Shown here piece by piece: positions 1 through 64,000 of a stretch of 64,000 nucleotides of DNA. Numbering within the stretch: the stretch's first letter is position 1; every line of letters starts with the position of its first letter. The translations under genes and the position numbers were made by a program. The stretch covers positions 16,616,001-16,680,000 of the forward strand of contig JBHGNT010000009.1 in assembly GCA_043228905.1 (NCBI GenBank). Direction: 5' to 3'. Under the pieces are notes generated by a model. The model had not been told where the DNA came from. It saw only the letters and a list, made by a program, of their open reading frames with translations, and searched no databases. Origin of the DNA: Azolla caroliniana. Lineage: Eukaryota; Plantae; Polypodiophyta.

Positions 1-1623
1 AAAGAAGGAAGACCCGGGATAAGGGTCAGAGATATGGCAAGCCCGAGGAGAGCCGGCGCGAGGCCTAAAGTGACGAACGGTGGCGGCGAGGGGACGAAGG
101 CAAAAGGGCTACGGATGGGCGGTCTACAAAGATCCTCACACCGATCTGGCGGTCGGCCCGAGAGCCGGCGTGAGTGCTATAGGAAAGGACGGTGGCGGCA
201 GGTGAACGTGACCAATGGAAGAGAATGGCGAAGGCAGAGCGGAGTAGCTGTGACCTTACACACACCGATTCTAGAGACTCCGGAAGCCAGCAACAAGAGT
301 AGGCGTGAGACCTAGAGTAAGGGACGGTGGCAACGGCAAGGCGGGCAACCGAAGCCAGAAGGGGAGGTCCCACGAAGACACTCACACCGATTCGGCGGTC
401 GGCCAGAGTGCCGTCATGAGTCCTATAGGGGAGATCGGTGGCGGTAGGAGAACGTGATCGGACGATAGGAGGTGACGAACGGCAAGGAGGTATGAGGCCG
501 GCAAGGCGGCTACAGACCATGTCAAAGCTTCCGGCGAGGTGAGTGGGCGTAAGGAAGTCCGGTCCTATGGGATCCCCACACCTAACCAGAGACTCCGGCA
601 GTTCGGCCAACATGGCAACATGAGACCGAGAGAGAAGGTTGGTGGCGGCAGGAAACGGGACCCGACTACACGGAAGACACGAGGAGAGTCCGGGAGGGAC
701 TCAAACAAAAGATACCCGCATTTCAGCAAGCGACGAAACGAAGACCGGTCCAATGGGATCTTCACACCGGTTCCGGATACTCCGGCTGTTCGGCCAACGT
801 GGCAACATAAGACCGAGGGAGAAGGAAGGTGGCGGCAAGGGATGGAACCCGACATCGACAAAGGAGCCGGTAAGACGGGCGGACGAAGTGCGAAACCCTC
901 ACCGGCCGGTTACGTTTTCGGAAGTAGCCGGTAGGGGCAAACACGGGGAGGTGTGTCAGGCCGGAAAGGCACACCTAGGACGGAACAAGAGTCTCGCAAG
1001 TGGCCATCGCGGGCCGGATCGAAGCGTGACTACGGGACAGTGTTCGGCACGGGCGAAGCCGAACAAAGGAAGCAGAAGACGGCACAAGGGAGGTGCCGGA
1101 AACGAGGCGACGAGTGCATAGTGGACTACACAGGGTCGGAGTCAGGGGATGACAAGGGAGTCCGGACGAGGATCCTCCACACTTGCTTCGTAGATCTCGG
1201 CAGTCAGAGTAGCGAAGATTGAGACGGCAAGCCCGGGATGACAAGCTGGTGGGGCGAGGGGATGACGGCAAGCGAAAGACTTAAGACCTGTTGCAGCAGC
1301 GCAAAACGGGAAAGGCGAAGCAGGCCACTACGGGCATTCCTCAAGCAGAGGACATCGGGCATACGACGGAGAGCGGGGCGTTCATATGGCTGAAGAAGGG
1401 CCAGCGGAAGTACGCGTACTACGGAGATCACGGTAAAGGACCCATCGACAGGTCGAACGAGCCTACGGGGAGGTAAGCGCGAAGGAAGAACCGAAGCCGA
1501 CGGTTCGAACCGGCAGCGAGCCGGGATGTGGATCACGGTTGACCGGTTTCTCATCGGCCGAAATCTCTCACCCTTCACCGGATTTGGCACGTACCGGTGG
1601 ACGTGCGGTTTGGTGGGGGCGGA
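1..1623 (+). mobile_element. 3' internal region of non-autonomous Gypsy element O (relative of element B); extends left of the window
   Basis: 1540-1633 (gaccggtttc...gatttggcacgtaccggtggacgtgcggtttggtgggggcgga-tgtcgtgaag) matches the pre-LTR/PPT region of B (17509-17585). No intact pol; degenerate 120-190 bp repeats. Confidence 0.7.
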
Positions 1624-1994
1624 TGTCGTGAAGACTTTCGGCCAGAGGCGAAAACCGGGAAACATTGGCTACATCGGCGGGGTGCAGCACGTGTGTTCAC
1701 CCTTGTACATTTAGTGTGAATAACGAGGGCGCCTTTATGGCGCCGAAGAGTAGTCAAGTCGGGACAGACGATCCCATGTAAGTCGGGATTTATCCCACAT
1801 TGTAACACATCCCTCTCCTTGTTCTATAAAAGGAAGGGAGCGCCCTTTGTGAAAGGGTTGCCCATTTTTCGTTAGAGGGTATATCGTTAGATTTAGGGTT
1901 AGTTATTCTTCTTCTTCTTCTTCTTCTTCTTCTCCCCTTCGTGTTCGCTTAGGGTTGGCTTCAGCTCGTCTCCTGCGCAAGACCCCGCTTGGCG
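1624..1994 (+). repeat. 3' LTR of element O, left part (interrupted by element A)
   Basis: Starts TGTCGTGAAG right after PPT gtgggggcgga, as B's LTRs do; TATAAAAGG near 1826; (CTT)n tract. Confidence 0.7.
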
Positions 1995-2432
1995 TGTTAA
2001 CTCTTAGGGCCGGACAATGGCCTAACATAGGGTGTCTACGGAAGACACTTCACCAAAGGGGTGTTACGGCAACAGGATTAGACTCAACGATTAATCTGAC
2101 TTAATTAAGTTACTTAGCAAGATCGTCCTTAATATTCACACGCGTAAGATATAACAATGAATGCAGAACGGCAATTAACACAAAGAGATAACAACACTAA
2201 GCTTTATTACTTAGCCGCTGTTCATTACATTGTATCCGGGCCTTTAAATAGGTTCCCGGTCTGTATTACAAAACGGTGCCATCCGCACCTGTTCGGGATC
2301 GGTCCGGATCCGGAACGGCATACCGATTCCGGTCCGTCCGTCCACACTCATAGCTTACCTACAACCATTCCTACTAATTAAATGACTCCCCGTTTCACAC
2401 TCTGGACTCCTTTGTCGGCCGGGCCGGTAACA
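1995..2432 (-). repeat. 3' LTR of element A (438 bp)
   Basis: Near-identical to 23883-24321; the minus strand has TATTTAAA followed by AATAAA. Confidence 0.93.
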
Positions 2433-2434
2433 CA

Positions 2435-2451
2435 TGGCACGCCCGTGGGAC
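2435..2451 (+). promoter_or_regulatory. Second, inverted PBS-like site TGGCACGCCCGTGGGAC (tRNA-Arg(UCU)-like) occupying the PPT position of element A
   Basis: 2 nt from the LTR end; one base short of the known Tat-type PBS TGGCACGCCC(A/G)GTGGGAC; no purine tract present. Confidence 0.65.
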
Positions 2452-2486
2452 AGTACCTTGTACGTCGAATCCACATCCGACCCTTG

Positions 2487-5264
2487 CTATTCCTCGTCCA
2501 AAATATCCAGAATGCTTTGTTCGAGAGTCTCCAATAGTTCATCTGGAATTGGTTGTTGTTGTTGTTGTGGTTGTTGTTGTTGCTCTGTTGATGGCAGCTG
2601 CGACGGGTCCGTTGGTGGCGGCTGCGGCTGCTCCTCCGTTTGTTGCTCTGACACCGGCGTCTCCGTCGTTGCTCCCTCCGTCGTAGTGGTCTCCGGTTGA
2701 CTGGTTCCGGGCTGGCCCTCGGCCAGCGACGGTTCCTCATCACTAAGGTTAACCGTTGCCGCTTCTCGTGCTTTTTCTTCCCGAACCCGGGACCGCTCGT
2801 AGCTTTCAAACTGGATTTGAGCGTCCAGCCTATCATTGTCTAGCTGAGCTACGAGTTGCCGGACCTGCGCTAGCTATTCATCCGCCAGGACTTGGAAGTC
2901 ATCGGCCAAGTCGTCGGAAGTCAACGTGTAACAATCATCTCCTTCCTTCCGCCGGTTTGCCACATCTGCCCGTAGTAATTGGAGTTCCGCCGCGTTTTGT
3001 GCCCACTTTGTCCACCATCTTACGGAGCTTTCGTCAATCAAGCGTTTTGTCTTATTCAACCATGCCCAGAGGATGCACTGAATCCGGCCCGTTCCCAACT
3101 ACGATTTGGTCTCCGCAGCTTGTCGTTCCTCCTTCAATTGCTTGATGATTTTGACGTTGTCTTCCGCCTGCTCCTTGTAATGCGTCAATTGCCTTTGATA
3201 TTTGCTTTGTAATTTCTGCAATACCGTTGACGCTCTCTCCTTTTCTTCCTGCTGCTGCCTCTGGAGCTCCATCCGGACCTTCTCCGCCTCGTCCAACCGT
3301 CTTGTATTTTCCGCACGTTCGTCGGCGATCACCGTTGCGGCCCGATCAACTTCCTGCTGGAGCTCAGCCATCCGTTCCTTATGCTCCGTTTCCAGCCGTT
3401 TGTAGTCCCGGTGCAGGTGCTCAAAATCATCTGTCTTTTGCTTGAGCCGTGCGTTGATCTGTCGACGGGCCCAGTCCTCGCGGTTCTTCTGCTGGCGGAG
3501 CTCTTCCTTTAGCCGTTCAATTTTCGTTTCCGCCGTCTTCCGCAGCTTGTCCTTTTCCTGTAGCACTTTGTCTTTTTCCTCCCTTAGCCGGTCGTACGCT
3601 TGATGGCCTTTCCGGAGGCTCTCCTCTGCCCGGCGGAGGTTCTCAGCAGTCTTCTTTAATTCGGCTTTGGCCGCTGTCTTCAATTCCCGTTCCCGGCTCC
3701 TTAGCGCTTCTTGTGCGGCAAGTTCATCTCTCAATTCCGCAAGCTCCTGGGCTTGCGCCACATCTCTCTCTGGAACGGTTTCCGTTGCCAGGGTCTTATT
3801 GGTATGTACAGGTTGATCTATTTCTTTATTCTGTACACTTACCGGAGTCACCGGTGATTGGATCTGTGTTGCCGTTAAGGCCATTTTGGCCATCTCTGTC
3901 GTGACCTAATCCAAGTCTCTTTCAAGGCACCGAATTCTGGACCGGGCCGTCTCTAGTTTTTCGGTTGTGACGAGCAACCGTTCACTTTGCGCTCTTTCTT
4001 CCGCCTCAATATACCCCACTGCTCCGGCAATCTATTCGCCTATCCACCAGAGCCACAGGCTACCGGTGCCTTGTTGTTGCGTTTGCTCGGAGGTTTGACG
4101 GATGGGCTCGCTTGTAGATGGGTGGTCCCGCCTGATTGCGCCGAGTTGCAATTCCGTTTCTGCTCGTGGACCACCCTGCTGTCCTGGTTCCCCTTGCGCT
4201 TCTTCTTGGTTGGCCGAGGGAGGCTGCATTGACCTTTCCGGCTCTAGCGGGATGGGACTTGCCGGTGTTGCCGGTGATGCAGGGGCTTCTGATTCCGGTG
4301 CCATGCGCACCGGTTCCGGTTCTTCCCTTGGCGTGGGAGTCTCAGTATGGGGAGCTGGTGTTCCCTCCGTCTGAGGGTTCGAACGTTTCCTGGCTGCCTC
4401 AACGGTCCTTGCCGACGACCGTCGCTTGAGGTGCTCCGTAGGCTCCTCCTCTATTTCCTCTTCTTGAGTCCCGGCATTGAGTTTTGCCGCCAAGGGGTCT
4501 GCTTCTCTATTCACCGGTCCGCGGAGTGTAACCTTTACGGGCCGTGCCGGTGGTTCCTCCTGCGCATCCGTTGGCCGCTTCCAGCTGGCGCTCTCCTTTC
4601 CCGCCTGTTCTGCGTCCGCCGCCTTCCCCTTAGTGGCCTTAGAGGCCAATAGTTGTTGTCTTTTGGAAGCCGTCATTGGGGTGCCGTCCGCCACTCTTCC
4701 TCTCTTCTTGGGTTGGACGGGTTGGACGGGTGGCACAAGCAAGGTGAGCCACTGCGTTACGGCGTGCCATATCCTTCGTCCGTCTCGGCCTTCTTTGCCG
4801 TCTTTGCCTCTGACGATCTCGATCTCCGCACACAACCCGTCTGCAATCAATACCGGCCAATCCACCTTGATCCCTTCATAGGTGGCGATGATCATTCCTG
4901 CCCGGTTCTGCGGCATGACAGGGGGTCTAGGGTACACATGGCCGTATTCGTGGAGCACACGGGCAATCTCGCGGAACAACATATCTCCGCCGCCCTGTGT
5001 CCAGTAGCCCTTGCTGGCTAGGGAGTACTCACCAAAATACCTGATGAGCTGCTCCGAGGTCGGATTGTCAATCGTGAGTATGCCTCCCTCCGGAAGGCCT
5101 ATTAACGCTCAAATCGCCTCCGCCGTTATGACCTCTGTGTTGATTTCTTTGATCACCTTGTCGGCTTCTTTGTGTGGCGGTACCTCCATAATCATCAAGA
5201 AGCCCTCGAGCCCATGTTGCTTTAGCCAGGCCTTGGCGGCTTCCAACAGCATTTGCGGGTCCAT
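2487..5264 (-). pseudogene. Extra 3' ORF of element A, 925 codons, coiled-coil/low-complexity protein, 5 in-frame stops
   Basis: ORF-track segments 5109-5507, 4032-4982, 3099-3893 and 2874-3098 share one frame that continues to ...QQQPIPDELLETLEQSILDILDEE* at 2487. Stops at 5109, 4032, 3906, 3099, 2874; no net frameshift. Confidence 0.8.
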
Positions 5265-5439
5265 GTCTATGTCGAGGTCGGCTTGTGGTGGCGAGGTTGG
5301 CTGGTGAGGAGAGTGAGAGTGAGAGAGAGAGAGTTCAGAAGGCGGGGGTTCTCTATGTGTAGGTTCTCGTCTGATGATCTTGCAGCGCCTTGGTGCTTTT
5401 GTGCTCCTAGGTTCGCGAAAGTAGAGGGTTTCCACACGC

Positions 5440-6079
5440 TGTCGTGAAGAAAACCGTCCACAAGCGGAATCGGTGCACCGGAGCGTAGGAACCAGCTCTT
5501 CATGCACGTGCGCCTTATGTTGTACATAGGAGATCCTAGGCAGGCAGATTTGGTAGGTGGGGAAGTAAAGGGGAAACGGCTCCTTCCTTGCCTATAAAAG
5601 GAGGGAGACGAGGAGGAGGAAGGGATCGCGGAGAGTTGAGGACGAAGTGCTGTCGGTTTGCGTGCGAAGGCTTCTCTCTCTCTCTCTGGTTCGCAAACTC
5701 CATAGCTTCCTTCTGTGCAGGTTTCGGGAGGCTTGCGCTACTCTGAGGAATGCCCGAGTGCTTCCGGCAGCACCTCCAACCTGTTCCTGTCTTTCTGTGC
5801 GTTTACGAACAGGTATCGGCAACTGTTCGCCGGCCTGTTCGGTTGTAACCGACTTCGTGTTTTGTTGTCTTCGTGTTCTTGTTGTTTGTCTTTGTCAATA
5901 CATACATACATTCGTGTCTTTCTCTGTCGCTGTCCCACTTGCGTCTTTGCGTCGAAGGGCCGTGTCCCTGTGGATCTACGCTCGCACGTAGAGGGATTCT
6001 TCCCCTCCTCTCTTGCTCTTTGGTACAGGACCCCCGAGGTCCTGCCTCATTCCACGCATCCGCGAGGAATACCTCGACA
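5440..6079 (+). repeat. 5' LTR of element B
   Basis: Direct repeat of 17576-18215; TATAAAAGG near 5593. Confidence 0.95.
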
Positions 6080-6083
6080 TATT

Positions 6084-6101
6084 TGGTGAACCCGACGTGA
6101 A
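6084..6101 (+). promoter_or_regulatory. PBS of element B, complementary to tRNA-Trp
   Basis: TGGTGAACCCGACGTGAA is the 18-nt complement of the recalled plant tRNA-Trp(CCA) 3' end. Confidence 0.85.
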
Positions 6102-6123
6102 GGAGGCGGCAGAAGAGCAGAAG

Positions 6124-7287
6124 ATGAAAGGGTCGGATCTTGCGGAGGCCATGGCTTCGGCCGTGGATCGGATATTGAGCGCACGCGAGGGCTTCGGCGC
6201 CCTCGACAGAGCCATTGAGGCGGTCGTCGGTACGATCGGCCGGTTCAGCGGAAAGGATGCCACAAAGTATTTGGCGTCCTACGGGGCAGAAATGCTGATG
6301 CGGGACATTCCGGAAGAGAGGCGTCTTGCCGGGTTTCCTCGAGTGGCGATGCCGAGCATCCATGTGGAGGTGCTCGAGGTGCGGGCGGAGAGCCGTACCT
6401 GGGAGGAGTTCGAATGCCGACTCCTGGAAAAATACGGGTTGGACGACGCGCTCCGGCTTTTGAAACGAGACTTCATGGAATGGGTGGAGTCCCCCGGCAA
6501 GAGAAGAAACGCGTCGGCACTCCTCCGGGAGTTCGAAGAACGCTTTGCGCGCCTTTCGGCGCTTGACCGAACCGTTCTGGATACGAGCCGGGTCCTACTG
6601 TTCGTCAAGTCGGTGGACGAGCGGGACCGGATCAAGTCGGCTCCTTGCTGGAAACCGAAGACGGGCTGACGACCGACTGGGCTACGGTTAAGAGGGTCTG
6701 TGGCCGTTTCGACAAACGGCGAGAATGGGCTGATAACGGGGCGACCGGTGCGGGGTCTGTCATAGCAAGGAGGCTTGAACCGACACCGCAAGGGCGAAGG
6801 GAACAAACCCGGGAATGGCTCGAAACCGGTCCGGCTTCGACCGGCATGGTCAGTGGCTCGTCCGGAGGAGCAGTGCTGGAGAAGTTGACGTGGGCGATAA
6901 AGGATTTCCAGATCGCCCAGACTCGAAGGGAAGGCGGCGAACCGGCTCGTGACCGACGGCCGGCAGTAGGGAACAGGTGCATGTGGTGCGACGAGGTCGG
7001 CCACATCCGGAAGGACTGCGGCGATTTCGCTGAAGCGTTGAGGAACCGGGTGGTGTACCTGTGGGAAGGTCGGGTGCACGCCGGCGACACCAGAAGGGCC
7101 CTAAACCGAAATGACGAACGAGGAGGTATGAAGAGACTGATGGAGGAGGCAGCGGCCCGACACGTGGAGGCTATCCACTACTCGGCGTCGGCCGGCATTC
7201 GGGTCGGGGGCAGCGAGGCCCGAAAGGAGGGCAAAGACGGATTCTGGTCGGCGATGCTGGAAGGTCTTGCCGGCGCACGGTTGAAGA
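6124..7287 (+). pseudogene. Element B gag, 5' part (frameshift near 6640; cut by C)
   Basis: ORFs 6013-6669 and 6645-7322; zinc knuckle CMWCDEVGHIRKDC. Confidence 0.85.
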
Positions 7288-7730
7288 TGTCAGGAACTCT
7301 ATTAAGGCAGAGAAGGAATTAGTACTAAAAGAAGGATTAGTACTATTGTCGGGGAATAGTACTAAGACAGAGAAGGATTAGTACTATGAGAGGTGTCGAA
7401 CTTTGAGAGAAGGAATGGGTGAGTGAGAGAGAGAGAATGATGATGCGAAAGGTATATGTATTATATGAAGGAAGATATACAACAGTAGTTAGAAGGCTTA
7501 AGACTGGCGTTGAACCGATTTGGTTCGAACTAATGCCTTGCGCCTCCTTTTATAGTGTCCTCAGGAATACTCCTGAAGTTTCTAGAATGTTCCAGAGAAA
7601 TCTGGAATATACATCAATTTCCCAATAAAACCTAAATGAAAATAATATCCTTCAAATTACAATTTATAACCTAATGGTAAAGTCTCGACCCGTGTAACAA
7701 AAGGTTATGGGTTCGAGTCTAGTTATGACA
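7288..7730 (-). repeat. 3' LTR of element C
   Basis: TGTCA...TGACA, 443 bp. Confidence 0.96.
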
Positions 7731-10700
7731 CTATCCCCCCTTTAAAACGACGAGTTCCACGAGTCGTTTTGGATTGAGGACCCGGTTTCTCGGGATATCG
7801 TTGATGGAAGTCTTCTAGAAGAGCACGAGCATTGGTCACATTCTCGATCGGTTCCCAAGTACGCTCGCTGGGACTATATCCTAGCCAATCGACTAGATAG
7901 TAGAGCTTGTTGCGAACAATCTTGGAATCGAGGATGGCAGCGACCTCATACTCAGGTCCATCTTCGAGCTCGATAGGAGGTGGTGGTTGTATAGTACGTC
8001 CTGGGATAGTGCTCTCGTGATAGGGTTCGAGGAGAGAACTATGAAACACCGGATGTATCCGAAGTTGCGGAGGTAGCTCGAGACGAAAAGCGACATCATT
8101 AATCTTCCCGATAATACGGAAAGGACCTAATCGCCGATAATCCAACTTCTCACATGGGCGAGTAGTCTTGATGTGTCGTCGTAGCAGCCACACCCGATCT
8201 CCAATGTTAAAACTGGATGGAAGTCGATGACGATCTGCGTAGTCCTTGTGTGATTGTTGAGCTTGCTGGAGTTGAGTAGATAAATCCGCTTGTATCTTGC
8301 GTAACCGCTCCAAACGATCCTCCGCGCAAGGATTTGTGGACACTTCTGGGGTTTCAAGGACACACCACCGGGGATGATATCCTGTATAAGCGTAGAATGG
8401 CGTGACTTTAGTCGATGCGTGGATAGCGTTATTATAGGCAAATTCGGCGAACTGAAGAATATCTGCCCAGTCATTCTGATGATAGTTGAGAAAGCACCGC
8501 AGATACTGCTCCAGTGTTTGATTTGTTCGTTCAGCTTGACCGTCGGTTTGTGGGTGGTAGCCGGAGGAGAGGTGACAAGTGACCTTCAGCATTTTAAAAA
8601 GGTGCTTCCAGAATTTTGACACAAACTGAGGTCCACGATCGCTAATGATATTATCAGGGAGTCCATGATGCCGACATACTTCCCGCATGACAATTTCGGC
8701 GGTGTCTTCACTAGATATTTCTTTAGTACATGGTAAGAAATGAGCCATCTTTGTATATCGATCCACCACTGTGAGAATCGCACTGAATCCCTTGGAGACT
8801 GGAAGATCTGTAATGAAGTCAAGAGCAATGGATTGCCATGGCTTGCTTGGAATTGGTAATGGTTCTAATAAACCATATGGATGATGTCTTGGCATTTTCG
8901 CTCTGCAGCATGTATCGCAAGTCCGAACAAAATCTTCGACAAATTGTCGCATACGGGGCCACCAGAATGATCGTTGTACTAAATCTAATGTTTTAGTACT
9001 ACCAAAATGTCCTGCTGTATATGTGTCATGGCAGTTTTGTACTACTCGAAGGCGGCAAGAACCATTAGGAACATACAAAAGTTCTTTAAAGAAGAGTAAT
9101 CCATCACAGTATTTGAATTGCCGATAATCCGTACCTGGTGATTGTGATTGTGAACATGACGCTCGAGAGGGGTCAATTTGTGCTAGTATAGCTTGGGCGA
9201 AAGCGTCAGTCTTCAAGTCCTCACGTATAGTATTGGTAATGTCGGAATCCACGGGCATGTCAAAGACCTGTGCTGCTTGCAGTCGTGCTGGACCCAAGAT
9301 TACTTGCTTCTGGTTATCGAAAGTTGGCTCACTAGGACGTGGTGTTAGATACGAACGCCGTGATAATGCATCTGCCTTCCCTTGGTGCTTCCCCGGACGA
9401 TATGTAATTTTGAAGTCGAAGCGTGTGAGGAAGTGGGCCCACCGAGCTTGACGTCGATTCAGTACACGAGCATCTTGAAAGTAGGCAAGGTTCTTGTGGT
9501 CACTGAATACAGTGACCTGATGAGGAGATCCCTCCAGGAAATGCCTCCATTGCATAAAAGAATCAACTATTGCTAATAGCTCTTTATCATGAATTTCGTA
9601 GTTGATTTCGGCGGCGTCAAACTTACGGGAGTGGAAAGCCACAGGATGTAGCTTCTCGTCGTTACCCTGTTGTGACAGAATGCTCCCCAATGCGAAATCC
9701 GATGCGTCAGCTTCGATAATGAATGGTTTTTCCGGATCCACATGACCTAAAATTGGAGCTGATGTAAACGCCTTCTTAAGACTCTCGAAAGCCATGTCCG
9801 TCTCTTTAGACCAAAGGAATGATTGTCCCTTCCTGGTGAGCTGTGTGAGAGGCAGCACAATTTTTGAGTAATTTTGTATGAACTTCCGGTAAAAATTTGC
9901 AAAGCCTAGGAAGCATTGCACATCCCGCACCGAACGCGGAGTGTGCCATTCTATCACCGTTTTGACCTTGGCTGGGTCCATAGATATGCCTTCTGAGGAG
10001 ATGACATAGCCGAGAAACTCCACTTGGTTGCACCCGAAACTACATTTCTCTAACTTTGCATACAGACCATGTTCTCGAAGTCGTTTTAGTACTAATAGTA
10101 CATGAGAATCATGTTCTTCTTGGGTCTTTGAATAAACCAGTAGATCATCCAAATAGATGATCAAAAAATCATCCAAGAGATCTCGAAATATATCATTCGC
10201 CATGTGCTGGAAGACTGCTGGCGCATTAGTGAGTCCGAACGGCATGACCGTATACTCGAAGTGCCCATATCTGGTGCGAAACGCGGTCTTCCATTCATCT
10301 CCTGGTCGGATCCGTACGAGGTTATAGGCTCCTCGTAAGTCGATCTTCGTGAAGAACCTGGCACCGTTGATCCGTTCTAAAAGACTTGAGATAAGGGGAA
10401 GAGCATACCTATTTCTTACTGTGACCTTATTCAAGCCACGGTAATCTACAACGAGTCGAAGCGAGCCATCTTTTTTCTTGACGAAGAAAATGGGTGCGCC
10501 GGCTGGAGATTTCGAATGCCGAATGAAACCATTCTCCAAATTCTCCTCTATATAGGCTCGAAGGACTTCTAGCTCGGTTGGTGACAAATTGTAGATCGGC
10601 CCCCATGGCGGCTCTTTTCCCGGTTGTAAGTCGATGGCGCAATCGTACGGCCGATGATGAGGAAGTGTGTTGGCTTGTACTTTATCGAACACATCAGCAT

Positions 10701-11280
10701 ACTGACGATACTTCTCGGGAAGTTGAACGGTGGACTCCTCTTTGGTGGTACTGGAGGGTTGTACTGATATTGCGAAGAGAAACATTTCCTCCTTGCGCCC
10801 TTCCTCACGCAACTGACGTAGCGAAATGGTTGCAACCTTCTGGGTAGATCCTTGGGTTTGTCGCAACCAGATTTCCCTTGTCCTCCAATCTATGTCTGGG
10901 TTATGTAACTCGAACCATGGTAATCCTAAAACTATGGGATGTTCTGGAATACTAATAATATTAAATGATACTACACATGTTAAGTTATCTAGGACAATAT
11001 TAACGGGTTCCGACTCTTCTATGATATTACCAGAAGCAATGGGACGACCATCAATGACTACTACTGAGGCTGGACATGGGAGCTTTCTGAGAGATATCTG
11101 ATGAGCTCGGGCAAAATTCCTATCCATGAAGCAAGAATTAGCTCCGGAATCTAGAAGGGCTAAGGTATGTACTGGAGGGGTACTTTTAGTACTAACTGCT
11201 ACTTGGGCTACGAACACATCACTAACTTGCTTAGAGGGAATGGAACCACTAATGGGCTGCACAGATCTAGGGCTGTCCAA
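7723..11280 (-). CDS. Element C Pol (PR-RT-RH-IN-chromodomain)
   Basis: Intact 1185 aa; LLDSGA, YLDD, EADAS, GPF, EYEVAAILDSK...YLVDWLGY. Confidence 0.96.
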   Translation of the reverse strand: MDSPRSVQPISGSIPSKQVSDVFVAQVAVSTKSTPPVHTLALLDSGANSCFMDRNFARAHQISLRKLPCPASVVVIDGRPIASGNIIEESEPVNIVLDNLTCVVSFNIISIPEHPIVLGLPWFELHNPDIDWRTREIWLRQTQGSTQKVATISLRQLREEGRKEEMFLFAISVQPSSTTKEESTVQLPEKYRQYADVFDKVQANTLPHHRPYDCAIDLQPGKEPPWGPIYNLSPTELEVLRAYIEENLENGFIRHSKSPAGAPIFFVKKKDGSLRLVVDYRGLNKVTVRNRYALPLISSLLERINGARFFTKIDLRGAYNLVRIRPGDEWKTAFRTRYGHFEYTVMPFGLTNAPAVFQHMANDIFRDLLDDFLIIYLDDLLVYSKTQEEHDSHVLLVLKRLREHGLYAKLEKCSFGCNQVEFLGYVISSEGISMDPAKVKTVIEWHTPRSVRDVQCFLGFANFYRKFIQNYSKIVLPLTQLTRKGQSFLWSKETDMAFESLKKAFTSAPILGHVDPEKPFIIEADASDFALGSILSQQGNDEKLHPVAFHSRKFDAAEINYEIHDKELLAIVDSFMQWRHFLEGSPHQVTVFSDHKNLAYFQDARVLNRRQARWAHFLTRFDFKITYRPGKHQGKADALSRRSYLTPRPSEPTFDNQKQVILGPARLQAAQVFDMPVDSDITNTIREDLKTDAFAQAILAQIDPSRASCSQSQSPGTDYRQFKYCDGLLFFKELLYVPNGSCRLRVVQNCHDTYTAGHFGSTKTLDLVQRSFWWPRMRQFVEDFVRTCDTCCRAKMPRHHPYGLLEPLPIPSKPWQSIALDFITDLPVSKGFSAILTVVDRYTKMAHFLPCTKEISSEDTAEIVMREVCRHHGLPDNIISDRGPQFVSKFWKHLFKMLKVTCHLSSGYHPQTDGQAERTNQTLEQYLRCFLNYHQNDWADILQFAEFAYNNAIHASTKVTPFYAYTGYHPRWCVLETPEVSTNPCAEDRLERLRKIQADLSTQLQQAQQSHKDYADRHRLPSSFNIGDRVWLLRRHIKTTRPCEKLDYRRLGPFRIIGKINDVAFRLELPPQLRIHPVFHSSLLEPYHESTIPGRTIQPPPPIELEDGPEYEVAAILDSKIVRNKLYYLVDWLGYSPSERTWEPIENVTNARALLEDFHQRYPEKPGPQSKTTRGTRRFKGGIVS

Positions 11281-11306
11281 CCAAACGGCTCCTATTTTGG
11301 CTGGAC

Positions 11307-12473
11307 TTAGTCGTTTAACTCTTCTTCTAATTGGCTAAGGACATCAAATTTGTTTGCGAGATTCGGACTATTAGTACTATTAGGACTATGACTATGAGGA
11401 CTATCAGAGATTCCTACTGAAATAGACTCGGGTTTAGTATAGTCAGAACTAACAACGACTTGGTTTACCTGCCTTCTTGGTCTATGGGGACAGTTTATCG
11501 CGATATGCCCTGGTCCACCGCAATAAAGGCATAATCGGTTTGTTCGGCGTCGTTGCTTTTCCTCCTCCGATAGCGGCCCACGACGACGTGTAGTGTCAAT
11601 TTCCATTGGAGTTGGAGTACTTACTGGAGGCGCATTATGTGACTCCCTTTGAAAAGGTTTTGCTACCACTGAGGCATAGGTAGGCTCGGATCTTGCCCTC
11701 GGCATCTGAAATTGTCGTTCCGAACGTCGCTCGAAGAGGCGGTTGTCACATCTGACCGCTCGACTGATTGCTTCTGTTAATGATTTTGGCTCTTCAGGGA
11801 AAGTCAAGAGTAAATCCTTGACATCGTTGCGTAGACCATAGCGGAACTGCTCCATCAATGCTTGATCATCCCAGGGGATATCGGCGGCGAGTAGGCGGAA
11901 ATCTGCAGCATATGCGGAGGCTGGACGGTCACCTTGGCGTAATCGCCGGATTTTGTTGATTGCAGTCCTTATGCTGTCAGTATCTCCAAAACATGCTTTA
12001 AACTCATTTATGAATTCTTCAAAATTATTTAGTACTGGAGATTCCTTTTCTAGTAGCGGAGCGAACCATGCTAATGCTGAGCCATTTAACAACGTGCCTA
12101 CTAAACCCACTCGTGATGCATCGGTGGGATATCGGGACGGATGCATTTGAATAACTAACCGTACCTGGTTAAGAAACCCTCTAAACTGCGATCGCGTTCC
12201 ATCAAACTTCGTGGGAAGGCCAATCTTGGGTTCTTTATGAATCCCTTGTGCTCCGTGCCCTTGTTGTTGCATTGCTACGATGGTTGCTTCGAGTTGTTGC
12301 ACGCGTAACGCAAGTTCCCCATGCTGTTGTTGCGTTTGCTGCTTTTCTAAGGAAATTTGCTGAAGATCCCCCAACAAGCGTTGATTTTCTTGTTCCAAAG
12401 CATGAAACTTCTCTTTCAAGCATTGAAATTCCGAGAAAACGGATTGATACTCTTCAGCGCTAACGGTGGCCAT
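11307..12473 (-). CDS. Element C Gag (coiled coil, capsid, CCHC)
   Basis: Intact 388 aa; PTKFDGTRS, PMEID, CLYCGGPGHIAINC. Confidence 0.95.
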   Translation of the reverse strand: MATVSAEEYQSVFSEFQCLKEKFHALEQENQRLLGDLQQISLEKQQTQQQHGELALRVQQLEATIVAMQQQGHGAQGIHKEPKIGLPTKFDGTRSQFRGFLNQVRLVIQMHPSRYPTDASRVGLVGTLLNGSALAWFAPLLEKESPVLNNFEEFINEFKACFGDTDSIRTAINKIRRLRQGDRPASAYAADFRLLAADIPWDDQALMEQFRYGLRNDVKDLLLTFPEEPKSLTEAISRAVRCDNRLFERRSERQFQMPRARSEPTYASVVAKPFQRESHNAPPVSTPTPMEIDTTRRRGPLSEEEKQRRRTNRLCLYCGGPGHIAINCPHRPRRQVNQVVVSSDYTKPESISVGISDSPHSHSPNSTNSPNLANKFDVLSQLEEELND

Positions 12474-12576
12474 GGGATGAAGGAAAAGGAAAATAAGAGA
12501 CTAATAGGAAAGGAGGGAGACAGAAGGAAGAGGGAGAGAAAAGACCAGACAGGCACCGAGGGAAATCGGTTCAAAC

Positions 12577-12710
12577 TGTCAGGAACTCTATTAAGGCAGA
12601 GAAGGAATTAGTACTAAAAGAAGGATTAGTACTATTGTCGGGGAATAGTACTAAGACAGAGAAGGATTAGTACTATGAGAGGTGTCGAACTTTGAGAGAA
12701 GGAATGGGTG

Positions 12711-12751
<41 letters not shown>

Positions 12752-13041
12752 TGATGCGAAAGGTATATGTATTATATGAAGGAAGATATACAACAGTAGT
12801 TAGAAGGCTTAAGACTGGCGTTGAACCGATTTGGTTCGAACTAATGCCTTGCGCCTCCTTTTATAGTGTCCTCAGGAATACTCCTGAAGTTTCTAGAATG
12901 TTCCAGAGAAATCTGGAATATACATCAATTTCCCAATAAAACCTAAATGAAAATAATATCCTTCAAATTACAATTTATAACCTAATGGTAAAGTCTCGAC
13001 CCGTGTAACAAAAGGTTATGGGTTCGAGTCTAGTTATGACA
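12577..13041 (-). repeat. 5' LTR of element C
   Basis: 465 bp; (GA)n tract 22 bp longer than in the 3' LTR. Confidence 0.96.
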
Positions 13042-13046
13042 GAAGA

Positions 13047-14008
13047 AGGATGAAACGGACCGCGTTGAGAGACGGGTACGGGAAATAACCGGGTGGAGCG
13101 ATCAGGTAGAGGAGAAGACGGGCTTCGTGGAAGCCGCCTACCGGATCTACGAGGCTCTGGTAGAAGACAAACGAGTGGGGAAAGTCGGAGAGGCCGGGCC
13201 TTCACAACGGTACGAGACCCGATTCGGGCAACGACGGAACGATGCCGGCGGGCCCAGCGCGCAAGACAACCCCAGGAAGGGCGGATACCGACTGGGGACG
13301 GAAATAGAAAGGACCACGGACCTACGAAAGGTCCTAGAGGAACGGATCCTCGACAGCAAGGTGGAGCTGTCATTGCGGGAGGTGCTAGGGATCGCCAAGA
13401 AGTAGTTCGACGACTCCATTGTAGACTTGGTGAAACGGAAGAGGCTGTCGACGGAGACGGATCCGGAAAGACCGGTAGAGGTGCGGACGACGCACATCAA
13501 CGACTCGGCGCTGGCAGATGAGTGGGCGGAGAGCCACTATTCGAGGCCACACTGGGCCCGAGCAACCACGGAGACCCCCGTAAAGATCGGAGATGTTCAG
13601 GAACCGGTGGTGGCGTTGGTGGACCACGGTTCGGAAATAAACCTGATGTCCATGGACTTCTATAAGAAGGGGAAGTGGCCGATCAACACCAAGCACGGGT
13701 GGAAGATACGGGCGGCGACGCACGCCGCCGAGGAACTGCACGGGGCCTGCCCGAACGTGCGAGTCAAGATCGGCGACGTCGAGATTGACCAGCACTTCTT
13801 CGTACAGGAGACGTCCTCGCACCCGGTCATATTAGGCGAACCATACATCACGGCGGCACGAATGGAGACCAAGGTGCTGGACAACGGTTCGGCCTACGCG
13901 AGGGTCAAAAGCCAGGACGGGCGCCGTTCGGTCCAATTTCTGACCGTGAGACCGAACCACGAGCGGAACCGCGAATCCCTCGGTGGCGAGAACCGGGAGG
14001 ATTTTTAG
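13047..14008 (+). pseudogene. Element B gag 3' part plus aspartic protease
   Basis: ORFs 13127-13405 and 13427-14008; VALVDHGSEINLM ... VILGEPY. Confidence 0.85.
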
Positions 14009-17000
14009 AGAGGGCTGCCAAGGCGTGGGGCCGAGACAGTCCGGACACTCGGGAAAGACCCCACAGCTGTACGATAGAACCAAAACCGAAGAAACCTTGT
14101 ACGATAGGTAGAAAATTCTGCTTCTCCGGCAACGGAGGATGTATGATAGTCGGCATCGTTGGCCGAGAGAGGGCAAGGGCGGAGGAGCGACTTCGAACGT
14201 GCGGAGTTCTCGGCCCGGACGAGGAAATCAGCGGGGCCGTGGAGGCGGTCTCCTTCGACGACACCTTGGGGATGCTAAGGAAGGTAGCCGGAGAAGACCT
14301 TAACGAAGACCGGTCGATACCGGTATGTTCCGAAGAGATGTACGAAGTCATCGCGAACTTCAGTCGGGGGCTCGGGTCGGATCGGACGGCCCGAGTTAGC
14401 ACGAAGTACAAGACTGTGGACCGGAAGGTAAGGCCAGTCGCGGCACCCTTGCCGGAGGGCAGCGAGTCCCGAATCAGAGGGGTAGCGTCGGACCCCAGTT
14501 TACGAGATCCGGCCTGCATAGGACACACCTTTACCGACGGGACGCTCCGGGAGCTCAAAATCGGTGGGGGCAGGTTCCTACTGCCGGCGGAGGAAGACCG
14601 GTTTCGGAGGATGCTTGGAAGGCACGGGAAAGCCTTCGCATTCTCACCGGAAGAGATCGGGTGCGTAGACCCGACGATCGTGGAGCCGATGGTGATATTC
14701 ACGGTACCGCATGTGCTGTGGAATCTCAAGCCGATTCCGGTACCAAGAGCTCACATCCCGAAGTTGATGGAGCTATTAAGGCAGAAAGTAGATATGGGCA
14801 TTCTTGAACCATCGAGTGCCCCATACTCGAACCGATGGTTTACCGTACCGAAGAAAAACGGAACATTGCGCTTCATTCAGGACCTGCAGCCGGTCAACAG
14901 AGTGACCATTCGGAACGCAGGAATAGGACCAACCATAGACGAGTTCGCAGAGGCCTTCGCCGGAAGGTTGATTTACTCGGTCGGTGATCTGTACTCAGGG
15001 TACGACCAGTTCCAGCTAGCCGTGGAAAGCAGAGACATTACGACGATGCGAACTCCCCTCGGCCTAGTGCGAATGTGTACCCTGCCACAAGGAGGGACCA
15101 ACTCGGTAGCCCACATGGTGAATGCAATGAACAAGGTGCTGAGGGATTGCATCCCAGACATCACCATGCCATTTCTAGACGACATCCCGATCAAGGGGTG
15201 CCCGGTGGAGGAGAAGGACGAGACAGTCGGGCCGGACAGATGCCGGCGATTCGTGGCGACACACATCGACGACTGCAAGAAGGTGCTACAAAGGCTAGAG
15301 GATGCGAGGCTCACCTTCTCCGGGGAGAAATCGGCCTTCGGGCAATCGGAAATCCTGGTGGTCGGGCACCTATGTGGACCCTATGGTCGGAAGCCGTCTC
15401 CGGCAAAGGTAGAAGCCATCTCCGCGATGAAGACCGATTGTAGCTCGGCTACGGAAGTTCAGAGGTTCCTGGGGGCATGCGCATTCTACCACATATGGAT
15501 CCCGCATTACGCCCACGTTGCGGAGCCGCTATACGGGTTGCTGAAGAAAGGGCAAAAATTCGAGTGGCGAGACGAGCACACGGAGTCGGTCCGGAAGCTG
15601 AAGGAAGCTCTTGCGGCAGCACCGGCGCTCCAGAAGGTTGTCTACGAGAAAGGTACCCCAGTATACATAACGGTGGATACGAGCCCGACCGGGATCGGAT
15701 GGGTCGTCAACCAAGAAGACAAGGACGGCATTTGGTTCCCGATCCGATTCGGCGCGAAGGTCCTCAGTGAACGACAGCGAGGGTACGCCCAAGTTAAACG
15801 CGAACTCTGGGGTATCGTTTCGGCAGTAAAGGCCGACAAAGACTACTTGATCGGGACAGAAGTGGTTATCGAGACGGATTGCCTGCCGATTCTCGGCATG
15901 GTTTCTAGATGCGCGACACCAGACCTGGTGATGCTCCGGTGGATAGCGTACATCAAGTCCCTGGACCCGGAAATACGGCACATTTCCGGAAAGGACAACG
16001 CCATGGCCGACATGCTTTCGAGGGCGAGGTTTGATGACGAGGGCGGCATGGTTTCGGAGGACGAAGAAGTCGGCGTAGACTTCTTCGAGGCAGCGTACGT
16101 GACGACCGATGGGACGAGCACTCCGGCACTTAACGACTTCGACGAGAGCAAGTACGACGGCGAGTGGCTCCAGATCGGTGGATTTTTTAGGACAATGACG
16201 CCGGATGTGTCATGGACGAAGGACGAGGCCAACCGGATCCGGAAGAAAGCATACCGATTCTTTCTCCGGAACGGATACTTATGGAAGCACCCGAAGAAGA
16301 GGAACGGCGTCCCGCTCCGGGTGGTGGCGATGAAGGAAGAACAGGAGGAGCTGCTGACGGCCTACCACGACAGCCCTTGGGCTGGACACCGTGGAACGTG
16401 GGCCACGTTCGAGAAAATAAAGGGGAAGTACTGGTGGCCGGGATTGTACCGTGACGTGCATCGGTTTGTGACAACTTGCGAGAGCTGTCAGATGCACTCC
16501 ATAGTCCGGCATCGGGACGAGCTTCACCCTACGTACCCTTTGACCGTCCACTTCAAATGGATGGTAGATCTGGTGACGATGCCGATGGGCGTCGGACAGA
16601 TGCGGTATCTGGTCCTGGCTCGGGAAGATCTGACGAACCAGGTGGAAGGCCGGGCCCTTCAGAACAAAACGACCGCGGTCGTATGTCGGTTCCTAATCGA
16701 GGACGTGATATGCCGGTACGGGTGCGTCGGGAAGATCGTGGCTGATCGCGGGGAGTTGGACGCCGAAGAGGCCGAGGAGTTGTTCGACCGGCTAGGAGTT
16801 AAGCTCTCGCTTACCACTGCATACAATCCGGAGGCGAATGGGAAGGTGGAGCGCGGACACGGACCGATCGTCAAGGCGTTAGTTCGGGCATGTGGAGGTC
16901 ATGTCGGGAACTGGCCGCGGCTGTTGCCTTACGCGTTGTGGGTGGACCGAACTACGCACAGTTCGGTAACCGGATTCATGCCGGCAGAACTCATGTTTGG

Positions 17001-17502
17001 GCAGAAGCCGGTCATGCCGATGGAACGAACGATCTCCTCGTGGGCAACCGTGGACTGGAGAGACGAGATGAGCCGGGAGGAACTGCTGGCGGCGCGGATA
17101 CGACAGCTCGAGCGAAGACCGGAGGACGTGGAGCAGGCTGCGGAAAAGCTTCGGGAAGCAAGGATGAGGAACAAAGCCCAGTTCGACCGGACGCACCGGC
17201 TCCGACCAAAGAAGATCGAGGAAAGCGACTGGGTGCTAGTCTACGACAGCAGCCTTGACAACCAGCACCGAGCGACACGGAAGTTCGCAAGAAGGTGGTT
17301 CGGGCCTTACGTGGTACAAAGCGCCAATGACAACGGGACGTACCATCTGGCGGAACTCGACGGTACGAGAATGGCGATACCGGTAGCTGGGAAGCGGATC
17401 AAAGCGTTCAAGAAGCGTCACGACGACGAGCCGGATCCGGTTGACTTGGACCGCGACGATGAACGATCCGAAACCGAGGAAGAACCGACGGGCGGGGAAT
17501 GA
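13999..17502 (+). CDS. Element B pol (RT, RNase H, integrase), -1 frame relative to gag-PR
   Basis: 1119-aa ORF from 14143, open upstream to the slippery site at 13999; FLDD, VDTS, ETDC, HHCC zinc finger and DDE core. Confidence 0.93.
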   Translation, partial: GFLERAAKAWGRDSPDTRERPHSCTIEPKPKKPCTIGRKFCFSGNGGCMIVGIVGRERARAEERLRTCGVLGPDEEISGAVEAVSFDDTLGMLRKVAGEDLNEDRSIPVCSEEMYEVIANFSRGLGSDRTARVSTKYKTVDRKVRPVAAPLPEGSESRIRGVASDPSLRDPACIGHTFTDGTLRELKIGGGRFLLPAEEDRFRRMLGRHGKAFAFSPEEIGCVDPTIVEPMVIFTVPHVLWNLKPIPVPRAHIPKLMELLRQKVDMGILEPSSAPYSNRWFTVPKKNGTLRFIQDLQPVNRVTIRNAGIGPTIDEFAEAFAGRLIYSVGDLYSGYDQFQLAVESRDITTMRTPLGLVRMCTLPQGGTNSVAHMVNAMNKVLRDCIPDITMPFLDDIPIKGCPVEEKDETVGPDRCRRFVATHIDDCKKVLQRLEDARLTFSGEKSAFGQSEILVVGHLCGPYGRKPSPAKVEAISAMKTDCSSATEVQRFLGACAFYHIWIPHYAHVAEPLYGLLKKGQKFEWRDEHTESVRKLKEALAAAPALQKVVYEKGTPVYITVDTSPTGIGWVVNQEDKDGIWFPIRFGAKVLSERQRGYAQVKRELWGIVSAVKADKDYLIGTEVVIETDCLPILGMVSRCATPDLVMLRWIAYIKSLDPEIRHISGKDNAMADMLSRARFDDEGGMVSEDEEVGVDFFEAAYVTTDGTSTPALNDFDESKYDGEWLQIGGFFRTMTPDVSWTKDEANRIRKKAYRFFLRNGYLWKHPKKRNGVPLRVVAMKEEQEELLTAYHDSPWAGHRGTWATFEKIKGKYWWPGLYRDVHRFVTTCESCQMHSIVRHRDELHPTYPLTVHFKWMVDLVTMPMGVGQMRYLVLAREDLTNQVEGRALQNKTTAVVCRFLIEDVICRYGCVGKIVADRGELDAEEAEELFDRLGVKLSLTTAYNPEANGKVERGHGPIVKALVRACGGHVGNWPRLLPYALWVDRTTHSSVTGFMPAELMFGQKPVMPMERTISSWATVDWRDEMSREELLAARIRQLERRPEDVEQAAEKLREARMRNKAQFDRTHRLRPKKIEESDWVLVYDSSLDNQHRATRKFARRWFGPYVVQSANDNGTYHLAELDGTRMAIPVAGKRIKAFKKRHDDEPDPVDLDRDDERSETEEEPTGGE

Positions 17503-17575
17503 AGGCTGGACCGGTTTCCTCCATCCCAACACAATTTGGCACATGCCGGTGGATGCGCGGTCATGTGGGGGCGGA

Positions 17576-18215
17576 TGTCGTGAAGAAAACCGTCCACAAG
17601 CGGAATCGGTGCACCAGAGCGTAGGAACCGGCTCTTCATGCACGTGCGCCTTATGTTGTACATAGGAGATCCTAGGTAGGCAGATTCGGTAGGTGGGGAA
17701 GTAAAGGGGAAATGGCTCCTTCCTTGCCTATAAAAGGAGGGAGACGAGGAGGAGGAAGGGATCGCGGAGAGTCGAGGACGGAGTGTTGTCGGTTTGCGTG
17801 CGAAGGCTTCTCTCTCTCTCTCTGGTTCGCAAACTCCATAGCTTCCTTCTGTGCAGGTTTCGGGAGGCTCGCGCTGCTCTGAGGAATGCCCGAGTGCTTC
17901 CGGCATCACCTCCAACCTACTCCTTCCTTTCTGTGCGTTTACGAACAGGTATCGGCATCTGTTCGCCGGCATGTTCGGTTGTAACCGACTTCGTGTTTTG
18001 TTGTCTTCGTGTTCTTGTTGTTTGTCTTTGTCAATACATACATACATTCGTGTCTTTCTGTGTCACTGTCCCACTTGCATCTTTGCGTCGAAGGGCCGTG
18101 TCCCTGTGGATCTACGCTCGCACGTAGAGGGATTCTTCCCCTCCTCTCTTGCTCTTTGGTACAGGACCCCCGAGGTCCCGCCTCATTCCACGCATCCGCG
18201 AGGAATACCTCGACA
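17576..18215 (+). repeat. 3' LTR of element B
   Basis: Direct repeat of 5440-6079, preceded by PPT. Confidence 0.95.
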
Positions 18216-18465
18216 ACGCAGTGGTTTTTCTCTATGCATTCTGGCGCCTTTTTCGAGTGTGTGCACGTCGTGTACTAAAATAGCATTATGTCCTGTGGTG
18301 GCGCTTAAATGCCCACTACGTACCTTTTCGCTCCTCGCTCTTTCGTCCATTCATCCCTCGCTTTTGCATGATTACTTCGTTGTTGTTTTTTTTTTTTTTT
18401 ACTTTTAATGTGACGTTGCTTGTTCGTTGGTCCTATCGGACCCTTACCGGCCTCATTCTCCCCAG

Positions 18466-21400
18466 TTACCGGCTCTCCGTCTCTGCTGTCTTGGTGGTTG
18501 CCGTTTCCACACCGGTGTCGGTCCTTTGCTCAAATGGATTTTTGGGCATCGGTCCTCTATATGGCTTCAATCGGAATCCGTTGACCCATTTGCCTAGCAC
18601 TTCGCCGGCAAGTGTCCCTAACTGGTAGGACCCATTATACTCACGTATCAGCCAATACGAACCGGTCCATCTAAACCGTAATTTACCCAGCATCTTGCCC
18701 ATCCGGGTCTGAAATACTAACACCGGTTTGCCGATTGCAAACATTTTTTCGTTTCCTTTCCTGTGTTGGTCGACAAATGCTTTCCGTCGTCGTTGTTCCA
18801 ATCCTAAGTGCAGGATGCTTGCAGTCATTGTTCCTCGAGTTCACACAGCGTTGTTAACCGTATTGCCTCCGACTCCTTCTCGTTCAGCCGTTCCCGTAGC
18901 TGGATCCATAAGTTGGGTACTTGGAATTCCACCGGCATTACCGCCTCTAGTCCGAACGTTAACCGGAACGGTGTTGTTCGGATCCTCGTTTTATATGTCG
19001 TCCGGTATGCCCAAAGCGCGCTATGTACCTTGGTATCCCAATCCGTTCGGTTTTCGTTGACGATCTTCCGGAGGATATTCTGGAGCGTTTTGTTAGTCGA
19101 TTCCGCTAACCCGTTTGCTTGCGGATAGTATGGTGTGCTCCGTTTATGGGCAACGGCATAGAATATCGTCAGGCTTTCAACTACTTGGCCGAGAAAGTGC
19201 CCCCCTTGGTCGCTTATTAATTCGATTGGGCATCCGTAACGGCACCAAATGTACTCGTATAGAAATTTCGTCGTTGACGCAACGGTGTTGTCTCTTAAGG
19301 CTTTGGCCTCCACCCATTTCGTGCAGTAATCCGTCGCGACGATGACGTACCGATTACCCATTCTCATTGCCGGTGGTTTGAACGGTCCAACAAAGTCCAG
19401 CCCCCACTTCTGGAATGGCTCGAGTGGTAGTACCGGCTGGTGAGGCATACGAGCCTGCTCCGTTGGCTGGCCCATTCGCTGGCATAGGTCACATTCTTTT
19501 GCATACCGTACCGCATCTCTTAATGTCGTTGGCCATCATAGGCCACTTTGCCATATTTTCCTGGCCGTCCCATCTCCTGCATAGTGACCTCCGGCAACTC
19601 TGCAGTGGGCTTCCCTCAGTATCAGGTCCTTTTCATTGCTGCGCACAGCCCGTCTCCATAAAGTGTGTCTTGCAGTAAGCAGAAATGTCGGCTTTGCACC
19701 GCCAGGCATTTCCGTTCGTCTCCATATGCCGTCCGCGCCCTTGTGGTAAAGTGTGTCTTGCAGTAAGCTGAAATGTCGGCTTTGCACCGCCAGGCATTTT
19801 CGTTCGTCCCGGTTCATCTCTTCCGGAGGCAGTCCTGTGCTCAGAAACTAGTGCATGTTTGTGAGCCACTTGTCTTCCTGTGCCACTGTCTCATCTACTG
19901 TTGTTTCCGTAGTGACTCAAAACAGCTCCGCATCCGGAAACTCATCCGCTACTCCGTCACCCGTCTCTTCGAACCCTAAACCCTAAACCCTATCCTCGGT
20001 GTCAGTCCACTGGAATGGTGTCCGATGTACAGCGGCATGCAACGGTGTAGCCAGGTCGGCCAAGTATCGGAGCATCTGGTTGTGCCACCGGATCTGGCCT
20101 AAGAACCGGCTTAATGCCTTTGCCGTTGCCGGCGCCGGTGCTTCTAATATGGCTTTCACTTTGTCCGGGTCGACTGCAATACCTTCTTGGCTCACAATAT
20201 GTCCTAATAAAGTTCCACTGGACACGCCAAATACACACTTTGCCAGATTCAAGCTTAGCCGGTATGCTCTACACTTTTCTAGACAAAGACGGAGGTGCTA
20301 AAAATGGTCCTCCGCCCGACTATAGATGGCGAAATCGTCAAGGAAAACCTTCATAAAAGCCGGGATATATTCACCAAAGATTTCCATGATGATTCGTTGA
20401 AATGTTGTTGGTGCCGTTTTGAGTCCGAACATCATCACCACGGCCACAAACACCCCCCATTCGGTGACGAAAGCCGTTTTCTCTTGGTCGTCGGGGTGCA
20501 TCCGGATCTGATTATACCCGCTGAATCCGTCTAGAAAGCTATAGACCTCATGGCCGGCGACGGCATCCAACACTCCATCTGTGAACGGGAGTGGAAACGC
20601 ATCTGTTACCGTAGCCGCATTGAGTTTCCGGTAGTCCACACAAACTCGAATTTTTCCGTTCTTCTTCGGTACGACTACGATCGGGCTCAGCCATGTCGCT
20701 TTCTTTACCAGATGGATAAAGCCAACTCTTAGCAGTTTGTCAATTTCCTCCTTGACTTTGGCGGCATAATTGGGATTCATTTGGTACCGTCTTTGTGCCA
20801 CTGGTTTTGCATCCTTGCTCAAGTGAACCTGATGCTGGTATAACTAAGGGTCGAGTCCTCGCATGTCTTCGTATGACCAGGCGAACACGTCGCGAAATTC
20901 CGTGAGAAGTGTGATCATCGCCGTTTTGTCTTCGGTCTTCATCTCCTTGGCGATGTGCACCGGTTTTGCTTCGTTCGTGGTCCCTAGGTTCACCTCTTCA
21001 AGTTGCGACGCTTTTACGCGCTATGAAACGGCCATTTCCCGTTCCAACGCTTCCTACGCTTGCCGTAACTCCTGGATTGCGTCTTTATCTGGTTCTGCTT
21101 CAGCCTCTTCCGGTTGCGGTAAGTATGGTGCTACTGCTTCGGCAATGTCAATTTCGAAGAGGGGTATGATCTTCGGGTTTTCCTGCAAGTACTGAGCTTC
21201 TTCTTCGTCAGCTAACCCTTCTAGCATGTTGACGCACTCTGCGTACAATGGTGTACATTCCTTGCCAGTGCTCGTCCTTGGCTGTGTTGGTACCCGTACC
21301 TTGGCTTTTCCTCGCCGGAAGGTAATTATATTTTTCCTCCAATTCTGTTTGATATGTGCCGTTTTCAACCATGGCCGCCCCAGCAATAGCGGGTATGCGC

Positions 21401-23829
21401 CTTGTGCCTGTAATTGTAGCACTACTGCCGAGATGTGAAATGTATGACCACCCACGGTGACTTCTAATTTTCGTATTAATCCTGTCGGCCGTACTGAGCT
21501 TGTATCGGCCATCCGTAACCAGAACGGACACGGCTCCCACTTGTGGATTCCCAGGGCATCACACGTCTGGAGGCTTATTACATTCACCCCGGAGCTTCCG
21601 TCTATAACTGTGCTGGGGAGTTCTTTCCCTTTTACAATGGCAGTGATTATCGGACTGTTGGTGTCCACCACCGTTGGTCCCTCCTCCGGATTCGAGAAGA
21701 GTACCAGTGCCGGTGATGATTCTCCTGCCGTCATGGCCGTCTTCAGTCCTTCCGTGAATCTTGGCACGAGTTGTAGGAGTCTTCCTAGTGGCAGCGTAAT
21801 CTGGCATTCTTGCAACGCCTGCCATATCTCGTTCTCGGAGTGACTGCCGCCGGCAAGCCCTACGGTGTTCTCCTTTTGCCGTTGTAAGTCTGTGACATTC
21901 TGCTCGTTTGCTTTCTTTACCCATTCCGTCGCTTGCTTCTGAATGGTCTCCTGCGTCTCCCATTCCTTGGCCATGCCCTTCGACCTTGTGGTCACCTGCT
22001 GCAGATCTGCCACCTCAGGGACTACCATATTTACTGCCGGTCGTTTTTCATAGCTCTTCGCCGGGCATTGATTACTATAATGGCCTTCCTGTCGGCAGTA
22101 GTAGCAGTAGGCTTTCCGGGTATTGTTGGATTCGGCCTTGTCTATTGTACCCGAGGCCGGTCCTGTGGTAAGCGCGGGGTTTTGGGCCAGTTGGCTGCTT
22201 GAAGCTCCTTGTTCCGGATCCTGTGGGTAGCCGCCTTTTTTGAAATGCCATTTTTTGTTATAGTTCTTCTTATTGCGGTACTCTTGACGAGGTTGCTCGT
22301 TATATCTGCCGTATTCCTCCCATTGCTGACAATACCCGAGGGAGTGCTCCCGGTCATAATGTTCGTATCGTCTATTGTAATCCCGGTACCGATCATATCT
22401 ATCATGCCGGTCATAGTTATCTCGCCGATCACCGTACCGGACATCATTCTCCCGTCGATCGCCATACCGGACATCCTGTGCCGGTCGGTCGCGGTCCATT
22501 CGCCGCCAGCGTTCCTCTTCTTCATCCTGGCTGCTGCATGGCTCTATTTGTCGGACGGGCGGTGCTTGCCGGTTCAATAGATTATACTCGCACCTATCCA
22601 TTGTATGGCCCTTGGATTGACAGATTACACATTGTGTCCTCATAGTGCATTCTAGTGCCGAGTGTCCGGAATTCATGCAGGTTGTGCACTGTATTGCTTG
22701 CCGAAACCGGAGGTCTTCATCGGACGGTAACGCCCGTTGGAGTGCTCCAAGTGTGAGCCAGGAGCTTGTCTTTTCCATCTCTCTCACCCGGTCAATGACC
22801 TGGTCGATGGTACTTGTGCAGAAGTCAATTACCGTGCAAACCGTGCGTAGGGGTTCCCGGAGCGCATTTAGGAATATAGTCCGTAATTCCTCCTCCGGAG
22901 GTGTGCGGGCAAGCTAACTATGCATCCGTTGAAACCGGATGACAAATTGGGGAATGCTCTCCCTTGCCTCCTGTCGGATGGTATAAAATAAGCCCACCAT
23001 TACTGTCTGGTCCACCTCCTTTTGGAAAAAATGCAAGAATTTAGCTTTTCAATCTGCGAAGGTGGTGATGGTAGACGGGTCCTGCGTCCGGCGCCATCTT
23101 GTTGCCGGTCCCTCCAATATGACGCTAAATTCTGCTATCTTAAAGCGTTCCTCTTCTTCCGGGGTCAATCGCTGGGACACATGGTTTGCTTCCCATGTCT
23201 GTTCAAAGGCGTGAACATGAGCTTCCGCGTCCGGATCATCTCTATACTTGGAGTACTAGAACGGCATGTCGTCGTCCGGTATCGGTGCGCAGGCTGACAG
23301 TGTTGGTAGTCTTTCCTGATTTGTTTCCGGCGTCGGTGGTCTTTCCTCTTCTTTTGGTGACGGAGGCCTCTCCTCTTCGACTTCCAGTGTCGGAGGTCGC
23401 TCTTCCTCTGCTGGTTCCGAAGGTTCCAGCCTTAGCACTTCCGGTTCCGGTGTCGGTAAGGTGTCTGATCCTTCGTCCTCCGGTCCGTCCGGGGTTTCGT
23501 TGCTGCTATGGTAGTTCGTGTGCACGCTGTATTCCCCTTCGGAATCCGATTTATACGCTGAAAAGGCTTCTGCTTCGCCTTCTCCATTTGCCAACACCTG
23601 GAGAAGGGATTCAGTTTCCTGGAGGCTGCTTGCTTAGGTTGCTGCCGTCGTCCGGGTGCGATGTTTGTTGTAACCAGAGGGAGTCCTCCGCTACTCTCCG
23701 GATTATGTTGGAAAATGAGCGATCCGCTCTAATTTCTTGCGCCGCTTGCTGGAAAGCCTCACGTCTCCTTTGCCTTTCGGCAAGGCGTCGAGTTCGATCT
23801 GTAACCAGGTTGTGCGTTGATCTAGTCAT
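18466..23829 (-). pseudogene. Disrupted gag-pol of element A (3 CCHC knuckles, protease, RT, integrase; RNase H deleted)
   Basis: ORF fragments 21054-22787, 20298-20822, 19983-20252, 18825-19475, 18466-18828 with retroviral motifs, stops and frameshifts. Confidence 0.9.
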
Positions 23830-23865
23830 CCATCCGTGCCGTCGTTCGATGCAAAAACAAGAATC

Positions 23866-23875
23866 GTGGTCGCCA
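23866..23875 (-). promoter_or_regulatory. PBS of element A, TGGCGACCAC (tRNA-Arg(UCG)-like)
   Basis: 7 nt after the 5' LTR; complementary to the recalled tRNA-Arg 3' end GUGGUCGCCA. Confidence 0.65.
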
Positions 23876-23882
23876 AAAATTG

Positions 23883-24321
23883 TGTTAACTCTTAGGGCCG
23901 GAAAAATGCCCTAACACAGGGTGTCTACGGAAGACACTTCACCAAAGGGGTGTTACGGCAACAGGATTAGACTCAACGATTAATCCGACTTAATTAAGTT
24001 ACTTAGCAAGATCGTCCTTAATATTCACACGCGTAAGATATAACAATGAATGCAGAATGGCAATTAACACAGAGAGATAACAACACTAAGCTTTATTACT
24101 TAACCGTTGTTCATTACATCGTATCCGGGCCTTTAAATAGGTTTCCGGTCTGTATTACAAAACGGTGCCATCCGCACCTGTTCGGGATCGGTCCGGATCC
24201 GGAACGGCATACCGATTCCGGTCCGTCCGTCCACACTCATAGCTTACCTACAACCATTCCTACTAATTAAATGACTCCTCGTTTCACACTCTGGACTCCT
24301 TTGCCGGTCGGGCCGGTAACA
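23883..24321 (-). repeat. 5' LTR of element A (439 bp)
   Basis: Direct repeat of 1995-2432, upstream of gag on minus. Confidence 0.93.
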
Positions 24322-24326
24322 CGGCG

Positions 24327-24717
24327 CGACAAGCCCGTGAGCTCCCGACCTGAGTCTTGGCAGCCGACGACTACTGTAACCTACCTTGGTCCGGCTCGAA
24401 GCCAGGAATGTATTCCCACTTTTATATATATACATTTGCGTCTGTTTGTGTATATTGGTCTCTCTGTTGGTGTCGGGTGCTTCCCCTTTTCCTGCGTTTC
24501 CTGTACATAAGGGCATGAGTCGGGTCGGCCTGTGTGTGTGTGTGTGTGCGTGAGTCGGCGTCAAGCGCGCGCTCCCTCTCTTTCTCTCTCTCCCTTCAGT
24601 TGCTTCCGGTGTGCTTCTGGGATGCCCCGGAAACGATGAAGCACGACTTCCCACGCTCCATCACTCCCTAGTCCAAGACCCCCGTGGTCCCGCCTTTCTC
24701 CAGGCACGCGCGTAACA
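24327..24717 (+). repeat. 3' LTR of element O, right part
   Basis: Resumes after A's TSD and ends ...cgcgtaaCA at 24717, where copia F coding sequence begins. Confidence 0.65.
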
Positions 24718-26572
24718 ACGCGACACCGTCCTTCTTGATGAAGCAACCTCCTTGGTTGAATCGAACTTGCATCCCTTGCTCCACAATTTGACCGACCGAG
24801 ACCAAATTCTTCATTATGGTGGGTATATGTAAGACATTTTTTATGCAAGTTTGTTCACCTTCTTTCTCGAATGGGACATTGCCGACATGCCGAATCGGAT
24901 GAGTGGTGTCGTCTCCGGTCTCAACATAACCGGGTCGATCCGGCTCTCGAAGGTCTTTGAACCATTCTTGATGGGACGTCATATGGTTCAAAGCACCGGA
25001 GTCGACGAACCATACATCTTCCGGATTGGAGGCATTAGTCTAAGTAGAGGCCGACATAGAATTTGCTCTATGTCTCATTACAAAAATTCCACCATGATCT
25101 TTATAGTCGGAGTTGGTGGCGTAATTGGTGAGTCATCAGCTTGTGGAAGCCGACTCGGGCTTCTTCTTTCGACACTCTTCTTCATAGTGGCCGATTTTTC
25201 CGCAATAACCACATTCGATCGAGTTTTGTTGACTCAAACCAGAATGGAAGCTCCCCCTTCTTCCGAAGGTTCCTCTATGGCTTCCGTCTTGTTGCCGAAA
25301 TTGGGAGTTGTTGTTGTAAGTTGGACCTTGTCCGCCGCCTCGTCCTTGGCCGAATCGGCCTCTTGCTCGGCCGCGTCCTCTTCCTCCATTCGAATGCGTG
25401 TAGAGCATGTGGCCTTCTGAGGCGTTGTTCCTTGTTCGAACATGATTCTCTTCGACCAATAACATCGATTGAAGATCAAAGAAAGAGGGTGGATTCTCTC
25501 GTGCTAGTACGGTGGTCCGCATCACGCCGAATTGTGGTGCAAGGCTGCCGAGGCATATTTGCACCATTTCTTCATCCTCCACATTGAAACTCTTATCGAG
25601 CCAAGTGTATCACAAAGATCCTTGATCTTCAAGGTGTAGCTTGTGATGGACATATCAAGTTGTTGGATGTTGTTCAACTCTTGGTGGAGTTGAAGCTTTC
25701 GTGCCGTTGTATTGGCGTCGAATATCTTCCTTAGATTCTCCCATGCTTCCTTTGGCATCACGGCTTCTCGAATGTAGCCGAGCATGTGGTCATGAACACA
25801 TGTTGCCAAGCAATACATTACTCGACTCGCCGCTTGCTCCCATGTTGAGTAGTCGGTGTCTTCCAGGTCGGGTCGGTTTTCTTGTGCTCCCTTGATGTAA
25901 CCCCAATAGCCTTGGCTGACAAGGTATTGGTGCATCTTGTACTCCCAAGATGCAAAGTTGTTTCGGTCCAACTTCTCACTAGGGAGAGCGCTCCCCATTT
26001 GAGTATTCATGGTGTTCGATGTAGATTTCTTCCTTCTTCTTCTCTCTTGAATACGAGCTATGTAGTCACACTACGATAGCGATGAGCTGGTTCTTCTTGA
26101 ACGTCGGCGTAAAGCTCAACACACACGGATGGGCTAAGATCGAGCTACCAAACTGCTTTGATACCATGTAAAGAATCGATGGTGATTCTTGTGTAGCAGA
26201 ATAGACTAGAGATATGTGTTTTGAGTGTGTGTGTGTGTGTGTATGAGAGAGAGAGTGTGTGTGTGAGAGAGAGAAACACAAGATAGATTAGAGAGACAAT
26301 AGAATACTCAAGAAGATGTATATTACAAAGGAGATTAATAGACTTAATTACAAAGTAGGAGGAGAGTGCTTTATATAGTCACTCTCTCTCTTCATTAACT
26401 ACCAAAGCTCATGGGTCATGGGGAATGTGAAAATTCATTAGTTATGTGTCATAGAATATGATTCTATGACACATAGTTAATGTGTAGATAAGAGTGGTGA
26501 CTTTTGACCTTTGAGTGCACACTCTCAAGGGTGTGTTCAAAAACTAGACTAGGTTGAGCTTGATTCTCAACA
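24718..26572 (-). mobile_element. Ty1/Copia element F, 5' part (LTR 26167-26572, iMet PBS, gag, protease); Bryco-like by inference
   Basis: PBS TGGTATCAAAGC abuts the LTR; gag LPSEKLDRNNFASW; CGYCGKIGHYEEEC; WFVDSGA; homologous to I, J, K. Confidence 0.88.
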
Positions 26573-27640
26573 AAAACGAACTAAATCTTGTCAACCATGA
26601 ATCGACATGGGTGGTCGATTTGGGTGCATCGTTTCACCTAACCCCCAACCGAAAATGCTTCTCATCATACATGACCGGAGACCACGATCTTGTAAAGATG
26701 GGAAATGAAGGAGCATGCCGAATTGTCGGCATAAGACATGTGTGTCTGGTGACATCGACCAAGTGCCGACTAGTGTTGAAGGATGTCCAACACGTTCCAG
26801 AAGTCCGACTTAATCTGATATCAGCCAATTGGCCAAATGACGAAGGCTACACGGATAGCATCCGGAATGGTGTCATGGAGTTATGCAAAGGGAGCCTGAT
26901 TATGGCTCGAGCCCGGAAAACTAGCACGTTGTATTTGATGCATGCTCGAATATGTCGGGCAGAAGTGAATGTAGCGGTCGACACTGTCGGAGAGCTGTGG
27001 CAGAAGAGGTTGTGCCACATGGGCGAGAAGGGGATGCAGAGACTTGCTGATGACAACCTCATTCCAGAGGTGAAGAACATACAACTAGAAAAGTGCATCA
27101 ATTGTTTGGCTGGCAAGCAAAACAGAACCTCCTTTCGAACCTGGGTCCCGACAAGGAAGAGAATACCACTGGAACTCGTGCATGTCAACGTATGCTACAT
27201 AGGCACTAAGTCACATGCCGGCTCACAATATTTTTTGACCTTCATTGACGACTGTAGTCAGAAGTTGTGGGCTTCTGTCCTGAAGACCAAGGACCAAGTG
27301 TTGTTGGTCTTTAGAGAGTTTCAAGCGAGAGTCGAACAAGAGACCGACCGACAACTAAAAATGGTCCGAGTGGATAATGGAGGAGAATACCGAGGGCAGT
27401 TCGAACAGTACTGTCGATCGAAGGGAATCTGACTCAAGTATACCATGCCGAAAATACTAGAACTCAATGCGATGGCCGAGAGGATGAACCTGACCATTAT
27501 GGAGAGGGTCTGAAGCATCCTAGCACATGCCAAGTTGTCCAAGACATTCTGGGTTGAGGCATTGATGACAACAGTGTACGTGATAAATAGATCACCCTCA
27601 GCACCCCTTAACAGACATGTTCCACAAAGAGTGTGGACCA
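26573..27640 (+). pseudogene. Tork/Tnt1-like copia G fragment (protease, GAG-pre-integrase, integrase)
   Basis: WVVDLGASFH, FIDDCSQKLW, DNGGEY. Confidence 0.85.
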
Positions 27641-30600
27641 AAAAACACACAATGATTGGATTGTGTTTTGTGGAATTCATGCTTCGTCATGAAGGACTCA
27701 AATTTCCTGTACCATTGTTGAAGAGCTTGCTTCAAACCATATAAGGTCTTCCTCAAGTTGCATACAAGATTCTCCATTCCATTTACCTCAAAGCCCTCTA
27801 GTTGCTCCGTGTAGATTTCCTCTTCCAACTCACCATGTAGGAATGCAATCTTTACATCTAGTTGTTCAACCTCGAGGATCATGCTTGCAGCTAGGCTTAG
27901 CACGGTCCGAATGGATGACATCTTCACAACTGGAGCAAACATCTCATCAAACTCAACACCCTTTTTCTGATGAAAGCCTTTCACCACTATGCAAGCTTTG
28001 TATCTAGGTGGACAACCAGCTTCTCTAGTTTTCAGCTTGAAGACCCATTTGTTCCTTAGAGCCCTTTTACCTTCATGCAATTCCATCAAATCATAAGTGT
28101 GGTTCTCATGCAAGGAATTTATCTCATCTTGCATGGCATTGTACCACTCCCTTTTGTGCACATTCGACATGGCTTCCTCATAACATTCCGGCTCACCTTG
28201 ATGAGTCAGTAATACATAATCACTGGTTGGATACTTTGAGGAAGCCATTCTCTGTTTGGAAGGGTATCTTCTCATCTCAACAATTGGCTCTGTTTCAACA
28301 GGTTCAACATCATATGCTTCAGCTAACTCGGCATCATCCGACTGTTGTATGCCGACGGGCTGTACATGACTAGAATTGGCAAGTACAAAGTCCATAATAG
28401 TGGTTGGCTGGGAAGTCGACTATTAGAGCTAGATCCTAATGTAAGCATGAGATAAAGAAATAGATTATAAGAAAATAAAGACGAGAGAGAAAGAAGGGTA
28501 TCGATCCACCCAACCACCCCCGAACGAAGGGATCGAGATAGACTCGAGCCTCGATCGACATCCCATACTACCGCCATGGCATCGAGTCGTACCTAGTACT
28601 GGTGCACTCAATACAAGAGTTTAATAACCACGAGGACAGAGTCTCAACGTAGTCGATAATCTCAAATGAGGATAGCTAGGCCTCATATTTATAATCAAAC
28701 TTAAGAAGTTAATGGGTTGTCTCAATCCCAAGGATTAAAAGTAATCCTTCCCTTCTTTACACTCTCGGTTAACCCTCACATGTTATCCTTGTGTGTAAAA
28801 TACTACGGTATAACTTACCACGAGATATTATATGGTCATGCTTGTAACCTCAACATTGGTTGTTGTTTCCGGTCTTCAATTTTCTTGTTTTCCATAAACA
28901 CAATATCCCGAATTCTAACCACTTTCTTGTCAAGCCTATCCTAGAATCTGTAGCCGAACTCATCTTCTGAGTGCCCCAAGAAAATGCATGCCTTGGACTT
29001 GTTGTCTAGCTTTGGTCTCTGATCTTTAGCAACATGCATGTATGCAAGGCATCCAAACACTCTCAAATGCTTATAAGAGACATCTCTTCCTCTATGGAAC
29101 ATCACCATCTAGAAGCACTGAAGGAGATTTGTTTATGATGTACCATGCAGTCATCATTGCCTCAGCCCACAATGATTTTGACAGTTTAGCATGCGACAAC
29201 ATGCTTCTCACTCTTTCCACTATGGTCATGTTCATCCTTTCAGCAAGACCATTAAATTCCAGTGTTTTGGGCACTGTATACTGAAGTTTGATTCCTTAAT
29301 TCTTGCAATACATCTCAAATTGACTTATGTACTCACTGTCATTGTTTGTCCTTACAGCCTTCAACTTCTATCTGGATTCTCTTTCAACCCTAGCCTGAAA
29401 TTCCTTAAAGACCGACAACACTTGGTCTTTGCTTTTTAGCACGAAAGCCCACAACTTTCTATTGTAATCATCAATAAAACTCACAAAGTATTGTGCACCA
29501 TCCTCTCGCTTATATGACCCAGCCTCTTGTGTCATATCTCATTAAGCGAGTCGGCAACCACATTTGATTCATCTCTGCACAGTTTTGCATGCATTACATA
29601 TAGTGTACTTCGCTTTTGTGCCCGAGCCACAATCATACTTCCCTTGCAGAATTTCCATATACCATTCTAAAAGCTACCATTGTAGCCTTCATTAGCAAGT
29701 TGACCTGACAATATCATATTCAATATCACATCCAGAACATGGTGTACAACTTTTAGCATCATCCTACAACTAGTGGATGTCAACAAACAAACATTTCCAA
29801 TGCCAACAATCTTGCATGGACCATCATTCCCCATCTTTACATAGCCATAGTCACCAAATGTATAAGATGAGAAGCATTCTCTCTTGTGAGTCAACTGAAA
29901 AGATGCACCAGAATGTACAACCCAAGTGCACTCATTACTAGCAAGGTTCACACATGCTTGTTCACTAATAAACAACAACTCTTCCTCACTGGCTACAATG
30001 GCTGAGGTATTTCTCTCCTCTGAAATTTTATTCTGCTCTGTACTACCATCATTTCTTTTGTCCCTCTTGAAATGTTGGCAGTTCTTTTGGAAATGCCCCA
30101 GTTTCCCACAATAGAAACATGTGAGTTTTCCCATTAGAGGACGGAGTAAGCAAAGGGGTTCCTAGAACCTCGCTCTAATAGCAGTTTGATGTGAATGAGG
30201 ACCGAAACAACAAACAGACTGATGAAAAACACAACACAGATGCACAAGATTTTTATCGTGGAAAACTCTAAATCGGGAAAAACCACGGAACCCTCAAGGT
30301 ACCAACCATTTCACTAGATTTTTAATGTACAGGAGATATAGTCTCTCTCTCTCTCTCGGTAACACTAGAGGAATACCCCAAATTTCAAGGCATCAACCTT
30401 GGCACAGTCTTCATCTCACTCAGTGGACGGAATAGAAACAGTCAGAAACAATAAGAGAGATATAGAACAATAGAATCTCATTTGCTGCTCAAAAACAAAG
30501 TTCGTATAGCCATCGATCCGCACTAATCAGACTCAGATGCCACTACACCTACAAGGTCTTCTTACATTGTACTGTTACGTTCGTTGTCTTGTCTCTTTCT

Positions 30601-30724
30601 ATGTCTATGTCTCTTACTCACACCTTATAAATACACATACATACATATAGACACACACACACATTTCGGCCCTTAGCCGGCTTATGGCTCTTACTTCTCC
30701 CATGAGGAGGGACACAACACAACA
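27641..30724 (-). mobile_element. Decayed Tork-like copia H (5' LTR 30187-30724, gag mostly deleted, PR, IN, partial RT)
   Basis: Degenerate iMet PBS at about 30172-30183; CFYCGKLGHFQKNC; QLDVKIAFLHG, LYGLKQA; LTR motif cgtggaaa...aaaccacgg. Confidence 0.82.
28377..28820. mobile_element. Probable solo LTR inserted in copia H
   Basis: Non-coding interruption between IN and RT with inverted ends TGGCAAGT/ACTTACCA; no clear TSD. Confidence 0.4.
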
Positions 30725-30734
30725 TAAGGCATTT

Positions 30735-31100
30735 GGATTAAATCAATACTTGAGGCACTTCCTTCAAATCAATGAAATTAAGTTTCATCTCAATCACCCT
30801 CCTCATTTACATCTTCACCCAATGTTCTATGTATCACATTTGGAACCTTATGGTTCGAGCTCTATCCAAATCACCTTGTTCCTCCCCCACCTCTTGATCT
30901 TGTTGATATTCAAGAATACGAGATGAAAATCTTCATGGACTCAAAGGTTGCCTATAACAAATTATATTACTTGGTTGATTGGTTAGATTTTAGTAGGTGC
31001 TTCAATCATTGATGAACCATTCTAATGCAATGGAAGTCCTTGTTCGATTCAATCTCGTTATTGGTTGTTGCATTGAAACACCATGGTGTTTGCCTTGAAG
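30735..31100 (+). pseudogene. Relic chromovirus integrase C-terminus/chromodomain
   Basis: LHPMFYVSHLEPY, then EYEMKIFMDSK...KLYYLVDWL in a shifted frame. Confidence 0.7.
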
Positions 31101-31349
31101 GTATGAAGGTTATGCTCATGGTTTGCTAAAATAATGAAGAATTTCACCAAGTTCTTCCCACCTTAACTTTTAAGATGTGTGTGGGCAAATTTGGTTTCTT
31201 ACTCCATCTTAATTTGGGTTCTCATTATATTTAGTTCATTAAGAATGACCAAATGAGAGGTTGAGTCTTGGACAACAAGTGTTGGGTTGTTTCACATTAC
31301 TAATCTTCATCCACATTTGGACAAGCCCCATGAGGTCTTCCATTTCCCC

Positions 31350-31797
31350 TAACAATCGGCAACGGTTCGGTTTGAACCGAACCGAACCGCGAAACCACGG
31401 CTTAACGGTTTCAACGGTTCGGTTCAGTTTGGTTCATGTTTAGGTTTTTTTAAACGGTTCAGTTTGGTTTCAACAGTCAAAAATCGTAGTTTAAACAGTT
31501 TAATGGTTTTTAATTTTTAATTTTTTTAAAAACATTTAAAAAAAATTTAAAAAGTCCTAAAAAATTTTAAATTTTGTTTTTAAACAATCTTTTCATTTTT
31601 ACACCTTATCTCACATTTTGGGAACATCTTGAAAAAAAATTTAATTCTAAATAATGAAATATTATAAATTTTAAAAAATTAAAAATTTGACCTATGTTGA
31701 AAACCGAAACCAAACCACGAAACCACGGTTTTTACGGTTTTGCGCTTCGGTTCGGTTTGGACCCTCTCAAACCGAACCGAACCGTTGCCGATTGTTA
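31350..31797. mobile_element. hAT-type MITE
   Basis: TIR TAACAATCGGCAACGGTTCGG; subterminal AACCG arrays; 8-bp TSD atttcccc/atttccct. Confidence 0.88.
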
Positions 31798-31998
31798 ATT
31801 TCCCTAGTCACCTCTAGAATCTTCCATCTATGGTTAGTGTTGATCGGCCATCATCTCTTGTTGTAGAACTCAATAAAAAAAATCAAATTTACTTTTGAGC
31901 CATGTTCTATCAATGTTATTTTTGGTATCTTGATATCTCTTATTTGTTTAAAACTATTTGTTGTTGTACATGCCTAGTGTGGTTTGTTGTAATAACTA

Positions 31999-32311
31999 GG
32001 GAAAAGTACCAAGATACCCCTAGAAGTTCGTCTATTTACCAGAATGCCCCTGGAAGTTCCAAATTTACCAAAATACCCCCATGTCCAAAAAATTACACTT
32101 TATAAAGTAATTATACACTCAAATCTTTGGTAAATAGGGCTAGTTCAGGTCCATTTCTTCTATATTTGGTAAATAGGGCTTGTAGATTTGAGTGTATAAT
32201 TACTTTATAAAATGTAATTTTTTGGACATAGGGGTAGTTTGGTAAATTTGGAACTTCTAGGGGCATTTTGGTAAATAGACAAATTTCCAAGGGTATCCTG
32301 GTACTTTTCCC
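31999..32311. mobile_element. Mutator-like foldback MITE
   Basis: About 125-bp TIRs starting GGGAAAAGTACC; perfect 9-bp TSD TAATAACTA. Confidence 0.92.
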
Positions 32312-33079
32312 TAATAACTATCACTATACTCCTTGTCATCATCAACCTTTCAATGGTGATAACATTTGTGGAACATTCATCGGTGTCATATTTAACCATG
32401 TACACGTAGATGTTCGTTAGAGATGAAGGAACAATTGTAGTGCTAAGGAAAGGGATAAAAAATAGAATTGTACACTTTTATATAAGTCTTTTAATTTCTT
32501 GATATTAAGTAAACTTGAGATAGAGCTTAAGAGCATCTTAATATCTTAATCTCTTGTTGGTTATAATACTAACTATTTAACTTCTATCTTACCTTAAGAT
32601 TCAAAACTTAAATAGTAAGCTTAAGTGTTTGGGCTAATAATTGAACTCTCAAGGAATATTCTTTGCTCCCTCAATTGAGTGCTTTCTTGCTTTACTTCCT
32701 TGCTTTGCTTGTTTATTGTGTTAAGTGTATTAAAAGTTTGTCCACTTGCTAGAAGGCAGTTGTGGATTGACACCCACCCCTTTGTCGTTTGGCTAACAAT
32801 AGTGTAGATGTTGTCTTGGACCCCTTAATCTTGGTTTTAAGCTATTTAGGGAAAACTAGCTACAACAATCTGAGGTAAGTTCTAAAGTTCCCTACATTAG
32901 CATCCTTGTCACTTCTGATTGCAACACTCGATGCCTTCAATTGAATAATATTAATCTCACCATCACTGTGACTCAATAGAGTCACCCCTGCATTTGAGAC
33001 ATGGTTATCTTTTCATATGATGTTGATGGTATGCAACATTACAACTTGGAGCATGAGAACCATTTTGCCAAAGTAGTGG

Positions 33080-34060
33080 ACTAACTGTAAATATGGATAA
33101 AAGAAAAATGATGGTAGTGTGAACCATCCAACCTCATCAATACCCTGCATTGACATCTAATGGAGACGATGTACAATTATGCAAAGCTTTAAGTATCTTG
33201 GCATCGATGTATCCACCACAAATAAATGGAGTATTGCTTTGAGTCTAGACTTCAAGCTGGTTGGCAAAGTTATTATACATTGGAAAATCAATGCAACTAG
33301 AGTGATACTCATGGATCAGAAGTGACGTTACTAATTTCATGGTAACACAAGTTTTGTTTTATGGCGTAGAAGTGTGGGGAGGCTCTCTCTCTCTCTCTCT
33401 TAATGCACGAAATGAAATTGCGAAGATTCAAAAGATGTTTTCAAGGAGACCATTGGGAGTTAAATCCACTACCTCCTATCAAGTTATGCTCTTGGAAACA
33501 AATGTATTACCTATAGAGATATTTGCACTGCATAGAGTATATAGATACATTACAAAGTCAAGAATATGCCAAAATCATAGATTATCACATCTTGTTTGGA
33601 ATGTTGGATGTAAACTACAAAAGAATTACAAAAGCAAAATTCTCTCATCTAGTTAAGTAATTGACATAAAAAAATGGCTCAAAAGATGTGGTGTGGAAGA
33701 TATCTTAGAGCTTTAAGTCATGGTATGAAACATGTAGTTATTAGGAAAGATTAATGGAATCACGTGGAAGAGGTGGGAAGGTGCGAAAAGGACAAAATTA
33801 GAATATTACATTGGAAGCATCAACCCTAAATGTCGGATTTTATATAAGGGAAGAAGGCTTTTTTATTGTATTCAACCTTATCTCATTATTAACATTAGTA
33901 TTAACTCTCATAGAGCCATAGCACTCTTCCACACTCGAGCAAACAACCTAGGTATTGAATTTGTGTTATAGCATCAAAATCCATCAAATATAAAGGCATG
34001 TAAGGTATGCAAGGCAAGGTTAATGAAGGATGAGTATCATTTGCTTTTTACCATGTTTAT
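33080..34060 (+). mobile_element. 5'-truncated decayed LINE (end of RT and C-terminal Cys/His region)
   Basis: FKYLGI, LFYGVEVWG, KIQKMF..LGVK, CKVC...EDEYHLLF. Confidence 0.75.
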
Positions 34061-34429
34061 TTTAAGTTGTTTGTGTGTGAAGAAGTGTATGTGTCAAGAT
34101 CTATGGCAAGGGGTACATAGATATTGTTTGTCTTAAGTGTGGGCACATATATGTAATTAAGTGTAAAGGTTGAAGGCTATTGAGTGCCTAGTTTGACTCC
34201 TCATGTGTCCGGACAATGACCGCCTCATCTGTGTACACCGTGAAGGTTTCACACATTCATGAGTATCTCAATGTGTTGTGTCACAGGACGATCCCTCGTG
34301 TGTTGTTGTATTACATGAGTCTTCACACATGAAGTGTTGTGTCTTAAACTTTTCAATGTCCCTTGGCCCGGATTTGCAACTTGAGAATTTTGTTGAAACC
34401 TCTATATGCTACCATGGATATCCAATCAC

Positions 34430-34900
34430 GTGCAAGAGAAGTTGGAGGAATGTAACAAGACCCTTAAGAGCAGCCCTTCCAACTACAGCTTATTGATCTC
34501 ATTGGAAAATACAAGGATGTGTTTACTTGGGTCATACAAAGCCATGTAAAGGATGCATGTAACCTAAACTATGTTGCATTGGTGAAGGAGGAAATTGATA
34601 GGCTCCTTCGGGTCGATTTCTTTCGGACCTTCAAGGATATATTCATAACCCAATTGAGGTAGTACCTTAGAATAGTGAGAAGCTATGGTAATCCATGGAA
34701 GAATTTTAACATGACCACAATTACTAACATATGTTTTTCCAATCGTTCAAAAATTCAACTCCACATAAGGTGATCGAGCATGAAATGTAGAAATTCTCAA
34801 ATAGGTTTGTTGGGGTCATGATGATGTTTTGAGGTTGCGATGATGTTCGATGCTAGCCTTTAGCTTATCATTGTGGAGATAATGAAGATCTTAACAATTT
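34430..34900 (+). pseudogene. Highly degenerate Gypsy RT relic
   Basis: KYKDVFTW and PNYVALVKEEIDRLLRV, similar to element A RT. Confidence 0.55.
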
Positions 34901-36043
34901 TCAGCCAAGTATCCCTCGACAACTCAATATGCAACCCACATATGCTCAAGCAAGCTTACACATGAGATGAGAATGAGGAGCAACTACTCACAACTCAAAT
35001 TGAAACATTCATTGCTATTCAACGGTGCTTTCCACCTATTCATTACTAAACTATTCATTACTAAATGAACTGACATCACACCACTACAAATTGACCCTCA
35101 TTTTTAAATGAAATCTAGTCATTAGGACTGTTAAATTGTGGAGAAAATAGTCATCCACCACAATAAGACATTTGTTTGGCATGTGCACATGCCTCTCTTA
35201 TGCTCATTGTCATCGATTATCTACCATGGGTATTTTCCATCTCAGTGTCTATTCATTAGGCAATTAGCCATAACAATTTAAAATAGTCCTCAACCAAAAG
35301 AATGACATCTTTCAATAGAAATAGTTCTCAACCAGAAGAATCGAACTAGTGACATACATGTAGCTTTCTCTTAGGCAAAGATATCATTTGGGTGACCTCC
35401 ATGCTTAAAATATCAGCATCCTCCATTGAGTTAATCAAAGCATAAGACTTCCCATTATAGTGCTAACTTGAGTCAATTAAAAAGCAGGACATCTCAATAG
35501 CTTTTGAAAAGAATGGAAGCTTTACTAGTTACTTACAAAATGCATGTGTTTGTGTTTTTCCCCTACACCTTACATTTGGTGGAGCTCTCAACTAAGCACA
35601 CAATAGTTCCCAAGATGGCATGTAGGGAACATCATTCTCATCTTCTCAATTTGTTCCAAAATTGAGTTAGGACAAGATGAGGAAATTTTAACACAGCTAA
35701 TTGGACCCAAAATGAATGTTTGTGCTAAGGCAGTAGCCACATGTGACTGTATTTTTCCAAGGTTAGTTCTATTTTCAAGTAAAGAGTATACATGTGTGTG
35801 CCTAAGAGGTGGGTTTACTCAATGATAATCAATACCGAGTGAACACATACAAAAGTCTGTGCAAACCTAAAGGACACCCTTGCTTATCCATTGAATTGCT
35901 TATCCATTGAAAGCAGAAGAAAGACTAACAAAATGAAAATATGCATTATCTTTTGTTTTAGAAAGCATGGAATCCATGGCATTTTTAAACAAAAGTAAAA
36001 GATTCCTGGTATGTGGAATCAATCAATTAGCAATCTTGTGGTT

Positions 36044-36221
36044 GATTATATGACAAGGATAGTTAACAAGATTAGAATGATTGCCGGTGAAAGAACAAAT
36101 GTCAGTAAGGAACTCATCTTAAGAGACATTATAATATATGACAAGGATAGTTAACAAGATTAGAATGATTGCTGGTGAAAGAACAAATGTCAGTAAGGAA
36201 CTCATCTTAAGAGCCATTATA
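36044..36221. repeat. 88-bp tandem duplication (2 copies) downstream of the OTU gene
   Basis: atgacaaggatagttaacaag... at 36050 and 36138. Confidence 0.9.
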
Positions 36222-36465
36222 ACAAAAAGGAAAAAAGATGTTTTACAAAAGATGGCCTCGAGCCAATATGTAACTGTAGAGTCCATTGGAAACCAAACAA
36301 TCAACCAAAAAAGGAAACCCATAGCCCTTTTGGCAGTGAAACCCCCAGTTGTGTTAACAAGAACAATCAAATATGTAAACTATAACCACTTCTCACTTAT
36401 GGTGTTCCCTTTCACAAGTCGGCCACATCCTAATTAACCTCTTCACACGTGGACTCTTATAGTCT

Positions 36466-41635
<5,170 letters not shown>

Positions 41636-41924
41636 TTTTCACTCACCAGCGTGGCTTCTGTCTTCGATCCTCCTTCTTGGATTTACGCCAAAATAAGGAA
41701 TACACAGAGAGACAGACACAGAGAGAGAGGAGGCGAGCTATGGCGACACTCTGTGTCTATATATATATATGCTGTCATCATCTCCACAGTAATACAAATA
41801 CGTATATGTATGTATATGCAATATGTATAATGTACATATGTATACATACATAATACGTATATGTAATACATATGTGTGTGTGTATATATATATGTATGTA
41901 TGTATGTATGTATTATGTATAATG

Positions 41925-43850
41925 TGTTATAGAATAGACTATTAAGCAAGATCAAAGAGAGATTAGATATTAACTCGGATCACTAATCACATATCAACAT
42001 AATCTCTAGATAGAACTCATAGGCTATGCTCTTCTATATTATATTATATTATATATATATAATACCAAAATGATTCAGATGCATGAGTTTATGATCCACC
42101 AGATGATGGGATGCATGCATGCATGCTATTTACATCATGAAGTCTTGTTAACTAAAGCTAAAGCTTAAGACTTAGATAGGTATAGCATGACTCATTACAT
42201 GCATGAGTTCATAACACTCCCCCTCATCTCATCATCACTGTTTTAGCTCATCGGCTCTGATAATCTTCTGAGTCCAAGAGAATGAATGTTCGGCCAATGT
42301 TTTGATGGAGGTAAGCTTTTGGTAAAAATATACGACATGTTCTTGCTTGATTGAATGGGTTGAATGTTGATATAATTATCATTGAGCTCACGAGTAAAGA
42401 AAAACTTGTGAGAAATATGTTTCATTCAATCAACTTTAATGAAGCCCTTCTTGAATTGATTAATGCAAGCATAATTATCTTCATAGATAATTGTTGGTAA
42501 CGAGGGGCCAATAAAATTGCAAGAACTTTCAATATGGCCGATTAAGCATTGTATCCATAGGCATTCTCGGCTTGCTTCATGTAATGCTAATAACTTAGCA
42601 TGATTTGAAGATGTTGCAGCCAATGGTTGCTTTGTCGATCGCCAAGAGATCCATGTGCCACCAACAAGGAAAACATATCCTGTTTGTGATCTGCCAACAT
42701 GAGGGTCAGATAAGAACCCAATGTCGGAATAACGTCATGGCTTCATGTGGGCTTGAACCCAAGATCTTGTAATACATAATCAAGAACCTAAACATTAAGA
42801 TAGCCTATGATAATATAAGATGATAAAAGCTACTTCTTGTAGTACACTGATTATTGTAAATACTCTGGAACATTCTAGAACATTATAGAAATCTCTACGC
42901 TATTATATAGGAACCTATAAATATAGACATACAATTCTTCTCAAACCAATTCGAATCAACGCCAGCCTTAAGCTCTCATCGCATATCTTGTATTCATTCT
43001 CATTCTTAATACATCCATTCTTCTCTTATCACTTCATTCCTCTCTTCTTGTGATCTCTTTACATCTTTCTTCCGCCATTCTATCTTTTCTCTTGGTTTTG
43101 ACACATAAGAACCGTTGGTAAAGAAAAGACCCATATCTTTAGTGCCTCGTAAATATTGGAAAATCTGCTTTATTCTAGTCCAGTGTCGCTTGATAGGATC
43201 GTGATTATACCAAGCCAGCAAATTGACAACAAACGAAATGTCCGGACGTGTACAATTAACCAAGTACATATGTGCACCAATAGCAACCATGTAAGGATAT
43301 TGTGGTTCCAATGCTGACTTGTTAGAAGATCTTGGCCAAAATGGGTCATGAGAAGGATCTAGAGAGCGCACTACCATAGGAGTTCTAATAGAATGAGCTT
43401 GATCCATAGAAACCGTTTTAATATTTTATGGATATAAGAGCTCTAATGAAGAAGAATTCCATTAGATAGGTGCTCGATCTGAAGACCCAAGAAGAATGTA
43501 GTTAAATCGAGGTCTTTCATTTCAAATTGGCGGCTAAGCATAGCAACAACATCTTCAATAGCATTAGATGTTCCAATAATATTGAGACCATCAACATAAA
43601 TAGCAATGATGACAAATTCTTTGAGATGATGCTTGATAAATATGCAAGGACAAACATCATCATTGTTAAATCCAATGCATGAGAAAGAAGATATTGAGAG
43701 AGATGTTGATACCACATACGACTAGCTTGTTTAAGTCCATAAAGTGACTTACATAACTTGATCGATGGATTGTGAAATTTTCCAAGCTGCATAGAGTTGC
43801 AAAGTTCTTCAGGTATATGGGGCAAAAACAATGACAACGGATATCTCAGC
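41925..43850 (-). mobile_element. Bianca-like copia 3' fragment (RT, RNase H, PPT, 3' LTR 41925-42216)
   Basis: TPMVVRSLD, ATSSNHAKLLALHEASREC; PPT GAGGGGGAG; LTR TGTTAT...ATAACA. Confidence 0.85.
42733..43103 (+). mobile_element. Solo LTR of a Tcn1-like family related to D/E
   Basis: Similar to D LTRs; TSD aataa/cataa; interrupts the copia RT. Confidence 0.85.
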
Positions 43851-43859
43851 GGCTTTATC

Positions 43860-46800
43860 ACAATCCTCGGCGCGACTTTAGCCAATGCAGGAGCATATGT
43901 GGTTTGGATGCCTTATGAATGACATGATGCTTTATGTTAAAGGAATTTCTGCAAATGGATGTATTTTTTATTTCCATATTCAACAGGACAATAAATTGTA
44001 GCCTTATACACCCTCAAATAATTTCTTAGAGAACCTGCTCACTGTGCCAGTTAGGGTGATTGCCAAATCTGGTAGGAAATGGCTACTAGATCCACAACCG
44101 TCAATAGCTCAATTGTGGGATATGCTCTGGTTATATGCACGACAACCAGTTAGTAGGATGATGTGGAACCCAAGGGGATGGTTCTGAACCAATCCCATGA
44201 TGGATCCATTGCAAAAAGTTCCATTCTTTTAGTACAACGTGAAATTGGGCAGAACTTGACTCATGTCTAAGAATATTCCAACTCCTACAACTCAAAAGCA
44301 CTGGAATAAGTGGGGTGTTTCAAGCACTCATTTGAAGGCATATTGGACATGGATTTGGTCTTTCATGGGACCAACTAAATATATTCTCTTCGAATGGCTT
44401 TTACTACATGCAACACTACCAGTAGGTCAATCATTGAAAGGAGATGTGAAAACTAGTCTTAGAAAATGTTTTTATTGCGATGACATGCAGGAAACTACCA
44501 AGCTAAATAGCCCAATAGGTATGGAATAAAATTATCTCTTTATTCTTGACAATTAATGCAGGCTGCCTTTTCTCTTGGGGATCAACTGCCGTGAACACAG
44601 GACCATTAGGTGTCACCCGGACTTGAACCTCGAACCTTGTAATCCATACTTGAAAACCTCAACCATTAAGATAGCTTATTGTTATATGAAACAATAAAAG
44701 CTACTTCTTGTATTACATTGATTATTGTAAAAACTCTAGATTATTCTAGAATGTTCTAGAATGTCCTAGAGCATTCTAGAACATTCTAGAAATCTCTAAG
44801 CTATTCTATAGGAACCTATAAATAAGGGCATACATGTATTCTCAAATCAATTCGAATCAACACCAGTCTTTAGCTCTCATTACATATCTTGTACCATTCT
44901 CTTTCTTTCTCTATCTTATACATCCATTCTTCTCTTAGTATTTGGTTCCTTTCTTCTTGTGTTCTCTAATATCCTTCTTCCATCACTCTATCTTTTATCC
45001 TTGGTTCTGACAGTTTGATTCGAATTCTCTCTCTCTCTCACTCACTCTCTCTTATCCTCCTTTGTAACCATCCTGAAACCATGGCTGCCATTAACTCAGA
45101 AGAATATCTCACCCTTGTTGCAGAAATGGAGAACCTTAAATCCAAGTTCGCATCTCTTGAAGTAGAGAATCAACGTCTACTTGGGGATCTACAAAAGGTT
45201 ACTACAGAGAAGCAACAACAACAAGAGGAGTTCACGCGACGAGTGCAACAGTTAGAGTCGACAATCGTCGTGTTACAACAACAAAGGGTTGAAGGTCATG
45301 GACTTATCAAGGAGCCCAAAATTAGCCTCCCAGCTAAATTTGATGGGTCGAGGGCGCATTTCTGAGGTTTTTTGAATCAAGTACGGTTGGTGATTCAAAT
45401 GCATCCCACACGTTATCCAACAGATGCATCATGAGTCGGGCTAGTGGGCACTTTATTGACTGGCATAACGTTGTCGTGGTTTGCTCCATTGCTAGAGACC
45501 AATTCTCCTCTACTGAATAATTTCGAGGAATTTATCAAGGAATTTAAGGCTTGTTTCGGAGATACTGATGGGGCGAGAACAACTATCAACAAGATTCGTA
45601 CACTTCATCAAGGTGATAAACCAGCTTCAACATATGCTGCCAATTTCCGTCTCATCGCAAGCGATATTCCTTGGGATGAACAAGCCCTAATGGAGCAATT
45701 CTGTTCAGGCCTTCGTAGTGATGTCAAAGACTTACTTCTTACCTTCCCCGAGGATCCAAGGTCACTTACAGAAGCTATTAGTCGAGCAATATGGTGTGAT
45801 AATCGCCTTTTTGAGCGTCGATGTGAGCGACAACAACAAATAACAAGATCTAGATTCACACCAACTTATGCATCAGTAACGGCGCAATCATCCCCAAGGC
45901 AAATGTATAGCCCTGCTCCAACACCAAGGCAAACACGTAGTCCAGTCCCAATGGATAGTCCTACACCCATGGAGATCGATATGACTCAACGACAAGGACC
46001 ATTGTCAGACAAAGAGAAGCAACGTCGTCGAGCAAACCATCTGTGCTTATATTGTGGAGGTCCAGGACATATAGCCATTTATTGCTCCCGTAGGCCGAGA
46101 CGTCAGGTAAATCAAATTCACTATGACAATAAAAATGAGTCCAACATTTTAGAAGTAGTTAGTGAATCTAATATTATGAATAATCCACCCTTGTCCAATA
46201 AATTTAAAGTCCTAAGCCAATTAGAAGAGGAGTCAAACGAATAAGTCCGGCCAAAATAGGAGCCATTTGGTTAGACAACCGTAGATATGTACAACCTAGT
46301 GTGGGTTCCATTTCTTCCAAGCATGTTAGTAGAGTCTTCTTAGCCCTAGTAGAAGTTAGGACACCTAGTTGTCAACTTCAACTCCAAGCCATCTTGCTCC
46401 ACATTGCTAGGGTCATCTCAACATTATCAGGACTTCAAGTGGCAAGATGGTTTACTCTTCTACAAGAATCTCCTTTACTTCCCCGACGGATCACCCCGAC
46501 TTCAAGTGTTGGAACATTGTCATGATGCCCCCATGGCTGGACATTTTGGTATTTCCAAGACCATTGAATTGGTGAAACGTTCGTTTTGGTGGCCTCACTT
46601 GCAAAAATTTGTCGAAGATTATGTTCACACTTGTGACACCTGCTATCGCGCCAAAATACCCCGGCATCACCCTTATGGCTTACTACAACCATTACCCCCT
46701 CCCAACAAGCTATGGCAGTCTATTTCTATGGATTTCATTACGGATCTGCCACCTTCCAAAGGCTTTGATACTATTTTAACAGTAGTGGATCGGTTCACCA

Positions 46801-49070
46801 AGATGGCACATTTTGTACCATGTGTAAAGACCATCAATAGTGAAGAAACTGCAAATCTCATTATGCGTGAAGTGTTTCGCGATCATGGTCTCCCGAATGA
46901 TATTATTAGCGATCAAAGTCCTCAATTTATCTCACACTTTTGGAAGCACCTATGGGCAGGCCTCAAAATCTCTTGCAAACTCTCTTTGGCTTATCATCCA
47001 CAAACTGACGGACCTAAACCCTAAACCTTGACACCTGCTATCGCGCCAAAATACCCCGGCATCACCCTTATGGCTTACTACAACCATTACCCCCTCCCAA
47101 CAAGCCATGGCAGTCTATTTCTATGGATTTCATTACGGATCTGCCACCTTCCAAAGGCTTTGATACTATTTTAACAGTAGTGGATCGGTTCACCAAGATG
47201 GCACATTTTGTACCATGTGTAAAGACCATCAATAGTGAAGAAACTGCAAATCTCATTATGCGTGAAGTGTTTCGCGATCATGGTCTCCCGAATGATATTA
47301 TTAGCGATCAAAGTCCTCAATTTATCTCACACTTTTGGAAGCACCTATGGGCAGGCCTCAAAATCTCTTGCAAACTCTCTTTGGCTTATCATCCACAAAC
47401 TGACGGACAAACAGAGCGCACAAATCAAACGCTCGAGCAATATCTTCGATGTTTCATTAGTTATCAACAAGATGATTTGAGTAATATTTTACATCTTGCC
47501 GAGTTTGCATACAACAACACGGTCCACTCTTCTACCAAAGTTACACCTTTCTTTGCCTACACCGGCAACCACCCTCGATGGTGTATATTGGATCTTCCCA
47601 AGGTGTCATGAAACCCTAGTGCGGCGCATCACCTCCACCGACTACAACAAATCCAGTTCGAGTTATCGTCACATCTTCAGAAAGCGCAAGCACACCATAA
47701 GACCAATGCCGATCGACATCGTCTTAAGTCTCCGTTTAAGGTTGGTGACCATGTATGGTTGCTTCGTCGTCACATCAAGACTACCCGACCGTGTGCTAAG
47801 CTTGATTATCAACGCTTAGGTCCTTTTGTCATCACGGCACAGATTAATGATGCAACATTTCGTATTAACCTTCCTGCACATATGCGGATTCACCCTGTCT
47901 TTCATAGCTCTCTTTTGGAACCTTGCCGCACCTCTTTAATTCCTAATCGTGTCGTGCCACCACTGCCTTCTGTACAACTTGTGGACGGCCCCGAATACGA
48001 GGTACCTGCTATTCTCGATTCTAAGATTGTGCACAATAAACTTTATTATCTAGTTGATTGGCTTGGTTATCCTCCGAGTGATCGCACTTGGGAACCCATC
48101 GATAACGTTTGTAATGTTGAAGCTCTGGTCAATGAGCTCCATCGTCACTATCCAAACAAGCCCGACCCAACAAATTTAACGCTGACTTCCACTCGGCGTT
48201 CTTGAAGGAGGGATAGTGTCATGAACACATGACCATTATGTTGTCACCCGGACTCGAACCTCGAACCTTGTAATCCATACTTGAAAACCTCAACCATTAA
48301 GATAGCTTATTGTTATATGAAACAATAAAAGCTACTTCTTGTATTACATTGATTATTGTAAAAACTCTAGATTATTCTAGAATGTTCTAGAATGTCCTAG
48401 AGCATTCTAGAACATTCTAGAAATCTCTAAGCTATTCTATAGGAACCTATAAATAAGGGCATACATGTATTCTCAAATCAATTCGAATCAACACCAGTCT
48501 TTTGCTCTCATTACATATCTAGTATCCATTCTCTTTCTTTCTCTATCTTATACATCCATTCTTCTCTTAGTATTTGGTTCCTTTCTTCTCGTGTTCTCTA
48601 ATATCCTTCTTCCATCACTCTATCTTTTATCCTTGGTTCTGACATCAACGGTATGGGGGGTTCTCCATTCCAGTCTCCTGTTGTATGGAAAACAATATCT
48701 ACGGTTACATTATGGATATTATGGAAGTATTTAATCGTTGTAAAAGACGATATGAGTCCATAGTTCATCTTCTCTCAGATATATTGCCGGAATTATGGGG
48801 GAGCTTATTGGCGGTTGTGCAGGGGCAATATGACAATATGCCAGGCTCTTCGAAGGTTGTTCTTAAGAAAAGGAAAAAATTATTGCAATTATGGAGGAAG
48901 TTCCCTTTGTTCAAGGTTTCCTCTAAAGGACCGTTATGGAGATATCAACACCCCTGGTCCTTGCCCTGACCATTTCTTTTGTATATAATACTCTCCGATT
49001 TTACATTTTTGTAGCTCCTTGACACTTTTCTTAATACTAATGAAGGAAATCTTTTTGATAAAAAAAAGAA
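43860..49070 (+). mobile_element. L1-like LINE 3' fragment (zf-RVT-like region, A tail) split by element D
   Basis: WTWIWS...FEWLLLHATLPVG...CFYC; ends ctttttgataaaaaaaa near 49067. Confidence 0.6.
44587..48644 (+). mobile_element. Tcn1-like chromovirus D, internally deleted (PR-RT-RH lost near 46388), with a 380-bp integrase duplication
   Basis: LTRs 44587-45012 and 48217-48644; perfect TSD TCAAC; PPT gaaggagggatag; gag 45081-46244 with stops; chromodomain. Confidence 0.95.
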
Positions 49071-50974
49071 GTTCTTTAGGTATCTTCATGTATATATCTT
49101 GTTAATAATTACATAATTAACTAAGGGTTAATTAGGGACTAATTATGTGAGTAGTTAATCATGTATATGATTAAGTAGCGGAAGATTATGTGATATGTGT
49201 GTGTGTGAGAGAGAGAGGAAGTTACACTTATGAACAATGAGATAAATGGGGAATGATTATCAAGAGTGTAGCTAAAGACCTTTCACTATCTTAATAAGCA
49301 TCAAATTACAAAAATACCCACAATGAGGTATATATACAACTCATGTGCAAGGGTGCACATGTGTGAGTAGAATATAGGTACAAGGATGTAAGTTCTATAT
49401 TAAATATACTTGGTAGTGGAGGATCTAGAATGTATCCCCACTTACGTACAAGTACAAGATCCTATTTAAGGGCTTACAAGGTCAACACACTAAATTGTTT
49501 CTATCTAGGTAACTACTAAGTTACGTGGTTAACTAAATGGCTAAACTTAGTTGAGCTTGATATCTCAACACGCCCCCTAAAGCTCAAGTGTGAGGCGTTC
49601 GACATCCGGTTTTGCTGTCGGCGTTGTCCAACTTTTGATGTTGGCTTCTGTTCGGCTTTCAGCCTCAGCATTTTCGTGGCAGTTTTAGTACCTCCTCCTC
49701 AAGCTTGTGACGAAGGCTTTGTAGCGCTAAATGGTCGAAGGCCAAGTGCTTGCAACTCGTCATCCATGGTTTCCATTCCTCGGTAGTCACGAGCCGGTTC
49801 CGTAAAGCTTTCGGGCTCTCATTTGGCCGCCCCCTTCATCACGAAGCTATAGTGATGGGCCATATACACATTGTAGTTGAACTGAGTGACCGGGTTCTTC
49901 TCTCGAGATGAGCGTTAGAGTTTTTCGTTTGCTGATGTGATCGTCTTTTGTACTCTGGGTGTCCGCATGTTGGGTACACCAAACTCACTGTTTAGTGAGT
50001 GAGCCGACACATCCGAATCACTGTCGTCGAGGTGGTTGACTTCATATTCGGGCATCTTACCTTTGCCTTTGTCCGATTCGGCCCCTGGTTGAGACGTGCA
50101 TGGAGTGCTTGAAGGCTCATATGGTCCACTTAGCTCGGTAGAGCTTGGATTGTCCTTTGGTAAACGACTTTGCTGAATATCATCATCTGAGTTGACGTTC
50201 AAATCTTCCTCAGTCGGGCCGAATGGAGTCAAATCGGGCTCATACCAAGATGCTGATTTGTCAAAGACTGCGTCTCGACTCACCTGAACTGCTCAACTCG
50301 AAGGGTTGAAGCACTTATAGACTTTTGAGACTGCGTCTCGACTCACCCGAACCGCTCAGCTCGAAGGGTTGAAGCACTTATAGACTTTTGCTTGGACGAG
50401 TATCCTACGAGGATACATTTCTCCGACTTCACGTTGAGCTTCTCTCGTTTTTCACTTGGGATGCGTACATTCACAATGCTTCCGAACACTTTGAAGTGTG
50501 ACATCATCAACTTCCTTTCGACAAGGAGCTCGTATGGAGTTAGCTCATGCACTCCATTAATGGTGCATCGATTCATGAGATAGACGGCCGTGGATGCCGC
50601 TTCAGCCCAATAGAATTTCAACATGTGCTTCTCATACATCATGGCGTGTGCTACCTTGAGTATGTGCTGATTCTTTCTTTCGGCTACTCCATTTTCTTAG
50701 GGTGGGTGTCGGCATGAGAATTCTCTCCGGATGCCTTCACCTTGGAGATAGGAGATGAATTTGTCGGAGAAGTACTCCTTGCCTCCATCCAATCGTAGGC
50801 ATCGAATGTGCCGACAGGTTTCTTTTTCGACTTGGCTCTTGAGGTTTTGGAAGTGTGAGGGCACTTCACTCTTCTTCTTCATCGGGAATATCCACATGTA
50901 GCGGGAGTATTCATCGATGACGATGATGTAGTATCAACATCCGCCGATCGTTGGTGTTTGAGCTGGTTCCCATA

Positions 50975-53900
50975 TGTTGAGAGACAAGCTCAACATCGGC
51001 CGGATTGGCTGAGCAAGCCGAGGACCGGATCGGTTGGGACCGATCGGTTAGGCCGGACCGATACGCAAACCGGTGCGTAACGAGAGGTCGTATCGGTGCG
51101 TAAACCGAAAGGTCGTTAGAAAGATATTCCTCGTAAAGGAATAATTTTGGGAGTGAGTGTCGAGGCTCATTTATGAGCAGTAAAGTACTGTCAGTACTTG
51201 TGTCAGCCCGATTGTCAGGGCTTGTATAAAAGGTGCTCACTGAGCGCAATGTATGTACAGATCGAGTATTATTTTTGAATTAAGTTCTTGTGTTTACTCT
51301 CTCTCTCTCTCTCCCGTGCGTACTATGCAAACTTAAGCTTTCCATTAAACCTACGTTTTCTGTTGTTTGGTTTCCTATATTGCTTCCGCACACCATTCTT
51401 TTCATGGTATCAGAGCGCGAGGGTTGAGAACCTCTACAGTCGACTTTGCTTGAAGGAAAAACCAACGAAGAAGAACAAGAAAACCGATGGATAGAGGAAT
51501 GGCTAGCTCGCTTCCGACGGAGAAGCTCGACAGAACCAACTACGCATCTTGGTCCTACAAGATGCACCAGTACTTGCTCGGACACGGTTACTGGAGCTAT
51601 GTCGATGGGGCAAATGACACAGCACCCAATTCGACACACAAAGACTTCCCGGCGTGGGAACAATCGGCGAGCAGAGTGTTGTACTGTTTCACGTCTTGTG
51701 TGGGCGAACAACTATTAAGCTACGTTTGGGATGCAAAAACGCCGAAGGGTGCTTGGGAAAATCTGAAGAAGATCTTCGCTACGAGCACCACAGCCAGGAA
51801 GCTTCAGCTCCGACAGGAGTTGAGCAACCTACGACAACGCGATTTGTGGACGACTGACTATACCTCGAAGATCAAGGACATTTGCGACTCCTTAGCCTCC
51901 ATCGATGTGAACATCGAGGAAAGCGAGATGGTCCAGGTTTGTCTCGGGGGTTTGGCGTCAAAGTTCGGAGCGTTCTGAATTGCTGTGTGTACATGGGAGA
52001 ATACGCCGTCGTTTTTCGACTTACAGTCGATGCTCCTTATAGAGGAGAACCACGTGGGTGCGTCGACAAGCACGCATGCCGACAACAAGATGTTATACAT
52101 GGAGGGAGAGAGGCCCCGTGGTTGTGGCGGACGAGGCGAGTTGGTATGCAATGGAGGTGGCCGACGAGATCAAGGAAGAAGGCACCAAAGTGATGCCGAT
52201 TGTAATTCCAGACCCTCCGGAAACAGGGGGAGTCGAGGCGACGAGAACTGGCAAGGGAAATCTGCCGCGGAATGCTGGTACTGTGGCAAGAAAGGCCACA
52301 GGGAGAGCGAGTTCTGGAAAAAGCGTGCCGATTCGGAGAGAACTGGGTTCGGAACAGGTTCCAGACAGACAAACAAAGGAAATCGGCAATGATCGCACTA
52401 TGCCGAAGGATCCGGAGAAGCCGGAAAAGGGTTAGTCTTCGTGATGAGACACGAAGCAAACTCAATGAAGCAGTTTACCCCGAAATCGGACGAGGTGTGG
52501 TACGTCGACTCCGGCGCGTCAAACCACATGACGTGCCACAAGGAGTGGTTTTCATACCTTGAGAAACCGACACAACCGGGAGTAGTCGCAACCGGAGACG
52601 ACACTCCGCATCCAATCGCAAATGTCGGAGAAGTTCCCCTGAGCCACGTCGGGTAGAAAGGGAAACTCATGAACGTGCTACACATTCCGAAAATCACGAA
52701 GAACTTGGTGTCGGTCAGACAGATCGTTGACCAAGGGATGCAGGTCCGGTTTACACACCTAGGGTGCTTCATTGAGGAAGAAGGCCGTGTTATCACGCAA
52801 GGGCGCAGAGATGGGAGGATGTTCATCCTCGACTCTACTGATGGTGGCACCGCAATGTTCGCGAAGGGACAAAAAGTTGAGTCAGACATCGACTTATGGC
52901 ACAAGCGGATAGGCCACGTCAACTACCAACGGCTTCAGGACCTGCAATCGAAACATGTGGTGTTCGGATTGCCCAAATTTAGTGGCCAGAAGGCACAAAT
53001 TTGTGAAGCCTGCCAGCTTGGGAAGCAACACTGACTTCCCTTCCCCAAGGAGCGTAACTGGAGCCGGAACAAGCTCGACTTGATACACTCCGATGTGTGG
53101 GGGCCGGCGCAAAACGTTAGTCTTGGCGGTAGCCGATATTTCGTCTCCTTCATCGACGACTACACGTGGCACACGTGGATCTACCTCATTGAGAGGAAGA
53201 GCGAAGTCTTCGACTATTTTCGGAACCTCAAAGGGTTCGTGGAAATGGAAATAGGAAGGAAGATCAAGTGCCTGCGGTCGGATGGCAGAAAAGAATACTT
53301 TTCCGGTCAATTCAACGGTTACCTAAAACAGATGGGAATTCGACGCGAATTCAATTGTAGATACATGCCGGAGCGAAACGGCGTGGCCGAGAGGAAAAAT
53401 CAGTCTGTTGTGGAAGCAGCGCGGGCAATGCTGGAAGAAAAGAGCTTGCCCAAGTTCTATTGGGCCGAGGCGGTACGAACTGCGGTATACATCCAGAACC
53501 GGATCGGAGACAAAGTGTCGACGCATGAGCTATATTTCGGAACGAAGCCGAACTTGCGACACTTACGAGTTTTCGGTAGCATTGCGTATGTGCATGTGCC
53601 GAAGGAGAAACGGAGGAAGCTGGACACAAAGGCCGAGAAATGTATCTTGGTCGGTTACTCGTACGAGTAGAAGGGTTATAAGTGTTATAACCCGCGCACC
53701 AAACAAGCGCGTGTGAGCCGCGACGTTGTGTTTGACGAGTCCGCGTCCTGGTACTTGCCTCTGACTCTGGACCTCACCTCCAATCCGAGTTCTGATGATG
53801 AGGTCAGCGAGGCTGAGATGCCTCGGGATGAGCTTGAAATCGGGACCCGCGAAGAGAGTCCGATTTCGTTTCAGTTAAGCAGACCAAATGGACGACTGAG

Positions 53901-56763
53901 TCAGTTCGACCAGTCCGATGAAGAGCCGGCGAGTAGTGGAGACTCGGCCGTGCATTCCCTGCGTAGGAAGCCGAGGAGACGGCTTATGCGCAAAGTGAAA
54001 GGGAAGAAGAAGGTGTCGGATTCTAGCACAGATAGGAACGAGTCAGACCGACGCGAGTTCGACTCCGAGGGAAGCGCTGACGGGTCTTCAAGAGAGAAGT
54101 CCGCGTCGGCCGAGAAGACCTCGATATTGGCTAATGATCGATTACGCCGATCTACCCGCCAGAAGAACCCAGTTGTGCGGTTCAGATACAACGAGTACAT
54201 GGCGCATCATTATGTGTACATGACCCGTGTAACGGAAGTGCGTGAGCTGGAGAGCTACGTGGAAGCGGCTAAGGACGCAAATTGGCGCGCCGCGATGGAG
54301 GAAGAGATGCACGCACTGGCGGAAAATGAGGCCTGGGACCTGGTTGACGCACCGAAGGGTGTGAAGTTGATCGGATGTAGGTGGGTGTACAAGGTCAAGT
54401 ACAACACCGATGGCTCGGTCAACCGATACAAGGCCCTGTTAGTAGCGAAAGGCTACGTGCAGAAACATGGCATCGACTACGATAAGACGTTTGCGCCGGT
54501 CACGAAGACGACGACCGTCTGTGTTTTGCTCGCGGTAGGTGCGGCAAAGGGGTGGCACTTACATCAGATGGATGTAAAGAATGCGTTCCTACAAGGTGAG
54601 CTTGAGGAACAGGTGTACATGGTACAACCCCCCGGATTTCACTCCGGAACGAACACGTCGGCAATGTGCTGATTGAAGAAGTCCCTCTACGGACTGAAGC
54701 AAGCCCCGCGTGCCTGGAACGCGAAGATCACGCAGCAACTGCGTCGGATGGGCTTTGCGACGTCAAAATCGGACTCTTCCCTATTCATCCAGAAAGGTCG
54801 ACTCGGTCCGGTCAGTATTTTACTATATGTTGATGACTTGGTCATCACCGGCGCCGACCTTGGTGAAATCGACCGCGTGAAGCTCCAGCTTGCGGCATCG
54901 TTCGACACGAAGGATCTGGGGGATCTTCATTACTTCCTCGGGATCGAAGTGATCCGTACCCTCGAAGGCATATTGATCAGCCAATGCCATTACGCGCTGA
55001 ATATGCTCTTCAAATTCGGGATGGCAGATTGTAAGTCCGTCTCGACTCCTCTGGATAGAACCGTCAAACTTCGCCCCAATTCCGGAAAGGTATGCGACCC
55101 GACGAGGTTCCAAAAAATTGTCGGAAGCCTTATCTACTTAACAATCACCCGACCCGATCTCAGTTATTCGGTCGGGGTGATCAGTCAGTTCATGGTGCGG
55201 CCTACCAAGGAGCACCTTCAATGTGCGCAACGCGTACTGCGGTATGTAACCGACACTAAGGACCGGGGATTGCTATATCAGACCGGTACAACCTTGCAGT
55301 TGGTCGGCTACACCGATGCTGATTGGGCTAGCAACGCCGCCGATCGCCGATCCACATCTGGATACGTTCTCTCTTGGGAGTGCCGCGATAGCGTGGAGCA
55401 GTAAGAAGCAGCCGACAGTTGCATTGTCGAGCACCGAAGCTGAGTATAGAGGAGCGGCTGTCGCGACATGCGAAGCCATATGGTTGAAGCAGCTACTTAA
55501 GGACTTGCAAGAGGAGGTGTCCGATCCGATGACGATCTATTGCGACAACCTCAACAGCATCCAGCTCACGAAGAACCCCGTTTTCCACGCACGGACCAAG
55601 CACATTGAGGTGCACTACCATTTTGTCCGTGAGCGTGTCCTTTCTGGTGAAGTTGAACTTCAGTATGTTCCGACGGATCGGCAAACTACCGACATCTTCA
55701 CCAAGCCCCTTGGTCTGGACAAGTTGCGGCAATTCTCGGGTGCGCTTGGGTCGCGGCAATTCTTGACGTGCCAAACTTGAGGGGGAGAGACATCCCGAAT
55801 GACCATGGAAGGAAGTAGGAAAGGAGCGGAGAAGGCCGCGACGCCGAGTCGGATGACGAATTTGACTTTGGATCGGCTGAAGAAGTTGAGGGCGGATCCG
55901 CGGAAGAGTCCCGAAGCGGACATAAGGGGAGCAGCCGAAAGGAAGAGCCGAAGTCAACCAAGCATGGGGGAGATGACGCCGTCAAGGGCGAGAAGACTGA
56001 AGACGAGTTGGAGACAGCCAACTCGGACGAGAGCGAAAACCGATCGGAGGTAGCCGAGTCGGTTCGGATGTTTGATTCGGATACACTGAATCAACCAAGG
56101 ACCAAGCGGAGAAGAAGGTAGCAGGAGAAGCGCCAACACCACAACAACAAGGGAGCTGTGAAGGGCCGTGGGAGCAGACAAGCCGACCGGAAGGGTCGAA
56201 GTGCGCGGAATCGAACAGGCCGAGGAGCGCGAGCGAGGCGTGGAGCCAGGAGGAACCAGAGCGGTGATCCAGAAGATCCCGAAGAGCCTCAACTTGAGCT
56301 TGAGGGGGAGTGTTGAGAGACAAGCTCAACATCGGTCGGATTGGCTGAGCAAGCCAAGAACCGGATCGGTTGGGACCGATTGATTAGGCCGGACCGGTGT
56401 GTAAAACGGATGCGTAAACCAGTACGCAAACCGGTGCGTAACGAGAGGCCATATCGGTGTGTAAACCGAAAGGCCGTTAGAAAGATATTCCTTGTAAAGG
56501 AATAATTTTGGGAGTGAGTGTCGAGGCTCATTTATGAGCAGTAAAGTACTGTCAGTACTTGTGTCAGCCCGATTGTCAGGGCTTGTATAAAAGGTGCTCA
56601 CTAAGAACGATGTATGTACAAATCGAGTATTATTTTTGAATTAAGTTCTTGTGTTTACTCTCTCTGTCTCTCCCGTGCGTACTATGCAAACTTAAGCTTT
56701 CCATTAAACCCGCGTTTTCTATTGTTCGGTTTCCTATATTGCTTCCGCACGCCATTCTTTTCA
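50975..56763 (+). mobile_element. Full-length copia J (Bryco-like by inference)
   Basis: LTRs 50975-51404 and 56311-56763; perfect TSD CCATA; PBS TGGTATCAGAGC 51405-51416; PPT ttgagggggag. Confidence 0.96.
51487..56316 (+). pseudogene. Copia J gag-pol (gag, PR, IN, RT, RH and C-terminal tail) with premature stops
   Basis: [36 protein letters not shown]. Confidence 0.92.
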
Positions 56764-57910
56764 CCATACATCCGAAAGTATGACGTCGAGGAGGCCTTTG
56801 CGTATGTAGCTCTCCTTCGGGAATGGGAGTCGATGTTGTTTGTCGATTTGGCATGCTTTGCATATTCGGTCGATTCAAAGGCCGGAAGTCCGATGACAAC
56901 TCCCTTAGATTGTTTCGCTCGAAGACGTTGGAGGTTGATGTGGCCAATTCTCTTGTGCCATAACTCGATGCTCATCTCGGTTTTGAGACCTTTGGCATAC
57001 ATTGCCGATTTCACCTCATTCGAATCGAGAATGAACATTCGACCTTCTCTCCATCCGTTAGCTATGAGTCGGCCATCATTTTCTATAAAGCATCCTTCGT
57101 TGTTGAAAGAACTTGCATGCCTTGCTCTAGGATTTCGTCTACTGAGATCAAATTGTTTGTTATTGTAGGCATGTGCAAGACATTCTTGATGCAATTGTTC
57201 TTGCCGTCGTTGTTGAATGGAACGTTGTCGATGTGCTGAATGGGATGTGTGGTGTCGTCTCCCGTCTCTATGTAGCCGGGTCGATCCAGCGTTCTTAAGT
57301 CATGAAACCACTCTTGGTGTGACATCATATGATGTGAGGTGCCAGAGTCGATGAATCACACATCTTCTGAGTTGGAGGTGCTTGTGAAGTCGGAGGCCGA
57401 CATAGAGTTCTCTCTATGTCTCATTACGAATAGTCCACCGTAGTCTTCGTATTCGGAGTTGGTGGTGTAGTTTGTGAGTTATCAGCTTGCGGAAGCCGAC
57501 ACTCTTCTTCTCTTTCGGCACTCCTCTTCGAGGTGGCCGACCTTCCCACAATAGTTGCAAGAAATGGGCCACGTTTGCCGACCTTGTTCGGCATGGAAGC
57601 TCCCCCTTCTTTTGAAGGTTCCTCGATGGCTTCCGTCTTCTTGTTGAAGGTTTGAGTTCCCTTCGTTAGATGGGATGAATCGACCTCTTCTACCACCTCA
57701 ACCTCGTCCTCGGCTGCCATCCGAATTTGAGAAGAACATTTGTCCTTCTGACGTCTTGTTCTTGGTTTGGAAGTGGTTCTCTTCAACCAATAGTATTGAT
57801 TGAAGTTCGAAGAACGAAGGAGGGTTTTCTCTTGCTAAGATAGCCATCCTTATCAGGTTGAACCGTTGTGCAAGGCTACCCAAGCATACTTGTATCATCT
57901 TGTCTTCAAG

Positions 57911-60303
57911 TGTAGGAGCTCCTTTATGAGTATTCAAGTACTGATGGTACTTTTGTCAGTCTTTTTAAGGACTTGTATAAAAGTGCTCTCTGAGCACATT
58001 CGATGTATAGAACATAATATTATTTTGAAACTAAGTTTTGTTCTTTGTCTCTCTCTCTCTCTCACGTATTGTTCTCAAACTTTCCACTAAACCCGCGTCT
58101 CTGTTTTCTATTGCTATTTGGGTGAGCCGATTGTGGTCTATGTGTAGCTTCCACATGGTAATTTCTACATGCTATTAGAGCATGAGGGTTAGAACATCCT
58201 CTGCTGCCAACAAGAACATTCGAGCACAGAGCCAAGGAAGTTATTTGTTTTCGAAAAATAGAAGTGAAATGGAGAGAGGTATGGGAAGCCTGACAGAAGC
58301 AACTATGTATCTTGGTCATACAAGATGCACCAATACCTCCTTGGACACGGGTACTGGAGTTATGTCGAACGAGCGAATGATGCAGCACCAGACACAACGC
58401 ACAGGGATTTTCCGTCCCGGGAGCAGGCGGCAAGCAGAGTAATGTACTACTTCGCATCCAACGTTGGTGATCAGCTACTCAACTACATCCGGGATGCCAA
58501 GAAGCCCATAGATGCTTAAACAAACCTGAAGAAGGTTTTTGCAGCGAGCACAACGGCAAGGAAGTTGCAACTTCGACAAAAGCTCAGCAATGTCCGACAG
58601 AAAGATTTGTCTATGGCAGATTATATGGCTTGAATCAAGGACATATGTGACTCCCTCACCTCCATCAACGTGATCGTCGAGGAGGGCAAAATGGTGTAGG
58701 TCTATTTGGGGGTTGGCGTCTAAGTTCGGATCATTCCGAATGGCTGTTTGCAGAAGAGAGAATACGTCGTCATTCTTCAAGTTGCAGTCAATGCTTCTCG
58801 TTGTAGAGAACCATGTGCGTGCGTCGACGAGTATGCACACTGACAACAAGATATTGTACGCGGAGGAAGATAGGCCCCATGGTCGTGGTTGACGAGGTGG
58901 GTCGGCATGCAATGGAGGCAGCAAACAAGAGCAAAACAGAAGGCATAATCGAAATGTTGACAGCAATTCCAAACCCTCCGAAAACGGGGGGGAGTCAAGG
59001 CGGCGCCGAAAATCGGCAGCAAATGCCGACTCGGAATGTTGGTACTGTGGCAAGAAAGGACACTGAGAGAGCGATTGCTAGAAGAAGTTCTTCGATTCAG
59101 ACAAATTTGGATTGAGCCGAGGAGATGCAAATAGACGTCAAAGATCGCACTACGTTGAGGGCTCAGGAGGAGCCGGAAATGGATTGCCCAGGCTTTGTGA
59201 TGAAGCACAAAGCTAATTCGATGAAGACAAACACCTCAAAACCGAATGAGGTATGGTATGTTGATTCCAAGGCGTCGAAGTGGTTCTCGTATTTGGAGAA
59301 ACCAGAACAACCGGGGGTTGTCGAAACCAGTGATGACACCCCACATACCATCGAACATGTTTGTGAAGTTCCCTTAAACTACGTTGGACAAAAAGGGAAG
59401 CTGATGAACGTCCTACATGTCCCGACAATCACAAAGAACCTGGTGTCGGTTGGACCGATTGTCGACCAAGGAATGCAGGTTCAGTTCACACACCTTGGGT
59501 GTTTCATAGAAGAGGAGGGTAAAGTCATCGCACAAGGGTGCCGAGAAAGGAGGATGTTCATCCTCAAAATGAACGAAGTCAGAACCGCTATGTTTGCAAA
59601 AGGGCAGAAGGTCGAGTCGCACATCGACCTATGGCAAAGTGGGTCGCCCATGTCAACTTCCCCCAGCTTTGAGAAATGAAGAAGAATGTCGTTTTCGGAT
59701 TACCGATATTCAGTGGCCGGAACGGCCAAGTCTGTGAAGCCTGCCAATTAGGGAAGCAACACCGACTTCCATTCCCCAACGAGCGAAACCGGAGCCGGAA
59801 CCGGCTCAATTTAATCCATTTCGATTTCTGGGGATCCACACAGAATGTGAGCATTAGAGGAAGTCATTACTTTGTAACCTTAATCGATGAATACACTCGG
59901 CACACTTGGGCGTGCTTGATTGCGAAGAAGAGGGAAGGCTTCACCTGCTTCCTGAAGGTGACGAGCCTTGCCAAACAGGAAATCAACAGAAAAATCAAGT
60001 GACTGAGGTCCAATGGCGGAAGATAGTACTTTTTCGACAGTTCTCGAGTTATTTGCAGAAGGAAGGAATTTAGCGAGAATTTTGTTGGAGATACACACTA
60101 GAGCAGAACGGAGCAGAACAATGTAGCCGAGCGGAAGAATTGGACGATCAAAGAAGCGGTTAGGGCAATGCTTGAGGAGAAGCATATGCCAAAGTTTTAT
60201 TGGGCCGAAGTGGTTCGAAAAACCGTATACCTATAGAATCAAACTTTTGCAAATGGAAGAGTGTCGTCACATGAGTTGTATTTTGTGAAGAAGTCGAACT
60301 TGG
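57911..60303 (+). mobile_element. Decayed copia K (truncated LTR, gag, PR, IN), same family as J, interrupted by E
   Basis: MHQYLLGHGYWSYV, CEACQLGKQHRLPF; LTR fragment similar to J's. Confidence 0.85.
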
Positions 60304-63300
60304 TGTCATGAACACATGACCATTATGGCGTCACCCGGACTTGAACCTCGAACCTTGTAATTCATACTTGAAAACCTCAACCATTAAGATAGCTTATTGT
60401 TATATAAAACAATAAAAGCTACTTCTTGTATTACATTGATTATTGTAAAAACTCTAGATTATTCTAGAATGTTCTAGAATGTCCTAGAGCATTCTAGGTC
60501 TAGAACATTCTAGAACATTCTAGAAATCTCTAAGCTATTCTATAGGAACCTATAAATAAGCGCATACATGTATTCTCAAATCAATTCGAATCAACACCAG
60601 TCTTTAGCTCTCATTACATATCTTGTATCCATTCTCTTTCTTTCTCTATCTTATACATCCATTCTTCTCTATCCTTCTTCCATCACTCTATCTTTTATCC
60701 TTGGTTCTGACAGTTTGATTCGAATTCTCTCTCTCTCTCACTCACTCTCTCTTATCCTCCTTTGTAACCATCCTGAAACCATGGCTGCCATTAACTCAGA
60801 AGAATATCTCACCCTTGTTGCAGAAATGGAGAACCTTAAATCCAAGTTCGCATCTCTTGAAGTAGAGAATCAACGTCTACTTGGGGATCTACAAAAGGTT
60901 ACTACAGAGAAGCAACAACAACAAGAGGAGTTCACGCGACGAGTGCAACAGTTAGAGTCGACAATCGTCGTGTTACAACAACAAAGGGTTGAAGGTCATG
61001 GACTTATCAAGGAGCCCAAAATTAGCCTCCCAGCTAAATTTGATGGGTCGAGGGCGCATTTCTGAGGTTTTTTGAATCAAGTACGGTTGGTGATTCAAAT
61101 GCATCCCACACGTTATCCAACAGATGCATCACGAGTCGGGCTAGTGGGCACTTTATTGACTGGCATAGCGTTGTCGTGGTTTGCTCCATTGCTAGAGACC
61201 AATTCTCCTCTACTGAATAATTTCGAGGAATTTATCAAGGAATTTAAGGCTTGTTTTGGAGATACTGATGGGGCGAGAACAACTATCAACAAGATTCATA
61301 CACTTCGTCAAGGTGATCAACCAGCTTCAACATATGTTGCCAATTTCCGTCTCATCGCAAGCGATATTCCTTGGCATGACCAAGCCCTAATGGAGCAATT
61401 CCGTTCAGGCCTTCGTAGTGATGTCAAAGACTTACTTCTTACCTTCCCCGAGGATCCAAGGTCACTTACAGAAGCTATTAGTCGAGCAATACGGTGTGAT
61501 AATCGCCTTTTTGAGCTTCGATGTGAGCGACAACAACAAATAACAAGATCTAGATTCACACCAACTTATGCATCAGTAACGGCGCAATCATCCCCAAGGC
61601 AAATGTATAGCCCTGCTCCAACTCCAAGGCAAACACGTAGTCCAGTCCCAATGGATAGTCCTACACCCATGGAGATCGATATGACTCAACGACGAGGACC
61701 GTTGTCAGACGAAGAGAAGCAACGTCGTCGAGCAAACCATCTGTGCTTATATTGTGGAGGTCCAGGACATATAGCCATTTATTGCTCCCGTAGGCCGAGA
61801 CGTCAGGTAAATCAAATTCACTATGACAATAAAAATGAGTCCAACATTTTAGAAGTAGTTAGTGAATCTAATATTATGAATAATCCACCCTTGTCCAATA
61901 AATTTAAAGTCCTAAGCCAATTAGAAGAGGAGTCAAACGAATAAGTCCGGCCAAAATAGGAGCCATTTGGTTGGACAACCCTAGATATGTACAACCTAGT
62001 GTGGGTTCCATTTCTTCCAAGCATGTTAGTAGAGTCTTTTCAGCCCTAGTAGAAGTTAGGACACCTAGTTGTCAACTTCAAGTCCAAGCCCTCTTAGATA
62101 CTGGAGCCAATTCTTGTTTCATGGATAGAGATTTTGCCCAAAAACACCAAATATCCTTGCATACACTTCCTTGTCCAGTTTCCGTAGTAGTGATTGATGG
62201 ACGCCCCATAGCTTCCGGGAAGATATTTGAAGAGTCTGAGCCAATACACATACTCTTGGGTGATTTAGGATGTGTAGTTTCCTGTAACATAATCCGTAGT
62301 CCTGAGCATCCAATTGTCCTTGGTTTGCCATGGTTCGAGCGACATAACCCTAGAATCGATTGGAGGAAGCATGAAATTAGGTGCCCTTTAGCAGAAAATA
62401 TCATTCTCAAGGATCGAACTCGGGATTATCCTCCCAAAGTATATAGTTCTACCGATGCACCATATCCTTCTCATCAAATTTCAGCCATCACATTGCATCA
62501 ATTGCACCAAGTGGGAGGCAAGGAGGACCTTTTCTTATTTGCAATATCAGTGACACCTTCTAGTGTCACTCAAGGGAATTCAGACATCCAAATTCCCAAA
62601 AAATATCAAGACTATGCTGATGTTTTCGACAAAGTCAAAGCTAGTGTTCTTCCAAAGCATCGGTCGTACGACTGTCCTATTGATCTCCAACCAGGAAAGG
62701 AGCCTCCGTGGGGTCCGATTTACAATTTATCAGCCACTGAGCTGGAGGTTCTTCGAGAATACATCGAGGAAAATCTTGCACATGGGTTTATTCAACATTC
62801 AAAGTCTCCAGCTGCTGCTCCTATCTTTTTTGTGAAGAAAAAGGACGGCTCCCTTCGTTTGGTCGTGGACTATCGAGGCTTAAATAAAGTCACCATAAGG
62901 AATAGGTATGCTTTACCTTTAATCTCCAATCTCTTAGAACGCATTGGTGGGGCAAAGCATTTTACCAAAATTGATCTAAGGGGTGCATATAATCTTGTTC
63001 GAATTCGGCTGGGAGATGAGTGGAAAACAACGTTTCGTACTCGGTATGGTCATTTCGAGTATATAGTCATGCCTTTTGGGCTCACAAATGCACCTGCCGT
63101 ATTCCAACATATGGCAAATGACATCTTCCGGGATTTCTTGGATATTTTTCTAATCATCTACCTAGATGATCTATTGATTTACTCTAAAACACAGGGGGAG
63201 CATGATATACATGTCCGGCAAGTACTTGAACCCCTAAGGAAGTATGGTCTTTACGCCAAACTTGAGAAATGTAGTTTTGATTGCAAACAAGTTGAATTTT

Positions 63301-64000
63301 TGGGATACACTATTTCATCCTAGGGTGTTTTCATGGACCCGGCAAAAGTTCAAACAATATTGGAATGGAAACCCCCATGCTCAGTTCGGGATGTCCAGTG
63401 TTTCCTTCGATTTGCGAACTTCTATCGCATATTCATACATAATTATTCAAGCATTGTGTTGCCCCTTACTCAACTCACGAAGAAAAATCAAGCATTTTTT
63501 TGGAGTATCGAAGCGGACAAGGCTTTTACGCAGCTGAAAGAGGCATTCACATCAGCACCCATCCTAGCACATATTGATCCTGAAAAGCCATTTACTATTG
63601 AGGCGGATGCATCAGACTTTGCATTGGGGAGTATCCTATCGCAACCAGGCGAGGATGGGCAGATACATCCAGTCGCGTTTCACTCGAGAAAGTTTACTGT
63701 TTCGGAGATAAACTATGAGGTGCATGACAAGGAGTTACTAGCTGTGGTCCACTCATTCGAGCAATGGCGTCATTTTCTAGAAGGATCACCTCATCAGATT
63801 ATCATTTATAGTGATCACAAAAATCTCACATATTTTCAAACAGCTCGAGTATTAAATAGACGACAAGCTCGGTGGGCAAATTTCTAACGCGTTTCGATTT
63901 CAAGATCATTGTTCGCCCCGGAAAACAAGGGAAAGCAGATGCTCTGTCTCGGCGTTCGTATCTAGCCCTTCGACCTGGAGATCCGGCCTTTGACAATCAA
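60304..64000 (+). mobile_element. Tcn1-like chromovirus E (5' LTR 60304-60712, gag, PR, RT, RH; continues beyond the window)
   Basis: Near-identical to D in LTR and gag; LLDTGA, YLDD; stops at 61063 and 63321. Confidence 0.94.

Follow-up and report, generated by a model that had tools for sequence, protein, structure and literature searches.

Priming of the plus strand from a polypurine tract (PPT) is treated as common to retroviruses and LTR retrotransposons, and the known variety concerns the minus strand. In the accessible parts of six sources (PMC6317226, PMC1635307, PMC5371799, PMC10886601, PMC11358816, PMC13233458), the minus strand is primed in various ways, including bipartite or 3' primer-binding sites (PBS), self-priming and half-tRNAs, and the plus strand from a PPT. 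The clade of element A, the Ty3/gypsy retrotransposon described here, shares with Ty3 of S. cerevisiae the gag-PR-RT-RH-IN order, LTRs bounded by TG...CA, a 5-bp target duplication and a short minus-strand tRNA PBS. Unlike Ty3, it lacks a PPT, carries a tRNA 3'-end module instead and has changed residues in the RT thumb.

The plant non-chromovirus OTA elements (Athila, Tat/Ogre/Retand; Neumann et al. 2019, PMC6317226), as far as the accessible sections describe them, resemble A in the absence of a chromodomain, the 5-bp target-site duplication (TSD) and the extra 3' ORF, and likewise in a net length of about 9.5 kb and a T-rich spacer, as in locus L002. The Arg-type PBS given there for Ogre, TatIII and Retand is shared with A on the Arg label that we assume for A. 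Tat differs in that the A clade has no archaeal RNase H, and Athila in that the PBS of A is not of the Asp, Asn or Ala type. In its accessible part, the tables of this survey cover only 5' PBS types, and a 3' tRNA module is not mentioned.

With the second PBS of Ty3 and of Drosophila gypsy (PMC5371799; PMC1635307), A has in common a tRNA-related site near the 3' end and, as would hold for A, T-arm contacts that aid primer binding. According to the available sections, however, those sites, on the genomic RNA, are complementary to the tRNA and function in priming the minus strand or in RNA bridging, in elements that also have a PPT. In the A clade, the RNA carries the tRNA's own sequence, the polarity is opposite and the PPT is gone; the arrangement is not a bipartite PBS. 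Helenus TRIMs (Kojima 2024, PMC10886601) are also LTR elements with tRNA-derived sequence, but in the accessible description this part lies in the LTR as a promoter, and the elements are non-coding and keep both PBS and PPT, unlike A. A literature search covering titles and the starts of abstracts, with most subscription papers and Repbase outside its scope, yielded no description of a tRNA end replacing a PPT, in agreement with an earlier note on this DNA, which knew of none. Two-strand tRNA priming in LTR retrotransposons is thus apparently undescribed.

Element A and its clade

The window, the whole 64-kb stretch of Azolla caroliniana DNA analysed here, holds element A on the minus strand at 1995-24321 (Table 1), with a net length of 9551 bp when the nested element C is left out. 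The minus strand encodes gag, protease, RT and integrase frames and a 3' ORF. These frames agree with the LTR TATA-like and AATAAA signals on the orientation given in the earlier note, and the PBS TGGCGACCAC that it had placed behind the 5' LTR (23875-23866) is present. The direct LTRs, bounded by TG...CA, are 96.8% identical (1995-2432 vs 23883-24321), and the flanking target duplication (TGGCG / CGGCG) matches at 4 of 5 positions. Element A is a dead copy, with stops in its frames and RNase H deleted near 19980; its gene order is otherwise gag-PR-RT-RH-IN, which is complete in the related loci L013, L018 and L001. At the deletion joint (19972-19992) lie three plant telomere-type units (AACCCTA), resembling filler at a repaired break. 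ARAGORN detected no tRNA gene within the 64-kb window. Pfam matches of the 3' ORF to VP30 were weak and all under the cut-off, and the likeness between the 3' ORFs of L014 and L001 was marginal (E 0.012).

Table 1. Features of element A in the window, listed by position
Feature	Position	Strand	Remarks
Target-site duplication, left copy TGGCG	1990..1994	.	Right copy CGGCG, 24322-24326
3' LTR	1995..2432	-	TATA-like box 2241-2252, AATAAA 2203-2208, both on the minus strand
2-nt spacer, CCA to LTR TG	2433..2434	-	2 nt in 6 of 7 related loci showing the spacer; 4 nt in L028
Copy of tRNA-Arg(UCU) positions 59-76 including CCA, at PPT position	2435..2451	-	One base short, at the T-stem/acceptor junction
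Inserted 4-bp hairpin, arms 2463-2460 and 2456-2453	2452..2464	-	Between tRNA positions 58 and 59; two pairs changed on both sides
Copy of tRNA positions 49-58, T-stem 5' strand and T-loop	2465..2474	-	Outer edge of the conserved island
3' extra ORF, sense, coiled-coil rich, stop-broken	2487..5330	-	No Pfam family
Nested element C, with chromovirus B inside (7278-13041); neither is part of A	5440..18215	+	
RT and integrase, stop-broken, thumb motif FLGQIRWH	18466..21050	-	RNase H deletion near 19980
gag (zinc knuckle) and protease region, stop-broken	21054..23830	-	
5' PBS TGGCGACCAC	23866..23875	-	Separated from the LTR by a 7-nt T-rich spacer, 23876-23882
5' LTR	23883..24321	-	

Element A is itself hosted by the LTR of a C-like element (1626-1994 and 24322-24680), giving nesting in three levels (host, A, C, B). 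Element C (5440-18215) has a 4-bp ACGC target duplication of the NCGN type and a PBS that begins TGGTGAACCC, presumably of the Trp type. This TSD and PBS are Phygy hallmarks, and the RT of C forms a long branch in the quick tree described below. Phygy is described as a moss-specific clade in the accessible part of the survey (PMC6317226). In the LTR of A, the TATA-like box is nearly palindromic, a TATA box being readable from both strands. Two more short intra-LTR islands, at 2285-2346 and about 23910-23950, are common to families in all four runs analysed below, as judged from loose contig ends at the island edges; CCGGA-type repeats abound in the one at 2285-2346, which lies upstream of the TATA box.

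In a quick RT tree (74 rows, SH-aLRT support only, midpoint root), A fell into a 29-row clade at SH-aLRT 99, together with sister loci, L001, L051, unnamed proteins and four Adiantum proteins. Outside it lay L088, L002 and rows from Riccia, Selaginella, other Adiantum and Asteraceae; the five Asteraceae proteins, which may be Athila, fell well outside. By this placement, the likely host is a seed-free plant, whether a fern or some other. The RT thumb of the clade reads FLGxxxWH, whereas outside rows mostly have YY or FY. In an RT-RH alignment to Ty3 RT 4OL8 (E 2.6e-75), the residues of the clade at Ty3 N297/Y298/Y299/R300 are R or K, W, H and S/N/G/T/A. The accessible part of PMC5371799 reports that N297, Y298 and R300 of Ty3 contact the primer and the RNA template and that their mutation lowers RNase H activity. 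The RNase H catalytic residues are intact in sister elements. Because they share one origin, the thumb motif and the loss of the PPT count as a single correlated event and are no proof of function.

Archaeal RNase H was absent from L013, L018, L001, P0019 and P0032, in which it gave no Pfam match and had no room between RH and IN. Tat elements (TatI-III, Ogre, Retand) carry this domain in addition, as stated in the available part of PMC6317226, and element A is therefore not a Tat element. In the earlier note, the complement of the motif at the PPT position had been read as a Tat-type PBS; its 2-nt distance from the LTR stands, but the Tat membership of A does not. The layout of Athila (no archaeal RNase H, 5-bp TSD, extra 3' ORF) was found in A, but not its PBS types (tRNA-Asp, Asn, Ala), and the sites of the clade differ from that of L002. 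Phygy and Selgy, given in the same source with a 4-bp TSD, a Trp or Ala PBS and a short element filled by pol, are excluded by the 5-bp TSD, the PBS type and the 3' ORF. Tatius, a REXdb v4.0 name, occurs in one paper, which gives no definition of it, and is absent from the accessible part of PMC11358816.

The sequence at the PPT position and its conservation

Where a PPT would precede the 3' LTR, the sense strand of A reads GTCCCACGGGCGTGCCA (2451-2435), followed by 2 nt and the TG of the LTR. The site is, as had been claimed, not purine-rich: its last 15 nt contain 8 purines with a longest run of 3, compared with 10-14 purines of 15 and runs of 5-13 in the PPTs of B, C, the element at 50975/56311 and L088. 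Normal PPTs elsewhere in the window, also part of that claim, were confirmed for B, C and the 50975/56311 element, with the host element left of A among those checked. A purine-rich stretch 45-100 nt upstream, in the acidic ORF tail, was rejected as a primer, since it would place the module inside the LTR, and purine runs in L001 and L014 were rejected as PPTs, being located within ORFs or the LTR.

The full module spans 2435-2474 and consists of a 17-mer and a T-arm part, split by 13 nt that form a 4-bp hairpin; positions follow standard tRNA numbering. The motif as first described holds as a 17-mer, but the conserved unit does not end at 2451, the island reaching 2474. A degenerate pattern of the motif, with CCA left out, matched one stretch in viral_contigs (L089), which ARAGORN identified as a tRNA-Arg(TCT) gene ending in CCA. 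Anticodon and CCA were absent from the search pattern and are the only two independent supports for the tRNA identity; the sequence fit is partly circular because L089, a tRNA of a viral contig and not of the host, was retrieved with the motif itself. On this pattern match and ARAGORN call, the reading of the motif as a tRNA-Arg(UCU) 3' end with CCA, one base short, was upheld, as was its match to tRNA 3' ends, within the bounds of a tRNA taken from a viral contig rather than from the host set. Over 324 kb of loci L001-L089, ARAGORN called a tRNA gene only in L089, and Rfam gave no tRNA-family match on 2435-2520, only weak ones to tmRNA (E 0.05) and sX14 (E 5.1).

Relatives of A came from RT-based scans, which provided 8 loci in genome_contigs and, for metagenome_contigs, the best 80 of 510; in viral_contigs, searches with the RT detected none. 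Among these 8 and best 80 of 510 loci, all eight in-clade loci that reach the junction (L001, L014, L016, L017, L018, L022, L028 and L049) carry the module and none has a PPT, so that the possibility, raised at the outset, of relatives keeping a normal PPT was not borne out. The junction lies downstream of the locus's own pol in L017, L018, L022, L028 and L014, while L016 and L049 have the 3' end directly before an LTR. Several of the eight have long open gag-pol frames. Deviations were seen in L014, whose sequence stops within the module, L016, with CTA for CCA, and L028, with a 4-nt spacer and a deleted pol. Paired LTRs are present only in A and L001 (the pair search found none elsewhere), and the LTR start of the others was assigned by homology. 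In L049:250-990 and L016:300-1020, the 3' ORF tail, module, one LTR, PBS and gag follow serially, as in an LTR-sharing tandem or a collapsed assembly.

Fewer than 300 nt follow the pol match in 62 of the 88 loci, including L016 and L049, which were still counted for their 3' end upstream of an LTR. Among the 26 others, L012, L013, L032 and L077 stop in or near the 3' ORF, L051, which is in the clade, has no recognisable junction, and L054 and L059 are broken fragments. L009, L029, L036, L079, L083 and L085, with neither module nor PPT-like site on a partial reading, stand outside the count of eight, as do L078 and L004-L008, which lie outside the clade. A covariance model built from A and seven loci gave no more strong matches over 410 kb, its next ones being the L089 tRNA and the L001 junction.

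L001 is a complete element with 1.65-kb LTRs that are 93.5% identical, and its RT is 70% identical to P0005. Of 18 places, 13 agree between L001 and the L089 tRNA end (P 3e-5 for a fixed place), and a hairpin of its own, of 7-8 bp and with a TCGA-containing loop, abuts the 18-mer; L001 has no clear T-arm 5' match, and the module covariance model gave E 0.08 unfiltered. Its contig, from a bacterial MAG and probably chimeric, carries bacterial genes beside the element, and the target duplication of the element is imperfect. The neighbouring genes are bacterial and ABC-transporter-like. At L001:8726-16057, one frame of 2444 codons joins pol to a long 3' coiled-coil region; the A-like elements instead have their 3' ORF apart from pol. 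No further junction was found in the remaining contigs of three MAGs. The one informative outgroup junction, in L088, has a 13-purine PPT. Outside the A-like group, the trait is seen in one element (L001), to be compared with this one outgroup junction. L088:2-7150 has a second aspartic-protease domain after the integrase (residues about 2011-2094).

Contigs of four runs from four organisms (X1, X3, X16 and X17; 4 of the 22 listed) were compared over 2250-2850. Loose ends lay before 2429 in 31, 37 and 37 contigs (X1, X16, X17) and before 2422 in 8 contigs of X3; behind 2474 they were found in 29, 29 and 30 contigs, and behind 2476 in 12 contigs of X3. The edge at 2474 coincides exactly with the 5' end of the T-stem. 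Loose ends at both edges, with low agreement there, indicated that many families share only the module island under differing LTRs and ORF tails. Among the variants listed for the four runs, no variant letter fell in 2433-2451. Position 2470 is T/C, with C in 70, 75, 55 and 49 contigs, and the C allele gives the canonical T-arm. Contigs spanning the module and the 3' ORF tail were present among the pieces listed for X1, X3 and X16.

Element A is dead and rearranged, with its RNase H deletion and nested insertions, and might for that reason be suspected of having captured a tRNA end, or another element's PBS, once and in this copy. We regard such an accident or chimera as very improbable indeed, given that the module recurs in all eight relatives reaching the junction (from 8 and the best 80 of 510 loci), of which several have gag-pol frames open over a long stretch, that the contigs of X1, X3 and X16 just mentioned bridge it to the 3' ORF tail, and that a shared deletion and a covarying hairpin cannot stem from fresh tRNA copying. 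For the clade, a copying accident as the source of the module is refuted by the run contigs and the module-bearing loci. As judged from these comparisons of sequence, the module has replaced the PPT in a plant Ty3/gypsy clade and is conserved across families and hosts.

The 5' PBS and the proposed plus-strand primer

A PBS beginning with TGG, 2-7 nt past the LTR end, was found in A and 11 loci. It starts with TGGCGACCAC in A, L011, L013, L016 and L049, with TGGCA(C/T)GCC in L017, L018, L058, L021 and L034 and with TGGCGACTCC in L001; none of the variants listed for the four runs fell in 23861-23902. The site of A we take to be tRNA-Arg, and the Arg and Asp labels of the other 5' sites are likewise presumed, only the Arg(TCT) type being tied to the ARAGORN result. 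The 5' PBS varies in tRNA type independently of the module. A symmetric two-tRNA scheme, as first proposed, had to be given up: the 3' site keeps to Arg(UCU) and is long and structured, unlike the short, T-spaced 5' PBS with its varying tRNA type.

Pairing between the 5' PBS and the module amounts to only 1-4 Watson-Crick nt in A, L016 and L049, where the module is therefore no self-primer. The 5' PBS of the five TGGCA(C/T)GCC loci pairs with the module, or with Arg(UCU)-type ends, for 8-11 nt, which lends indirect support to the view that the host has Arg(UCU)-type tRNAs. The available part of PMC5371799 states that the Ty3 PBS is not recopied from the tRNA, so the 5' sites would report on the host tRNA only via selection. 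The same pairing of 8-11 nt would also suit another role of the module, be it tRNA or tRNA-fragment binding, RNA dimerisation, packaging or minus-strand self-priming, with unspecific RNA remnants priming the plus strand; the 3' tRNA site of Drosophila gypsy is, in the accessible account, unused in cDNA synthesis (PMC1635307). We give this explanation little credence, as a primer end must be precise to give exact TG...CA ends and a target duplication, the 2-nt spacing of the CCA is maintained, the PBS of the A subfamily does not pair with the module, and the gypsy/Ty3 3' site is of opposite polarity.

It is established that the plus-strand primer, through its 3' end, fixes the outer boundary of U3 (PMC5371799, accessible part of section 2.2). 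In A and L001, no second copy of the module lies outside the 5' LTR, and the plus-strand primer therefore very probably ends at, or within a few nt of, the CCA of the module. Host tRNA and element RNA read almost alike at the module, and models with either as primer share their geometry. On balance, we favour the reading that a second host tRNA, tRNA-Arg(UCU), anneals to the complement of the module on minus-strand DNA and primes the plus strand. Minus-strand synthesis would start in the usual way, from a first tRNA at the short 5' PBS, and RNase H would clear the 3'-end RNA to leave single-stranded minus DNA. The last 18 nt of tRNA-Arg(UCU) would then pair with this DNA with one base bulged; in A-like families, 10 further T-arm nt would pair, the DNA hairpin being looped out at position 58/59. 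The tRNA modification m1A58 cannot pair. Extension by RT from the CCA would copy first the 2 nt and next the LTR, after which RNase H would remove the tRNA at the RNA-DNA junction and integrase would trim the 2 nt.

The hairpin of the A-like families occurs in four sequence types, each with four Watson-Crick pairs and ending 1 nt before the 17-mer. Two of its pairs are changed on both sides, compared with none in the cis T-stem, although pairing is undercounted in both helices because the alignment misregisters L017 and L018 in the hairpin and four rows in the T-stem. The hairpin covariation amounts to 7 cells, a value reached in 0 of 500 shuffles; given the kinship of the sequences, this figure cannot be read as a probability. 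Tested singly against shuffles, hairpins gave p about 0.05 in 7 of 9 cases, 0.009 in L014 and below 0.0001 in L001. In the cis T-stem, the 3' strand is invariant, A, L017 and L028 have G-to-A departures on the 5' strand, and pairing is still possible in 5 of 8. The three stem departures in A-like families (G53, G51, G67) are all G to A, a change that breaks the cis stem and keeps a G:T wobble with the tRNA. All eight A-like modules have the one-base deletion at the T-stem/acceptor junction; the acceptor 3' strand is conserved, and no cis partner was found for it. T-stem and hairpin fold in cis in most sense RNAs, and in 7 of 9 cases co-folding with a proxy tRNA (RNA parameters) gave a duplex of 27-28 nt from which the hairpin is looped out, L001 co-folding poorly. 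Since deletion and hairpin are common to the families, the module is inherited via element RNA under selection and is not recopied from the tRNA.

Priming by the host tRNA is favoured by the apparent conservation of sequence rather than fold, with 27 nt of identity to one tRNA kept, by two-sided changes that number none in the cis T-stem and two in the hairpin, and by stem departures that would all be wobble-compatible with the tRNA. The insert, moreover, sits where m1A58 would break the duplex, and the T-loop hairpin makes a poor tRNA mimic. Against it stands the fixed deletion in 8 of 8 A-like modules, which costs duplex stability and lacks an explanation; the cis T-stem can form in 5 of 8, G-to-A is a common mutation class, and L001 differs in the upstream part, its hairpin with the TCGA loop being more like a cis T-arm.

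The primer might instead be the element's own RNA, surviving RNase H at the module with the help of hairpin and T-stem and cut after the CCA; the module would then be a tRNA-like substitute for the PPT and no second host tRNA would be involved. Such a remnant would have the same geometry, the deletion would need no excuse, and the folding of T-stem and hairpin in most sense RNAs, the T-stem pairing possible in 5 of 8 and the TCGA loop of L001 would all suit it; RNA primers on DNA templates are normally remnants, according to the accessible part of PMC5371799. We nevertheless consider it unlikely, if well short of negligible, because it leaves unexplained the 27-nt identity to one tRNA, including an acceptor strand without a cis partner; the cis T-stem shows no compensatory change, and G53A is common beside the canonical base (2470 T/C).

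A tRNA could also prime on RNA, if an antisense transcript of the 3' LTR bore the module as an ordinary PBS and the resulting strong-stop DNA of plus polarity jumped to minus DNA. The site makes a textbook PBS when read in plus orientation, with 2-nt spacing and 17 + 10 nt, RTs extend tRNA on RNA templates, and the box at 2241-2252 is TATA-like in both directions. This route would, however, require a second packaged RNA, and no plus-strand ORF or poly(A) signal was identified for the antisense RNA; we judge it improbable.

Implications for Ty3/gypsy replication

We return to the host tRNA as the preferred primer. The clade of A is then likely to prime both DNA strands with tRNA, to go by its sequences. 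The full picture would be of a widespread Ty3/gypsy clade of seed-free plants that lacks a PPT and uses two host tRNAs, one per strand. A structured site on the DNA would receive the tRNA and open its T-arm around m1A58, and the RT thumb would be adapted to extending tRNA on DNA; the clade would be the first LTR lineage with a trans-primed plus strand. To this picture as a whole we assign an even chance. Host tRNA and cis remnant are distinguishable by one base and by the tRNA body.

Annotation pipelines seek tRNA matches only past the 5' LTR, to judge from the accessible parts of the sources, which may explain why the module has gone unremarked, and they could mis-orient elements of the A type. 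The clade offers a natural RT in which to ask how RT and RNase H distinguish primer from template. A successful clade of many families without a PPT would mean that the plus-strand priming step can be rewired.
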